Made by a program: the position numbers and the translations under genes
DNA from: Lingula anatina
Taxonomy: Eukaryota; Animalia; Brachiopoda
Length of the DNA: 64,000 nt
NCBI GenBank assembly: GCA_051362555.1
Contig: CM120641.1
Coordinates: 44,708,401 to 44,772,400 of the forward strand
Reading direction: 5' to 3'
In this document: piece by piece, positions 1-64,000 of the stretch
Numbering within the stretch: the stretch's first letter is position 1
How the letters are laid out: every line of letters starts with the position of its first letter
Notes under the pieces: model-generated
What the model was told of the DNA's origin: nothing
What the model saw: the letters and a program-made list of their open reading frames with translations, nothing else
Databases searched by the model: none

Positions 1-296
1 CTGTAAATTTCAAGCCAAAAGGTTTAATGGTTTTCCATTTATTGTGTTATCCGTGCTGCATATATGCTGAAAAAAGTGAAAAAACAGCATAAATTCCCTA
101 AAAGTGACCCGATCATGCTGATTTTCGAACTTGACCTGCGTATTATGAATATTCATCAGTTCTGTAAGTTTCAAGCCAAAAGAAAAAACAGTATTCCACT
201 TATCGTGTTATCGGTAAAAGTGCACGGCGACGACGGCGACGACAGACGCAGATGATGGCTATATGTACAGACACATCTGTGTCTGTACATAAAAAG
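1..296 (+). mobile_element. 3' end of a Helentron/HINE-like non-autonomous element (truncated by the window start)
   Basis: (GACGGCGAC)-type micro-repeat at ~225-250, then terminal hairpin ATGTACAGACAC-atct-GTGTCTGTACAT followed by AAAAA; same end layout as the element ending at ~53078. Confidence 0.5.
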
Positions 297-1352
297 ACAT
301 TTTTTCCGTTTTTCCTTTATGTATCTATCGGTAACGGGAGTATAGGGACGTGTAATATTTTGGGACTAAATTTTATCCGTACGTACACTTTATTATGTAG
401 GCCCTGATAACCGATTATGTACTACATACATTTTTGTATATAGATGGGGTACGCGATAAGCACAATTGGCCTACAAAGCCGTTGTGTATTAAACAAGAGC
501 GATAATTAGAGAGGAAAATGGGTTACTTGATATCAAATGTATATGTACTATGAGAGAGAGAGAGAGAGATGACAAACAGACTGACCAATAGACAAGCATG
601 ACCTGTTAGGCTTGCAACCGCAAAAATGAAAGTAAGAAACGAAACGGAAAACTTCTACACTGTATTTTCGTTTAAATGACACTTTGACGAATAATTGCTT
701 GCTCTTTCTTCGGTAATTTATTATAACGTCTTGTGAAACCGTTGGTACAATTTGATTATCTTAATATCGTTTACATATTAAATTTATGTACAGACAATCT
801 TCGTTTGTGAAAAAACTTCGTTGGCGAGATACCTTTGAATTATTGCCATGATACGACCTCAGAATGTCTTTATATGGTTAAAAACATTTCACCGGTATTG
901 GTTGTACATAAAACGATGCGATTTGAAAAGAAGCACATACAATTCATAATGGTGAGAAATGGAGATGGATTTCAATCCTCCCCGGCAAATTTGAATAACT
1001 AATGAAAATCATTCTAGAATACAGAGTTTGCATTAAACAAATAAGGCACATTCATTACGGAAAAAACAAATGCATGAATCCGACATGACCACATAAGGTG
1101 ACAAAACTTTTCAAAATTATCGAGACGGCAGAGAGTCATCTTCGAACAAAAATTTCATGAATGACTAAATTTTCTAGTTTTTACTTTTTAACAATACTGG
1201 TTATTATAAGGTGAAAACAAAAATGCAATCAGAACAATGTTCCTCGCCAATGGAAAACAACGTGGTGTCTTAAATCTTGATTGGTAGTGAAGACGATCAC
1301 TCTGTCAATTTTTGAGACAATGTATGAATAGTCCACTAATACATAAAGCCAA

Positions 1353-1606
1353 TCAATTGACAGTGAAGACGACCAGTTTAGTCAATTTAGAGACGATGAC
1401 AGGCACCTGTTTCTTCTCATGTAGTGCTGAGTCACCCCTGCCTGATGTAGGACTGTATGTTTGGGAGGTGAACTCCTTAGCCATGCGATCACTTGCTTTT
1501 GTCAATATTCTTATGAGGTCCATTCCACGATTGTAATGCTCATTTAACTGTGAACAGAGGTTTATTATGAAATAAGATCCATGTGGTCCTTTGAATGAGA
1601 AAAACC
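1353..1606 (-). CDS. Caspase exon 7 (small subunit C-terminus)
   Basis: ttgttag acceptor, phase 1; GFFSFKGPHGSYFIINLC...KKQVPVIVSKLTKLVVFTVN*. Confidence 0.9.
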
Positions 1607-4600
1607 CTAACAAAGAGAAAGAAAATTTATCAGTTAACTTAAGTGAAAAAACTATCCACTTCACAAACACAGAGAAAACAGGTGAGCTCTTCAAACTGTT
1701 GCACCAGCTGATCATGAAAGTTTCACTACTATAGCTGGCCTACTATAGTGGCCTTCTTTCCCTTCATCTTTGCTGAAACTTAAAACATATCCTTAAAAAT
1801 TGGAAAAGAATTACTGCAAATAATATATATTTACAATAGGAGTTGTCCGGGATAGCCTATTTTGAACATCTGCGCAGCAGATGACGTCAAACGAGACCTG
1901 GATTGGAGCGAGATTTCACGAGAGGTGGGGTTAAAATCTGCCATTGAAACTTCTCTCGCGTCTTCTCACAAGTCTATGTTATAGGATTGCATTAAGTAAA
2001 ATTTGGCGTTGTCATGTAATTTGAGATAGAGCAATGCAATGGCGAATTACTAATGTTGTGTCATAGGGTGCATTGCAGTTAAAGCTTAGCAAGAAAACCA
2101 GGAAAATGACCATGGATGACGGACACGTCTGGCGAGAGAAGTGAAGTAAAGAAAGAGAAGTTGATTAGATTAAAAGGACTAACTGTCGACATATTTAAAG
2201 TACAGGTCAGGTCGTAGTATTTTGTAGGAAGAAAGGGACCAACTGCAGACAACTCGCACCCGACACGTCACTGGCTTCATGGCATCACCGTATAGACCGT
2301 ATCATCAACAGTCGAGGGGCATGTTAATAAGTACTGAGTAAGTTTTGTGTGTAGTTTACAGGATACCATGGTTTATTAATGTAATACAGCCCTAGTACTT
2401 GTGATTAATAGTCTTTTACAGTAACTATATGAGACAAATTTGCTTATACCATTCCTGTCTCGATATAACGTGTACCTGATTATGAAATACTGGTGAACCT
2501 TCCACACTTATTAAGTATACACAATGTTCAGTTGCATTTGTGACATTCCATGCCGGGTGGTCGGTTATAATAATTGCAAGTAAGGTAGAAATTAGAGTTG
2601 GTATTTTACAACAACGTTTATCACATGATGATATATATTTCAGAAAACTAAGTGAATTATTATTTTTTTATTTTAGAGCATGACAGACACAGCGCATGTT
2701 ATTGAACCAGGCAAGAACTGTGAGAGACGTGGTCAGGATAAACAGATGTTGAAGATTGCTCAGTGTATATTAATCTCTTATGTCCTTAGTTATTATGTTG
2801 TTGACTTATTATATCAGTAATCAACAGATGGCATTTTTGTCTGGGTGTCACTTACAGTATCAGGCATTTTCTTTATTACTTTAAAATGAAATATTTGGTT
2901 TTATGAATATATATACAGGCCTATGTATTGTACTGCACTAGTAATTTAATGAAGAAAATAATTTTTCTTGCTTGTATCATTCTTATGTTACTGTAGTGCC
3001 TTTTTAAAATAACTATATGACACCTGTTTTTCATATTATTTACTGAGATCACAAATACAAGTTCGCCTGTGATGTTGTGTTTATTTGCTGTATTTGTGTA
3101 TAAGTTATAACTGTCAATAAAATGCAATGACTTATGAAAAGTTCAACCTATATGTTGTCCATTTTAATACTTTCTTTTGTCATCTTTCCTGTCATTTAAG
3201 TCAAATCTGATCACAATGAAACTTACATTTTGTGAATGCTATCCATTAGCTTCTATAGCATCATTTTCATCAGTAAATAAATGAAGAAAATTAACTTTAT
3301 GATCAAGTTCCAGCCTTTAAATTTAGTGAAATTAAAACAAAGATGCTGGCAGGTCTAATGTTCTGATATGCCATCCATCAGTAAATGAAATGTCAAATGA
3401 TTTTTTTTACTTCTTTATAAGTAAAGTTTAATAGTAAAAAAAAAATATAAAGAAAAATAAGTTGCAGTTATAAAAAGCTTTTGTTGTTCAAACGGATCTC
3501 ATGAAATGACCAGTCAATGAAAAACAATGGTAACTAATGCCATTTTCCTGTACCACAAGCAAACCTCTGGTGATGTAGCCTGTTTAAACGCGACCTTTGC
3601 TGCGTAGTACGTCCTCCGGGCGAATTTTGCTTTGCAAGCGTCATCGGCTCTTAGCTTGGCAAATTCAACATGTCAGTTGTACGTACATATTATATCAATA
3701 CTTTTTCTTTATAAAGTGAAAAAAGAATAAGCCTGTAGCTCAAAATTTTTGTAAGTTCAGCTATTTTTCAAGTAAAGACATCGCTGCTCTACTTCCTTGT
3801 GGTCTCTATATATATTTTAACCCCACCTCAAGGCAGATCTCGTAAAATCACGGGGAAATGTGGTCTTCTCGTTGAGAACCCGGACAGCCTCTATTTGTGA
3901 ACTTTGAGCATAGGGAGCATTCAGATAAACACATCATACTAGTTGGGTCTGTCCAACTCAGCGGGGACTCTCAATAAGTACAATTGGCTTAAATGAATGA
4001 CATGCCTTCTCAAACTGCTAGGGGGTAACCTTCTTTTGTGCTTGCCATCCCTGCACATGTTAATTAAAGCAGACCTTACACTAGAAATTATTGGATCAGG
4101 GTCCTGGCATCATGAAGTGGGATTTACCTGGAGGAGTGCTGTAAGCTGTCAGAAAGTTATTATATGCAGGGATGTTTCTCATTTCTACTGGGGTAGAAGT
4201 TATTGTCCGTGGTGGGCCTGCTGAAACTTTGCCTGAATGGGCATCGTCTTTGACCAGAACACAATCATCAAGTCCTGTCCCTCGACATGCCTGGAAAAAA
4301 AACTTAAGTGACACAAACTCTATATATTGTACCAATATGTTAGTGTAACCGGTGTTACACATTCTCCAATGCACAATCACAAACACAAATGATCCACAAA
4401 TTTTGAGAAAGTAATATGGACTACGATATCAAAAATCGACAAAACCAAAGCTTTTGAATAAACTTAGAACTTACAATTTGACATTTAGATATTTTGTATA
4501 TTAAGATCTGAATCTGGTCTAAGAAATACACCTCAATTTGAGCCTAAGCCGAGACACATACAAGTATACACATACACAAGAAGAAACAAAGACTGGCTAC

Positions 4601-7543
4601 ACATTAGACAATAACCATGACCCCGAGTGTTGAAAAAATTGAGGACTCCCGGCTTGTTTTCGTTACCTGTATGAAAAACAACTTTGGCTTTCCTTTTAGT
4701 GATAAGCATGTGTCGTCTCGCAGTGGTTGCATAAACATTTCAATTTGAAGGGTACCATCGTAGCAATGAATGAGTCCCTGGAGAACTGGATCATCTGACG
4801 AATCTGGGACCTCTTTTCCATGAGAAAGTACTGCAAACACAATGCAGTCAGCATCTTCATTGTATTTTTCATCTTTTGCAGCTGAAACGTAAATATGAAT
4901 ATGCCTAAGAATTTTTTTTCCAGATTTTCTTCAAAAACTATATAAAAAGAAAAAAGAAAAAGAAAAAAAATGTACGAGGAGCACTTGCCAGAAGCATCCT
5001 CACAGCCCAAACAGTTAATCAAAACAGAAAATAGTGTGAAGAACGAACAAATCTGGATATGCAAAATAAACTAACGTGAAACATCATCCCAAACCTGACA
5101 ATATGTATTCATACAATGGAAACTTGAATTCAAGGAATTTTAATTTCCAGCGTGATATTTAATCTTACTTATTTAATCTTATTATCGGCTATCTACGGAG
5201 ATAATGTCACCAGAGATATTCACGGAGATACCCAGCCCCAGTAGACGGAAGAGGAGGAGGAGGGCAGAATTTTTGCGTATGCAGTCTTGTCAGAGGGCGC
5301 AGTTCGTTCTGATGCTGATGTTTGCCTTGTTCCCTACGCCTGATTGAACTGGAAGGGGGGGGGGGGTGTTTTCACAATTTTGATCCTGATTCATAGCTGC
5401 TCTACGGGCCAATTCATTTCTTTTTCTCAGGTAGCTTCTACATGGCGAACGGAGCCGAGATTTAATGACTGTAATCCGCAGGGACGACGTGTGGGGAGAC
5501 GTGTGAGAGGTGGAGAGACTATTAAAAGATTAGGCGGTTTTCCTTTCATGTACGTCCGGCATATTTAGTCTCAGGATTTGTAAAGCCTGGCTCAAATTGT
5601 TGTGAATGCGGTCTTAGATAAGTATTGTGTCACATGTCAATAAGAAGCAAATACAAGTGTAACTTATAGTCTGATAATTTCTTTCAATATCAGATGACCT
5701 TCGCTAATGGAAGTAGTAGCTATAAAACAAGGCTAACCAGCTATGCTTATGCTGAAGTTAAAATGATCATATAACTATAAATTGATCAGAAATGAATCAT
5801 ATCCACACTGGCTCTGTTCTTTACCTTCTTCAATAATCTTCAGTGTTTCTGATGAAGTTAACTGAGTTAATTTTGAACCTTTGTAAAACTTGATGTTTTC
5901 TGGAAGAATTTTTTTCTGTTTTAGTACTGCCTGGAAGGCCTTCTGACGTTCTTCATAAGCAACAGAGGTATCCTTCTCTAAAATGCAAGACATAAAAAGT
6001 TAGAAAGAAAAATATGAACTATTGCTTCAAGCACGCTTTAGTAACTCAAAGACACTCATGTAAGTTATATTTATCTATTATTTGACAGTTGTTTTTGCTA
6101 CAAAAGAATATTCCCAAAATTTAATTTTTAGTTGACGATGTACATATGTCCTTATCAATAAGTATATGGTCACTTTATTCAGGTACTGCGGTACACTTGA
6201 ATACAAACAAGAAACATAAATAAATTCAAATTAGTTCAAATATGCATACCAGACCCATTTGCCTTAGCTATGAGTAATTCTGACCCTGGCTGCACATGTA
6301 TTCCATGATAGATGTGAATATCATCTTCAGCAAAACCTAACTTCTTGAAGGTTTCCACCAACATGTTGGCATCACAAATAGAAGCTAAAAGGAGTAAAAT
6401 CACCCTGCTAAAAAGGCGTATTTCCAGCAATTTCTGAAACCCTGAGTCAAATGGAATTCATGAGTAAACAACTGTGCAAACATGTTTTTAAAAATATTGT
6501 TTTTGTATACACTTTATAATCTAAGGCTCTATTCCCATAGATTTTAGATTGATCTATCCCCGCGGGGAGTCTCATTAGATTACTTTCAGATAATCTGACT
6601 TAAATGTCCGTCCCGCCTACTACAAGCTGTAAGAGGGTAATTAACTTTCGTGTCCACCCGGCTGACAGCTATTTAGCTTGAACCCCCAGGGAGTTAGGTC
6701 GATCTAAACTAGGTCGATCTAATCTATGGAAATGGGGTGTAACATTTCTATGTACATGTAGTTGAAATTTTTAATTGAAAAATTGTGTAAAAAAAGAGTA
6801 AAAGGTAAATATCAGCAAGAAAACCTCCAGCTTACACATTTCTTACAGCTGAAACCTTTCTATGCTTAAATGTAAAAAGATGAAAGTGCAAGAGTACCAA
6901 GTCTTTTTTGAATTTTAATTTTTGGATCATATTCCATGTGGTTAAATATTATTGCTTTTCCTCTTTTGCCATGATTAAAATCGTAGTGCCACTGCACGTC
7001 GCAAGTATTGTCTCTGAAAATAAAGAAAAATATCAAAAATGTATCTCTTCTGCACAAAAAATGTATAACATGAAAAAAACTGAACGATTTCCACGGTAGA
7101 GCGTACGAATGCCCACTCACATTGAATGAAGTTGGAAATTTTGGGCACTTTCGTTTTTAAAAATCACATGATTTAGCGTCAGCATGATACATAAATAGAT
7201 CTCCACATATACGTACTAACACAGTTTACGTCACATTCGAGTTAACTGTCTAACTCATAACTAGGGGATATAAAAATATAAAACTAAGAAAGGTGTGCTT
7301 GAAAACGAACTAATAACCCTTGGCTTAAAAAGTAAGGTTTCCCGCTAGTCTACCGGTAGTGTTTTAATAGTGACAGATGAAGCATCGTTGAACTTGAAAT
7401 GAACTGTTGTGTTCGACCCATCGTCAGTGTGGTTTGTAAAACAAGAACGACTTTTTCAGCTTCAGTTATTTAGTCTCAACCTTGAGTAAGTTGAAAATAC
7501 TTGACGAACAAATCGGTAAAACTTACCCGCCACCCGCCGACAT
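1353..7543 (-). CDS. Short-prodomain (effector-type, caspase-3/7-like) caspase, 7 exons, ~350 aa
   Basis: Exons 7543-7527, 7013-6898, 6384-6250, 5977-5825, 4881-4667, 4290-4128, 1606-1353 join in frame through GT-AG introns (1053 nt). Motifs: RGKAIIFNH, FKKLGF, VLSHG (catalytic His), LKGKPKLFFIQACRG (catalytic Cys), FLTAYSTPPG, GSYFI, KQVP. Confidence 0.9.
1835..3895 (+). mobile_element. Degenerate DNA transposon with THAP-domain remnant, in caspase intron 6
   Basis: Imperfect TIRs (AATAGGAGTTGTCCGGG / CCCGGACAGCCTCTATT) and subterminal inverted GAGGTGGGGTTAAAAT; interrupted reading from 2039 gives MANY*CCVIGC...REKLIR...QVRS*YFVGRKGPT...HPT, resembling the THAP consensus. Confidence 0.55.
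4128..4290 (-). CDS. Caspase exon 6 (catalytic Cys, intersubunit linker)
   Basis: ttccag|GCATGTCGAGGG = ACRG...; ends PP G|gtaaat. Confidence 0.92.
4667..4881 (-). CDS. Caspase exon 5 (catalytic His)
   Basis: tttcag acceptor; AAKDEKYNEDADCIVFAVLSHG...GKPKLFFIQ|gtaacg. Confidence 0.92.
5825..5977 (-). CDS. Caspase exon 4 (symmetric phase 1-1, mostly insertion)
   Basis: cattttag acceptor, gtaaag donor, 153 nt; EKDTSVAYEERQKAFQAVLKQKKILPENIKFYKGSKLTQLTSSETLKIIEE. Confidence 0.75.
6250..6384 (-). CDS. Caspase exon 3
   Basis: ccttttag acceptor, gtatgc donor, 135 nt; ASICDANMLVETFKKLGFAEDDIHIYHG... Confidence 0.85.
6525..6740. mobile_element. Small MITE-like inverted-repeat element
   Basis: GGCTCTATTCCCATAGATT...GATCTA at left pairs imperfectly with TAGGTCGATCTAATCTATGGAAATGGGG at right. 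Confidence 0.45.
6898..7013 (-). CDS. Caspase exon 2
   Basis: ttttcag acceptor, phase 2; DNTCDVQWHYDFNHGKRGKAIIFNHMEYDPKIKIQKRL; weak gtactc donor fixed by frame compatibility with exon 3. Confidence 0.85.
7527..7543 (-). CDS. Caspase exon 1 (start codon)
   Basis: ATGTCGGCGGGTGGCGG|gtaagt; phase 2 matches exon 2. Confidence 0.7.
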
Positions 7544-8586
7544 CTCTGGTTGTTTATGGGCAATTTCCGATAACACTTCCAGCTTCGTTGCGCCCTCTAT
7601 AGAGTGAGCTTAGAAATCTCACCTGTAGCAATCGGTGCATGATAGTTTGATTTCTTTAACGGCGATTATGATGGTTCAATAAATACAAAGACACAAATAT
7701 TCAAATTTTGTTGAAATTTTTCTTTATTTTCTATTTTATTGGTGCTCTTCTCTTCATTGTACATACCACAGAAGTAGAGAAAACTTCTACGTACATACTA
7801 AGCACATGTAAACACAACTAGTGGAAATACTGCTACAAGTATGCAAAAGTAATATATGGTTGAACATGAAATGAAATAATATAACCGGTGCATGCATTTG
7901 ACTTATATATCTATGAGATATGAAATAATACAAAGGTCTAATTTTTGTTGTAAAAGGTAAATGATGGATATATCAATCTTTTTTTTTTTTTTTTTGTAAA
8001 ATTCATCATTAGTTAATAATATTCAGTTATTTTAGTTAAATAATTATCCATTGTCCATGAACATTACATGATAATATAATACCAACCAGTATTATATGAA
8101 AGAGTATCTTAGCCCGATTTTAGGCAATGGTTTGGATCAACAGCAAGTGTGTCAGACTCCGCCGTCCCCTCTTGGCATCAAACGTGTCATTGAACTGAAT
8201 TACATATCTGCTTCTTTTTGGACTTTTTTAAAATAAATATAAATGGCAGTGAGTTTTTAAGGAGTTAAATATACTGTAGAGAGGAAAATATTGTAGAATG
8301 ACTTTTTCTGTCTCATTATACTCAGACATGGAATTTTTTTCTTTCGGAGAAAAAAAATGAAATATTTACCTTTTGGATGCATTGCCAATTAATGCTGTGG
8401 TTTATGTCAATGTATCAAACGGTTTATTCAAAAAGGAAAAAAAGAAAAGAAAATGTACATATTTACGATTCATTAGTAATAGAGAGGCTTTCATATGATG
8501 GAAGCCTCGATGTGCATATTATGATATTTTAATACACCATGAGGACTGAAGTTTGCCTTGGGACAAAAATTTTATGGCTTTTACAT

Positions 8587-8741
8587 TCACAAGTTGTTAT
8601 GTGTGGAAAGTGATGTCATCTTTAGCTGAGCTTTATAATGCTCTCTCCTTGTATTGCTCATCAAAACGGAGAACTTCACCCTCATCTCTTTGTCTGTTGG
8701 AACTACCCAGTTATTCTGCAGACACAATGCTTTAACAAAAT
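8587..8741 (-). CDS. BEN-domain module exon 3 (terminal)
   Basis: ctttcag acceptor, phase 1; DFVKALCLQNNWVVPTDKEMRVKFSVLMSNTRREHYKAQLKMTSLSTHNNL*. Confidence 0.8.
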
Positions 8742-8914
8742 CTGAAAGATAAAAGTAAAACAACAAGAAAAATATGAATTATCATGACAAATTAATAATT
8801 TAAAACAAAAAAATTGTTTAAATGACAAGCCATGACAATGACACTAACTGTAGATTTTCTATTGCATAATCCTTTTACATTACAATATCCAAAATAATTA
8901 CTATTAATATTCAC

Positions 8915-8990
8915 CTTTTACAGCTGCCTGCTTTGTAAGATTTAGCACATTTTCAAGAGTTACACCTTTTCTCAGCTTGGTGCCCTTAGA
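8915..8990 (-). CDS. BEN-domain module exon 2
   Basis: ttttgtag acceptor phase 0, gtgaat donor phase 1; SKGTKLRKGVTLENVLNLTKQAAVK. Confidence 0.8.
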
Positions 8991-9486
8991 CTACAAAATA
9001 ATAATGAAAGGAAGGAAAGACATGGTAATTGAAAATGTTATCTTCACCATTGCCCTATTATAAATGGTAACTTAACAAGGTAGCAAAACTGTCAAATGGA
9101 CAGAAAACGTAACTAGCACAAAGCATTAACTGTAAAAATGAAAAATTAAAAAAAAACAAAAACAAAAAAAAAACAAATTAAATAATCAATTAATAAATTT
9201 AGTGTAATAATTTATTCCTGTATATTCAATGATAATAAGTAAAACAGTTTTCCCTTTATTATGTTTAAGTTACATATGAATTCAAGTCACTTAGCTCAAC
9301 CAAATGCTATCATATAGTTCCAAATAGCATAACTTACAGAAATACTAGTATGCATTATTTCCTACTTAAAAACTATACTTAAACAGACATATATATATAT
9401 GGTTTGGATCACATACTTAAAAACTATATTAAAACACACACACACACATGGTAAAACTGCCAAAATTAGCCAATAGATTAACTTAC

Positions 9487-9669
9487 TGTGATGAGCTCCT
9501 CTGGGGTAAACACCAGCCGAATAACTCCGGTCATGAGGTGACTTAATGGGTCGAATTGTTCATGTAAATCTAGCATAAGATTGGTTAAAGATGCTTTGTT
9601 GACCAGTACCTTGCTATATTTCTCAGGATCGTCGGGATCAATTATCAATGGCTGAAGACAATCACCTGC
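9487..9669 (-). CDS. BEN-domain module exon 1 (most distal alternative acceptor)
   Basis: atttccag acceptor phase 0, gtaagt donor; AGDCLQPLIIDPDDPEKYSKVLVNKASLTNLMLDLHEQFDPLSHLMTGVIRLVFTPEELIT; the LVFTPEEL motif matches the BEN pattern. Confidence 0.8.
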
Positions 9670-9746
9670 CTGGAAATCAATGTGGTAGTAGCAAAATATT
9701 CAAGAGAGAGAGAGAGAAAAAGAGAAAGGGACAGAGACTCATACTT

Positions 9747-9917
9747 GAGGGTAGGGAATACCTTTAGCGTGCCACATGATTGACCTTATTTTTGGAGCGT
9801 GATGCGTTATTTGAGCCCAATATTCTGCGTGAAATGTGATTCAGGAATTCTTGGTGATCGGCCAGAATACATCTTGGTGATTAAGGGGGAGGGGGGGGGG
9901 GGGTATTCCCTACCCTC
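9747..9917. mobile_element. MITE
   Basis: 16-bp TIR GAGGGTAGGGAATACC / GGTATTCCCTACCCTC. Confidence 0.6.
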
Positions 9918-10613
9918 GTACTTTTCAAGTCAAACTTTTTTGCCATATTATTGAAGGTATTGTGCTAACAAGAATTGTGTTCAGCAGAGGACAACATTAA
10001 GCTCAGACTCTTAATTAAACCAGCCTTCCAATATTTATGTCTGACTGATGGTCTGATAAACAAATAAAACAACGCACAAACAAATAAATTAAGAGGTCAG
10101 AAGTTTTTATTAGAAAGCAGTACTTGGATGATAACTAAGTATCTTAAAATGACTTAAAATCACTATTAATCTGATCACTCATTCTGTTTAAGGGTCTCAT
10201 TTTTGTTTTAGTTGAAAGATAAGGAAAAATTCAATCATGGCCATTTTCGAACATGGCTGAGGTGTAAACACAGTGAGTAATCCACGCTGAAGCAAAAAGT
10301 GCAGTGAAAAAGAAATGTGCACATTCCCACTCTGGCTCTGATCACCACTCCAGTAATGTATAGAAATTCAGGTGATATGTACAGACACAGTACTACATAA
10401 AATGGTTGCTACAGGATTTAAAACAATACTCGTAGGAAATTGTGGTCACACCCCAAGTCAGCTCAATTTGGCTATCAAGCTTGATAAAAAAAAACAGATA
10501 TGCAAAAAATATAAAAATAAATAAATAAATAAATAATAAACAAATATATGTTGTTTAATAACCTCAAACTTGCAGGTAAACCATTAAACTTCCTCTTGAA
10601 AAATCTATAAAAA

Positions 10614-10994
10614 CTAATGTTCATTCTGACTGTGCGACTCCAGACTTCGCTTTGTACCAAAAAGCTTTCCACACTGCTCGCAAGACAGTCCCTGCCCATG
10701 AATCGTCTGCTTGTGATAGCCCAGTGCCCATTCCTCCTGATAAGAGTTCCCGCATATGTCACAGGAATACTTCTTTCCAGTGTGTAACAGCAGGTGCCTG
10801 TTCAGGCTATACTTTCTGTTGCAGCTAAATGAGCAGTGTGGACAATGATAAGGTTTGGCTCCCTTTTCTGCTGCATCTGATGTATCATCCATAATGCTTC
10901 TGGCTGTGAGACTTGTGGCACCATCTATTTGATATCGCCTAGGAGCAGCTGTGCTTTGTGCTCCAAATTCACTGTACTCTTTGCTGTTCGCTAT
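10614..10994 (-). CDS. Alternative terminal exon V32, three C2H2 fingers
   Basis: ttgtgtag|ATA phase 0; IANSKEYSEFG...KPYHCPHCSFSCNRKYSLNRHLLLHTGKKYSCDIC...SHSQNEH*. Confidence 0.88.
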   Translation of the reverse strand: MANSKEYSEFGAQSTAAPRRYQIDGATSLTARSIMDDTSDAAEKGAKPYHCPHCSFSCNRKYSLNRHLLLHTGKKYSCDICGNSYQEEWALGYHKQTIHGQGLSCEQCGKLFGTKRSLESHSQNEH

Positions 10995-11954
10995 CTACAC
11001 AATAAAGACTGAACTGTAAACTATTGACAAAGAAACGTCACTGGATCTAGTTTACACATTTGAGAACAAATTGCTCTTTGGGTTGACAAGTACACCCAAG
11101 CGCTCACAGATAAATATGGTGTCAAATTTGAAAAAAAGGCTAAAATTTGAGGCAGATTTTATTTTTCAGATTAGTGAAGTGTTATCACGTCAGTCGTAAA
11201 AATATCAGACAAGGGCAAACTATATCAAAGTTCTTTAAGTTAAGTAATACATGTATAATTTTTATATTAGCAGATGTATAGAGAGTAAAAATTAGATAAG
11301 GGCTTTTCAAACTATCAGGCATGGGCATACAATATACATATCACATTGTCATTATATTCTTAGATGTCATCAAAATACTTTCATGAGGACAGTAATTTAG
11401 TTTCAATTTACAGAAACAAAATAATATTCACCATATCTTTTAGATAGTTTTTTAAATCCTTTTTACATTAGAAATATATCTCATATTGTATTGAAAACTT
11501 TACTTTGTATGAGTAAAAACTTATAATATATCACCAAGTAAGAAATAATCAAGTCTTAAAGGCACACAATGAGCAGTATGGCAAAATTCAATTATCCTGA
11601 AAATTTTGACTCTTTTTCCTTAATCACCAAGGTATAACATATCCAATCAAATGGTCAAAGAATTATGCCTGATATTTTTAATATCTACATTTATAACTTT
11701 TGAGTAACTCTCAAAGAGGAGATGAAGACCATAAAAATTTCACTTGTGACAGCCAAAAAATAAAATAAAATAAACAAATAAATAAAATGGGCCAAAAATG
11801 GGTTTTAGAATTTGTTTTCCATAGTTTTGAATTAAACAAAGGTGATAAAGAATTATTTGAAATTTCTAGGAAAATGATTTCTTGCCAGATTCAGCATTAA
11901 TTGTCTACATAATTTTCTTTAAAAGTCAGAACATAATAATTTAAAATATTTCTT

Positions 11955-12288
11955 TAGTGGGCTTGATTTGGTCTTAAAGTGCGATTTAAGATCACAGATT
12001 GTCTTACATGATCTTAAACCATGAGTAAGACCATTTCTGGTCTAACAGCCGATTAAGTTGTCTCCCCTTACACATTCTCCTATTGTGAGCAGAGGTGACC
12101 TCTATTGTGAGGGGAGGTATCCCCCATTGTGAGGGGAGGAAACTGTTTGACCACTTAAGTAGATGTTAGATCATTTCTGAACTTAAAAGCAGTTTCAGTC
12201 CATTTTAAGACTACTGCTGTAATGATTAAGATCATGTAAGATCACTAGTTATCTTAAATTGCAATTTAAGACCAAATCCAGCCCACTA
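11955..12288. mobile_element. MITE with long TIRs
   Basis: TAGTGGGCTTGATTTGGTCTTAAAGTGCGATTTAAGAT... inverted at ...ATCTTAAATTGCAATTTAAGACCAAATCCAGCCCACTA. Confidence 0.7.
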
Positions 12289-12934
12289 GTGTTTATGACT
12301 TAAATGTGTATACAGCAAAAAAAAAAAAAAAAAATTCTCCTTTAAAATTTGGCCATTTTCTCATACATATTAAGGCACATTTTATTCAGGAATCAGTTGA
12401 GAAAATATGTATTGAATGGTAATTTTTTGAGATCAGTTTTATAAAAAAAAAAGTGCAGCACCTTTATTACCAGTAGGTTAGGGGGCATAATGAGAGCTAG
12501 ATTTTATAGCATTTTTTAACTGTTGGCCCCAAAGGCTCTAGATCATGTCCTATACAGATAGCAACATGTTTTTTGATAGGTTTTATTTCTGCCCAGTTTG
12601 GTAAGACCCATTTGAACTGAACAATTATGGCTAAAAAAGAAAGCAACTCGACGTATTTTGCCCCTTGATTTTAAACAGGCTTAAGTTTCAATTTTTTACT
12701 GCAAGGATCAAAACCAAATATCTACATGGATTATAATATGATCATACTACAACACAGGCTTCCATTAAGAGATAAGTAACAATGAAATTTGACAATTTTG
12801 TATTATTTTAAGCTCAATCTCACAGAACACTTTAATATTGTATTAAAACTGATAAAGTAGGCAACAAGAAGCCTACAAAATCTTACAGTCTGTTCAAGAT
12901 CAATACTACAGGTAAAAAATATGCCATTAGCACA

Positions 12935-13159
12935 TTACTTCTTTACAAAAATGTGTGCTTTTGCTTCACTCTCATCAGACAGCTGGTGTTTATGGCTGAG
13001 ATGGTTGAATGTCGCTAATTTTCTGCGAAACTCTTTGTTACACAACATACACACAAAGCGTCTCCCTGAGTGTTGCTCACTTATATGACGGCGATAAACA
13101 TTGTACAGGCGAAAAACTTTGCCACAGAATTCACAGGACAAGGTCTTTGCTTCTTTACT
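12935..13159 (-). CDS. Alternative terminal exon V31, two C2H2 fingers
   Basis: ttttacag|AGT phase 0; SKEAKTLSCEFCGKVFRLYNVYRRHISEQHSGRRFVCMLC...HLSHKH...*. Confidence 0.88.
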   Translation of the reverse strand, partial: SKEAKTLSCEFCGKVFRLYNVYRRHISEQHSGRRFVCMLCNKEFRRKLATFNHLSHKHQLSDESEAKAHIFVKK

Positions 13160-13658
13160 CTGTAAAAAATTGAAATGGCGTTTTGTCTTCTCTCTTAACA
13201 ACCTTTTCTCACCCAATATAAATTCATATTATTTACAGCGCATCATTAGTGCAAAGTAAATGACACTTTCCAGAGGAAATTTAAAGGTAAATTTTGAACA
13301 GGAGTACAGTGAGTATGTCTGTGTTCTTCCAGTTAAATGGTTCCACAACACGCACTGAGCTATTTTCCAAAGGGTTGAGTGAGGGGGTTCAAACAATTTC
13401 TATGCTTCTTCCCCGAGATTTGCCAATGAAAATGTCATTACTTTTGGGTAACATGTGTTGCTATTTAGTAGAAAAAAGAATGCAGCACTATATTTTCTCC
13501 ATATTTTTGCCATAGTAGCAGCGGAATTTCAGTATCTGTAGGTTGTTTAGATTCTTTTGTATTGTTCACTGATGTCATACACATTTTTCACAAATTTTCC
13601 AAGGTTCTCAAATTTTTGCTAAATCATGAGTATCAATGTTTGAAAAAAAGTCTGATAA

Positions 13659-13964
13659 TCAGTTATAGAAAGTTCTGCCAGGGTGGTTCTGACTGACATG
13701 GAATGCTCTATCACTTTCAGAGGTAAAACTAGCTGAACAGTAATGGCATCCCAAAGTCGCGCCAGGCGACTGTGACTTTCGAACTTTATCAATCATGGCA
13801 GCATAGTGCCTGTGCTTTCCGGAGTCACAGTGACGCCTGAAGTTATCCAACCTGTTTGTTTGATAACAACAGTGGCTAATGTGACATTCATATTTCATTG
13901 TTAAGCCCTTATTTCTGGGAGGATCTTCTGCACTGTTCCCTGTTCTTGAAGTAACTTGTTCTCC
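13659..13964 (-). CDS. Alternative terminal exon V30, two atypical, widely spaced C2H2 fingers
   Basis: tattttag|GGA phase 0; GEQVTSRTG...KYECHISHCCYQTNRLDNFRRHCDSGKH...CHYCSASFTSESDRAFHVSQNH...*. Confidence 0.85.
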   Translation of the reverse strand, partial: GEQVTSRTGNSAEDPPRNKGLTMKYECHISHCCYQTNRLDNFRRHCDSGKHRHYAAMIDKVRKSQSPGATLGCHYCSASFTSESDRAFHVSQNHPGRTFYN

Positions 13965-15218
13965 CTAAAATAATATTAGCATGTTAGATACATTTGGGGT
14001 AACAGTCATTCAAATACAGCTGTGGTTGCCATTTGCTGCTGCAAGCAGTAAACACACACACAGAATGACTAAGTACTCCTGAGCCAGTCTTTAGTAGTTT
14101 TGGACAACAAAAACCAAATAGGCAGCCAGAAAAAAAAAAGAAGTTTCTTGCCCAATTATTTTACATGAAAGCTTAAAACAGCTGGATTTAGCCATATTTA
14201 ACATACATCTTTCAAATATGCTTTCAAATGTACTTTTTCTCCACTATACAATTTTTCTCATAAAAATCACCTGGTTTACAAACTAGCAAATACCAAGACA
14301 ATTTGTCACCAGCCAATGTCACTTATTCTTCAATCAAAAGAGAACCTTAATTAAATCAAAGTACATATTATACTGGATATTTACAAAATTAAAATAAATA
14401 CAAAATTTGATAAAACAACACATGGTGCCAACCAGTTGTCCAATTTTTTCCTTAAATTATATCTCGAGTGAAACAGGAAAGGTAACTAACTCAATAATTT
14501 TCTTGAGCAAACCTTAAATGAGATCTTTAATATTTATCTAATCACTCTATCATTTCAAGGGCAACCAACAAGGACATTGCTCTAGGAAATCATCTGAGAT
14601 AGCCCAAAACCTTGGCGTTTAAGATTTTACAGGATTTTGTGGAGTGTGAGGACAGAAGCAATGAATGAAAGCTGACAGAATTGACCTATGGGAATTTCTT
14701 TTTTCGTTTCTGTTGAATTACTTTTGCACATCATCATCAAGAATGGTTGGGTTGGTGCCGACCCGCTGTACCCCCCCCCCCCCCCCCCCGCAAAAACTTT
14801 CGACTGGTCACAGTTCTGCACAACACTTTTGCGCAACAGTCACATATTCACCATGTTGTGGGTGTCTCTTTTTATTGTTTTCTAAGAAAAGAAGGTGTCT
14901 TGTATGCTGTCACCTTTGAGTTTATATCAGATGATTCTCTTTGGTTGTCATTATACAGTCTCTGACATTGGCCACTAGTCAAAATGACATGTAGATTTGG
15001 TGTGGTATCAATAATTACATACAAAGTTACCTGTTTAATCAGTCTAGTGTAAATCTTCATAATATTGTTTTGGATGATTTTTCATGAATCTAGATTTCCT
15101 CATTTGTCTTATAAGTGTTCGAGGTCTACTTGTAAAAGTATGACTTACAGTGGACTTAGGAGTTTAAGACACAGGCTGTGCATACCGGTAATTCATTGAG
15201 TGTTTTCAACACAGGGCA

Positions 15219-15458
15219 CTAGTGCTTTGAAAGTAATGGTCTGTCCTCAGTAAAAACACATTTAATAAGTTTCTTTGCTTCCGAAAGATCGGCAACCTTG
15301 TGAATCAGCTTCGTATGTAACACTCCACTCTCCTTTCTCCTGAAGCTCTTCCCACACTGACCACATTTAAACCACCTATTACTGTGTTTCTCTCGTCTAT
15401 GGCGATGGTAGGCAAACTTATTGTAGTAGATTTTATTGCAGCTGTCACATGTCCAACA
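15219..15458 (-). CDS. Alternative terminal exon V29, two C2H2 fingers (absent from ORF track)
   Basis: ctttacag|TGT phase 0; CWTCDSCNKIYYNKFAYHRHRREKHSNRWFKCGQCGKSFRRKESGVLHTKLIH...*. Confidence 0.88.
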   Translation of the reverse strand, partial: CWTCDSCNKIYYNKFAYHRHRREKHSNRWFKCGQCGKSFRRKESGVLHTKLIHKVADLSEAKKLIKCVFTEDRPLLSKH

Positions 15459-16813
15459 CTGTAAAGTGAGCCAATTTATCCATTATTTCTTAGAATCTGT
15501 TGGTGCCCATTTCAAAAAATTTGTATGTCAAATTTGGCAATGACATAGACTGCTGTGGATTTTAGCTGACTAAAATGATTTTCACAAACAATGGGTTATA
15601 ACTGGGAGAAGAGTAAAGGTGTCTTACTTAGCCCCAAGAACTAGTTGTGATTTTTTTTTGCTTCAATTGGTGACAGTAGCTCATGCTTTTAAGACCAATA
15701 TTGCAATGTTGTATTTAATTCAGCAGTCTATGTTAAGTTCAAAACTACGGGCACCTTAACTCAGCTTAATGCAGTACCAATTAAAACATCTATACTAAAA
15801 TAAATAAAAATTATATGTAGGAGTTTACCATAGGGGTTCACATGCAATTTCAATATCTGCCTGATAATGGATGAGAAAAGATGTGCAGCTTAAGGTGAAT
15901 GGTGTCACTTAACCTTGGCCAGTCCAAGGAGGTATATGCTGCCTCAGTGTGTTAAATGAAGAAAAAACTAACATCTGTTTAAATGGAGTGCTTCAAGCCA
16001 ATATTTCTCTTCCTATGCCTTAAAAATAAGAAGTTTGGATGTCAACTGATTTAACATCTTTGTCAGGATCACAGCATATTAAAATTTCTCACTCAAGGTC
16101 ATAGAGAGTTTTTTTAGCAATGTTGTTTAGTAAGAAAAACAACAACAACTGTAGTATTCTCTTCATAAACATCACAAACTTTATCAGAACTTTATTGGAA
16201 ATATTTACAAACCATTCTGCACAGAAATTTTCTAAAAGTTTTGCGATTCATAAAATGCTTTTCCAAGTTTCAAGTTTCTAGTTTTGAAGTCTCGTCATGG
16301 ACGTTATGGAGAGTAACTGATAAATTCACTCCTGGCAGCAAAAAAAGCTAATTTTTAACTCAAGAACAAGTTATAGATGATAAGTTTCTAAAAAATCTTT
16401 TCTGTATTAAGGGCTTCTGTGCACTGCATACCTTTTAAAATATTATGAAAAGTGATTTTAAGTGTAAAATCGTATGTCATATCAAGTATATAATAAACAA
16501 GTAGATAACATACATGTGTTTAAAAAAAGTATTAGATTGGTGCAGTATAAACACTGTGACATCTACTTTTTAAAAACTACTAAATAATTATTTCAGTGTT
16601 AAATCCATTTTATTATCTATAATTATCAATTTTTTTTAGCTTGAAACATGTTCTTTGAAATAACAGGTTTCTCATCAAGGAAAAGAAAGGAATATATACA
16701 GAAACGTCAGTTGTAGAATTCTACTGTAACACTAGCAAAACAGTTGGGGAAAAACATTTTGGTCATATTACTAAAATAACAAGTAAGGAACAAGAATCAA
16801 AAACACCTTCATT

Positions 16814-17032
16814 TTATTTGTCTAAACACAAAATTATTTTCTTTTTTATTTCACTTTTATCAGTGACCTTGTGCACTTGAAGGAGGTGACGTTGTGCAAC
16901 AGAATGCCTCAAGTACATGTGTTTGCAGAGCACGCACTGAAACTTTCTATTCGCATGGTGGTCACGATGATGCTGCATGAGAGACAGTCGACTGGAATAA
17001 TGTCTTCCTCTGCACAGTTTACAAGTCCATAC
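16814..17032 (-). CDS. Alternative terminal exon V28, two C2H2 fingers
   Basis: atttgcag|GTA phase 0; VWTCKLCRGRHYSSRLSLMQHHRDHHANRKFQCVLC...HLLQVH...*. Confidence 0.88.
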   Translation of the reverse strand, partial: VWTCKLCRGRHYSSRLSLMQHHRDHHANRKFQCVLCKHMYLRHSVAQRHLLQVHKVTDKSEIKKKIILCLDK

Positions 17033-17336
17033 CTGCAAATGATCACATCATTGCTGCTGTGAAGTCACTATTTATACTTACTACCACACCATCATAAGCT
17101 AAATACCATCTGGACATGGTGAAAAAAATTTACCATATTTTGCAATTATGTTCTTTATAAGTTCAAGTTCCTTTCAAGTTTCATATAACTAACAAATTGT
17201 GCTTCCAAGTGTTCACTTTGTCACAGGTATTACGTAGGTGTAAAGAGTTCCTTTCTGATTATGAACAACATATATGTAACACTTCAAAAGTGCCTACAAT
17301 CATATTCAATAATGAAGGCACTGTTTGTTTTAAAAG

Positions 17337-17588
17337 CTACTTTCCCCCATCTTTGTGTGGTTGAGGATAGGTGAGTGCTAGGGACTTTTTCACTGTTTTC
17401 AATCTGGCCTGTCCTCCAGTTAGTTTGTGTACCTGCATCAGATGCCTGGTAGCATTAGCATGCCTTCCAAATGTTCGCCGACAAACCACACATTGGAAGT
17501 ACATGTTAGAGTGCTGGTCACGCTCATGCTGCTTAAGCGACATTAGACTCCTGTAGGCTTTACCATTGCACAGTTTACATTTCCACAA
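17337..17588 (-). CDS. Alternative terminal exon V27, two C2H2 fingers
   Basis: tatttcag|TTG phase 0; LWKCKLCNGKAYRSLMSLKQHERDQHSNMYFQCVVC...HLMQVH...*. Confidence 0.88.
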   Translation of the reverse strand: MWKCKLCNGKAYRSLMSLKQHERDQHSNMYFQCVVCRRTFGRHANATRHLMQVHKLTGGQARLKTVKKSLALTYPQPHKDGGK

Positions 17589-18424
17589 CTGAAATATTCC
17601 CCCAAATGATACAAAAACACAGTATCAACAATTATTTTTATAATTATTCAAGTGTTACACAGTTTCTCTATGAATATTCATATTGAAGGCCGAACGAAAT
17701 ATCAGGTGTTCATTGTATCACAAGACATAATATAAATACGAAAGTTAAGCTAGGCTAAGACCAGTTGGGCCTAGCCTCATGAAAGAATGGAAGCATTCAG
17801 AGTCACACATCTTATTAGCTGTGTTGGTTCAACTCTGCAAGGGATTCTCTCTCAAGTGCAATCAGCACATGATAGTTAATGAACTTCCTAGCTGCTCAAG
17901 GAGGCATGTCAGACAATTATGCTGATTCCATGATTGCACTTTTGCAAAAAAAAAAAAACCTTCGCAGAGTAGGACTGACCCAGCTTGTACGATGAGTGAA
18001 TATGAGAGCAGCCTAATGCTGGCCTTAACTGTAAGACTAAATATTTTTGTCCAAGTCAGCCCAGGATAAATATGTCATTATCTACTAATTTAAAATAAAG
18101 TTAATACCAAGAATTACCCATTCCTTACTTTTTGTACAACAGGCCCAATTTCATCATCATTTAAATAAAGTAGGCAGATCTGAAATTTTCAGTCTTCAAA
18201 ACTTTGTCTCAGGCACTTTTGTGAATTAGGCATGAAACCCTTTGGGAGTACAACAGCGAGAGACTAAGAAAAAGCACTGGTCAGTCCTTGGCAAACTTAT
18301 CCGATCATAAGTACAATAAGTCCCAAGCAGCGCATTTGATACAGAGTGTACAATAATATTGAGCAACCAAATTCTATGATTAAACAGTGTTTTCATCAAA
18401 CCCTCACTGATTGGTCCTTAGTTC

Positions 18425-18664
18425 CTATTTTCTTTCATTCAGTGAGGGTTGTCTCTTGCAAGTTGTAATGTGAGACCTAGCCTCTGATGTATTGAAGAAT
18501 CTATGTATGGTCCTCACATGTCGTAGCGCCACATGGTGGCGATTATACATCTTGTTACACAGCGTACACTTGAAACAGCGGTTACTGTGGTGGTCGCGGA
18601 CGTGCTGCCGAAACGATAACTCATTTTTCCACACTTTTCCAACACAAAAATCACAACGCCAAAC
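18425..18664 (-). CDS. Alternative terminal exon V26, two C2H2 fingers
   Basis: attttcag|GTT phase 0; VWRCDFCVGKVWKNELSFRQHVRDHHSNRCFKCTLC...HVRTIH...*. Confidence 0.88.
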   Translation of the reverse strand, partial: VWRCDFCVGKVWKNELSFRQHVRDHHSNRCFKCTLCNKMYNRHHVALRHVRTIHRFFNTSEARSHITTCKRQPSLNERK

Positions 18665-20233
18665 CTGAAAATGTGCAATTTGATTGGTGAAAGATGGAAT
18701 GAAGCCAGGCATTTACTCATATCTGTATAAAATGTACAATTCATTTATGGCAGGTGATGAATAGCATTGTCTGTAAGGTTCATTTGGATAATCAACTGTA
18801 TCAAAATATGCAAACACTTGGTGTTATAAATAATGGTACATTGCTGAAAAAGTACATTAATGAATAAAAAGAATTGTACAACATATTCAAGGATGGTGCT
18901 AGCCCAGACCTAGTGATGCAAACAGTTGTCCCTGAGCCAATCAAATATTTCATTTTACGGCCTTGTTTTCATCCCGCGATATACTCTTAACTGATACATT
19001 ACGTTTGTATAGGCCCACTTTCGGTGTTGCATGTAACCAGGGCAAATATGTATAGGTGAATTTTTATCCAAAATCTTGAAGAAGATGCAGTTTTAAGGCT
19101 GATTGAGTGATTAATTCTGTTTATCCCTTGGTCTGTTGACTTTATTTGAATTTTAAAAGAAACAAGAAGTGGCTTATGTTACAGGGAATCCACGCTGGGT
19201 TCAAACATAAATTTAATATTTGATTTTGTAAGAGAGTCACATAAATGGAGCCTCTGTAATCATCAGGGCAAACTAATTAATTTAACAGAACTTGTTAAAG
19301 GGAATTTAATCTCCCATAATGTAATTGCATATTGGTACCTCTCAAAGTGAACAAGTGTTACGTAAGTTCAATGTGAAAAGTAACTTTGTTCAGCAATTTC
19401 AATTCTGAAATCTTCAACCAATGTCACAAAAAAAAAGTTGACTTGCAAGTATTCTAGGTATGGCTTCATTTCATTTTTGGCTTTAACTGCAATGTAACGC
19501 CCATTAAATTACAGTCACAGAAGCTATAGCCAAATGCTAATTTTTAAAGATAATTATAATATTTTATTGTCATTAAGCATCATGACATTTAAAAACCACT
19601 GCTTCTTTAAAAATCCAGAGTTACTGTGATATTTCTTTGCAAAACCTAATCATGCAACACAAATACCTATACTTAAAAACAGCTTTTCTCTTAACCGCAC
19701 CACTACTATAAAAAAGTGAATGACGACATACTTCTAATATCTAGAGTGAACATTCAACATCACGTTATCCACTTGCTGTTAATAGCATATAGAAGACTTA
19801 TTTAACAGCATTCACAACAGCAAAGTTCCATTTCATTTTCTTATCCAAGACACATGCTCACTTTCAGTTTTAATTCATATGTTTGACAAGAAACCTTAAA
19901 GTAAAACATACAAACCCCTTCTTTAAATACCACTCTTGGAACCATCAAAAGCTTCGATTGCACATAAAAGAGTAGACACAGAAATGACACACAGCAACAC
20001 TGCGGACTCTTCTACACATGGCAGTTTAATGTGCGAAAATTACTTAAGATATGACAAACTTTCTTAAGTAAAAAAAAAACCAAAAAAAAAACCAAAACAT
20101 TTTATGCCCACATTTAAGCTGTGGTTTACAACATAACAGTAAGTCTTATATCTCATTTCATTTCTTTGAGAAAGCTGATCTCGCTTTCATTTCTACATGA
20201 AAACGTATCAAGTTGAGTCTTCCTAATTCAACA

Positions 20234-20470
20234 TCAAGATGTTGATGGTGGCCCAACAGGGCAAATTACCAAGTGTTTTTTAGCTTCTTGAATGTCAGCT
20301 ATTTTGTGCACACTTCGTATATGGTGAATAGCATTATCCTTTCGCAAAATGGTCTTAGTGCAAATGTTACACCTGTGTGTTTCTTGCCTGTTGTGCTCTC
20401 GAAGATGCCTCTTTAATGCTTCCCAGTTTAGAAATCTCCTTCCTGTTCCACACTGTACACAAAACCATCC
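20234..20470 (-). CDS. Alternative terminal exon V25, two C2H2 fingers (absent from ORF track)
   Basis: aattttag|GGA phase 0; GWFCVQCGTGRRFLNWEALKRHLREHNRQETHRCNICTKTILRKDNAIHHIRSVH...*. Confidence 0.87.
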   Translation of the reverse strand, partial: GWFCVQCGTGRRFLNWEALKRHLREHNRQETHRCNICTKTILRKDNAIHHIRSVHKIADIQEAKKHLVICPVGPPSTS

Positions 20471-20891
20471 CTAAAATTACAGAACTGTTTTTGTGTACAA
20501 CGCAATCCATTTAGAGTTTAGCAACATAACTCTATAACTTTTCATAAGCACACTAAAGTAAACACTGTATATTACTACAGCTATAAAATTACATTATAAT
20601 TTTATTATTATTATTATTTTTTTTTTTTTGGGGGGGGGGGAGGAGAATAAAACAATGACACTTAAAACAGAACTGCAAGTGAAACTTATCTAAAAATAAA
20701 ACATAGATTATCAAGGTCAATAAATTATAAAATATGCAAAGATTCATACAATGTGCACAATACATAAATACCCACAAAAAATTTTAAATTATTAAAATAG
20801 GAATCTCTTTTTTCCTTCAGAGATTTATTCTCCTGTTGCCACAAATAATCCCCCCCCCCCCCCGTCAAGTTTATGTGTGCTCAGATTATTA

Positions 20892-21240
20892 AGCTCTGTT
20901 CACAACCAAGTTGATCCGCAGACTAACTGAGCCATGGATCAAATATGGCGTGACCCACTAGAAAGCTTGCCCCATAGTCCCCCCTGGGAATCCTTTAGGG
21001 GTTTATCCAGCAAGCAGTTAGCCCCAGGATCAAATTGGTTGTGATCAGAGCCATAGGTTGCATTCAGAACAGTAGACTAACTAATCCCTGGATCAAATAT
21101 GGCTGACCCACTTGAATGCTTATTACATAATCCACACATGAAATCAATTCAGTGCCTATTAGTGGATTAGATGATAAGCTTTTTAGTGTGTTGCCATATT
21201 TGAGCCGTGGACTAGTTAGTCCACTGTTCTAAATGGGGCC
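20892..21240. mobile_element. Two adjacent related MITE-like palindromic elements
   Basis: GCTCTGTTCACAACCAAGTTGATCC...GGATCAAATTGGTTGTGATCAGAGC (~20892-21050) and CATTCAGAACAGTAGACTAACTAATCC...GGACTAGTTAGTCCACTGTTCTAAATG (~21057-21240); both contain GGATCAAATATGGC. Confidence 0.6.
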
Positions 21241-21546
21241 ATAGAGTCCACAGGGCCAACTGGGTGTCACATTGTTTCTCAAGAGCCATTAATTAATAAC
21301 ACTGTTGTCTTTTTATAAACATTGTTGCCAATCCCAAGCATAAACACTGCAATTTCAGAAATAAATATATTCCCACATCGACATTATATTGATTGTCAAT
21401 TACAATTGCCTGATCTTCAAAGAATAGACTCAGAACTTCGACAGGATTACTGAACAATTTGGGAACAAAAAAAGATCACATTAAACTATGTTTAAAATAT
21501 TTGAAAAATCACAAGCACACAAACACACAAGAATGCCCTAAAAGCA

Positions 21547-21813
21547 TCAATCAGTTATCCCCTTGACATTAAGCTGATCTGTTTGTTCATTATTCAAATA
21601 CACTGTCACCAAAGTATCAGCGTCCAAATCCACATTGTGCTTCTTTTTCCCGTGCTTAACAACAACATGTTTTCTGTGAAAAAGTTTATCACAATTTGGG
21701 CATTTAAACCTTCGTCCTGCATGAATTTCCTGAACATGGCGCATCATTTCATGAACGTGTTGGAACATTTTCTGACAGTGAGGACAGGCACCTGGCTTAC
21801 GCACATAAATTCG
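21547..21813 (-). CDS. Alternative terminal exon V24, two C2H2 fingers
   Basis: ctccatag|CGA phase 0; RIYVRKPGACPHCQKMFQHVHEMMRHVQEIHAGRRFKCPNC...HGKKKH...*. Confidence 0.88.
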   Translation of the reverse strand, partial: RIYVRKPGACPHCQKMFQHVHEMMRHVQEIHAGRRFKCPNCDKLFHRKHVVVKHGKKKHNVDLDADTLVTVYLNNEQTDQLNVKGITD

Positions 21814-22403
21814 CTATGGAGAGAAAAAATTGAGGGATTCCATCAGCAAAAACTAAACTTGCGTGCACCATGCAGAATTTATGTCATAATGTATCAAACA
21901 CAAATAATAAAGCACCAATATAAAATACTGATGCCTACAGCTGTGTTTATGAGAAAATGACAATATCTATAGTCACTGCTCACCATCAAATTTACAGTTC
22001 ACTGAATGTCATCAAAATATAGGCCACAATACATAATTGTGCAACAATACAATATTTTTGGTTCAATCCAGAATTTTTTAATGATACATCAACCAGGCCA
22101 TCTAAAATGATTATTCTGCCCAATTCAAAGATTTGTTGTTTATTAATACAAATTAAACAGTTAAGAAATGAAGAAGTCTTTAGGTCTTAAAATATCATTC
22201 TAGCCCTTACACATGTAAACAATAAAATACATCAAAAATTTATAAACATATACATTGGTATATATACAATGATAAAATTTACACCGTTTGGCAATAACTG
22301 GTCCATAGAATCTAAAATCATCACATCTGACACCTTCTTCTCTATAAAGAAGGTAACTTTACACCTATGCAGTAAATCAGTACCAAACATATAATAACTG
22401 TTC

Positions 22404-22622
22404 CTAAGGAAGATAGATAGGTGAAAATGAGCCTGGGATGTAAGCTTCCTTGTGCTTCAACTTGAAATGACTTATAACAAGAGTTTTTCTTTGAAAATGT
22501 CTCACACACATTGGGCATTTAAACCTCCGCCCTTCGTGTACTTCCTTTACGTGGCGAATCAGTTTATGTTTAACAACCTTGTGACAGTATGGACACGTTC
22601 CACCTTTGTTGCTATCGCCACG
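22404..22622 (-). CDS. Alternative terminal exon V23, two C2H2 fingers (absent from ORF track)
   Basis: tttctctcaag|CGT phase 0; RGDSNKGGTCPYCHKVVKHKLIRHVKEVHEGRRFKCPMC...SHFKLKH...PIYLP*. Confidence 0.85.
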   Translation of the reverse strand, partial: RGDSNKGGTCPYCHKVVKHKLIRHVKEVHEGRRFKCPMCVRHFQRKTLVISHFKLKHKEAYIPGSFSPIYLP

Positions 22623-24681
22623 CTTGAGAGAAAATAGATGAAAAATTTAAACTTTATGTGTATATTCTAAAAATCATGCAAAAAATGCAATAATCTACAA
22701 TTAAAACCTTGAGTGCTCAAAGTTAAAGGCAGGTTCACTGAGAATCATCAAAGCTTAGGTAAAAACATTTCATGACCAATAGTAAGGGAGAAGTAAGGGG
22801 ATACTGTTGAATTTGAGTTTATCAATATATGGTTTCTTCTATTACTCATAAATCCTTATTTGATTTGAGGTCACACAATGAGTCTTAGACCTTCATATAG
22901 CAAAATGTTCATTTTGATGCATGTTTCAAAACTAGATCACCAAGGTATATCATAATATAGCTGTTGATAAGATTATGAAACATAAACATGTTTTGGAGTT
23001 CTAAGTATCTATTTTTTTAGTGATATGAATCTCACAATGGAGATATCAATCGAGACTGTCAAATTTCACTGACATCAACAAAAAATTAGATTTATTATGG
23101 GTTAATAAGATTTTAGATAGGATTTTCCTTGGTGATAAAGAGAAGAATGCTAAAATTCCGTTATTATGTGCAGACACACTATTTTGTGCATCATTATTTA
23201 CATCTCCTTGTCTGTACATTTGACAGCTTTGCTGCCATGTTTATCTTTTGCAACAGAAAGTTCTAACACACATGTGCCTATTTGGAAAAGCAGTGCTCAG
23301 ATGTAATGGCTCTCAGTTCTTTTCCCTTCATAGAGAAGTAATATCAAGATATATGCCATTTTAAAACACACTTTTGAGGTAATTTAAAATATCTGGCATC
23401 CTTCCATTCAAAAATACAACCTTAAAACAGAAAGTATGATTTTGTAAAAGATTTTAATTTTAATTCAAACAGTTGAGATATCAGTGTTCCCTCTGCTTTG
23501 AACATAAGGATGCAATGTATTGAATTTGAGCTGAAATGATCTTGGATCTAACCAAAAATCTGTAGTTCTGTTTTGCTTGTGACATTTCTTAATTGCTGAC
23601 AACTTAATGAGCTTAAAAAAAGGAAAACAGCTCTGCTTGCAACTTGCTAATACTCTATCAATTAAAAAAGGCACAGCTTCAGATAAGGTTGGTAATTATA
23701 CCTTCAAAAAGTAATGCCACACTCTGTATCTGAATACTGTTGTATTATTAATAGACACATTTCATGTGCTATACAAAACTGCATTTTATCAAAAAAGAGA
23801 AAAATATATTTTTTTAACGTCTGCCACAGAATTTATTCACGACTTATTCAACTAGACAGACAAAATACATTATTTTGGGATGTGAGATAAATAAATGGAT
23901 ACAGAAAATTTGTCAAGAGATATTGAAAAACATTACAAAAAATAAATTTTAAATATTTTAGTGTTTTTGGTTAATTTCTAAATTAAACATTTGGCAAATA
24001 TTAAAGTGGAATGACATTATCTTCAATTATAATTGTATCATAATGGGTTTATAACCTAACAATTTCACATTCAAATTATAACAAAAAATGAAATAATTCA
24101 TTCCTTTGGTAAAAATAATCAATTTTGTAATCTTAACAGATAGTAACATGGGACAATGATGACTGCCATCACATTTACTAAACATTTGACTGATATTCAT
24201 TACTAGTTAAAAGCTGTTAAATGAAAAGCCATTCATTTAACACAAATTTCCACAAATTTTAAAGACAATGTCAGCTGAACTGGTATAATTCAAATAATTA
24301 AAAGCAAGCAGTAGATCTGCCCTTTCATATGTTGCTAGGTTAAATTTTTCTGGTGACCTCACTTTACAAAGCCATCCAGTTGTACTTTACATGAGTTATA
24401 AAAGTTTCTGGGTCTTAACTGGACTTATATTACTTGAGTTGAAGAAGTTGTGGTTCCCACTCACCCCCCCCCCCCCCAACCCCCATGAGATATCTGTCCT
24501 GTGCCAATTATGTTACAATACTGAAAATAGTTCCATCTGTGTTCAAAGTAAATGACTAAAATCCACATGAGGGGGCGGAATATCAACTCAAATAACTGAA
24601 ATCCACCAATAAGTTCAAAAACTTCATTCTTGTTCTGTATAAAGATATATTGTCATAAACAAGTCTGATCTATAGACATCC

Positions 24682-24831
24682 TTATGTATCAGCTTTATGT
24701 GGCTTCAAGCTTTGCCTTTTCTTTTTCCTCCTCTTCCTCCCTTCATGAACCTCTCGTATGTGACGATTCAACCTGTGTTTGAGAACCTTCAAACAATATG
24801 GGCAAGTTCCACCGATATTGGTGTCAAAACG
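24682..24831 (-). CDS. Alternative terminal exon V22, one finger plus basic tail (second finger deleted)
   Basis: ttctccaaag|CGT phase 0; RFDTNIGGTCPYCLKVLKHRLNRHIREVHEGRKRRKKKRQSLKPHKADT*. Confidence 0.7.
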   Translation of the reverse strand, partial: RFDTNIGGTCPYCLKVLKHRLNRHIREVHEGRKRRKKKRQSLKPHKADT

Positions 24832-25165
24832 CTTTGGAGAAAAAAAATGGAAGAAAGCCTAAATTTCAGTATACACACATGTAGCTATTTAAAATATGGT
24901 GAATCAAAAACTTGGAAGAAAATCTGAATTTTTGACTTCTCAAATGTAATAACAAATAAGGAAAACATAGGTCTTATACACAAAGACATCCATTTTGCTC
25001 ACAGAAGTATTGTGGTTCAGTTCACTGTCAGTCACTTAGGTGTTTCTCAAAAAATTAAGATACTGGATGGAATTCATGATTCATGAGGTTTAAAATGGAG
25101 AAAATTTCATAGGACCTATAGTAAAAGAAAATCTGCCAATTTCCTTATTAAGGAATACAAATCTT

Positions 25166-25438
25166 TCATTCCTGTTCTGTTGTTTTTGCCAATATTTCTT
25201 CAGATAGAACACTGTGTTCCGTAGGAAGATATATTGGCAAAAACAAGTCTGATCTATAGATATCCTTATGTATTAGTTTCATGTGGCTTATAGCCTTGTT
25301 TTTTCTTGCAAAAAGTTTCTTGCAAATTGGGCACTTAAACCTCCTTCCTTCGTGAACTTCTTGCATGTGACGATTCAGTCTGTGTTTGACAACCTTGAGA
25401 CAATATGGGCAAGTTCCACCTTCGCGGGTGTCAATACG
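25166..25438 (-). CDS. Alternative terminal exon V21, two C2H2 fingers
   Basis: ttctccaaag|CGT phase 0; RIDTREGGTCPYCLKVVKHRLNRHMQEVHEGRRFKCPIC...SHMKLIH...*. Confidence 0.86.
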   Translation of the reverse strand, partial: RIDTREGGTCPYCLKVVKHRLNRHMQEVHEGRRFKCPICKKLFARKNKAISHMKLIHKDIYRSDLFLPIYLPTEHSVLSEEILAKTTEQE

Positions 25439-26112
25439 CTTTGGAGAAAAATTGAAGAAACCTACATTTCAGTATTCACATAGCTATTTAAAATATAGTT
25501 AACTAAAAATTTGAAAGCCTGAATTTCTGACTTCTCAAATGTATTCAATAAACTGGGAAAACATGAGTCTTATCCACAAAGTCGTCAGTCTATTTTGCTC
25601 ACAGAAGGATTGTGGTTCACTGACAGTCACTAGAGGGTTTCTCATAGAACTAGTATGTGAAATTGAATTCATAATACATGTGGTTCAAAATCAAGCATAT
25701 CTGACAGGGCACAGTATGTCTGGCTTTTCATATGTCCCTAGGTCATGTGTTTCTTGTGACTTAGCTTTGCAAAGCCATCTGGTTGTATTTTACAAGAATA
25801 AAGTTTCTGGGTCTATAACTAAACTTACTAGTTTGAGGAAGCAATAATGCAAAGAAATTGTGTTTCCCTCCTCCTTGTTCCCCCCCCCCCCCCCCCCAGA
25901 AACTTTAGTCCTGTGTCAATTTTGCAACAATACTGAGAAGAGTTCAAAGTGGACATCAAACTCTGCATGAGATGGAATCATTACAAAATCTTTAACTAAA
26001 ACAATTGGTCTATCAATAGGTTCAAAAACTTCAATCCTGTTCAGTATGAAGATATATGTTGGCAAAAACAAGTCTGATCTTTGGATATTCTTATACACCA
26101 GTTTTAAATGAC

Positions 26113-26265
26113 TTAGAGCATTGTGTTTTCTTGCAACAAGTTCCCTGCAAGCAGGGCACTCCTCCTCTTCCTCCCTTCATGAACTTCTTGCATGTGACGA
26201 TTCAGCCTGTGTTTGACAACCTTGAAACAATATGGGCAAGTTCCACCTTTACGGGAGTCAGTGCG
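26113..26265 (-). CDS. Alternative terminal exon V20, one intact finger, second finger frameshifted (possible pseudo-exon)
   Basis: ttctccaaag|CGC phase 0; RTDSRKGGTCPYCFKVVKHRLNRHMQEVHEGRKRRS...*; CPAC...SHLKLVY continues in another frame to ~26050. Confidence 0.68.
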   Translation of the reverse strand, partial: RTDSRKGGTCPYCFKVVKHRLNRHMQEVHEGRKRRSALLAGNLLQENTML

Positions 26266-26528
26266 CTTTGGAGAAAAATTGAAAAAAAAACAACAACAAC
26301 AACTAAATTTCAGTTTACACATGGCTATTTAAAATAAGGTTTATTTAAAAAATGAAGGAAATTTGAATTTCTGACTTCTCAAATGTATTCAATGATACAG
26401 AATACTGTAGGTCTTATCCACAAAGTCGTCAGTCTATTTTGCTCACAGAAGGATTGTGATTCACTGACAGTCACTAAAGTGTTTCTCATAGAAATCTGTG
26501 TTTATAAACCATTTGTCATGAAAAATGG

Positions 26529-26765
26529 TCATGATGAGTGAAAAACAGCCACAAGACTTTCAGGGTCCTCCTTTCTCTCGTGTTTCTCTTTCAAGTGCTT
26601 GACCAAGTTGTATTTTCTAGTAAAAGTTGTGCTGCAGATTGGACATGGGAATCTTTGACCTGCATGGACCTCACGTACGTGACGCAACATTTCGTTGGGA
26701 TGGCAGAACTGTTTGTTGCAGTAGAGGCAATATCTTGACCTCTCAAGAGACAGGCTGCCAAGTAC
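26529..26765 (-). CDS. Alternative terminal exon V19, two C2H2 fingers (absent from ORF track)
   Basis: tctccttggaag|GTA phase 0 (weak acceptor); VLGSLSLERSRYCLYCNKQFCHPNEMLRHVREVHAGQRFPCPIC...HLKEKH...*. Confidence 0.82.
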   Translation of the reverse strand, partial: VLGSLSLERSRYCLYCNKQFCHPNEMLRHVREVHAGQRFPCPICSTTFTRKYNLVKHLKEKHERKEDPESLVAVFHSS

Positions 26766-27206
26766 CTTCCAAGGAGATAAAATATGCTAAGTTTAAATCT
26801 TCTTTGGGTTAAAAATTAATTTGGTTGGGCATTGATATTGACAGGTTTTTATAACAGTTTGTTCTGACTGACAAGCATATACTAGCTGTTATTTTACCAT
26901 CAGTAAGCAACATCATAGTGAAAGTTGGTAGGATTTCAAATGGTTCACAAGTGTCTCAAAACCTTCACAATCCAACATTTCAGTTGTATGCATTTGAAAT
27001 AAATGCAATTTGTTTAACACTGTTTGAAATTTGTTTCTAAAACTGATGTTCATTATCAAGTTTGTCATTATAAAGTGAGATTCATAACAGATAATGAGGT
27101 AAAAAAACTAAGATTACATACTTAATATATTTTTATCACCTAAAGCATCTGTCTAAAAATCTTTATTTACTAAAAAGAGTGATGGCTGCGGCCCCTTTCT
27201 CCAGTC

Positions 27207-27380
27207 CTAATGTTTTGTTTTTATATGATTCACGACATAACTTTTTCTGCGGAACGACTTATTGCAAAGTGGACACTGTATTTTCTGTCCACTGTGCACT
27301 TCTTTCACATGGCGAGAGACATCATACCAACGATTAAAAGTTTTGTTGCAATATGGACACCTTCCCGGTACCTTGGATGC
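27207..27380 (-). CDS. Alternative terminal exon V18, two C2H2 fingers
   Basis: tcttgcag|GCA phase 0; ASKVPGRCPYCNKTFNRWYDVSRHVKEVHSGQKIQCPLC...HIKTKH*. Confidence 0.88.
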   Translation of the reverse strand, partial: ASKVPGRCPYCNKTFNRWYDVSRHVKEVHSGQKIQCPLCNKSFRRKSYVVNHIKTKH

Positions 27381-28787
27381 CTGCAAGAAAGCAAAGAAAA
27401 CACTGGCTTTCAACCTGTCCAACAAGCCTGTCAAACATCCATTTGAGACAAAACCAGGTCTCTTGCAACAAAACTGATGCCATATCAATCTAGACCAGTA
27501 TAAAACAATTACTCCGAATTAAAAAGCATATACCTATAAAAAGTGATGATTGGCATTCAGTGGCTCCAGTTTCCACATTTTTTTCCTTACAAAATACAAA
27601 GAAGCTCTTGTTCACTGATATCACATTTTCAGGAGCACTGTGGAAACTTAAAGATAAATGGCAGTAGAAGTCATGGCAATTTTTCAAAATTGCAAATGAA
27701 TTATTATTAATAAGTTCATATTTGAATAATGCATCATAAAATAATCAAATTACATTTACAGACAGAGTGTGGAAGCTACTGCATTAATCTTTAGGTTGGT
27801 TTCGAATGTGCTGCATTTATCTAGTGATTCTCATTTTCATATCTAACATGAAACCATGGAAAAACAGGACCAAAGAGCCATATGCTATGCGGAATTCAAG
27901 AGGCACCACATCCCTCCAAGAGCCAAAAGTCGGTGTTTTTTAACACATTGAATGTATATTAAATAAAAACAAGATTAAAAAATATACAAAAGGATCAAAA
28001 TACAAAAGAAAAAGAGAACAAAAACAAAGAGAATTTATTCATATGCAAAAAATGTAGGCATTTATATATTCTAGATGTTTCATTTGGCTCTCCACTCTAT
28101 ACTTAAATTAATTACATTTATGACAAAAAGTGCTTTTTCCAAATGTCATATCTAGATGATCATTTTTAATTTTTAAGATGCTCAAATATGACTTTATGCC
28201 TCCATCACAAATATACCCACAGACATTTACACTATCATCCATGCCAATCAAATAACCTACACAGGATATTGGTTGTTTAACATTTGGCCAATCAAAGCCT
28301 CTTTTATTAGACAGCCCCACTAATGAACTGTCTCCAAAATATATTTGACATTGTAACTCATAAATACCAGTATCAAATATCATGACCTTAGAAATTAAAG
28401 TAGATATCAAATATTCAGTGAGACAAATTATCCGAAATATAATCAGTCAACATCAGTTATTATCAGTTACAAAACAATTCTGTGCACATTTCATTTGTGT
28501 GGTTGCAAAGAAGCCACAATGTAAGTTGTGCTCTCTGGGCACTGAAGTAAAAAAGAAAGGAATTAAAGGCTGACATTCTGAGCCAAAACTGACCAGACTG
28601 AACAACATGCTTTAATGTAAGTTTTAAAAGCTCTAGTTTTCTGTCTTAGTCTTTTTATTGTTACTGAACATTTTGGTATGGTAGATAAGCTATGGTGGGC
28701 TATATAGCCTGCTCTCTTTTGAGGAAGAGGGGTGGTGGTACAATCTTTTCCTTACATCAAGTGAGCCGTAGAACGGGGAGTGGAGCT

Positions 28788-29039
28788 CTAAATATTGCAA
28801 TCCTCCATTAGAGAATTTTTGACTAAAAGTACATGCTTTTCCCAATCGTCAGACGTGGAGTTAACAGAATGATCGCTTTTAAGATGCTCATATACAGCTT
28901 TTAATCGTGACAGTTTTCTCTTGCAGTATTTACATTCATATCGCCGCTTCATGTGCACTTCTCTCATGTGACGAATGCAAGAATGTCTGTTTGAGAAGGC
29001 TTTCTTGCAAAGTTCACACCAGTTTGTTTCACCAGGTAT
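28788..29039 (-). CDS. Alternative terminal exon V17, two C2H2 fingers
   Basis: ttttgcag|ATA phase 0; IPGETNWCELCKKAFSNRHSCIRHMREVHMKRRYECKYC...HLKSDH...*. Confidence 0.88.
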   Translation of the reverse strand: MPGETNWCELCKKAFSNRHSCIRHMREVHMKRRYECKYCKRKLSRLKAVYEHLKSDHSVNSTSDDWEKHVLLVKNSLMEDCNI

Positions 29040-29598
29040 CTGCAAAATACACATGGGTTTAACCAAGTGAATGGTCAAGAGTCCTGATGCATGTTGGCGA
29101 AATTAATTTATTAAAATGGATCTGTAGGTGCTCAGAGGTTGTCTAATTATACTGTTATACAATTAGGCCACATAACTGGACAGCTGTCTTTTGGATTAGC
29201 AATTTTAATTTTGTTGTGCTATCTATTCAGGTTTTTATCATTGGGACAAACCTAAATATCCTGTAATGCTATTGAAATTTATTTCGACTCACAATTTTTT
29301 AAAATCCTGCTTAAAACCATAAAATGTTATATTTTATACATGCAACTATAAAACATACCATTGTATACATACATAAACATATAAAAAACTTCTTACAACA
29401 TGGTTCATAATGGGAGTGCTACTTAAAATATCATTATCAAAAAACTAGTCAGTGATTTCACCATCCCATTCTATGACTTGCAAATGTTGCCGTTTTCTAC
29501 AAAGCAATAGTTCCAGACAGTAACTTGACCATCTGCTTGCCTAAATTGTTCTCATGTAATCCTTCTTTTTTTTGAGATTTTATATTGTTATTTTTCTA

Positions 29599-29841
29599 CT
29601 AATTATTTGTCCCAGATGTAAATTTGATAATGTGTTTTGCAATTTGTTTTCTTCCTGGGTTCACCCTTATTTGGTGCTTTTCCTGCAAGTGGTGCCTCAT
29701 GTAGGCAATACGTTTTGCATTATGTTGGCAGTAAGCACAGCGAAAACGCTGTGCCTCGTGACTTTCTCGTTGATGGCGGCGTAGATTAGCCCTATTATTA
29801 AATTCCTTGTCACATCTATTACAGGAGAAATCTTCTTTGTT
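29599..29841 (-). CDS. Alternative terminal exon V16, two C2H2 fingers (absent from ORF track)
   Basis: ctttttag|AAC phase 0; NKEDFSCNRCDKEFNNRANLRRHQRESHEAQRFRCAYCQHNAKRIAYMRHHLQEKH...*. Confidence 0.88.
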   Translation of the reverse strand, partial: NKEDFSCNRCDKEFNNRANLRRHQRESHEAQRFRCAYCQHNAKRIAYMRHHLQEKHQIRVNPGRKQIAKHIIKFTSGTNN

Positions 29842-30622
29842 CTAAAAAGGAGAAAACAGTTGGAAAAATTGATACTTATATACACAATAAATGGTGATTT
29901 TCTCTTTACGAATACTCATGCCAGTTTTGTTCATATTTTAGCTTGACAAAGAGGTATTTTGAATAAGTACACTTTATATGGTTTTCTTTTTAAGATTTAC
30001 AAATGAAGAAATTGGCAAATTTTTCAAATTCTAGATTAGGAAACAGGTATTTGAACAATAATCAGGAAGAAAAATACCGATTTCCAATAATAATTGCTGC
30101 ACATTTTTTTAATAGACTCCATATAAATGTTGATATACATAACCATAATTCCAACTATGAAAATATGATAAGGATTTTCTTCATTACAGTGAAAAAATCC
30201 CTTTCATCATCACTGACATAGGAGAATACTTCATAAACATACAAAATTTCATTATTCAAAACACAAGCAGGTACAGTCTGTGAGAGCTAAGTAACTTTTT
30301 GTTACTAAAAAAAGAACAAAGAAAAAGAAAAGAAATGTATGATTGTTAAAAAAGAACATATACCAACTGTATTTCCAGAAAAGTTGGGGATGAGATAAAC
30401 AATACAGCTGTGTTCAAAAACGTACATGATATATTTCATCATGGAAATTTGGCCAGGTAAGCCAGTCTAGGTTGTTTCACTGAGTTTACTACAAGACAAT
30501 TTCACCCATCAAATTTTAGTCACAGGTGAATTCATTACAGTAAACTTGTTAAACCAAGTTCACAACATATCAACTTGTGTTTATAGAAAGTAATTCTGAA
30601 AATTAACTTTAAGAAGTGAATA

Positions 30623-31072
30623 TCAACTATGATCATCTGACATATGAGCCTGCAGGGCTTCAATGGAGGAATATATCTCTGGGCATTTGGTACAAGGCAT
30701 CGGCTTCTTGCAGTGGACCTTAGTAATGTGGCGTCGCAGAGCTTCTCTCCTCCTGAACCCTTGGTCACAATCATGACACGTGTGACGCTGAACATTGGAA
30801 TGATAGTCTAAATGTTCCTGATACAACTGACGAATAACAAACCTCTTCCCACAATGCTCACATTCGTAATTCCCTTGCGCTCCATGCGCCGAAGAAAGGT
30901 GGTAGCGCAGTCCAAATTTACTGTCAAACGGTTTGGCACACACATTGCATCGATGTGCAAATTGTATCTGATTGGAGTTGTCCCCATGAAATGATATTAT
31001 GTGACGTTTTACATGGGCAATTCTATCTGCACTAAATTGGCAGTGTGGGCATTTTCTTCTGTTAAAGGCAAC
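30623..31072 (-). CDS. Alternative terminal exon V15, five C2H2 fingers
   Basis: tttgttag|GTT phase 0; VAFNRRKCPHCQFSADRIAHVKRHIISFH...CNVC...CEHC...CHDC...CTKC...AHMSDDHS*. Confidence 0.9.
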   Translation of the reverse strand, partial: VAFNRRKCPHCQFSADRIAHVKRHIISFHGDNSNQIQFAHRCNVCAKPFDSKFGLRYHLSSAHGAQGNYECEHCGKRFVIRQLYQEHLDYHSNVQRHTCHDCDQGFRRREALRRHITKVHCKKPMPCTKCPEIYSSIEALQAHMSDDHS

Positions 31073-31351
31073 CTAACAAAGAAAATAACACTTTTTTTGC
31101 CGGCAAACCTAACATCAATGAAATTCTCTGTTCACAGTTATCACAGGCCCAAGCCAACCTATTTTATCAGCCTTGTGTGCTGGTTGTATGCATGGGTTGA
31201 TAAACAGTGGTTTGAAAAAGAGGTTTAAAATGTCGACTGATGCAAGTGTTACGCGACTTTCACAATAAACCACAAACTAAAAATTGGAAGTCATAGATCT
31301 GTTACACTTTTCAGAAGTCAAAGATCTGTTACACTTTTCAAGATAGAGGTT

Positions 31352-31359
31352 TACACACA

Positions 31360-31399
<40 letters not shown>
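31352..31399. repeat. (CA)n microsatellite
   Basis: About 23 near-perfect AC units. Confidence 0.9.
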
Positions 31400-31400
<1 letters not shown>

Positions 31401-31917
31401 CTAAATTTATAACAGGGCAGCTGTCATAGAAGTGGATTATTGTACATCATATTATATGGCTGTTTACAATAACGTTTCCCAGCTGGATTTTAATTTGACT
31501 GTGCCTAAAACCAATAAGTTTACACATAATTTAAATCTTTACAGAATTCATCTCAATCTTTTTCTTTGAACTCCATGTCTAGACCAAAGCAGCAGCTGCA
31601 GTTGTATTTATAAACATGAATAGTTTTATTAGCAAAACTCTATTACAAACATTAATATGTAGGAAAATATCTCCTGCTGGTTAAAAAATAGCAGTTTTAA
31701 AGTAGCTTACAGAACTTACAAGTCTACGAATGGCAAAATAGAATAATTTTAAACAGGTTGTATAGTCTTAATGCTCCATGGCTCATAGCAAATGTGTGTA
31801 AGCAAAAATGAACAGAACAAAACTCTTTGCACTGTTTTCTTTGTATCTGAACAGCCATGAATGGGTAAAAAACTAGAACAAGTTCTCTCTTTCTGATCCA
31901 TATGAAAACTGTCCAAT

Positions 31918-32133
31918 TTATCTTCTAAGTAACAAAGAATTGATATACAAACACTTTTGTTGGTGAACTTTTAGAACATCTTTACGAGAAAAATGTTTGC
32001 CACACCCATTACAATCAAAAGTTAACTTTTTGTGGATGTTCATGTGGCGAAGAAAATGTTGTCTGCGTAGAAAACTTTTAGGACACAATGGGCACTGAAC
32101 CCTCCCTGATGACTGTGTTTTCTGTCCAATATC
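31918..32133 (-). CDS. Alternative terminal exon V14, C2H2 + C2HC fingers (absent from ORF track)
   Basis: gtttgtag|GAT phase 0; DIGQKTQSSGRVQCPLCPKSFLRRQHFLRHMNIHKKLTFDCNGCGKHFSRKDVLKVHQQKC...*. Confidence 0.88.
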   Translation of the reverse strand, partial: DIGQKTQSSGRVQCPLCPKSFLRRQHFLRHMNIHKKLTFDCNGCGKHFSRKDVLKVHQQKCLYINSLLLRR

Positions 32134-32299
32134 CTACAAACAACAAAAGAACCTTTATTTGTTTTAATGTAGCTGTTCTGCCCTTTTCAGGGCCACAGAA
32201 TTAAAACTAACCAAAGCACTCACAGATATGTCACTTGGCCAATTAGCTCCAAAATTATTTTTAAATTTGAAACTTTTATGTTCCTATAAACTTCTGTTA

Positions 32300-32506
32300 T
32301 CAGCAGTTGTGACTTAACAACTTGTGTCTCTTTAAAGAATCCTTCCTCAGGTAAGCTTTCCCACAGACATCACAATCAAATACTGGTGTGTCCTTTTTAT
32401 GATAGTGCATTAAATGGCGAGAGAGTCCACAAGCCTGGGCATATTTTTTCGGACACTGGCGACAGCAGTACCACCCGTCAGCAGACATAAATTGACTTAA
32501 AGAAAC
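32300..32506 (-). CDS. Alternative terminal exon V13, two C2H2 fingers
   Basis: ctgcattag|GTT phase 0; VSLSQFMSADGWYCCRQCPKKYAQACGLSRHLMHYH...CDVC...HKLLSHNC*. Confidence 0.87.
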   Translation of the reverse strand, partial: VSLSQFMSADGWYCCRQCPKKYAQACGLSRHLMHYHKKDTPVFDCDVCGKAYLRKDSLKRHKLLSHNC

Positions 32507-33729
32507 CTAATGCAGGATAAAAAAAAGTTGTAAGAGACTCATTTATGATTAGATTTTTGTTATTGGTATATCTATATTTGTCATAGGATTTCCAGCAAGT
32601 CACCTAGAAAATAGCTCTATTAATAGTCAATTTTTCAGCATTGCGGATAAAAAGATACTTATTAAAATAGTAATTTATTAACATTTCAGAAGATACTTTT
32701 TTTAAAAAAATACATTTTGACTCTTTGTCCAAGGTTTAAAGCACCCTTAATAGCTGTCTAAGCTGCTTTTGAAAATGAACAGTGTAGCTAAAAAACTAAT
32801 GAACCCAGCTTAACTTTCTGGAATCCACACATACATGCCAGGCTGGTGCCACAAAAGCTTTAAATTATACAGCTTTTTTTTTAAATTGGGCCATTCCTTT
32901 TTTCCTCAATCTTTCAATTTTTTTTATTTAACTGTAAGATATTTGTTGGATTCACTTCTCTCCTCCCAGCCCCCTCAAAAAAGAAAAAAAATCCTTAACA
33001 TCTGTTTTGCTAATGTTCATCGTCACTTCATAGTTCTCTTGCCATGAGTTAAATCAATACATTGTGCTTTTCAGGTATATTTCTTCAAGTGCCCCTTATA
33101 CAATCTAATTGAGGTAATTTTTCTGTAAATGTTACGTGATATGATACACTGGAGATAGTATGCAAGAAAATCTTTCACAAGGTTCGAGAAAACAAGACAA
33201 TAATCTCAAGCAAAACTTACATATGTCAACAACAACAATAGTAAAAATCTACAAGATCATATGCCATCAAGTAAATTAGACAAATACAACAGTTCATTGA
33301 ATAGGAATCGCTGGTGGTTCAAGTCTTTAATATTGTCTTAAATTTCTTTAAAATACAGTGACCAAAAATTATTTCTTTAAATAGCAATTGTCTGAGAAAA
33401 AAGTTATAATGATAATACCTGTCTATTTCAAAATATGAAAAATAAAAATAATGATAACAGTTGGGTCCACAAAAACTCAAACCATTCTATGTTGAAACCT
33501 CATGTAGCTTTCTTGAGACAATATCATTATTAAGACCATAGCTATCTCCTAACCATGATTCTATAATATTGCATAATGCCATTTAAATTAAATTTTAATA
33601 TTAGCCCCAGACTTTGGCTGTAATGTACCCATCTCTAGACTTGGATTGCAGAAATGTTTGCCTCCCTGATCAGTGCTGCCAAAGTTTTGCCATTTCTGCT
33701 TCAGATAGAGTGAATCCAAAGGAATACAT

Positions 33730-33957
33730 TTATTCAACTGCAGTTGACTTATCATCAGTGTGTATTGAGGCCAACTCTCCTGTTTTATGAATCATAGTTA
33801 TGTGACGTTTAAGGTTATAGTTTCGATTTGACTGATAATGGCAATGTGGGCATTTCAATTTCTTCGGAGTCTTTAACTGCAAATGCCGAGTGGAATCTTC
33901 ATCTTTAAACTGCGTCCTATGCAGAGGTAGGGAACAGTGAACAAAGGGTATGGGAGT
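33730..33957 (-). CDS. Alternative terminal exon V12, single C2H2 finger (absent from ORF track)
   Basis: ttgtttag|ACT phase 0 (further in-frame CAG acceptors lie internally); ...KKLKCPHCHYQSNRNYNLKRHITMIH...*. Confidence 0.82.
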   Translation of the reverse strand, partial: TPIPFVHCSLPLHRTQFKDEDSTRHLQLKTPKKLKCPHCHYQSNRNYNLKRHITMIHKTGELASIHTDDKSTAVE

Positions 33958-34619
33958 CTAAACAAACGAATAGAAAAAAATCTTCACTGAAAACATCTTA
34001 TGACAACTGTATGACTACTTACTATTAAGATTTTGGAATATGCCTTCATGTAAGTCTTGTCACTGGTGCATAAGTAAATTTTCTATTCCGAGTAAAAACA
34101 TCACTGTATTATGAACCTAACTGTGTGTTACACAGAAGCATAATTAAATAAATAAATAAATAAATAAATAAATTAGTTTCCAAAAGTAGATTGATCTGGA
34201 ATTAATTGTATCTCCTTTTACATTCTATCACATTTGTAGATGACTTGATACTGGGGCTATCACTTTCAAATGAGGTCACAAGGATAAAATGTTTTATTGA
34301 TCAACTTCTTCTCATAAAACATTTCTTTTTATAGATCTAACTGTTATAAAAACATCATTATACGAATTAAACACCTCAATAGCTATTGACTTCTTAAATA
34401 CTACTGCTGCTAAAAAGGTAGAGTACCTATAATAAAAAGGATGCTTAGGTCACAAAGCATATTTTCAATTTAGCTACAAACTTTGATATCTACTGTACCT
34501 AATTTTTTAAAAATAAAATTTAAAATTTTTGATAATCAAATGTATGTGACAAAGCTCTTCTGCCCTTTCAAACAGGCCCCTTATTCCATAAACTCAGACA
34601 ACCTGCTGCCACTTCTAGT

Positions 34620-34769
34620 TCATTTGACTTCAACATTGTGCATCCTCTTAATGTGTCCTTTCAGATTATAGTTTCTATTTGATGAGTATTGACAGAATGG
34701 GCATTTCAGATAATGTTTAACACCCTTTAACTCTGCCTTGTTTTCTCCTGCTTTCATCTTACTGGCTGC
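34620..34769 (-). CDS. Alternative terminal exon V11, single C2H2 finger (absent from ORF track)
   Basis: ttctgtag|GCA phase 0; AASKMKAGENKAELKGVKHYLKCPFCQYSSNRNYNLKGHIKRMHNVEVK*. Confidence 0.85.
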   Translation of the reverse strand, partial: AASKMKAGENKAELKGVKHYLKCPFCQYSSNRNYNLKGHIKRMHNVEVK

Positions 34770-35263
34770 CTACAGAAGAGAAGGATTTCATCTTAAAAAG
34801 ACATCAACAGAATCTTAAGAGTATCTTAAAAGATCTGAAGCTTCCATTTTATTTTACAACTCAGCTCACAGGTAGGTTTCCAGACAGGTGCTACAAATGG
34901 TTTCCACTACACTTCATTGTATATATAAATGACTAAAGGCCAGACATCTCCTATAGTCTGCATTGTAGAAAGCATTCCTAACATTTCGTTTTATTATTCT
35001 TTATTCCAAGAAAACATTGTATAATTAGGACAGTGTACATGTATGTAATATCTTTTCAGAAAGATGTTGACTTCATTTTTGCCCCTCTGTATTTGACTTA
35101 TAACTCTCCTGTATTGGATGAATCTTCAGTATAGAAGTTTATGAACTTATTAGTTAACTCAAATCAGTACTGCATATTTTGCAAGAAATTCATTTATTTG
35201 CTGACAAGGGAAAACTATTCAGCCCAGAAATCAAATATGGCTACTTGTAGGTCCATCTATACT

Positions 35264-35582
35264 CAGGCCTACCCAACTACCAGACTCGGCACCGAATGAT
35301 CCTGAATTCACCGGTAGATCAGACCACACTACCCATTTTCAAGGAGTGTGTCGGATCGCATTACACAGGATCAATCCCTGAACAAATTTTGAGTGGTGAT
35401 GCAATGCTTTTCAACCCCGCTGAGAATCGTCACTATCACATCGCGTACTAGGCAAGATGACGCGGTGTCGCGTCTGATACTGTGTAATGCGATCTGACAC
35501 ACCTTCAAAACGGGTAGTGTGGTCTGATATACCGGTGAATTCAGGATCATTCGGTGCTGAGTCTGGTAGTTGGGTAGGCCTG
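35264..35582. mobile_element. MITE with ~105-bp TIRs
   Basis: CAGGCCTACCCAACTACCAGACTC...CGCATTACACAG inverted at CTGTGTAATGCG...GAGTCTGGTAGTTGGGTAGGCCTG. Confidence 0.8.
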
Positions 35583-35584
35583 TA

Positions 35585-36433
35585 TACTGAACAAAAATAT
35601 AAACGCACAAAACTAAAATGGTCAGTTGAAATGGATAATCATGAAATATGCCCAGGTTGATGGTTTATTTGTGAACTGATGGATTTGTTTTGATCAATTA
35701 TAGTGGTCTGGTTTCACTTGGCCGCTCCCCGTGAGTATACTCAAAGGTTCAGTTTTTACACCCATAAGACTAATGGAGCATGAGGGAATAGAGGTCAATC
35801 TGCAAGACCAATACACAGACACTCTCTGCCGTCTAGGCAATAAAAGGACACACCAAAATGTGTATTTCTGCCACTTGTCAACATGCCACAGATGTCTGGA
35901 ACCATGAGGGAGCATGCCATCAGCATGCTCAATGCTGGCTTGTCAGTAACAGAAGTTGCAGCATGCCTGAATGTGCATCATTCCACTGTCAGCCGTCTGG
36001 GAACGTCTGGGAACGCGCTTCAGAGACACTGGTAGCATTAGGAACCACCCTCATGCACCATGTCGCCCAACAAACACCTGTGGAATTCAGCCATCATGTT
36101 CCAGCTCTGGAGAATGTTTGCCAACTGCGAGTAGCACTCCAGGAGGAATGGGATAATATCCTTTAGGCCTCTACTGACAACTTAGTGATGTCCATGCACC
36201 GCTGGTGTACTGCTCTGCACAAATTTAATGGCATCTGTGAACTCAGGATGTTGACCCCCATGGTGTATTTGATGCCCTAACTCTTGGACTATGCATTTAA
36301 ACTTCCCCTAATGCTATCAAAGTGATGTCTATTTGTCGAGAAAAATATGCTGTTATTTTTGGCTATATACTCTAGTTCCATATATGAAAATAAATCTACA
36401 TATTCTTTCGTGCGTTTATATTTTTGTTCAGTA
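35585..36433 (+). mobile_element. Internally deleted Tc1/mariner element
   Basis: TIR TACTGAACAAAAATATAAACGCA at both ends, flanked by TA; remnants of a Tc1 HTH region (AISMLNAGLS..EVA...HSTVSRL..RFRDTGS) and C-terminus (LRVALQEEWDNI); DDE core missing. Confidence 0.85.
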
Positions 36434-37203
36434 TAATTTTTCACCATAGCCTTCAAAAACTAGCCTATTGCATAACAACATATATTCTGACTTGTTTAAG
36501 TGAAATTTTAACCATCTGGAGAAAAAAGTGATGAAAAGAAAGTGATTTGCCCGAGCAAAAAAAATTCTATCTCTATCTCAGTCTCTACTTGGGCCACAGA
36601 TTGATTTTTCCCCAGATACTCATAATTATGTCTCTGGTTAATTCTATGCTCTTCCCTGTACTGTGAGTCCATAGATGAACTATGTATGTATTGGATTGAT
36701 GTTATCACTTTGCTGGCCTCTGGTACACTCTATACTGTAAATCTCACGGTGAGTGTTCTTAATATATAAAACCCACTATAGCCACCAAGTTTACAACATA
36801 AAAATTATCCACTTCCAGACCATGCGACTCTTTTCTACAGGTACTGATTGAATACTCCCCAATAAGGAGAGGAATTTTTAATAATTTGAACTATACACAA
36901 TTTACATGCTTAAGTCTCAATTTCAATATTGTATTTTTTTTTTTTTTTTTTTTGTAGTAGTAGTAGTAGTAGTAGATATTTTTGAAAAAGATCCTTTCAG
37001 CTTCAAAGCGTGTTTTAACTGAGTATTTGACAGCAAACTAATTTTTTGTTCATATCATAATCAATCCAGAAGTCCAACATGGTTAGATGTAGATTGATCT
37101 AATACTGTATCATGTATATAATCTGACCACATAACATATGTATTTTCCAATCTTGTCTTCCATGTACTCCTGTTCTTCTTCAAAACAGATTGTGATCGAA
37201 AAG

Positions 37204-37401
37204 CTAAAATCTTTTTTTAGGATTTTTTCCTCTACAGTGACGGCGTAGATGGCGCTGAAGGTAGTATCTGCATGTGTAAGCAACTCCGCACCAGGGGCAG
37301 TTTCTCTTCTGTACATTATGCTGACTTGCCATATGGCGCCTTAAATTGCTTCGTTGTGAAAATTGTTTGTGACAAACTGTGCAGAAAAGGTCTCCATCCT
37401 C
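37204..37401 (-). CDS. Alternative terminal exon V10, two fingers (absent from ORF track)
   Basis: tcttacag|GAG phase 0; EDGDLFCTVCHKQFSQRSNLRRHMASQHNVQKRNCPWCGVAYTCRYYLQRHLRRHC...*. Confidence 0.88.
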   Translation of the reverse strand, partial: EDGDLFCTVCHKQFSQRSNLRRHMASQHNVQKRNCPWCGVAYTCRYYLQRHLRRHCRGKNPKKRF

Positions 37402-38508
37402 CTGTAAGAGGGCAAGATATGATATAAAGGCTTATGCACCATTCAACTTTCTATTGTTCCAAAACACTATTTTATTAACCAGTCAGAAGCAAAAGCACAT
37501 TCTGTTGGGGTAAAGGGTAGGCTTCAGGAGAGGGCGACAGTCCACACCCCACCTTCAGCCTTCCTTTTACATGTCAGTCATGGTGATGGAGCATGACTAA
37601 AAAGTCCTCCCCCCTGCCCTCAAAAACTTTTCTCCTCTTATTTTGGTGTCACTTCACATATGACTTTAGTTCAAGTTCAAAAGTTCAGCAATTAAAAATA
37701 TGACATCACATAGATCAAGCCCAATCGGGTTTCCCTACATGTGAATAAACCCAAAACGCACAAATAACATATATATTGTAAAATGTATTTGTTCCTTTCA
37801 TCAAGAGACAAAACAGTACAATAATTATGCAGTGCCTGTATATACCCCCAGGTGCAATTCTTAAATAATAAATGAAAAAAATTGTTATATTCAATAGCCA
37901 ATGACTAAAATTATCAAATTTGTTTTCACCGAAAATGCTTCAGAAATTGATGAAACCTTGCAAATATGCAAAACATCCCCACATATAATCTCACTCAATA
38001 GTTTTTCTGATGTATGTTGCAAAATGTTGGCAAATAGACTAAACCAACTAACAGCGCTGTAAAACACCCAATTAAAATCTGCTTCAATTATCAATTTATT
38101 ACACATGAACTGTGTTTAAACATAATTTTTGGACAGCCATTACTAGCACATACACAATTACTTCTTTTATAACTTCTCCTTAATATAACTCAGATCTCTT
38201 TCAGTTGTTATTCCTGGCTTAATTTTGCTAGGAAGTCATAGTCAAGAAGTCAATAATGATAGACTGATAGTCAATTAGTTTATTTGACATCTGACAGCAG
38301 GTGCCATAGTCACTACATTAGAGCAATATTTAGCAATTACACACATCCAATAAAATCACTCTCTACATCATTTTTATCTCATTACAAATATACCATTTAC
38401 TACAAAACAAAATGTTCATAGATCCCATTTCCAAACTTCTGTGGTTTCATCATATTAATTCTCTATATAGCTGCTTAGCTTAGATGTAAATTCATTCACA
38501 GTTACTCA

Positions 38509-38736
38509 TCATGTAACTTTCTCCAAATAATGATCATTCTTCCCACTTGCAAACCTAGCTCTACAGATGGTACGCATGTGATGTTTTAGGTAGTCTGTAC
38601 GTTTGCACTTCACTCCACACCATGGACATTGCTGAGTTATTGATGAATGCTGAATGGAAAGGTGTCTTTTTAAGTTCCCTCGTGTGGAAAACCTCCTAGT
38701 GCATATTGAGCAAACAAGATCCTCCAAGTTGCTCTC
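38509..38736 (-). CDS. Alternative terminal exon V9, C2H2 + C2HC fingers
   Basis: ctttgtag|GAG phase 0; ESNLEDLVCSICTRRFSTRGNLKRHLSIQHSSITQQCPWC...HHMRTIC...*. Confidence 0.88.
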   Translation of the reverse strand, partial: ESNLEDLVCSICTRRFSTRGNLKRHLSIQHSSITQQCPWCGVKCKRTDYLKHHMRTICRARFASGKNDHYLEKVT

Positions 38737-40689
38737 CTACAAAGAAGCAAGCAGAGGATGAGGATCAGGCCTCATAACCGTATGCTATCATGAACCTTAG
38801 ATTTGGGAGCACGAATACCCAAATTTATGACTCGAGCCACAAATTACGTAAAATTAGTAGATTCAAACACAGCGACAGAGCATTTTGAGTGTCATAACAC
38901 TGTGCTTGTGTCTACTAATTTAACATTCATAAAGATTATTGCATGCCCATAATCTAATTTATCAAGCTAAGATTTTACCCGAGTCGCTTCCTACAGCTGC
39001 CTCTGTAAATAACATTACGTCATCCACTTAACCTTATGGCACTATTAGCCAATCGCGCCGCGGGTTTGAATCACGTGCGGAGGAAGACAGAGACCACGCA
39101 TCTTGTGCACATTCCTGAAGACACTCTTTGGCTTACAGCTCAGCCACACGGACAAATATGACAAGCGCGTAAGTAGAAGTCAACACCAAATAACATCAAT
39201 ACCGATCAAGGGTAAGTTACTACCTTCGTTTATTCACTTTACGCTCTTTCACGAGCTTTATGTCGTCACACGGCGCTTATTAGCTACAACACGAATAACA
39301 TGAGTAGCACGAGTTTCGCTGGTTCATATGTATTTGTTTCCTGTTACACACCCTTGGTAATAGGTACAGCTAAGTACTTTTCTATTTCTTTAACGGTAAA
39401 CTTTGCTTAGGAAACAAAGAAAACGACCCGATTAGTTATAACTTCCGATAAAATGGCCAGTTTCTGTACGTTCTACGCATCGAAGCGAGTCAAAATGGCG
39501 GACTCCTAAATTGTTAGTTGATATCGACTAATTGACACAATAAGATTCTTATGGTTAGGTGTTACTCGTACAGACAGTTACGAATGAATTATGCGTTTAA
39601 TGGTAGTATATGCAATTCCCTATCTTCTCCTACCACCGTGAGTCGTGGGAAAACATTCACTTTTGTTCGGCTGCATCCTGTACCGGACAACATGGCGCCT
39701 CCGGATACGCTTACGTAATCATTAATTGCTTGCACATGCCGGGTGGTCAAATATATGCTTTGATGCCTCGACACCCTGGGAGAAGCAAAAATTTTATACA
39801 TCCAGATCTAGGATTATTAATAATAATAATAATTTATTCGAGCATTAAATATGACAGTTACATTTGTTAGCCCTCTATACTACAAATAGATGGATAAATA
39901 AATAGTTATACAGCACTATGGATTACTACTTATACAGTGTTTTAAGAATATTTATTACAGTGTATAATTATAACAATTGTAAAAAGTTCACTATTAACTA
40001 ATGTTAACTAACGTTGAGGGATCACATCTGCTCACCCCCCCCCCCCCCTTTTTTATCTCTATATTGCTAGATTCTTAATACCATAAGCTTTATTAGGGGC
40101 TGGTAATGCCTTGCCTTTACCCTAATTTATTATGTTTCAGATAGTTGCATGCCTTTAAGTTTCCTTAATATGGAAATTATGATAACTGGTCGCAGTCTTA
40201 TTAGAGGATTAGAACAGGAAGCCCCTCCAAATCTCAACCCCCATCCAGGAGGGTTTAGTGTTCAATGGCTATGGAAAAAGTGGAGCCCGATTGGGCCATT
40301 TTCTGTCCAGTGATGACTTCCCAGAATGACCTCCTAGAACCTCCTTCAATTGGGTGGAAATTATGTGCGAGCCCCCCGCCCCCCCTTCGATGCGCAACAA
40401 ATTACAAGCAAGATAGTATCACTCAACCTATGCATTCAGGACTTAAATCCAGATGCTGTGATTTTCTGGGACAGCTCCTATTTCGATCTGCGCCCAGCTG
40501 CGGATATCTCCCAACGAAAGCTGACCAGGACAGTTATTACGAATGTGTCAGGCAACTGAATAAGACCTTACAGGGACAGGCTAAGGTCCACTTTCTTCGG
40601 CATGTGGGTGCCACCGAACAATGGGAGAACAATCCGTCAAGAAGGGGTACACATGAATGAGTTAGGCACTCGTATGCTATGATGATCTT

Positions 40690-42090
40690 TCCGAGGCTAC
40701 AGCATGTTGCCGCTTTTCTATTACTTAAACTGCATAAATACAGATCGGGCTAAAACGCATGGCCGCTTTAAACCAAATGCAAACATGCTATAGCTTGATT
40801 TATAGTTACATTCACATACGTTTACTTCGCCATTGACTCGCCACCATATTTACCGACTTATGTATATGAGTAGCTTAAGCTTACGATGTGCCTTCAACAA
40901 TTGGTATGCGAACGACTTTGATCTCGACCAGTGAGCCCATCAGGCGGCTGCTTTCTCTTGTGACTATAAGGGCTACAACATGTTACTGCTTTTCTATTAC
41001 TTATGATACATCGATACAGCCTGGGCCACAATGCGTGGCCTCATTATGCCAGGTGCATACACGCTACAGCTCGATTTATACTTGATCTATAGTTACATTC
41101 ACGTACAATTACTTAGCCATTGACTCACCACCATATTTACCAACTTATGCGTAAGAGTAGCCTAAGCTTATGCTGTGCATTCAACAATTGTTGTGCGAAT
41201 GACATTGATATCCACCAGTGGGCCCATCATACAACCGCTTTCTCTCGTTTACTTTAAGGGCTACAGCATGCTGCCGCTTTTCTTTTGCTTATGAGGCATT
41301 AATAGAGCCTGGGCCACAACGTGTGGCAGCATTATACCAAGTGCAAACACGCTATAGCTTGATTGATATTTGATTTATAGTTACATTCATATACATTTAC
41401 TTCGCCATTGATTTCTGCCAATGGGCCCATCATAAGGCCGCTTTCTCTTATTTGTACAAATGGATGTAGCACGTAGCCGCTTTACTCTAATTTACTGTAT
41501 TTTGGGGCCACAACGCTTGGCCGCATTACACCAAATCGCAAACACGCTATAGCTTGATTGATACTTGTTTTATAGTTACATTCACATACATTTACTTCGC
41601 CATTGATTTCTGCCAATGGGCCCATCACAAGGCCGCTTTCTCTTATTTGTACAAAAGGCTGTAGCACGTAGCCGCTTTACTCTAATTTACTGTATTTTGG
41701 GGCCACAACGCGTGGCCGCATTACACCAAATGCAAACACGCTATAGCTTGATTGATACTTGTTTTATAGTTACATTCACATACATTTACTTCGCCATTGA
41801 TTTCTGCCAATGGGCCCATCACAAGGCCGCTTTCTCTTATTTATACAAAAGGCTGTAGCACGTAGCCGCTTTACTCTTATTTACTGTATTTTGGGGCCAC
41901 AATGCGTGGCTGCATTAAGCCAAATGCAAAAAAAGGCTGTACAAAAGGCTGCAGCACGTAGCCGCTTTACTCTTACCTAAGCCAAGTGCAAAAAATGGCT
42001 GTACAAAAGACTGCAGCACGTAGTCGCTTTACTCTTACCTATGTCGCACCAACATAGTCTTGGGCCGCAATGCGTGGCCGCATTCAACCA
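40690..42090. repeat. Tandem repeat array inside the retrotransposon (~290-bp then ~195-bp related units)
   Basis: TTCGCCATTGA anchor recurs at 40826, ~41114 (variant), 41401, 41596 and 41790. Confidence 0.85.
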
Positions 42091-42640
42091 GCTTAAAGGA
42101 TGGCACAGCTACATGACATATGTAGACAATAGTTATTATCTTGTTTGCTTACAATTGCTTATGCCTTAATTTTTTATACCTGGACATATACTTGTCCGCC
42201 TCTATCACATACTTGTGCACCTACAGCAAGTTAACTTGCCAACATATTATACATTATTTGCAACTTTTTCAATAATGAATTAATATTACGATAACAAGCA
42301 CTATACATTGCTACGGGTACCTTTAACTAGCAATTGGCCTAAAAATAGATTCTGCAATTTGTAAAACTGAATGGCTAGCATTCGCATACGCTGTTCCGTA
42401 CATCTCATTGAACCAGATTATCAATTAATCATTTATTTCTGTTAATACACTTCCTTATGCTTTCCTCTTTTGAGCTGGCAGGGCTCTTCTATCCCTCTCA
42501 CCTCTGCCATATGGAGTCTATACTTCCTTTCTTCATTTAGAGAAGCAAATTCCAAGAACTAATATAGATTACCACGTCAACTCAAAATTGAGACAAAATT
42601 TGAGATAGACCCAAATTTAACAAAAGGCTAACATAATCCT

Positions 42641-42775
42641 ATGCAAGTCATAATAACAATCAACGAATCCTCCTTTCCCATTGTCGACAATATTACGACA
42701 CCTGTTAAGTATCAAATCTTAGAAAACTTACTTGCAGGCTATAACCCCCACATTTCTTATTATCTGGTGGAAGGG

Positions 42776-42811
<36 letters not shown>

Positions 42812-43418
42812 ATAATAATAATAAAAAAAAAAAATAAAAAAAAAAAAAATAAAAAAAAAAATTTGGCACAGAAATTGAAGCAGCACGTATTGGGAGCTCA
42901 TTCTCCACACCCCCACCCCCCATTCTTCGTCACGTCCCCAATTTATGTTGTCCCCAAAAAGACCCCAGGAAAGCTCTGTTTCATACATAATCTTTCCTCC
43001 CCGAAACACTACTCCGTCAACGATGGCATTAAGGACAAATCGGCAACGTTTCGTATGCCAATGCCTCTGATGCTATTCAACTGGCTAAATCCATAGGAAA
43101 AGATGCCTACCTGGCTAAAGCAAACATCCAGAACCATTTAGAATTCTCACATTACAAAGACTTTTGTTTCTAATGGGTTTCTCCTTAAAATCACAGTACT
43201 ATTTTGACAAAAAATTACCCATGGGCTTACGCTCTTGTTGTTAAAAATTCGAAAACCTTTAGTTCGACCATAGAATGGATAGCTAAAAACAAGTGTCGGA
43301 TACCTGATATCCTATACTTGCTGGATGATTTCCTCATCCTGTCCCCAACCAAACAAGAATGTCTAAAACGTCTTGACCATTTCATAGATCTTTGTCAGCT
43401 GATAGGAGCACAATCAGA

Positions 43419-43458
<40 letters not shown>

Positions 43459-44130
43459 ATAATAATAATAATAATAATTCCCCAGCTATTGTAATATCCT
43501 TTGCCGGTATAGAACTGGACACCTCACTGCAGGAGGCACGCTTGCCCCCTGGGAAAAATCAAAAACTACCTAGAACTAGTCCATATCCAAAAGGAAAATA
43601 GCACTGCATGATCTCCTATCGACCATCGGCCTTAAAGATTTTTGCTGCTTTATTATCCCGGTCGGGAGGGCCCTTTTTAAGGCGGCTTATCAATCTCAAT
43701 GTTGGGACAACCCAACCCCACTACAAAATCCGTCTCAACAATGAAGCCCGTGCGGACCTTTCTACGTGGCAGATATTCCTCCTAACTTTAAATGGGCGTA
43801 GCTTTCTCTATAATGATCATTGGTCTTTGTTCCCAGTAGCTTTCATTTTCACAGACTCATCCGGAGGTCTGCCCCCTTTTTTGTTTGGGAAGATTACTTG
43901 AAAAACAAAAAAGTAACCATTTTTTCAAACAATGAAGCCTTGATTTACATTCTAAACAATTGCACCTCGAAGGATCATTCCATTATGTTACTACTGAAAA
44001 AACTTATTCTACATTGTTTAAAGAACAAAAAATTTTTTGAGCCACCCACATACCCGGCGTGGACAATTGTGCTGCTAATGCCCTATCTCGGCCTAATTTA
44101 CAGGCCTTCAGAAGACTGCAACCACTGGCA
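42641..44130 (+). pseudogene. Reverse transcriptase/RNase H remnant of the YR retrotransposon
   Basis: SPIYVVPKKTPGKLCFIHNLSSP, ILYLLDDFLI, FAGIELDT, FLRRLI, FTDSSG across several frames; frameshifts and two A-rich insertions. Confidence 0.85.
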
Positions 44131-44229
44131 GATCCTCACCCTACGTCCAAACACCAGGAGAACTTACAGCAAAATTGAACCTTTTTATTGAATTTATATC
44201 TATTATATATATTAAAAAAAAAAAAAATG

Positions 44230-45009
44230 GCCTGAGAACATTCCCTTCAGATCCAACAGCGACGACCCTATTTGTACATTATCTAAGTGAATGATACAAG
44301 CCATCATTTACCAGGACACACCTCCCTGCGTTAAGCTATAAATACAAGATGGCAAGCATCTCGGACTCAACATCTGCTTTCATAGTGAAACAAACAATTC
44401 GGGGCCTGGAGAAGAAAAACCCCTCATGCGACACAAGGTCCCCAGTTACTTTGTCAATCCTACTTATGTTGATACAGATCCTCACCGTCGGTATGCAGTC
44501 AGCCTACAAAGTACACTTAATGGCTGCCATGTTTACGCTTGCATTCTTTGGACTCTTAGGGATAAGTGAAGTTGTATCTAGTGAAACTGACCACCATCTT
44601 CAACTGGGCAATGTTAAGATGAATCAGTCTGAAGGTGCCATCACCTTATATCTCCCTTCTTTTAAACATGCAGGTCAGAACTCAAATCACACGGTGATAA
44701 TTCGCAAGAGGATGCCTAAGGTATGTCCTGTGAGATGGGTCTCTGAATATGTATCCCTACGCCCTAGCACAAGCAATAGACAATAAATTCTTCGTTCACG
44801 CTGAAGGATCCCCAGTTCGCTCCCAGGATTTCATTAAATGCTTGGACAACGGTGTGAAGACAGCTAACCTCTCCCACCTGAATATTAAAAGCCATAGCTT
44901 TCGCATTGGCGGTGCTACGCTTGCAGCAAGTAGCAGCATGTCGGAAACTCGAATCAAACTCCTAAGCAGATGGAGATCCGATACATATATGAAATACCTC
45001 CGGTTTTAA
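44230..45009 (+). pseudogene. Tyrosine recombinase remnant
   Basis: AMFTLAFFGLLGISE (box I Arg replaced by Gly), CPVRW, HSFRIGGAT, RWRSDTYMKYLR; frameshift near 44770. Confidence 0.88.
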
Positions 45010-47132
45010 CTATTTTATGAATTTTATATTATTTAAGATTCTTAGCACTAGCGACTAGAAGTGTCTATTAATCAGTTCATATTTTCTTCCAATATGCTAT
45101 GGCACTAGCGACTGGAAGTGTCAATTAATCAGGTCACGTCTTCTTGCAATATGCTAAGACCAATAGCGGCTGGAAGTGCCACTTAACCAGATCATGTTTT
45201 CATTCAATATACTAAGCAGAGACCATACACAAAATCTGGGCACCAATATTTTATGCACATGACCATTGTATTCAACAATAGAATAATGTATATTATAGAA
45301 TGTCAGTATTAAGGATTAATTGTCACTTAACCGTTCTTGCCTTGGATTCACTAGTCCGGGAGCGTAGACAAACTGAGCATGAACAATCACTGTCATGCAG
45401 ATTGCTTACTAATTAGATGTGTAAATGCCAAAAAATCCTCCATGATCCTCGGTCCAGGGGTCTTGGTTCGTGGGGATTTTTAAGTTCTAGAAAATTACAT
45501 AGTTAGGATAGAGATTCAGTATTCATATTTGATAGATATATTCCCATCACCTTGATGGGTCAGCTTCCAAATGCCTCCATGGTCCTCGGTCCAGAGGTCT
45601 TAGACAGTGGAGATCTTTGAATTGTATAATTTATATAGTAATTCTGTATTCCATTTTGATAGACATTAAATCATATTTGTATTTTACAAGATACTCTCAG
45701 CCTGTTTCTTACAATTTTTACACATTATACAAATTTTTGGGTGGGGCAGAAAACTTACCGAGCTTCACCATTCGGTTTTACGATAAGTTTTCTATGGCGG
45801 GAAGTAATCCCCACCTTTTATGATCTACAGAGTTAAGCTTTAAGCTTTGCGTAATCCAACATAATATTATGTAATTGGCAGCTCGCGAACCGCGATCCAT
45901 TACGTAGGAAGTGACTCCATTGCCCCATTACTTTATCCATTATCAACCATTAGATCATAAAATGAACAAAAATTTGATATATGAATATAAAGTCTTAGCT
46001 AATGATAAATAAAGATTATTGCATGCCCATAATCTAATTTATCAAGCTAAGATTTTACCCGAGTCGCTTCCTACAGCTGCCTCTGTAAATAACATTACGT
46101 CATCCACTTAACCTTATGGCACTATTAGCCAATCGCGCCGCGGGTTTGAATCACGTGCGGAGGAAGACAGAGACCACGCATCTTGTGCACATTCCTGAAG
46201 ACACTCTTTGGCTTACAGCTCAGCCACACGGACAAATATGACAAGCGCGTAAGTAGAAGTCAACACCAAATAACATCAATACCGATCAAGGGTAAGTTAC
46301 TACCTTCGTTTATTCACTTTCCCACCCAACCCTGTCCCCCGTTTACATTCAACTCACATGCTTCTTTTCATTTCTCAACACTTACCTAGTATCAAAATTT
46401 ATGATACTCAATTTATTGGCGGGAAGTAATCCCCACCTTTTATGATCTACAGAGTTAAGCTTTAAGCTTTGCGTAATCCAACATAATATTATGTAATTGG
46501 CAGCTCGCGAACCGCGATCCATTACGTAGGAAGTGACTCCATTGCCCCATTACTTTATCCATTATCAACCATTAGATCATAAAATGAACAAAAATTTGAT
46601 ATATGAATATAAAGTCTTAGCTAATGATAAAGTTACTTAATTTGTGGCTCCAGTTGTTAACTTGGGCATCTGTGCTCACAAATCTGAGGTTTGAGTTCAC
46701 ATATACCTAATCTGTTTATTAGGCCTGAAGGAGGCAGATTTTATGTTATTGCAGTGCACAAAAGTTGGCAATATCTGTAGATACATTCAGGTATTTACAC
46801 CAGTGCTAAAAAAATATTGCCTTCCATTCTTAAATCCTTTCTTGAGAATAGCTTGAATGAGAGCCTTGACCTTGCAATGCCAATGCTCCAATAAAATTGG
46901 ATTGCTGATAATCTGCTTTAATTATCCATACCATTGCCTTAATATTGGAAACAAAACTTAAGTTTCTTTAAGTTTCACTAACAATATCAAATATGCCTTC
47001 AAATCTAAAAGGAAGAAACAAAGGTTGCCATTTTTTTCATTCCACAGCGTTTGTGCTTTTTAAGTAAGTAAACATGAAACAATAAGTTCCTCAAAAGTTT
47101 CTCAGGAGCTCACCACAAGCTGCACATATAGA

Positions 47133-47435
47133 TTAGGTGCATTTATCTTTCCCACCAATCTTCTGGTGTGCACGTCTGCTCTTTTTGGAAATGGGGTGTT
47201 CTTTGTGCCACTTTTTCTGGTGGTGTAGAAGATGGTCGCTACGATAGAAAGTTCTATTGCACAATGGACAATTGTATTCTTTGTGCAAGTGTTTGTTCAT
47301 ATGACGGGTCAATGTAGATTTCTGCACGAACCCTTGCCCACAGACTGTACAAAAATGGCTGCGAAATTTGCCAAATTCTGCGTGCATTGCAATCTCTCTG
47401 GCATTTGCAAACAAAGACAATCCTCTGGGTGATAT
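47133..47435 (-). CDS. Alternative terminal exon V8, two C2H2 fingers
   Basis: tgccacag|ATA phase 0; ISPRG...HFCTVCGQGFVQKSTLTRHMNKHLHKEYNCPLC...HHQKKWH...*. Confidence 0.88.
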   Translation of the reverse strand: MSPRGLSLFANAREIAMHAEFGKFRSHFCTVCGQGFVQKSTLTRHMNKHLHKEYNCPLCNRTFYRSDHLLHHQKKWHKEHPISKKSRRAHQKIGGKDKCT

Positions 47436-47721
47436 CTGTGGCAAAGAAACAAGTTTGAAATATACTAAAATTGGATATTGACTTTTATCTGACCCTATCA
47501 TAGCTATAACATGCCAAAGGATGTTACAAGGTGCTCAAAAGTGTTTGACCAAATGTCTCTCTGGCAGAAGAAAAACAACTTAACACCAATAACAAATATT
47601 CTCTGAAAAATTTTCTTGAACTCTGTAATGTCCCATTTACTTTAGAGGGAACAGGTATGGAAGTCTAAAGCACTAAGAGCACCTTCTGCAGATCATCAAG
47701 TCTCTATTTCTAAAATAATTT

Positions 47722-47985
47722 TCATTTTCTACTGCCATCAGGATTAGACATCGCATGATGTTGAAACTTCAGATGTCTGTGTAACAGGTCACTTCTATAT
47801 ACAATCTTATTACACAGAGGACATTTGTATTCTTTTTTCAAGTGTTTGTTCATATGTCGGGTCATGGTCGATTTCTGCACAAATCCCTGGCCACAGACAG
47901 AGCAAAAGTGTCTCCGAAGGCTGGCAAACTTTTTAAATCTTAGCATCTCCCTTCTACTTGCAGCTGTAGTACCCCTGAATTGTAT
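47722..47985 (-). CDS. Alternative terminal exon V7, two C2H2 fingers
   Basis: acttgcag|ATA phase 0; IQFRG...HFCSVCGQGFVQKSTMTRHMNKHLKKEYKCPLC...HLKFQH...*. Confidence 0.88.
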   Translation of the reverse strand: MQFRGTTAASRREMLRFKKFASLRRHFCSVCGQGFVQKSTMTRHMNKHLKKEYKCPLCNKIVYRSDLLHRHLKFQHHAMSNPDGSRK

Positions 47986-48301
47986 CTGCAAGTGGGGAAA
48001 CAAAACACAAATGCAGAGACAAAAATGTCTACATGGCAATACCCAGTAACACAGTTTTATAATTTTTTAAAAGACAATCTTCTTTTATTTTGCATATATG
48101 GTTTATAGGTGCTCTGAAGTACAGTAATTGTATTCGGATAGGCATCACCTTTTTCCAAAGAGTCCAATATACTGAATATGCTACAATGTCTTCTTCAATT
48201 GCTCTAAATGAAAAATTACAATTGATAATAAAAGTGTGTACAAATCCTTTATTTACCATGACTAATAAATATTGTTTCTCTTAAAGTACCAACTGCATTG
48301 T

Positions 48302-48601
48302 TCAAGAACATTTCTGTTTCTCTCCAGAAGCAGCAGACTTCTTTCTACCAGGCGTCAGAATGTTATGTCTAGTTTTCAAATGGTACTGAAGCAGATCTGT
48401 CCGATATACAACTTTATCACAATAAGGGCACTTGTACTCTTTCTGTAAATGCTTGTTCATATGCCTTGTTAGCGTGGACTTTTGCACAAATCCTTGGCCA
48501 CAGACAGAGCAAAAATGGTGATGGATGTTGGCAACAAGTGATCTCCTTGGCGACGGGCTTTGCTTAAGTTTGATTGGCCAAATTACTTTCCTGGAAACCA
48601 T
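48302..48601 (-). CDS. Alternative terminal exon V6, two C2H2 fingers
   Basis: tcttgtag|ATG phase 0; MVSRK...HFCSVCGQGFVQKSTLTRHMNKHLQKEYKCPYC...HLKTRH...*. Confidence 0.88.
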   Translation of the reverse strand: MVSRKVIWPIKLKQSPSPRRSLVANIHHHFCSVCGQGFVQKSTLTRHMNKHLQKEYKCPYCDKVVYRTDLLQYHLKTRHNILTPGRKKSAASGEKQKCS

Positions 48602-49638
48602 CTACAAGAGGAAATGACAAAGCCTCTTAACTTATATCAAATGATCCCTAATGAATATTTTTTTCTCCTCAAAAATATAAGCAACTGTATGTAAGGTGCT
48701 CACACAGCATCACAGAGCAATTTTGGATTTATTTCAACTTATATAAGTATTGACTCGTTCAGCGGGAACTGGAAAATGGCTTTAAAATGGGAAATGAGGA
48801 GAGACCTGCATAAGTCAGTCTTTAATGGTGAAGCAAACACAAACTAGGTACAATTTTCTGTATTTTTTAATCAATTATAGTTGATTATTGGCTGGCTATG
48901 TGCACTTCACTTCATTTAACATTGCCCTTGCTATATTTGTTGACTGACTTTCCTCTGCTGTGTTGCTATTCCTTTTTTATCAGTACTCTATGATTAAATT
49001 GACAAAAGTCCTCTCTACAGAAGTTTATAAACTCAAATGGCTCTCTACAGAAGTTAATAAACTCAAATGGGGTGTGGGGCTAAAAAGACTTTGACAAACA
49101 TTCATAATTTACACATTTGCTGGTCTTCAACTCTTCAATTAATTTTTTTGTCTTTCAAAATGACCATTGCAGCATTTCATTGGCTCCCAAACATTTGCAA
49201 AAACTCTTAATGTGTGGAAGACTTGTACACAATGCAGAAGTAAAACCAGAACATGTGTGGGGAAAACAAATTGATCAGAATGCTTTTCAGAATAAAAAAA
49301 AACAATACAAATGATTTGTAAAACTAAGACAACTCTATCATACAGGTAACTACTAGATCTCAATAATTGAAGACAGTAAATTAAAATCTGGACTTACAAT
49401 TCATAAGAACAGCTTCAGGACAAGAACCACCAAACAGAAATGTCTCTATTGTCAAACACAAACACTAAGAAAAATAAAACTTGAAAACATGAAGTATTTG
49501 ACTGAGTGAGTTTGGTGAGAAATCAACATAGTGAAGGACAAATATTCTTGATAAAAACATGCTTCAGTAAATTGATGCAGAAGTTCCCAAAAAATGACCA
49601 AATCAGTAAAATTGATATTTTCCACCACAAATCTTGGC

Positions 49639-49857
49639 TCATCGACTGATTTTGTGATGTGCTCTGAGATGGTAGCGCAATAGGTCTGCACTATATGTAG
49701 TTTTGTCACAGAAACAGCACTTGTATTCTTTCTTCAAGTGCTTGTTTCTGTGTCTGTTCAATGATGACTTCTGTGTGAATTTCGTTCCACAAAAGGAACA
49801 AATATAGGGTCGAATTTTGCTGTCCAAATATTGTGAAGAAGTTTTTGTGGGAGTGAC
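49639..49857 (-). CDS. Alternative terminal exon V5, two C2H2 fingers
   Basis: ctttttag|GTC phase 0; VTPTKTSSQYLDSKIRPYICSFCGTKFTQKSSLNRHRNKHLKKEYKCCFC...HLRAHH...*. Confidence 0.88.
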   Translation of the reverse strand, partial: VTPTKTSSQYLDSKIRPYICSFCGTKFTQKSSLNRHRNKHLKKEYKCCFCDKTTYSADLLRYHLRAHHKISR

Positions 49858-50016
49858 CTAAAAAGGGACAAAATAACTCATTATGAAAATTCTGTTTTTA
49901 AGTATATATCAAATTTTACTTGTGGATGCTCAGCAGTGCTAACTGTGCAAGACATAAAAGAAAACATTAGTCCAATTTGGACATTTTAATGCTACTTTGA
50001 ATTTGAATTTAAAAAT

Positions 50017-53000
50017 AACTAGAGGATCAGAGAGGCGATACCGCCTCCAAATATTGTACCACCAGCTGGAGCAAACGCATTCGTATAGACCCCCACATAC
50101 ACAAAATAAGGGACACAGCCACCAGTTTTGTGCTTGACAAGCTGTAAAAATGCAATCAACAAGAATTTTTAAACTATTGCAAAAAAATGTATATGGTACA
50201 ATCAAATTTAAGTTCTTCGTAAGGTAGGTCAAGGGTCAATTTCAAGGTCACAGTAAATTGCCAGTATATGACTTCCTATTCAAGTTCAAGAGTAACTATG
50301 GACCTATCTCTGTCAAGTTTGAAGTTAAAAGAGAAAGAAATAAACAGAGTTCAGTTCATGATAAAAAGTAAGTCAAAGGTCAATTTCAAGGTCACACTTA
50401 GATTGCCAGTATAGGACTTCCTATTCAAGTTCAATAGTAACTATGGACCTATCTCAGCCAGTTTTGGAGATAAAAGGGAAGCAAAATTTGCAAAATTTAG
50501 TTCATGGTGAAAAGTAGGTCAAAGGTCAATTTCAAGGTCACATTTAGATTGCCAGTATATGACTTCCTATTCAAGTTCAATAGTAACTATGGACCTATCT
50601 CAGCCAGTTTTGGAGATAAAAAGGAAGAAAAGTTTGCAAAGTTCAGTTCATGGTGAAAAGTAGGTCAAAGGTCAATTTCAAGGTCACATTTAGATTGCCA
50701 GTATATGACTTCCTATTCAAGTTCAATAGTAACTATGGACCTATCTCTGCCAGTTTTGGAGATAAAAGGGAAGCAAAATTTGCAAAGTTCAGTTTATGGT
50801 GAAAAGTAGGACAAAGGTCAATTTTAAGGTCACATTTAGATTGCCAGTATATGACTTCCTATTCAAGTTCAATAGTAACTATGGACCTATCTCTGCCAGT
50901 TTTGGAGATAAAAGGGAAGCAAATTTTGCAAAGTTCAGTTTATGGTGAAAAGTAGGTCAAAGGTCAATTTTAAGGTCACATTTAGATTGCCAGTATATGA
51001 CTTCCTATTCAAGTTCAATAGTAACTATGGACCTATCTCTGCCAGTTTTGGAGATAAAAGGGAAGCAAATTTTGCAAAGTTCAGTTTATGGTGAAAAGTA
51101 GGTCAAAGGTCAATTTTAAGGTCACATTTAGATTGCCAGTATATGACTTCCTATTCAAGTTCAATAGTAACTATGGACCTATCTCTGCCAGTTTTGGAGA
51201 TAAAAGGGAAGCAAAATTTGCAAAATTTAGTTCATGGTGAAAAGTGGGTCAAAGGTCAATTTCAAGGTCACATTTAGATTGCCAGTATATGACTTCCTAT
51301 TCAAGTTCAAAAGTAACTATGGACCTATCTCTGCCAGTTTTGGAGATAAAAGGGAAGCAAAATTTGCAAAGTTCAGTTTATGGTGAAAAGTAGGACAAAG
51401 GTCAATTTTAAGGTCACATTTAGATTGCCAGTATATGACTTCCTATTCAAGTTCAATAGTAACTATGGACCTATCTCTGCCAGTTTTGGAGATAAAAGGG
51501 AAGCAAATTTTGCAAAGTTCAGTTTATGGTGAAAAGTAGGTCAAAGGTCAATTTCAAGGTCACATTTATATTGCCAGTATATGACTTCCTATTCAAGTTC
51601 AATAGTAACTATGGACCTATCTCAGCCAGTTTTGGAGATAAAAGGAAAGCAAAATTTGCAAAATTCAGTTCATGGTGAAAAGTAGGTCAAAGGTCAATTT
51701 TAATGTCACATATAGATTGCCAGTATATGACTTCCTATTCAAGTTCAATAGTAACTACGGACCTATCTCTACCAGTTTTGGAGATAAAAGGAAAGCAAAA
51801 TTTGCAAAATTCAGTTCATGGTGTAAAGTAGGTCAAAGGTCAATTTTAAGGTCACATTTAGATTGCCAGTATATGACTTCCTATTCAAGTTCAATAGTAA
51901 CTATGGACCTATCTCTGCCAGTTTTGGAGATAAAAGGGAAGAAAAATTTGCAAAGTTCAGTTCATGGTGAAAAGTAGGTCAAAGGTCAATTTCAAGGTCA
52001 TAGTAAGATTGCCAGTATATGACTTCCTATTCAACTTCAATAGTAACTATGGACCTATCTCTGCCAGTTTTGGAGATATAAGGGACTAGATGTTATAATT
52101 TTGGAGTTACCATAATGTGCCTTAAATTTCGTACAGAAAAAATTAATTAAAATAAAGAAAATGTCATTTTGGTCAAAATTCTTGAAATAAGAGGTGCTCT
52201 GAAGTTTCAGAAGTTCAAATTTGATGAAATAATGTCATTTTTGAACACAAGTTGTCTGCTTTGCCAAGCCTTATGTTTTATTTTTTCAGAGTTCAAAATT
52301 TATTATCCATTACCGTACTGCACATTTTGCTTTTACCACCAATATGTACTTTTTGATACAGTGTAACTCGAAAACCGTATGGAATACAAAAAAACCGAGA
52401 CCACCTCCAGTGTTGGGCTTTACATGCTCTACAAAATGCAAAAAAGAATGGGTCTCTAGCATTAACGGTTCCCGAATTAGAAACAGTTTTAAGTTTCGGT
52501 ATCTTATGGCCGCTACTCCCGTGAAAATGCACCGATTGACCCCAAATTCATGGAGATGAAAGATGACTTGAAGGGTAACACTTTCCAATAATATTATTGG
52601 TTAAGTCTGTGTGGTGTCTGAATAACAGGGCAAAAAAAATTTTTTTCGTAAAAAATTTCATTTTTTTGAAAATTTTGGCCCATTTGACCTTGAAGTAGAG
52701 GTCAAAGGTCAAATCCAAGGGTATATTTGAAATCTACACATATGACTTTTGGAAAGCCGTCTATAGAAATTTTTCCCATAACTCCTTCCGTAGGGTAGAT
52801 AATTAGCATTTAATTTTGCCATTTTTAGACAAGGGTGCATTGCAATGAGTGCCACACCCAGACCCCAATACCGACAAAGCCCAAATTTTACGTGGAACGA
52901 GTTGAGATTATAGGTGACCTAAATCCATGAGATGGGTACGGGGGCCCTTACCGTCTAGGAGGAGAAGCGGTAACGGTAGCCGTCCGGCGGAGCCGGCGGA

Positions 53001-53078
53001 GCCGGCGGAGCCGGCGGAACGATCCGGACGGGACCGAAACCATGTGTACCGCCAGCGCTAACGCTGGTGGTACAATAA
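50017..53078 (+). mobile_element. Helentron/HINE-like non-autonomous element carrying a satellite array
   Basis: Starts AACTAGAGG with TGTACCACCAGC (~50055) echoing the terminal hairpin TGTACCGCCAGCG-ctaa-CGCTGGTGGTACA-ATAAA (53045-53078); (GCCGGCGGA)n just before the hairpin; central tandem array. Confidence 0.65.
50222..52084. repeat. 146-bp tandem satellite, ~12.7 highly similar copies
   Basis: AGGTCAAAGGTCAATTTCAAGGTCACA-type anchor at ~50370, 50516, 50662, 50808 ... 51976 (period 146). Confidence 0.95.
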
Positions 53079-53478
53079 ATTATCATAAATATATTACCAT
53101 TTTGTATGATGGACAAAGATTGAAGTCATGAATAATAACGAACTTTAAAAAAAAAATCTTATTTGTTCAAATAATTTTGGAAAAATGCATTTAAAACCCC
53201 AAATCCAATGTTCTATCATGTGCCACTCAAACAAAAACCACCACCACAAAATGTCAAAACTTTCATTTGAAAGTCAGTGTGCATAGAGATTCAATTTTTT
53301 ATTATTCAAATAATAGAAAATACTTTTATTAGAACTTTTGACTTTTGACTAGTGAACTACACTGTCCTTATCCTTAATAATCGTTTTGTCACACACATGC
53401 ACGTAGGCACACACACGAATCAATCACAGTCATCCTAAAATTCCAGTACTAGGTATAATGTCTTAAAATCAAAGGACT

Positions 53479-53826
53479 TCAAGATTTTCCCGTTAATCTT
53501 CTCATTTTTAAAACTTTACAAGTCTCAAAATGCTTTCGAAGAACATTGTGTCGTGACAATTCCTTTCTACAATGCGGACATTTAAATCGGGTATTTCCGT
53601 GAACATGCTTCATATGTTGTTTCAAATTTGCTGTTCTCGAGAAAAGTTTATTGCAAACAGGACATTCATTCTTCTCGTTCTTGTCTTTTCTCCACCAGTG
53701 TTCAGTTTTGTGACTATTTAAGATAATCAGAGTACTGAATCCTTTTCCACACACTGAACAAGCATAAGGAAAACTATTGGGGCTGCAACTTCCATGTGAC
53801 TGATTGTTAGAAGGGCTAGAGAGAAC
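53479..53826 (-). CDS. Alternative terminal exon V4, three fingers (C2H2, C2H2, C2HC)
   Basis: ttttatag|GTT phase 0; VLSSPSNNQ...YACSVCGKGF...CPVC...CPHC...HFETC...*. Confidence 0.88.
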   Translation of the reverse strand, partial: VLSSPSNNQSHGSCSPNSFPYACSVCGKGFSTLIILNSHKTEHWWRKDKNEKNECPVCNKLFSRTANLKQHMKHVHGNTRFKCPHCRKELSRHNVLRKHFETCKVLKMRRLTGKS

Positions 53827-54523
53827 CTATAAAAAATAATAAGTAATCTGTTACTAAAATCATTCAGCTGTGGTTTGCCCATAAGTGTTCACAATATGTT
53901 ACACTTTGTGGAAGTAAATGTGGTATTCGTCTTAATCAGATGAGTTGCATGTCTAATTATTCCCAAAAAGAGAACAGAAAAGACAAAGCCTAAACCAGAC
54001 TAGACAACAGCCATTGTTGCTTCCTCAAGATGGACGGAGGGACATCTAAAAACATATCTCATTTTGTGCCATATTTCGTTACTAAACCACAATCCATGCA
54101 GCAGTTTCTACTCTAATGTTGACAGAAGATTTCAACAAACACTGCAACATATTCAGTAATAAGTAATCTTTATTATAAGGATATTTCATTTGCCCTTGAA
54201 ATAATACCCAGGTTCTAATTACTGCTCCCCCCCCCCTCCCTTAAGCACATTTAGGGCCATGAAACTGAAACAGTGTAAAAAGTTTGTTTCCTAAATTCTA
54301 ACAAATATATATACAGAGTAAGCCTGTTATGCAAGTCTTTGCTTTCTTTAAAGTTTGAATGGCCCAAATGTTTCTGCCTTCCGTGCCAATTCTTCATGAC
54401 AATTGTGACCTTATTTTAAAACATTCTGCCAAAGTAAGAAAAAAAACCAAAGCAAATAACTTTGATGGTATTTTTTCTATGTCAGTCTTTTGACTTGCTT
54501 AAATTCACAACAATGTGCTTCCT

Positions 54524-54754
54524 CTATTTAATTTTAGTTAAATGCATATGCATTATGTGCTTTTGCAAGTTATCGCTTCTATTAAATGGTTTTCCGCAAA
54601 TGTCACACTTGTAGGAACATGGCTCGTGCTTGCTTCGCAGATGACGATTCAGATTGGTCTGAGTAGAAAAACTTTTCTGACAGACAACACAGACAAGTTT
54701 TTTCTTGGAATTAGGATCCCTCATACCATTTTCATTTGCAGCTATTCCACAGTT
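54524..54754 (-). CDS. Alternative terminal exon V3, two C2H2 fingers
   Basis: aatttcag|AAC phase 0; NCGIAANENG...LVCVVCQKSFSTQTNLNRHLRSKHEPCSYKCDIC...HIMHMH...*. Confidence 0.88.
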   Translation of the reverse strand, partial: NCGIAANENGMRDPNSKKKLVCVVCQKSFSTQTNLNRHLRSKHEPCSYKCDICGKPFNRSDNLQKHIMHMHLTKIK

Positions 54755-55200
54755 CTGAAATTCCAAAAACTTGATAGAATTTTTTTTCATCACTCACTAT
54801 AGTCATAGAAGAGTGTAAAAGAGAAAAAGTTTTTAATACTACTTATGGCCAGTCTGTAGTTGCGAACGGATTAATATCACAATTTTCAGACAAACACGAC
54901 AAAGGCAGGATGTCATTTCAAATGATACTGATCTCAATTTCTTTCAGATTTAGAAAATGTTTCTGCAGTTCTTGCCAGGACTGATGTCAGCAAAAACTAT
55001 GGGAATAATGAAAATCAAATTATGCAAGACCTGCTGACAATGCGATGGTATTCTATCTTATACTAAATGTACTCCTCAGTTTATAACAACCATCGCAATT
55101 TTTCATGTCTTCAAAAGCTTCTCAAGTTACTGCCAAGAAACAAAATCAATGGAAGCCGTGCAGATTTTGCAAAAATCTTGAAGAAAGTTAAAGGGCTTCA

Positions 55201-55434
55201 TCATTTCTCTTTGAGGCAGTGCACATTATTCTGGTGTGCCCTCAGGTTGTCTTTTCTACTGTACTGTTTCCCGCAAATGTGGCAAGGAAAGTGAGCCGTG
55301 TGCTTGTGCAAATTGTGCAAATGACGGACTAAATTTGATTGAAAAGAGAAAGTTTTCTGACAAATGTTGCAGAGCAGTTTGTCCTTGTAGGTTCCTGACG
55401 ACAACTCAACTTGATCCTTGGAATTCCTCATGCT
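55201..55434 (-). CDS. Alternative terminal exon V2, two C2H2 fingers
   Basis: aatttcag|AGC phase 0; SMRNSK...LLCNICQKTFSFQSNLVRHLHNLHKHTAHFPCHIC...HQNNVH...*. Confidence 0.88.
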   Translation of the reverse strand, partial: SMRNSKDQVELSSGTYKDKLLCNICQKTFSFQSNLVRHLHNLHKHTAHFPCHICGKQYSRKDNLRAHQNNVHCLKEK

Positions 55435-55977
55435 CTGAAATTCAGAAGATCTAGATGTTCATCCACATCAGACCAAGCCATGAGCTCATCTTGTAAATCT
55501 TCAAATCAAAAGAAAGGCAGAGTCAGTCTGTAGTTTTTCACAGTCCCTTAATGCACAAGACTATTATACATTATAGTCATTACGGTTATCTCTCAAAAAC
55601 ATTCATTTTAACTGATTAAATATTTCTCCATATTTTATGCTTTTATATATGAAAAATTGGGTTAGTTCCATAAACACTTCCTCTTCTGGTCTCCCTAACA
55701 TTCACATCTATTAAAACAACATCATTCAGGTGTTTCTTTCTCGTAGAGACTATAGAGATCTTTCCCATCATGCACCAGTGAAACCCTAAGTAACATGTAT
55801 CTCCTAAACAAAGACAGTCAGGACTACAAGTTCAAAAAGTTAAAAGATGGCGAAGTTGTGTATCTTCCCCTAGTAATAACTATGTAATCTAGCAACCATG
55901 TTCCTCTGGATACCAACTTGTCTGCAGCCAACTTTCTCCTCCATACTTCCTAGAAACCAATCTCTCACCTCCTTAAT

Positions 55978-56217
55978 TCACACAAGCTCCCGTAGTTTGC
56001 AGGTCCCAGTGAGCTCTGATTTTGTACAAAAGTGACTTCGAAGAAAGGCTTCTTTACTGTAGTGTTTTCCACAATCCTTACAATGAAACCTGTCAAATAT
56101 TTTATGCTGTTTGCTCACATGACGGGACTTGCTGCTATAGTGAGCAAATGTCTGATTGCAGAACGAACAAGTCAGCCTTGAGTCCAACTGACAGGCCCCC
56201 CGATTTCCTCCTCTTCC
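55978..56217 (-). CDS. Alternative terminal exon V1, C2H2 + short C2HC finger
   Basis: atcaatag|GGA phase 0; GRGGNRGACQLDSRLTCSFCNQTFAHYSSKSRHVSKQHKIFDRFHCKDC...RSHFC...*. Confidence 0.86.
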   Translation of the reverse strand, partial: GRGGNRGACQLDSRLTCSFCNQTFAHYSSKSRHVSKQHKIFDRFHCKDCGKHYSKEAFLRSHFCTKSELTGTCKLRELV

Positions 56218-59200
56218 CTATTGATAATGAAAATTGTGTTACTGACATTTTTTGACCTATACAGAGACGAAATGCTTGGTTTCTGGATGCAAACAGGATA
56301 TCAGAAGTGCCAACCTCTTTGTTCAAGTCAACTCTGGACACATGACATCAAACTTTTACTCCCCCCCCCCCCACCCCCCAATCAAAACCGAGTTTAACAA
56401 ACATCCATCAACAGATAAATGAATAGAGCCTTTGAAGAGACATGCTGAACATCAATTGCGTCGATTTCAAGAGCACATACTTTAGCATCAATTAAAAGTC
56501 ATTTTATATGTACAAAAATCTCCATTATTCAGTTCCTAGCATATGAATTCATATTTACAATTTCTTCAGCAATACAAATCCCATGAAGAACTCTTACAGT
56601 TCAATTCCAGTTAGAATGTTGTATACTTCTTTATATGTCAACAGTAATGCAATCATCTATATTGTATTATATTAATTTTAATAAACTGCAATCCATGCTT
56701 ATGTTGTCCTTGCACATATTTAAATTATTCCCCACCCATGACAATCAAGTGCCCTGAACTGGGGAATAAGTACCAAGCTTGTTAGCACAATATCATAAGT
56801 AACCAGAGTTCTTGTTCTTTCTCCTCCCTTACAACACCCATGTTTAAAGAATAAGAGAAAGACAAGACACCAGCTGTTGATCATTCAGTCACATATATAG
56901 TAAAAATTGAACAAGTAAAAAGTGATCACAATTTATTTCTACTACTGCTAGATATAATTCTGCAAGACCAGCTGTAGGGCAGAAGAAACTTAAAAGACTT
57001 CGTATGTAGCTAATACTGACCATACAAGCAGACTTGGACGGTGGCTCAGATGAAATTTGGAGTACAACAATTGGGAACAAACATTTTTAACCCAACTGTT
57101 CATTTCAATTCATTGCAAATTTCAAGCATTATAATTGTTCAAAAAATGTAAATTTTGATGGAAAAATAATTGTGAGATTGGCTGGCCAAAGTTTTGTGAC
57201 ACCAGTGAACACCTGTGAGCACCTACAGACTGTACATGCAAGCATCACCAGTAACAGTGCTCCCACTGAGGTGCTTCCACCTGGTGGCAGACAGCCACAG
57301 GCTTTGCAAGACAAGACCATTTCCCAGCAAATCACCCCCTTGCTCTTCAGTTGAGTGAGCTTTCTGTCTAACATTTCCTTGTGTTAAAGTGAACAATCTT
57401 TAAAGTTTTTATATCTCAGTGGGAGCACTTTAGTCTGTCCTGGGCTTAGAACCTCAAAGATAATATATCAAAACATTTTTATATAAAAATTTTTATATAA
57501 CAACAGTTTATATCAGTGACCAACTGCACTAGACAACTCACACAGGGAATTTGACCAAGGCAAAGGTAATAAAAATTTTTGGGAATTTCCTGGGAAAAAT
57601 GTATCCAATTTCCAAGGTATTTCCCAATGTTTTGATCAATCTAGAAGAACAGAAAGGTCAAGATAATTTCAGTACATTTTCCCCCATTAATAAAACATTT
57701 GTTTAGAAATTAAAAAAAAAAAAATTAATTTGAACTGTGCTGTGTATACAGAATTTTCATATACTGACAACCATATTTTCTTTAATCCAGTGGTGAGGCT
57801 AGTGCAATGGGTTTCAATCAATATATTTACTCTAAAATCACTATTGCATGCATCATACTATAAAAACATTTTATAATGCATTTCTAAATATAAAAGACCA
57901 GTGAACAAAAGTATGGGTAGGGAGTTGAAAAACAGTTTCACATCTTTTACTGCATCAGTGGTATTTTCTTATAATTTTACAATCAATGTGCTCATACTAC
58001 CATTCCACAATCATTGACAAAAATAAGTCTTACAGAGAGACAAATATAAAATAAAAAATTTTAAAGCTTTTGATAATCACAAATTTGTGAAAATTTTGCT
58101 AAATCTGTGATATAAAGATTAAAATGTATATAAAGGTTGGTTCACAGGCCTTTTCTCACTTCAAAGCCCAGGACAGTTAATGTAAATATAACATATGGAA
58201 TATCGCAAAATGAAACAGTTTATTGAGCAGCAAGCACTCACAAAAAATTCACATAACTTTACAGATCTAAAATAAGTTTGTCAAAATATATAAATTTTGA
58301 AAAATAAGTGTGCTCATTTGACTTTCTTCATTGAAAGTTTTATTTTGTGTTTGCTGCTCAATACCAGTGCAATAATAAAATTCATTTAAAAAAAACTGAT
58401 TGGTCTTTTAATCAAATCAAAGCAAATCTAGTTCACTGCAGGCTCACTCTTCTGCAGCTCCATTAATTTTATTAATTAATGAACTGGCTGTGACGAAAGA
58501 AAAAAAAAAATTTTTTTTTTTGGGGGGGGGGGGGGGTTAAAGCTTTCTACCAGTTACCCCATATGTAATGTAATATTACCAACAAATACACAAATTATAA
58601 AGCTTTACCCATCTTTTGAACTAAAACCAACCAGTTTTTTTAGATATAAAAATAACTCATTGACTCCCCAGTAGTGCATCATGGTAGCAGATGTTATCTA
58701 ACTTCTTCAATACGAAATGCTTATTTTAAAGCTTTTTCAATTAAGATTTAATTTAAGAATGATGCATTAATTGTTGTCTCAGCTTCCATGTAACGTTCTG
58801 TATTCAGAAATGAAAAGTTAGTAGTTCCAGCAGTAGAAATTTTATTATTTGTCTCAAATTATTTTTTAAAAGGATCTGTATATCAAAATAATTTGTGCTA
58901 TTAAATTTTGATAAGTTAATTTTCTGAGGCTTGCTCATTCTAATAACAACTGAACTTAAAAGTTAAAAACAGAAAATGAAGTTTCTGATGCCAAAGGTGG
59001 CATCCCAAGACTGAAAAACACACTGAGGCAACTGGATCTGCACCTTCTGAACATATGCCTCAGGTATTTTAAGAGGGTAAAAACATCACAAACTACTGGA
59101 GAGTCAAACATTTCACAATCATGCTTTGGTGGATCCAAAAGTTTGAGCCCAATATTCTCATTTTTTTCTGTGAACTACAGAAATATAATGAAGGGTCCAT

Positions 59201-59704
59201 CTCCCTATCATCAGAGAATAGGTTTTGTCAAAAAGCAGGGATGAGACTTAAATTTCATGAAAAAGTCCAAAAATATGGCTTGGGGAGCAGACCCTCCCTA
59301 CACCCCCTTCCCTTATCTCAGATCTGCATCGATCACCAAAATGATTTTAAAAGTCCAAAATCTTCTAGCAGACAGAAATATATCTCATCCCTGACAAAAT
59401 TTGTTCTCCAAATTTTGCTTTTCTCTTCATTTTGCATCCACCTACTGGAGTGACCATCTAACAACTCAAATTGCCAAGACTGATTTCACAACTTTAAAGA
59501 TCTCAGATTTTCATACAGCATTTCAAAAATCATCACTTCTCTTCAGGCGACTCAACTAGTGTGGAATAAACGTGTATTTTAAATCTCCACCACTTGGGTC
59601 AATAAAAATTGTATTCACAACTCGGGCCCATAAATCCTGACATTTATTCATTGTTTGGATGGTCAATGCAAAGGAAGTAGAAAATAATATATGGCTGCAC
59701 TTAC

Positions 59705-60699
59705 ATTTCTAGGTTTGGACGGGGACTGTCCTGGGGGATCCATGGAACTGCTGCTGTCACCTGCTGGCTGCCAATTAACATTAGGTGGAACTAAAGCTTG
59801 ACTAGATGTTGATGGGAATGATAAAGCACCTGAACTTAAACTTTGTCCTGCACCACTTTGATCTTGAGTTAATGAGTAAAAGTCTTGAATAAAAGGTGTT
59901 GTTTGATTATTATCAAATGAAGGAGGTAAACTTTGAGAAAGGAATGCATCTTGACTGTGATTCTGTCCGTCAGATCGAGTGTCTTCTGATTTATCGTCCT
60001 CTCCTTCTGACTCTATTTTTATTTCTATGAGCTCAGGTTTTGTGTCACCTTGAATTAAACTATGTTCACTTTGGTCTTGAGTGGGTAGCTGCTGAGAAGA
60101 GTCCTGGACATTTGTTTGGCTAGCTTGACTTGGAGAACTTTCTTCTTCTGTTCCTATCCTTATTCTTTTGGATGCCATAGGTGTGCTTTCATGCACTGGG
60201 CTCCCTAAAGCTGCACTAGGTTCGGGCCTTTTAGCACCATGAACGTTTCTAAACATTTGTCTCGGCAGAACTACATTTTCTACTGGTGCCTCTGCCGGCA
60301 CTGGATGGTGACTTGGTTCAGAATATAAAGGTCTATTTGATATTTGACTCACAGCTGTTTGTGATGCATCCGCTGTCCTTAACATTCCTGAATCTGACAC
60401 AGATACACTAGACGATGAAGTTTCCGATGTCTGAGTTTTCTTTTTTCCCGCCATTCCATCCCTCTTGTGTTGTGGACTTGTGAACCCTTGTCCTTCGGAA
60501 GGTCTAGGTGGGGCATTTGGGACGGCAGCAGTGGAGGCAGCAGAGTCTTGCCCCATAGATTCACCCTGGAACACTTTGAAGACCTGCATGATTTGGGCCA
60601 CAAACCTGCCGTCTTCATAGCTGATTTCCAAATTTGACAACTCCAATGAGATTACATTATCTTGTTTGTTCCTCACCTCAATACTGTGTTGAAACTCCC
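59705..60699 (-). CDS. Shared (constant) coding exon 2: end of N-terminal domain plus S/Q/P-rich disordered linker
   Basis: attttcag acceptor phase 1, 995 nt open, ends SPSKPRN|gtaagt in phase 0. Confidence 0.9.
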
Positions 60700-61223
60700 C
60701 TGAAAATAGGGTAATTTTTATGTAAACAGTTGTTTGATCAGCTCTACATAATACTGTGCTGTTAAAAAAATAACTGGCAAAAGCTACTAAAGAACCACCT
60801 TTAAAACAAGGCAGCTAATGCTGGCATGTGGACAGACAAATTTGAGCAGTGTTAACATGGAAGAATCATGAAAACTAAGATTGAAATCTATTCAGAAAAA
60901 AAACTTCACTTTGACAATAATAACTAACACAGTTTTGCTTTGGTGTAAACAAGGAAAGCATAAAAATCAGTGCCAAAGAAAAATCTCCATGGCAAACTTT
61001 GGAAATTCTTTCCTGAAAGGATACAACTTACAACATTTTAATTCAAAATGTTCAATTTATAAGTGATACTCTTGTCTTTACGTCATCTTATTGAGATACG
61101 GATGAATAAAACTCATATGTTGTAATAATATCCAAGAGGGATGCAGAGGTTCTTCAAAATAGAAAGTTACTCTTTATCATATTAACATGATATGGCTGAT
61201 AATGAGAACAAATGTCAGCTTAC

Positions 61224-61332
61224 CATCTTGATTTGTTGCTACAAACTTGCATAACTGGCTGTCTGGTAATGTTGCACAAGACTTTACCAGTTCTACGGGC
61301 AGATTTATGTCCAATTTTGAAATTTTCAGCAT
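61224..61332 (-). CDS. Shared (constant) coding exon 1 with probable start codon
   Basis: ttttcag acceptor at 61341, ATG at 61332, MLKISKLDINLPVELVKSCATLPDSQLCKFVATNQD G|gtaagc; phase 1 fits the next exon (GEFQH...). Confidence 0.8.
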
Positions 61333-61829
61333 ATCGTTTTCTGAAAATATAAACAAGAGATACAATGCAACCACCACTAGATACAATGAAACCCATTTAG
61401 TGTATTTTGAAAAATTTACCTCAGGGAGTTGGATGTATACGTGAATTCAAGACGTATAATGCATTCTTATTGTTTCAGCTGCTGTGGCATACAGGTACAT
61501 GCTTTTTAAAAATTCGTACGAGAAAAACGTCTTTTAATAATTATAAACATACATGCTTTAACGTAGCTAATTACTTTTAAGATTTTTGCTAAGTTACTTA
61601 AGATGTTGCATTCAGCAGGTCAAATAAACGATTGATATTTTTTCCAAAAGGACGCTATGAACTTGGAAAGAAATATTTGCCACCACGTAGCCGGCGCGGT
61701 CCTTGACCTACTTTGAAAACAAAGGATGATGTACATTTCACTTCTCTTTTCTCAGCAATAACAAAAGAATCACGATAAAAACTAATTTTTTCTACTTCTT
61801 GAGGGCATATAGTAAAGCCATGCGTACTA

Positions 61830-61920
61830 ACCTTTGTGATCACGGCGTAGAAGACTAAAATAAATGGATTAATCTTCAGAATTCATTCGAGCACCTGTCC
61901 GCCATTTCTTCATTGAATAA
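61830..61920 (-). promoter_or_regulatory. Candidate TSS region / non-coding first exon with YY1-type motif
   Basis: AAATGGCGG on the minus strand (61907-61899), locally more CpG, candidate donor AAAG|gttagt near 61832; all three frames contain stops. Confidence 0.4.
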
Positions 61921-62321
61921 TAGTCAGCTCTCTCTCATCAGCCACAGTTTCGAACTTTCTCATAAAGGAAAGTGCGTTTTAACCTGAAGCATCGTTTGAG
62001 TTCAAGTTTTTGTAGAAAGAACGATTGACAACTCGATTAAAATATTGGAAAATAATAAAAATTCTCAAATCATTTATATATTTTTTACTTGTATATTTTA
62101 GAAAGATGACAGAAAATGATAAAAAAGTATTGGCTATTTTAATTGTAATTAAAATTAAAAGATTCAGAAAAGTCAGTTAAGCTCATCGCTGTTAGGCTCA
62201 TCACCTCTACCTGGTGATGCACCTTGTTTAAAGGCAGACAAAAAATGTTGGGGGGGGGGGATCCTAAGACCATCATATTGTAAGCTTTTACAAATAGGCC
62301 AATAAACAATGTATTACTTGT

Positions 62322-62479
62322 GGGGGCGTCTCGATAGTCCGAAGGTTCATTGGTCCGAAAAGTGGTAACATTTTCATCGCTTTTTTAATCAAGGGTTCAT
62401 TGGTCCGAAGGTTCTATAGTGAATATTCGGACCAATGAACCTTCGGACTATTGAACCTTCGGACTATTGCTACGGCCCC
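62322..62479. mobile_element. MITE with 8-bp target-site duplication (hAT-like)
   Basis: TTACTTGT at 62314-62321 and 62480-62487; internal inverted GTCCGAAGGTTC / GAACCTTCGGAC repeats. Confidence 0.7.
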
Positions 62480-64000
62480 TTACTTGTTACATGTACATAT
62501 CTACTAGTACTACAATGTATGGGGCATATATTAAGTAGGGTCTTTTAACTGTTCAATATACTGGTTGAAAAAAAAATTGCTCTACACAAAATTTACTAGT
62601 ATTTATTACAAATGATGAATTTTACCCAAATACAAAGATTAAGTATCTTTTTCTTCTTTCAAACAGTTGTCATTAATATATACTAGAACAAGATGACACA
62701 TCAAATTCATTCATTTATTAATTGACTCACCCATTTATTCATTCATACCAGTACACTCTTTAAACAACTGTTCTTATTTTGTAGTACTTTTACAGAACAT
62801 TAGTGGGCAATGATTCTTAGCAACAATTCCAATATTGTGGAGGCATATTTACAATATAACTAATAAAATGACTAAATGATCCATCCATTAGCTGTCACAA
62901 TTACATATTTCTCCTTAGAGCAATTATAAACATACAATGACTAGTATGACTTTAAATAACAACAAAGGAGAAGACAAATGAAAGTAATATCAAACCTTAC
63001 AAAAATGTAAACAAAAATGTTTCCCTTATTTCACTGTTGCATTCATGCTTTAAACGTTATCACCGAGAAAAAAACCCTGGCCAAAGATAACATTTCAATA
63101 AAAATTTACTCAAATGTAACAGTGGTCAAGTTTTTCTCCCTGAGGACTAATCTTGCTACTTTCATTAAATGTATTTATCTTCACGCATAATATGTATCAG
63201 TGATCAATGGATCAAAACAGATAACACAGTTCATAGAAAGACTTAATGAACAATATAAAAAAATATATAAATATATACTTGCATAAATGTGTGATGTTAT
63301 TTTTCTTAAGTTCTAATCAGCAATTTGTATAAAAGACCAAATTTACTTTTCACATTAACACACCTAATTAGACAATAGTGAGATTTCCATTTAAACACAA
63401 ATTCATTATTTACTAGAACAACTACAGAAGGTATCACTTACCCCCTAGCTAGTAAAAAAACAAGATATCAAGGTTACATGTTATATTTACTGACATTACA
63501 GTTAGGGGTGGAGGTCATAAATTAATAAAATTTTCCTAGCCAACATGTCACATTTCATTGAATCTTTACAAACATCTACCAGTATATACAATGAAATGTT
63601 TGATACATATTGTACATGTACAAACAAACATAACAAAAATTCTGTAAAGTCTGCCCACAGTTGTATGGGCAGTTAAGACTTACCCAAAGTGTCAAGATCA
63701 ATGGATTTCATAGTATAAAATAATCTGTGGGTCAAGTTATCAACTTAAATTTCTTTTGGTACAAAATTTGGTCCACTTCAGTTTGAAAGCACACAAGTTA
63801 TAAACAAGCTTATGTAAAGCTCATTATTTCTAAACATCACATATAAAAGTTCAAAATATACAACAGGATGCTTTTATTTAACAAACATATACAAAGAAAG
63901 TGCAAGACATGCATATTATCATAAACTATCAAAAGATTATGGCAAATAATAAATAATACTGTATAAACAATTCTTAATTTTACATTTGTTCTAGATAAAT

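What the first reader, a model, noticed from the sequence alone, without database searches (positions are those of the whole stretch)
60570..61332. Unassigned ~85-aa N-terminal domain in the position where BTB would be
Seen: spliced sequence MLKISKLDINLPVELVKSCATLPDSQLCKFVATNQDGEFQHSIEVRNKQDNVISLELSNLEISYEDGRFVAQIMQVFKVFQ has alternating hydrophobic, beta-strand-like patterns and then gives way abruptly to low-complexity sequence. It lacks the BTB (DVTL...AHK.VL...S.YF), ZAD (two CxxC), KRAB and SCAN signatures. Inference: an uncharacterised oligomerisation or effector domain. If it dimerises, 33 isoforms could pair into several hundred specificities, which would explain why most exons carry only one or two fingers.
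Basis: inference. Interest (0 to 1): 0.85.

Follow-up and report, generated by a model that had tools for sequence, protein, structure and literature searches.

The report
Unnamed head domain, swappable zinc fingers
In the lamp shell Lingula, an 82-residue protein domain of no named family sits at the front of five groups of gene-regulator genes that each have interchangeable, likely DNA-binding ends (32 zinc-finger ends in this gene), and it likely joins these proteins to one another, as the unrelated BTB domain does in flies.

Summary
The domain is real. RNA reads confirm the splice joining its halves and a non-coding 5' exon; stops in frame upstream of the ATG exclude a hidden BTB exon. The gene is Lingula anatina LOC106170880. 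One constant part precedes 32 alternative C2H2 end exons. The domain heads five paralogue groups, at 59-85% identity against 11-27% in the linkers. Every group has alternative C-termini in RefSeq: C2H2, Myb/SANT, zf-C17orf113 or unnamed. Pfam names nothing. A profile search of 1.84 billion proteins found only Lingula loci and four unnamed exon fragments. It is not BTB, ZAD, KRAB or SCAN. Weak PDB sequence hits (Sm D3, best E 0.045; NBR1, E 0.48) differ between paralogues, and an archaeal Sm profile scored at chance. The fold is unresolved (pLDDT 65 and 46). Self-association is inferred from position and analogy, not shown (about 50%). This scan noted the same layout before on other DNA (annelid, sea urchin; unchecked); two look-ups found no look-alike of this domain. 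Verdict: a new, apparently lineage-restricted domain family on a lola/mod(mdg4)-type architecture.

The parts
61833..61911 (-). Non-coding first exon (major 5' UTR) with two short upstream ORFs of 9 and 5 codons
   Evidence: Joint 61832-61340 in 74 reads of X1 and in X4, X7, X8; molecule ends pile at 61911. In-frame stops before the main ATG.
61576..61700 (-). Minor alternative 5' UTR exon (upper end approximate)
   Evidence: Joint 61575-61340 in 3 reads of X1; in-frame stops.
61224..61340 (-). Coding exon 1: ATG at 61332, domain residues 1-36 plus one base
   Evidence: RefSeq P0002.
60700..61223 (-). 524-base GT-AG intron, phase 1, inside the domain at Gly37
   Evidence: table 5. The unnamed fragments begin or end their match at this position.
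60563..60699 (-). Exon 2, 5' part: domain residues 37-82
   Evidence: 71-78% identical in three unnamed relatives.
59705..60562 (-). Exon 2, rest: low-complexity linker (residues 83-368) with an [LM]F-R-N..KR-type motif at 184 and a SUMO-consensus-like IKIE at 263; ends at the shared phase-0 donor
   Evidence: loose ends of mixed sequence at 59700-59705. The SUMO consensus label is recalled.
10617..56217 (-). Array of 32 alternative terminal exons, each with a phase-0 acceptor, 1-5 C2H2 fingers and its own stop
   Evidence: 17 of 19 RefSeq tails tested mapped to a phase-0 AG acceptor; 15 of these are among the 32 by exact start, the rest by inspection. 3 of 7 loose-end consensi match the exons at 56217, 49857 and 38736 with 0 mismatches.

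Best explanation
The segment is a conserved 82-residue domain of no named family that heads at least five paralogous Lingula gene groups with alternative, likely DNA-binding end exons, and it likely works as a self-association module, as BTB does in fly lola and mod(mdg4). Shown: the exon structure; splicing of the constant part to several end exons at this locus; the family; strong conservation against the linker; no Pfam or BTB/ZAD/KRAB/SCAN identity. Inferred: it folds as a small beta-rich alpha/beta domain; isoforms of one locus, and perhaps of sister loci, pair or multimerise through it, so that short one- or two-finger readers are combined; the linker's basic and SUMO-like motifs serve nuclear import and regulation.
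For: Family: five groups, domain identity 59-85% against linker 11-27% over all 10 pairs. 36 of 82 columns are invariant among the five, 12 of them polar, which fits a shared surface. All five groups have two or more C-termini after a constant part in RefSeq: C2H2; Myb/SANT (E 2e-11; 6e-25); zf-C17orf113 (E 6e-14); HTH_Tnp_1-like (below cut-off). The head stays while unrelated tail types change, the pattern described for TTK-type BTB factors, which have many isoforms, usually one or two fingers, and heteromultimerise (PMC11426971, passages and section 9). Net charge is -4 to +2, so DNA binding by the head is unlikely. With one invariant Cys and one invariant His there is no zinc-site pattern. 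Three unnamed relatives keep 71-78% in the domain and 20-35% in the linker.
Against: No result here bears directly on binding. The argument is by position and analogy, and KRAB holds the same position as a cofactor recruiter (recalled). The monomer models are weak (pLDDT 65, pTM 0.46; pLDDT 46, pTM 0.32) and the alignment is shallow (Neff 1.6). High identity could partly reflect recent spread of the exons; no paralogue DNA was available for synonymous rates. Read variants do not separate domain from linker: 7 synonymous to 2 changing, against 23 to 5, for the 37 coding variants shown, with 42 more rows not shown. Isoforms at the four other groups are RefSeq models that I did not test with reads.
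Confidence: 0.5

Rival explanations
1. The domain is a monomeric effector that docks one conserved cofactor (co-repressor, co-activator or chromatin protein), working like KRAB, so that each isoform aims the same activity at a different DNA site.
For: Same position and conservation pattern as the best reading. Twelve invariant polar residues fit a single unchanging partner. Conserved SUMO-consensus-like motifs occur in 8 of 8 linkers examined.
Against: No partner is identified. Most tails have only one or two fingers (29 of 32), unlike the long arrays behind KRAB (recalled).
Confidence: 0.27
2. The domain is a much diverged Sm fold, derived from the spliceosomal Sm D3 gene, that would oligomerise by strand pairing or bind RNA.
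For: Sm D3 is the top PDB sequence hit for both profiles (E 0.17 and 0.13) and for 2 of 5 paralogues (E 0.045, residues 34-76 against 22-61; E 0.34). The models give a helix followed by strands in an Sm-like order.
Against: 3 of 5 paralogues do not retrieve Sm D3. The six hit rows are all Sm D3 chains matched over the same stretch; no other Sm or LSm protein appears. A 29-sequence archaeal Sm profile gives hhalign probability 0.2% and HMM scores within shuffles in both directions. The Arg-Gly of the archaeal alignment and a last strand are absent. Residues 68-81 have helical periodicity. No eukaryotic Sm profile could be tested.
Confidence: 0.08
3. The domain is a diverged or permuted PB1 or ubiquitin-like beta-grasp module that would polymerise head to tail.
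For: The top PDB hit for 2 of 5 paralogues is KIAA0049 (recalled as the NBR1 PB1 domain; E 0.98 and 0.48), residues 31-57 against 66-92. A strand-strand-helix pattern at 52-81 is compatible.
Against: The E-values are at chance. The two stretches overlap in the query and come in swapped order. Residues 37-47 have strand periodicity (1.77 against 0.63) where a helix is needed. Pfam gives no hit.
Confidence: 0.06
4. The head is itself a nucleic-acid-binding domain, or is conserved only because the exons were copied recently.
For: No relatives were found outside Lingula and four unnamed fragments, which is odd for an old domain.
Against: Near-neutral charge. The boundary of conservation lies inside exon 2, at residue 82, not at an exon edge. 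Unnamed relatives keep the domain while the linker in the same exon diverges.
Confidence: 0.09

Closest known systems
Drosophila lola and mod(mdg4), Tramtrack-group BTB factors (PMC11426971, passages and section 9; PMC13490949, abstract and Introduction)
   Same: A constant N-terminal domain and linker joined to one of 20-31 alternative DNA-binding end exons; mostly one or two fingers; a family of loci with different tail types.
   Different: The head is unrelated to BTB (82 aa, beta-rich, no Pfam hit). TTK-type BTB is reported only in arthropods, and hexamer models of Lingula BTBs were not reliable. All 32 exons here lie on one strand downstream, so cis-splicing suffices; trans-splicing was not tested.
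Lineage-restricted C2H2 head domains ZAD, SCAN, KRAB (recalled; Pfam models scanned)
   Same: A small N-terminal interaction domain, expanded in one lineage and joined by a disordered linker to zinc fingers.
   Different: No CxxC pairs, not all-helical, no Pfam match. It is paired with exon arrays and with non-C2H2 tails rather than with one long finger array per gene.
Sm D3 (Sm/LSm fold)
   Same: Weak collinear sequence likeness over residues 34-77 (best E 0.045); helix followed by strands.
   Different: Not reproduced in 3 of 5 paralogues; no score against archaeal Sm profiles; Arg-Gly motif and final strand missing.

Membership tests
BTB/POZ (including TTK-type) | Match to BTB profiles; about 100-120 aa, mainly helical core (size and fold recalled) | tested here: not met
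   0 Pfam families for the domain; 82 aa; one helix of 4 or more residues in both models.
BTB/POZ (including TTK-type) | BTB supplied by an upstream coding exon | tested here: not met
   Both read-supported 5' exons carry in-frame stops before the ATG.
ZAD (zf-AD) | Two CxxC pairs | tested here: not met
   Cys at 19 and 28 only, and 28 is absent in one paralogue.
KRAB / SCAN | Pfam match; all-helical fold (recalled) | tested here: not met
   No Pfam hit; strand periodicity at 2-11, 37-47, 52-58 and 59-65.
Sm/LSm | Sequence-profile match with Sm1/Sm2 motifs (Asp..Asn; Arg-Gly) | tested here: not met
   Archaeal profile only: hhalign 0.2%, shuffle-level HMM scores, no Arg-Gly. The Sm D3 hit at E 0.045-0.34 appears in 2 of 5 paralogues.
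Sm/LSm | Five-stranded bent barrel with an N-terminal helix | tested here: inconclusive
   Low-confidence models searched.
PB1 / ubiquitin-like | Beta-grasp fold and profile match | tested here: inconclusive
   Chance-level hits; no Pfam hit; models too weak to test the fold.
lola/mod(mdg4)-type multi-isoform locus | One constant donor spliced to many alternative terminal DNA-binding exons | tested here: met
   32 phase-0 finger exons; reads join the donor to at least 3 of them; RefSeq isoform numbers reach X36.
lola/mod(mdg4)-type multi-isoform locus | Head domain mediates homo- or hetero-oligomers | not testable with these tools
   Needs a binding experiment.
lola/mod(mdg4)-type multi-isoform locus | Trans-splicing from separate promoters | not tested
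   No reads were laid on the exon array.

The most novel reading that the evidence does not exclude
Brachiopods built a combinatorial transcription-factor system independently of flies. A new oligomerisation domain, possibly recruited from the spliceosomal Sm fold, is shared by five loci and lets dozens of alternatively spliced readers of different structural classes (C2H2, Myb/SANT, transposon-type fingers) assemble into mixed complexes, 528 possible pairs from this locus alone.
Probability: 0.3. Interest if true: 0.85.

Novelty: new variant of a known kind. Interest (0 to 1): 0.62.

Why it matters
The variable-tail design was described as typical of arthropod Tramtrack-group BTB factors. A parallel family in a brachiopod, on an unrelated and unnamed head domain, suggests that the design evolved more than once. 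It gives a small, expressible domain on which to test whether exon arrays of short DNA readers depend on an oligomerising head. It also adds a candidate to the short list of head domains of zinc-finger proteins (BTB, ZAD, SCAN, KRAB).

Tried and rejected
Homodimer prediction: verdict 'no answer', score 0.00 in two runs, alignment not used, fold uncertain. It is no evidence either way.

Fold searches with the two weak models gave nothing clear: Foldseek best E 0.35; VIA best Z 3.5 (rmsd 3.6 over 59 residues; rmsd 2.7 over 52). No Sm, PB1 or BTB chain was among the rows shown; scattered small beta-barrels (WYL, SH3-like) scored Z 2.3-2.9. This shows neither a new fold nor the absence of a known one.

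ESM Atlas: no usable hit for two paralogues. NCBIfam: 2 chance hits, each in 1 of 8 members. The domain profile over 20 archaeal genomes gave 5 weak matches, none at an Sm gene (against 57). Metagenome scan: 434 pattern matches, 0 confirmed.

Five of the 15 hits were dropped as large or repeat-rich proteins of other families with short matches. HGSNAT and thioredoxin members of the clusters do not contain the domain. The 921-aa P0045 looks like a gene-model fusion with a neighbouring thioredoxin gene (inference). No RNA holder was listed by the index; unindexed runs of the same species label were laid instead.

Papers: searches listed no description of this domain or these loci (0 papers for four locus ids). 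The survey 'Bonchuk and Georgiev, 2024', cited in PMC11426971, was not listed and not read, and may bear on novelty. Supplements of PMC4595640 (expanded domains and families) were not read.

Full report
Observation. The gene lies on the minus strand. The ATG is at 61332, a 524-base phase-1 intron splits the segment at Gly37, and exon 2 runs from 60699 to 59705. Four RNA runs were laid on 59550-62200. The exon 1-2 joint has 81 reads in X1 and is seen in all four runs; a 5' exon at 61911-61833 joins at 61340 (74 reads in X1), and a minor one joins from 61576 (3 reads). Both 5' forms have stops in frame before the ATG, so no upstream exon supplies BTB. RefSeq names the proteins Lingula anatina LOC106170880. 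The window's constant part differs from P0002 at 1 of 368 residues. The conserved, hydrophobic part is residues 1-82.

Surroundings. Downstream lie 32 exons with a phase-0 acceptor, C2H2 fingers and a stop: 5 with one finger, 24 with two, 2 with three, 1 with five (35 rows, 3 dropped). Of 19 RefSeq tails tested, 17 mapped to an AG acceptor in the window. Reads leaving the shared donor carry mixed sequence; 3 of 7 loose-end consensi match three different exons exactly, and the other 4 are mixtures with 7-10 mismatches to their best place. The constant-plus-variable design is therefore shown for this locus.

Family. Word and profile searches found the domain at the start of five paralogue groups: this gene; LOC106150702 with the near-identical LOC106157998; LOC106156073 with the partial LOC106168367; the locus of XP_013402758; and that of XP_013406013. 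Identity is 59-85% in the domain and 11-27% in the linkers. Each group has at least two C-termini behind a constant part in RefSeq: C2H2 in three groups, Myb/SANT and unnamed tails in one, and zf-C17orf113, an HTH_Tnp_1-like tail and basic helices in one. All five linkers keep an [LM][FY][RKQ]N motif followed by basic residues, and a [VIL]KxE motif that fits the SUMO consensus (label recalled). A profile search over 1.84 billion representatives gave 15 hits at E up to 0.001: 6 Lingula proteins, 4 unnamed fragments and 5 unrelated proteins with short matches. The unnamed fragments start or stop matching at the intron position and keep 71-78% identity in the exon 2 part of the domain against 20-35% in the linker, so they look like genomic exons of related animals (inference). 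The library carries no names and need not hold all lophotrochozoans, so 'lineage-restricted' is provisional.

Identity. Pfam gives no family for the domain. Size, cysteine pattern and secondary structure exclude BTB, ZAD, KRAB and SCAN. Two weak PDB sequence leads were followed. Sm D3 is top for both profiles and 2 of 5 paralogues (best E 0.045). KIAA0049, recalled as the NBR1 PB1 domain, is top for 2 others (E 0.48 and 0.98), and one paralogue has no hit. A profile of 29 archaeal Sm proteins scored at chance. Disagreement between paralogues points to noise, but a eukaryotic Sm profile could not be tested, so a small probability remains. The models are weak (pLDDT 65 and 46) and agree only on a helix at 13-20 followed by strands. 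Periodicity suggests strand 2-11, helix 12-21, strands 37-47, 52-58 and 59-65, and a helix at 68-81, where the models place strands at low confidence. The fold is unresolved; the fold searches and the complex job are told under Tried and rejected.

Mechanism. Shown: one head and linker are spliced to one of many short finger exons, and the same head is reused at other loci with unrelated tail types. Inferred: the head is a protein-interaction module, since it is near neutral in charge, lacks a zinc-site pattern and has 12 invariant polar residues among 36 invariant columns. I put self-association at 0.5, by analogy with Tramtrack-group BTB factors, which have many isoforms, usually one or two fingers, and multimerise (PMC11426971; passages and section 9 read). 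Cofactor docking gets 0.27, Sm 0.08, PB1 0.06 and other readings 0.09.

Comparison and novelty. It is built like lola and mod(mdg4) (PMC13490949; abstract and Introduction read) but is not a BTB protein. Nine paper searches listed no description of the domain or loci. Passages of the Lingula genome paper show no mention of zinc fingers (PMC4595640; supplements not read). A 2024 survey of C2H2 domain architectures cited in PMC11426971 was not available. Earlier notes of this scan describe the same layout with unnamed heads in a probable annelid and a sea urchin (unchecked AI notes). Look-ups with this protein and with a paralogue's domain found no look-alike, but they detect only close identity, so homology between those heads and this one is open.

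Verdict. Observation confirmed; interpretation partly supported. This is a new, conserved domain family in the BTB position on a known kind of architecture, and its function is inferred. Interest 0.62.

Noticed in passing
window 42600-45010, + strand: Broken reading frames inside the exon array that resemble a tyrosine-recombinase (DIRS-type) retroelement: a weak Phage_integrase hit (E 0.019) and a reverse-transcriptase-like 'YLLDDFL' stretch (label recalled). It lies in the largest gap between finger exons.
   Followed up: partly
window 4607-4930 and about 6866-7156, - strand: Exons of a caspase gene downstream of the array (Peptidase_C14, E 9e-13 for the first; the second has no Pfam hit).
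   Followed up: partly
window 61905-61913, - strand: The 5' end of the transcript carries an ATGGCG element (recalled as a YY1-type start-site motif) that opens a 9-codon upstream ORF in frame with the main ATG.
   Followed up: no
proteins P0010-P0013 (LOC106157998 and LOC106150702), last 130-160 residues: A set of related alternative tails with no Pfam family: a second unnamed domain used as a variable end.
   Followed up: no
window 22400-26800 and 47100-49900, - strand: Neighbouring finger exons are close copies of each other (for example the exons at 26265, 25438, 24831 and 22622), which points to recent tandem duplication; two of them are cut to a single finger.
   Followed up: no
runs X7 and X8 on window 59550-62200: Many reads are only 90-95% alike with many fixed differences, mostly synonymous: a diverged population or cryptic species under the same species label.
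   Followed up: partly
window about 38045: One mixed loose-end consensus of run X7 has its best place here (9 mismatches of 30), where no finger exon was catalogued; possibly a further end exon, possibly chance.
   Followed up: no
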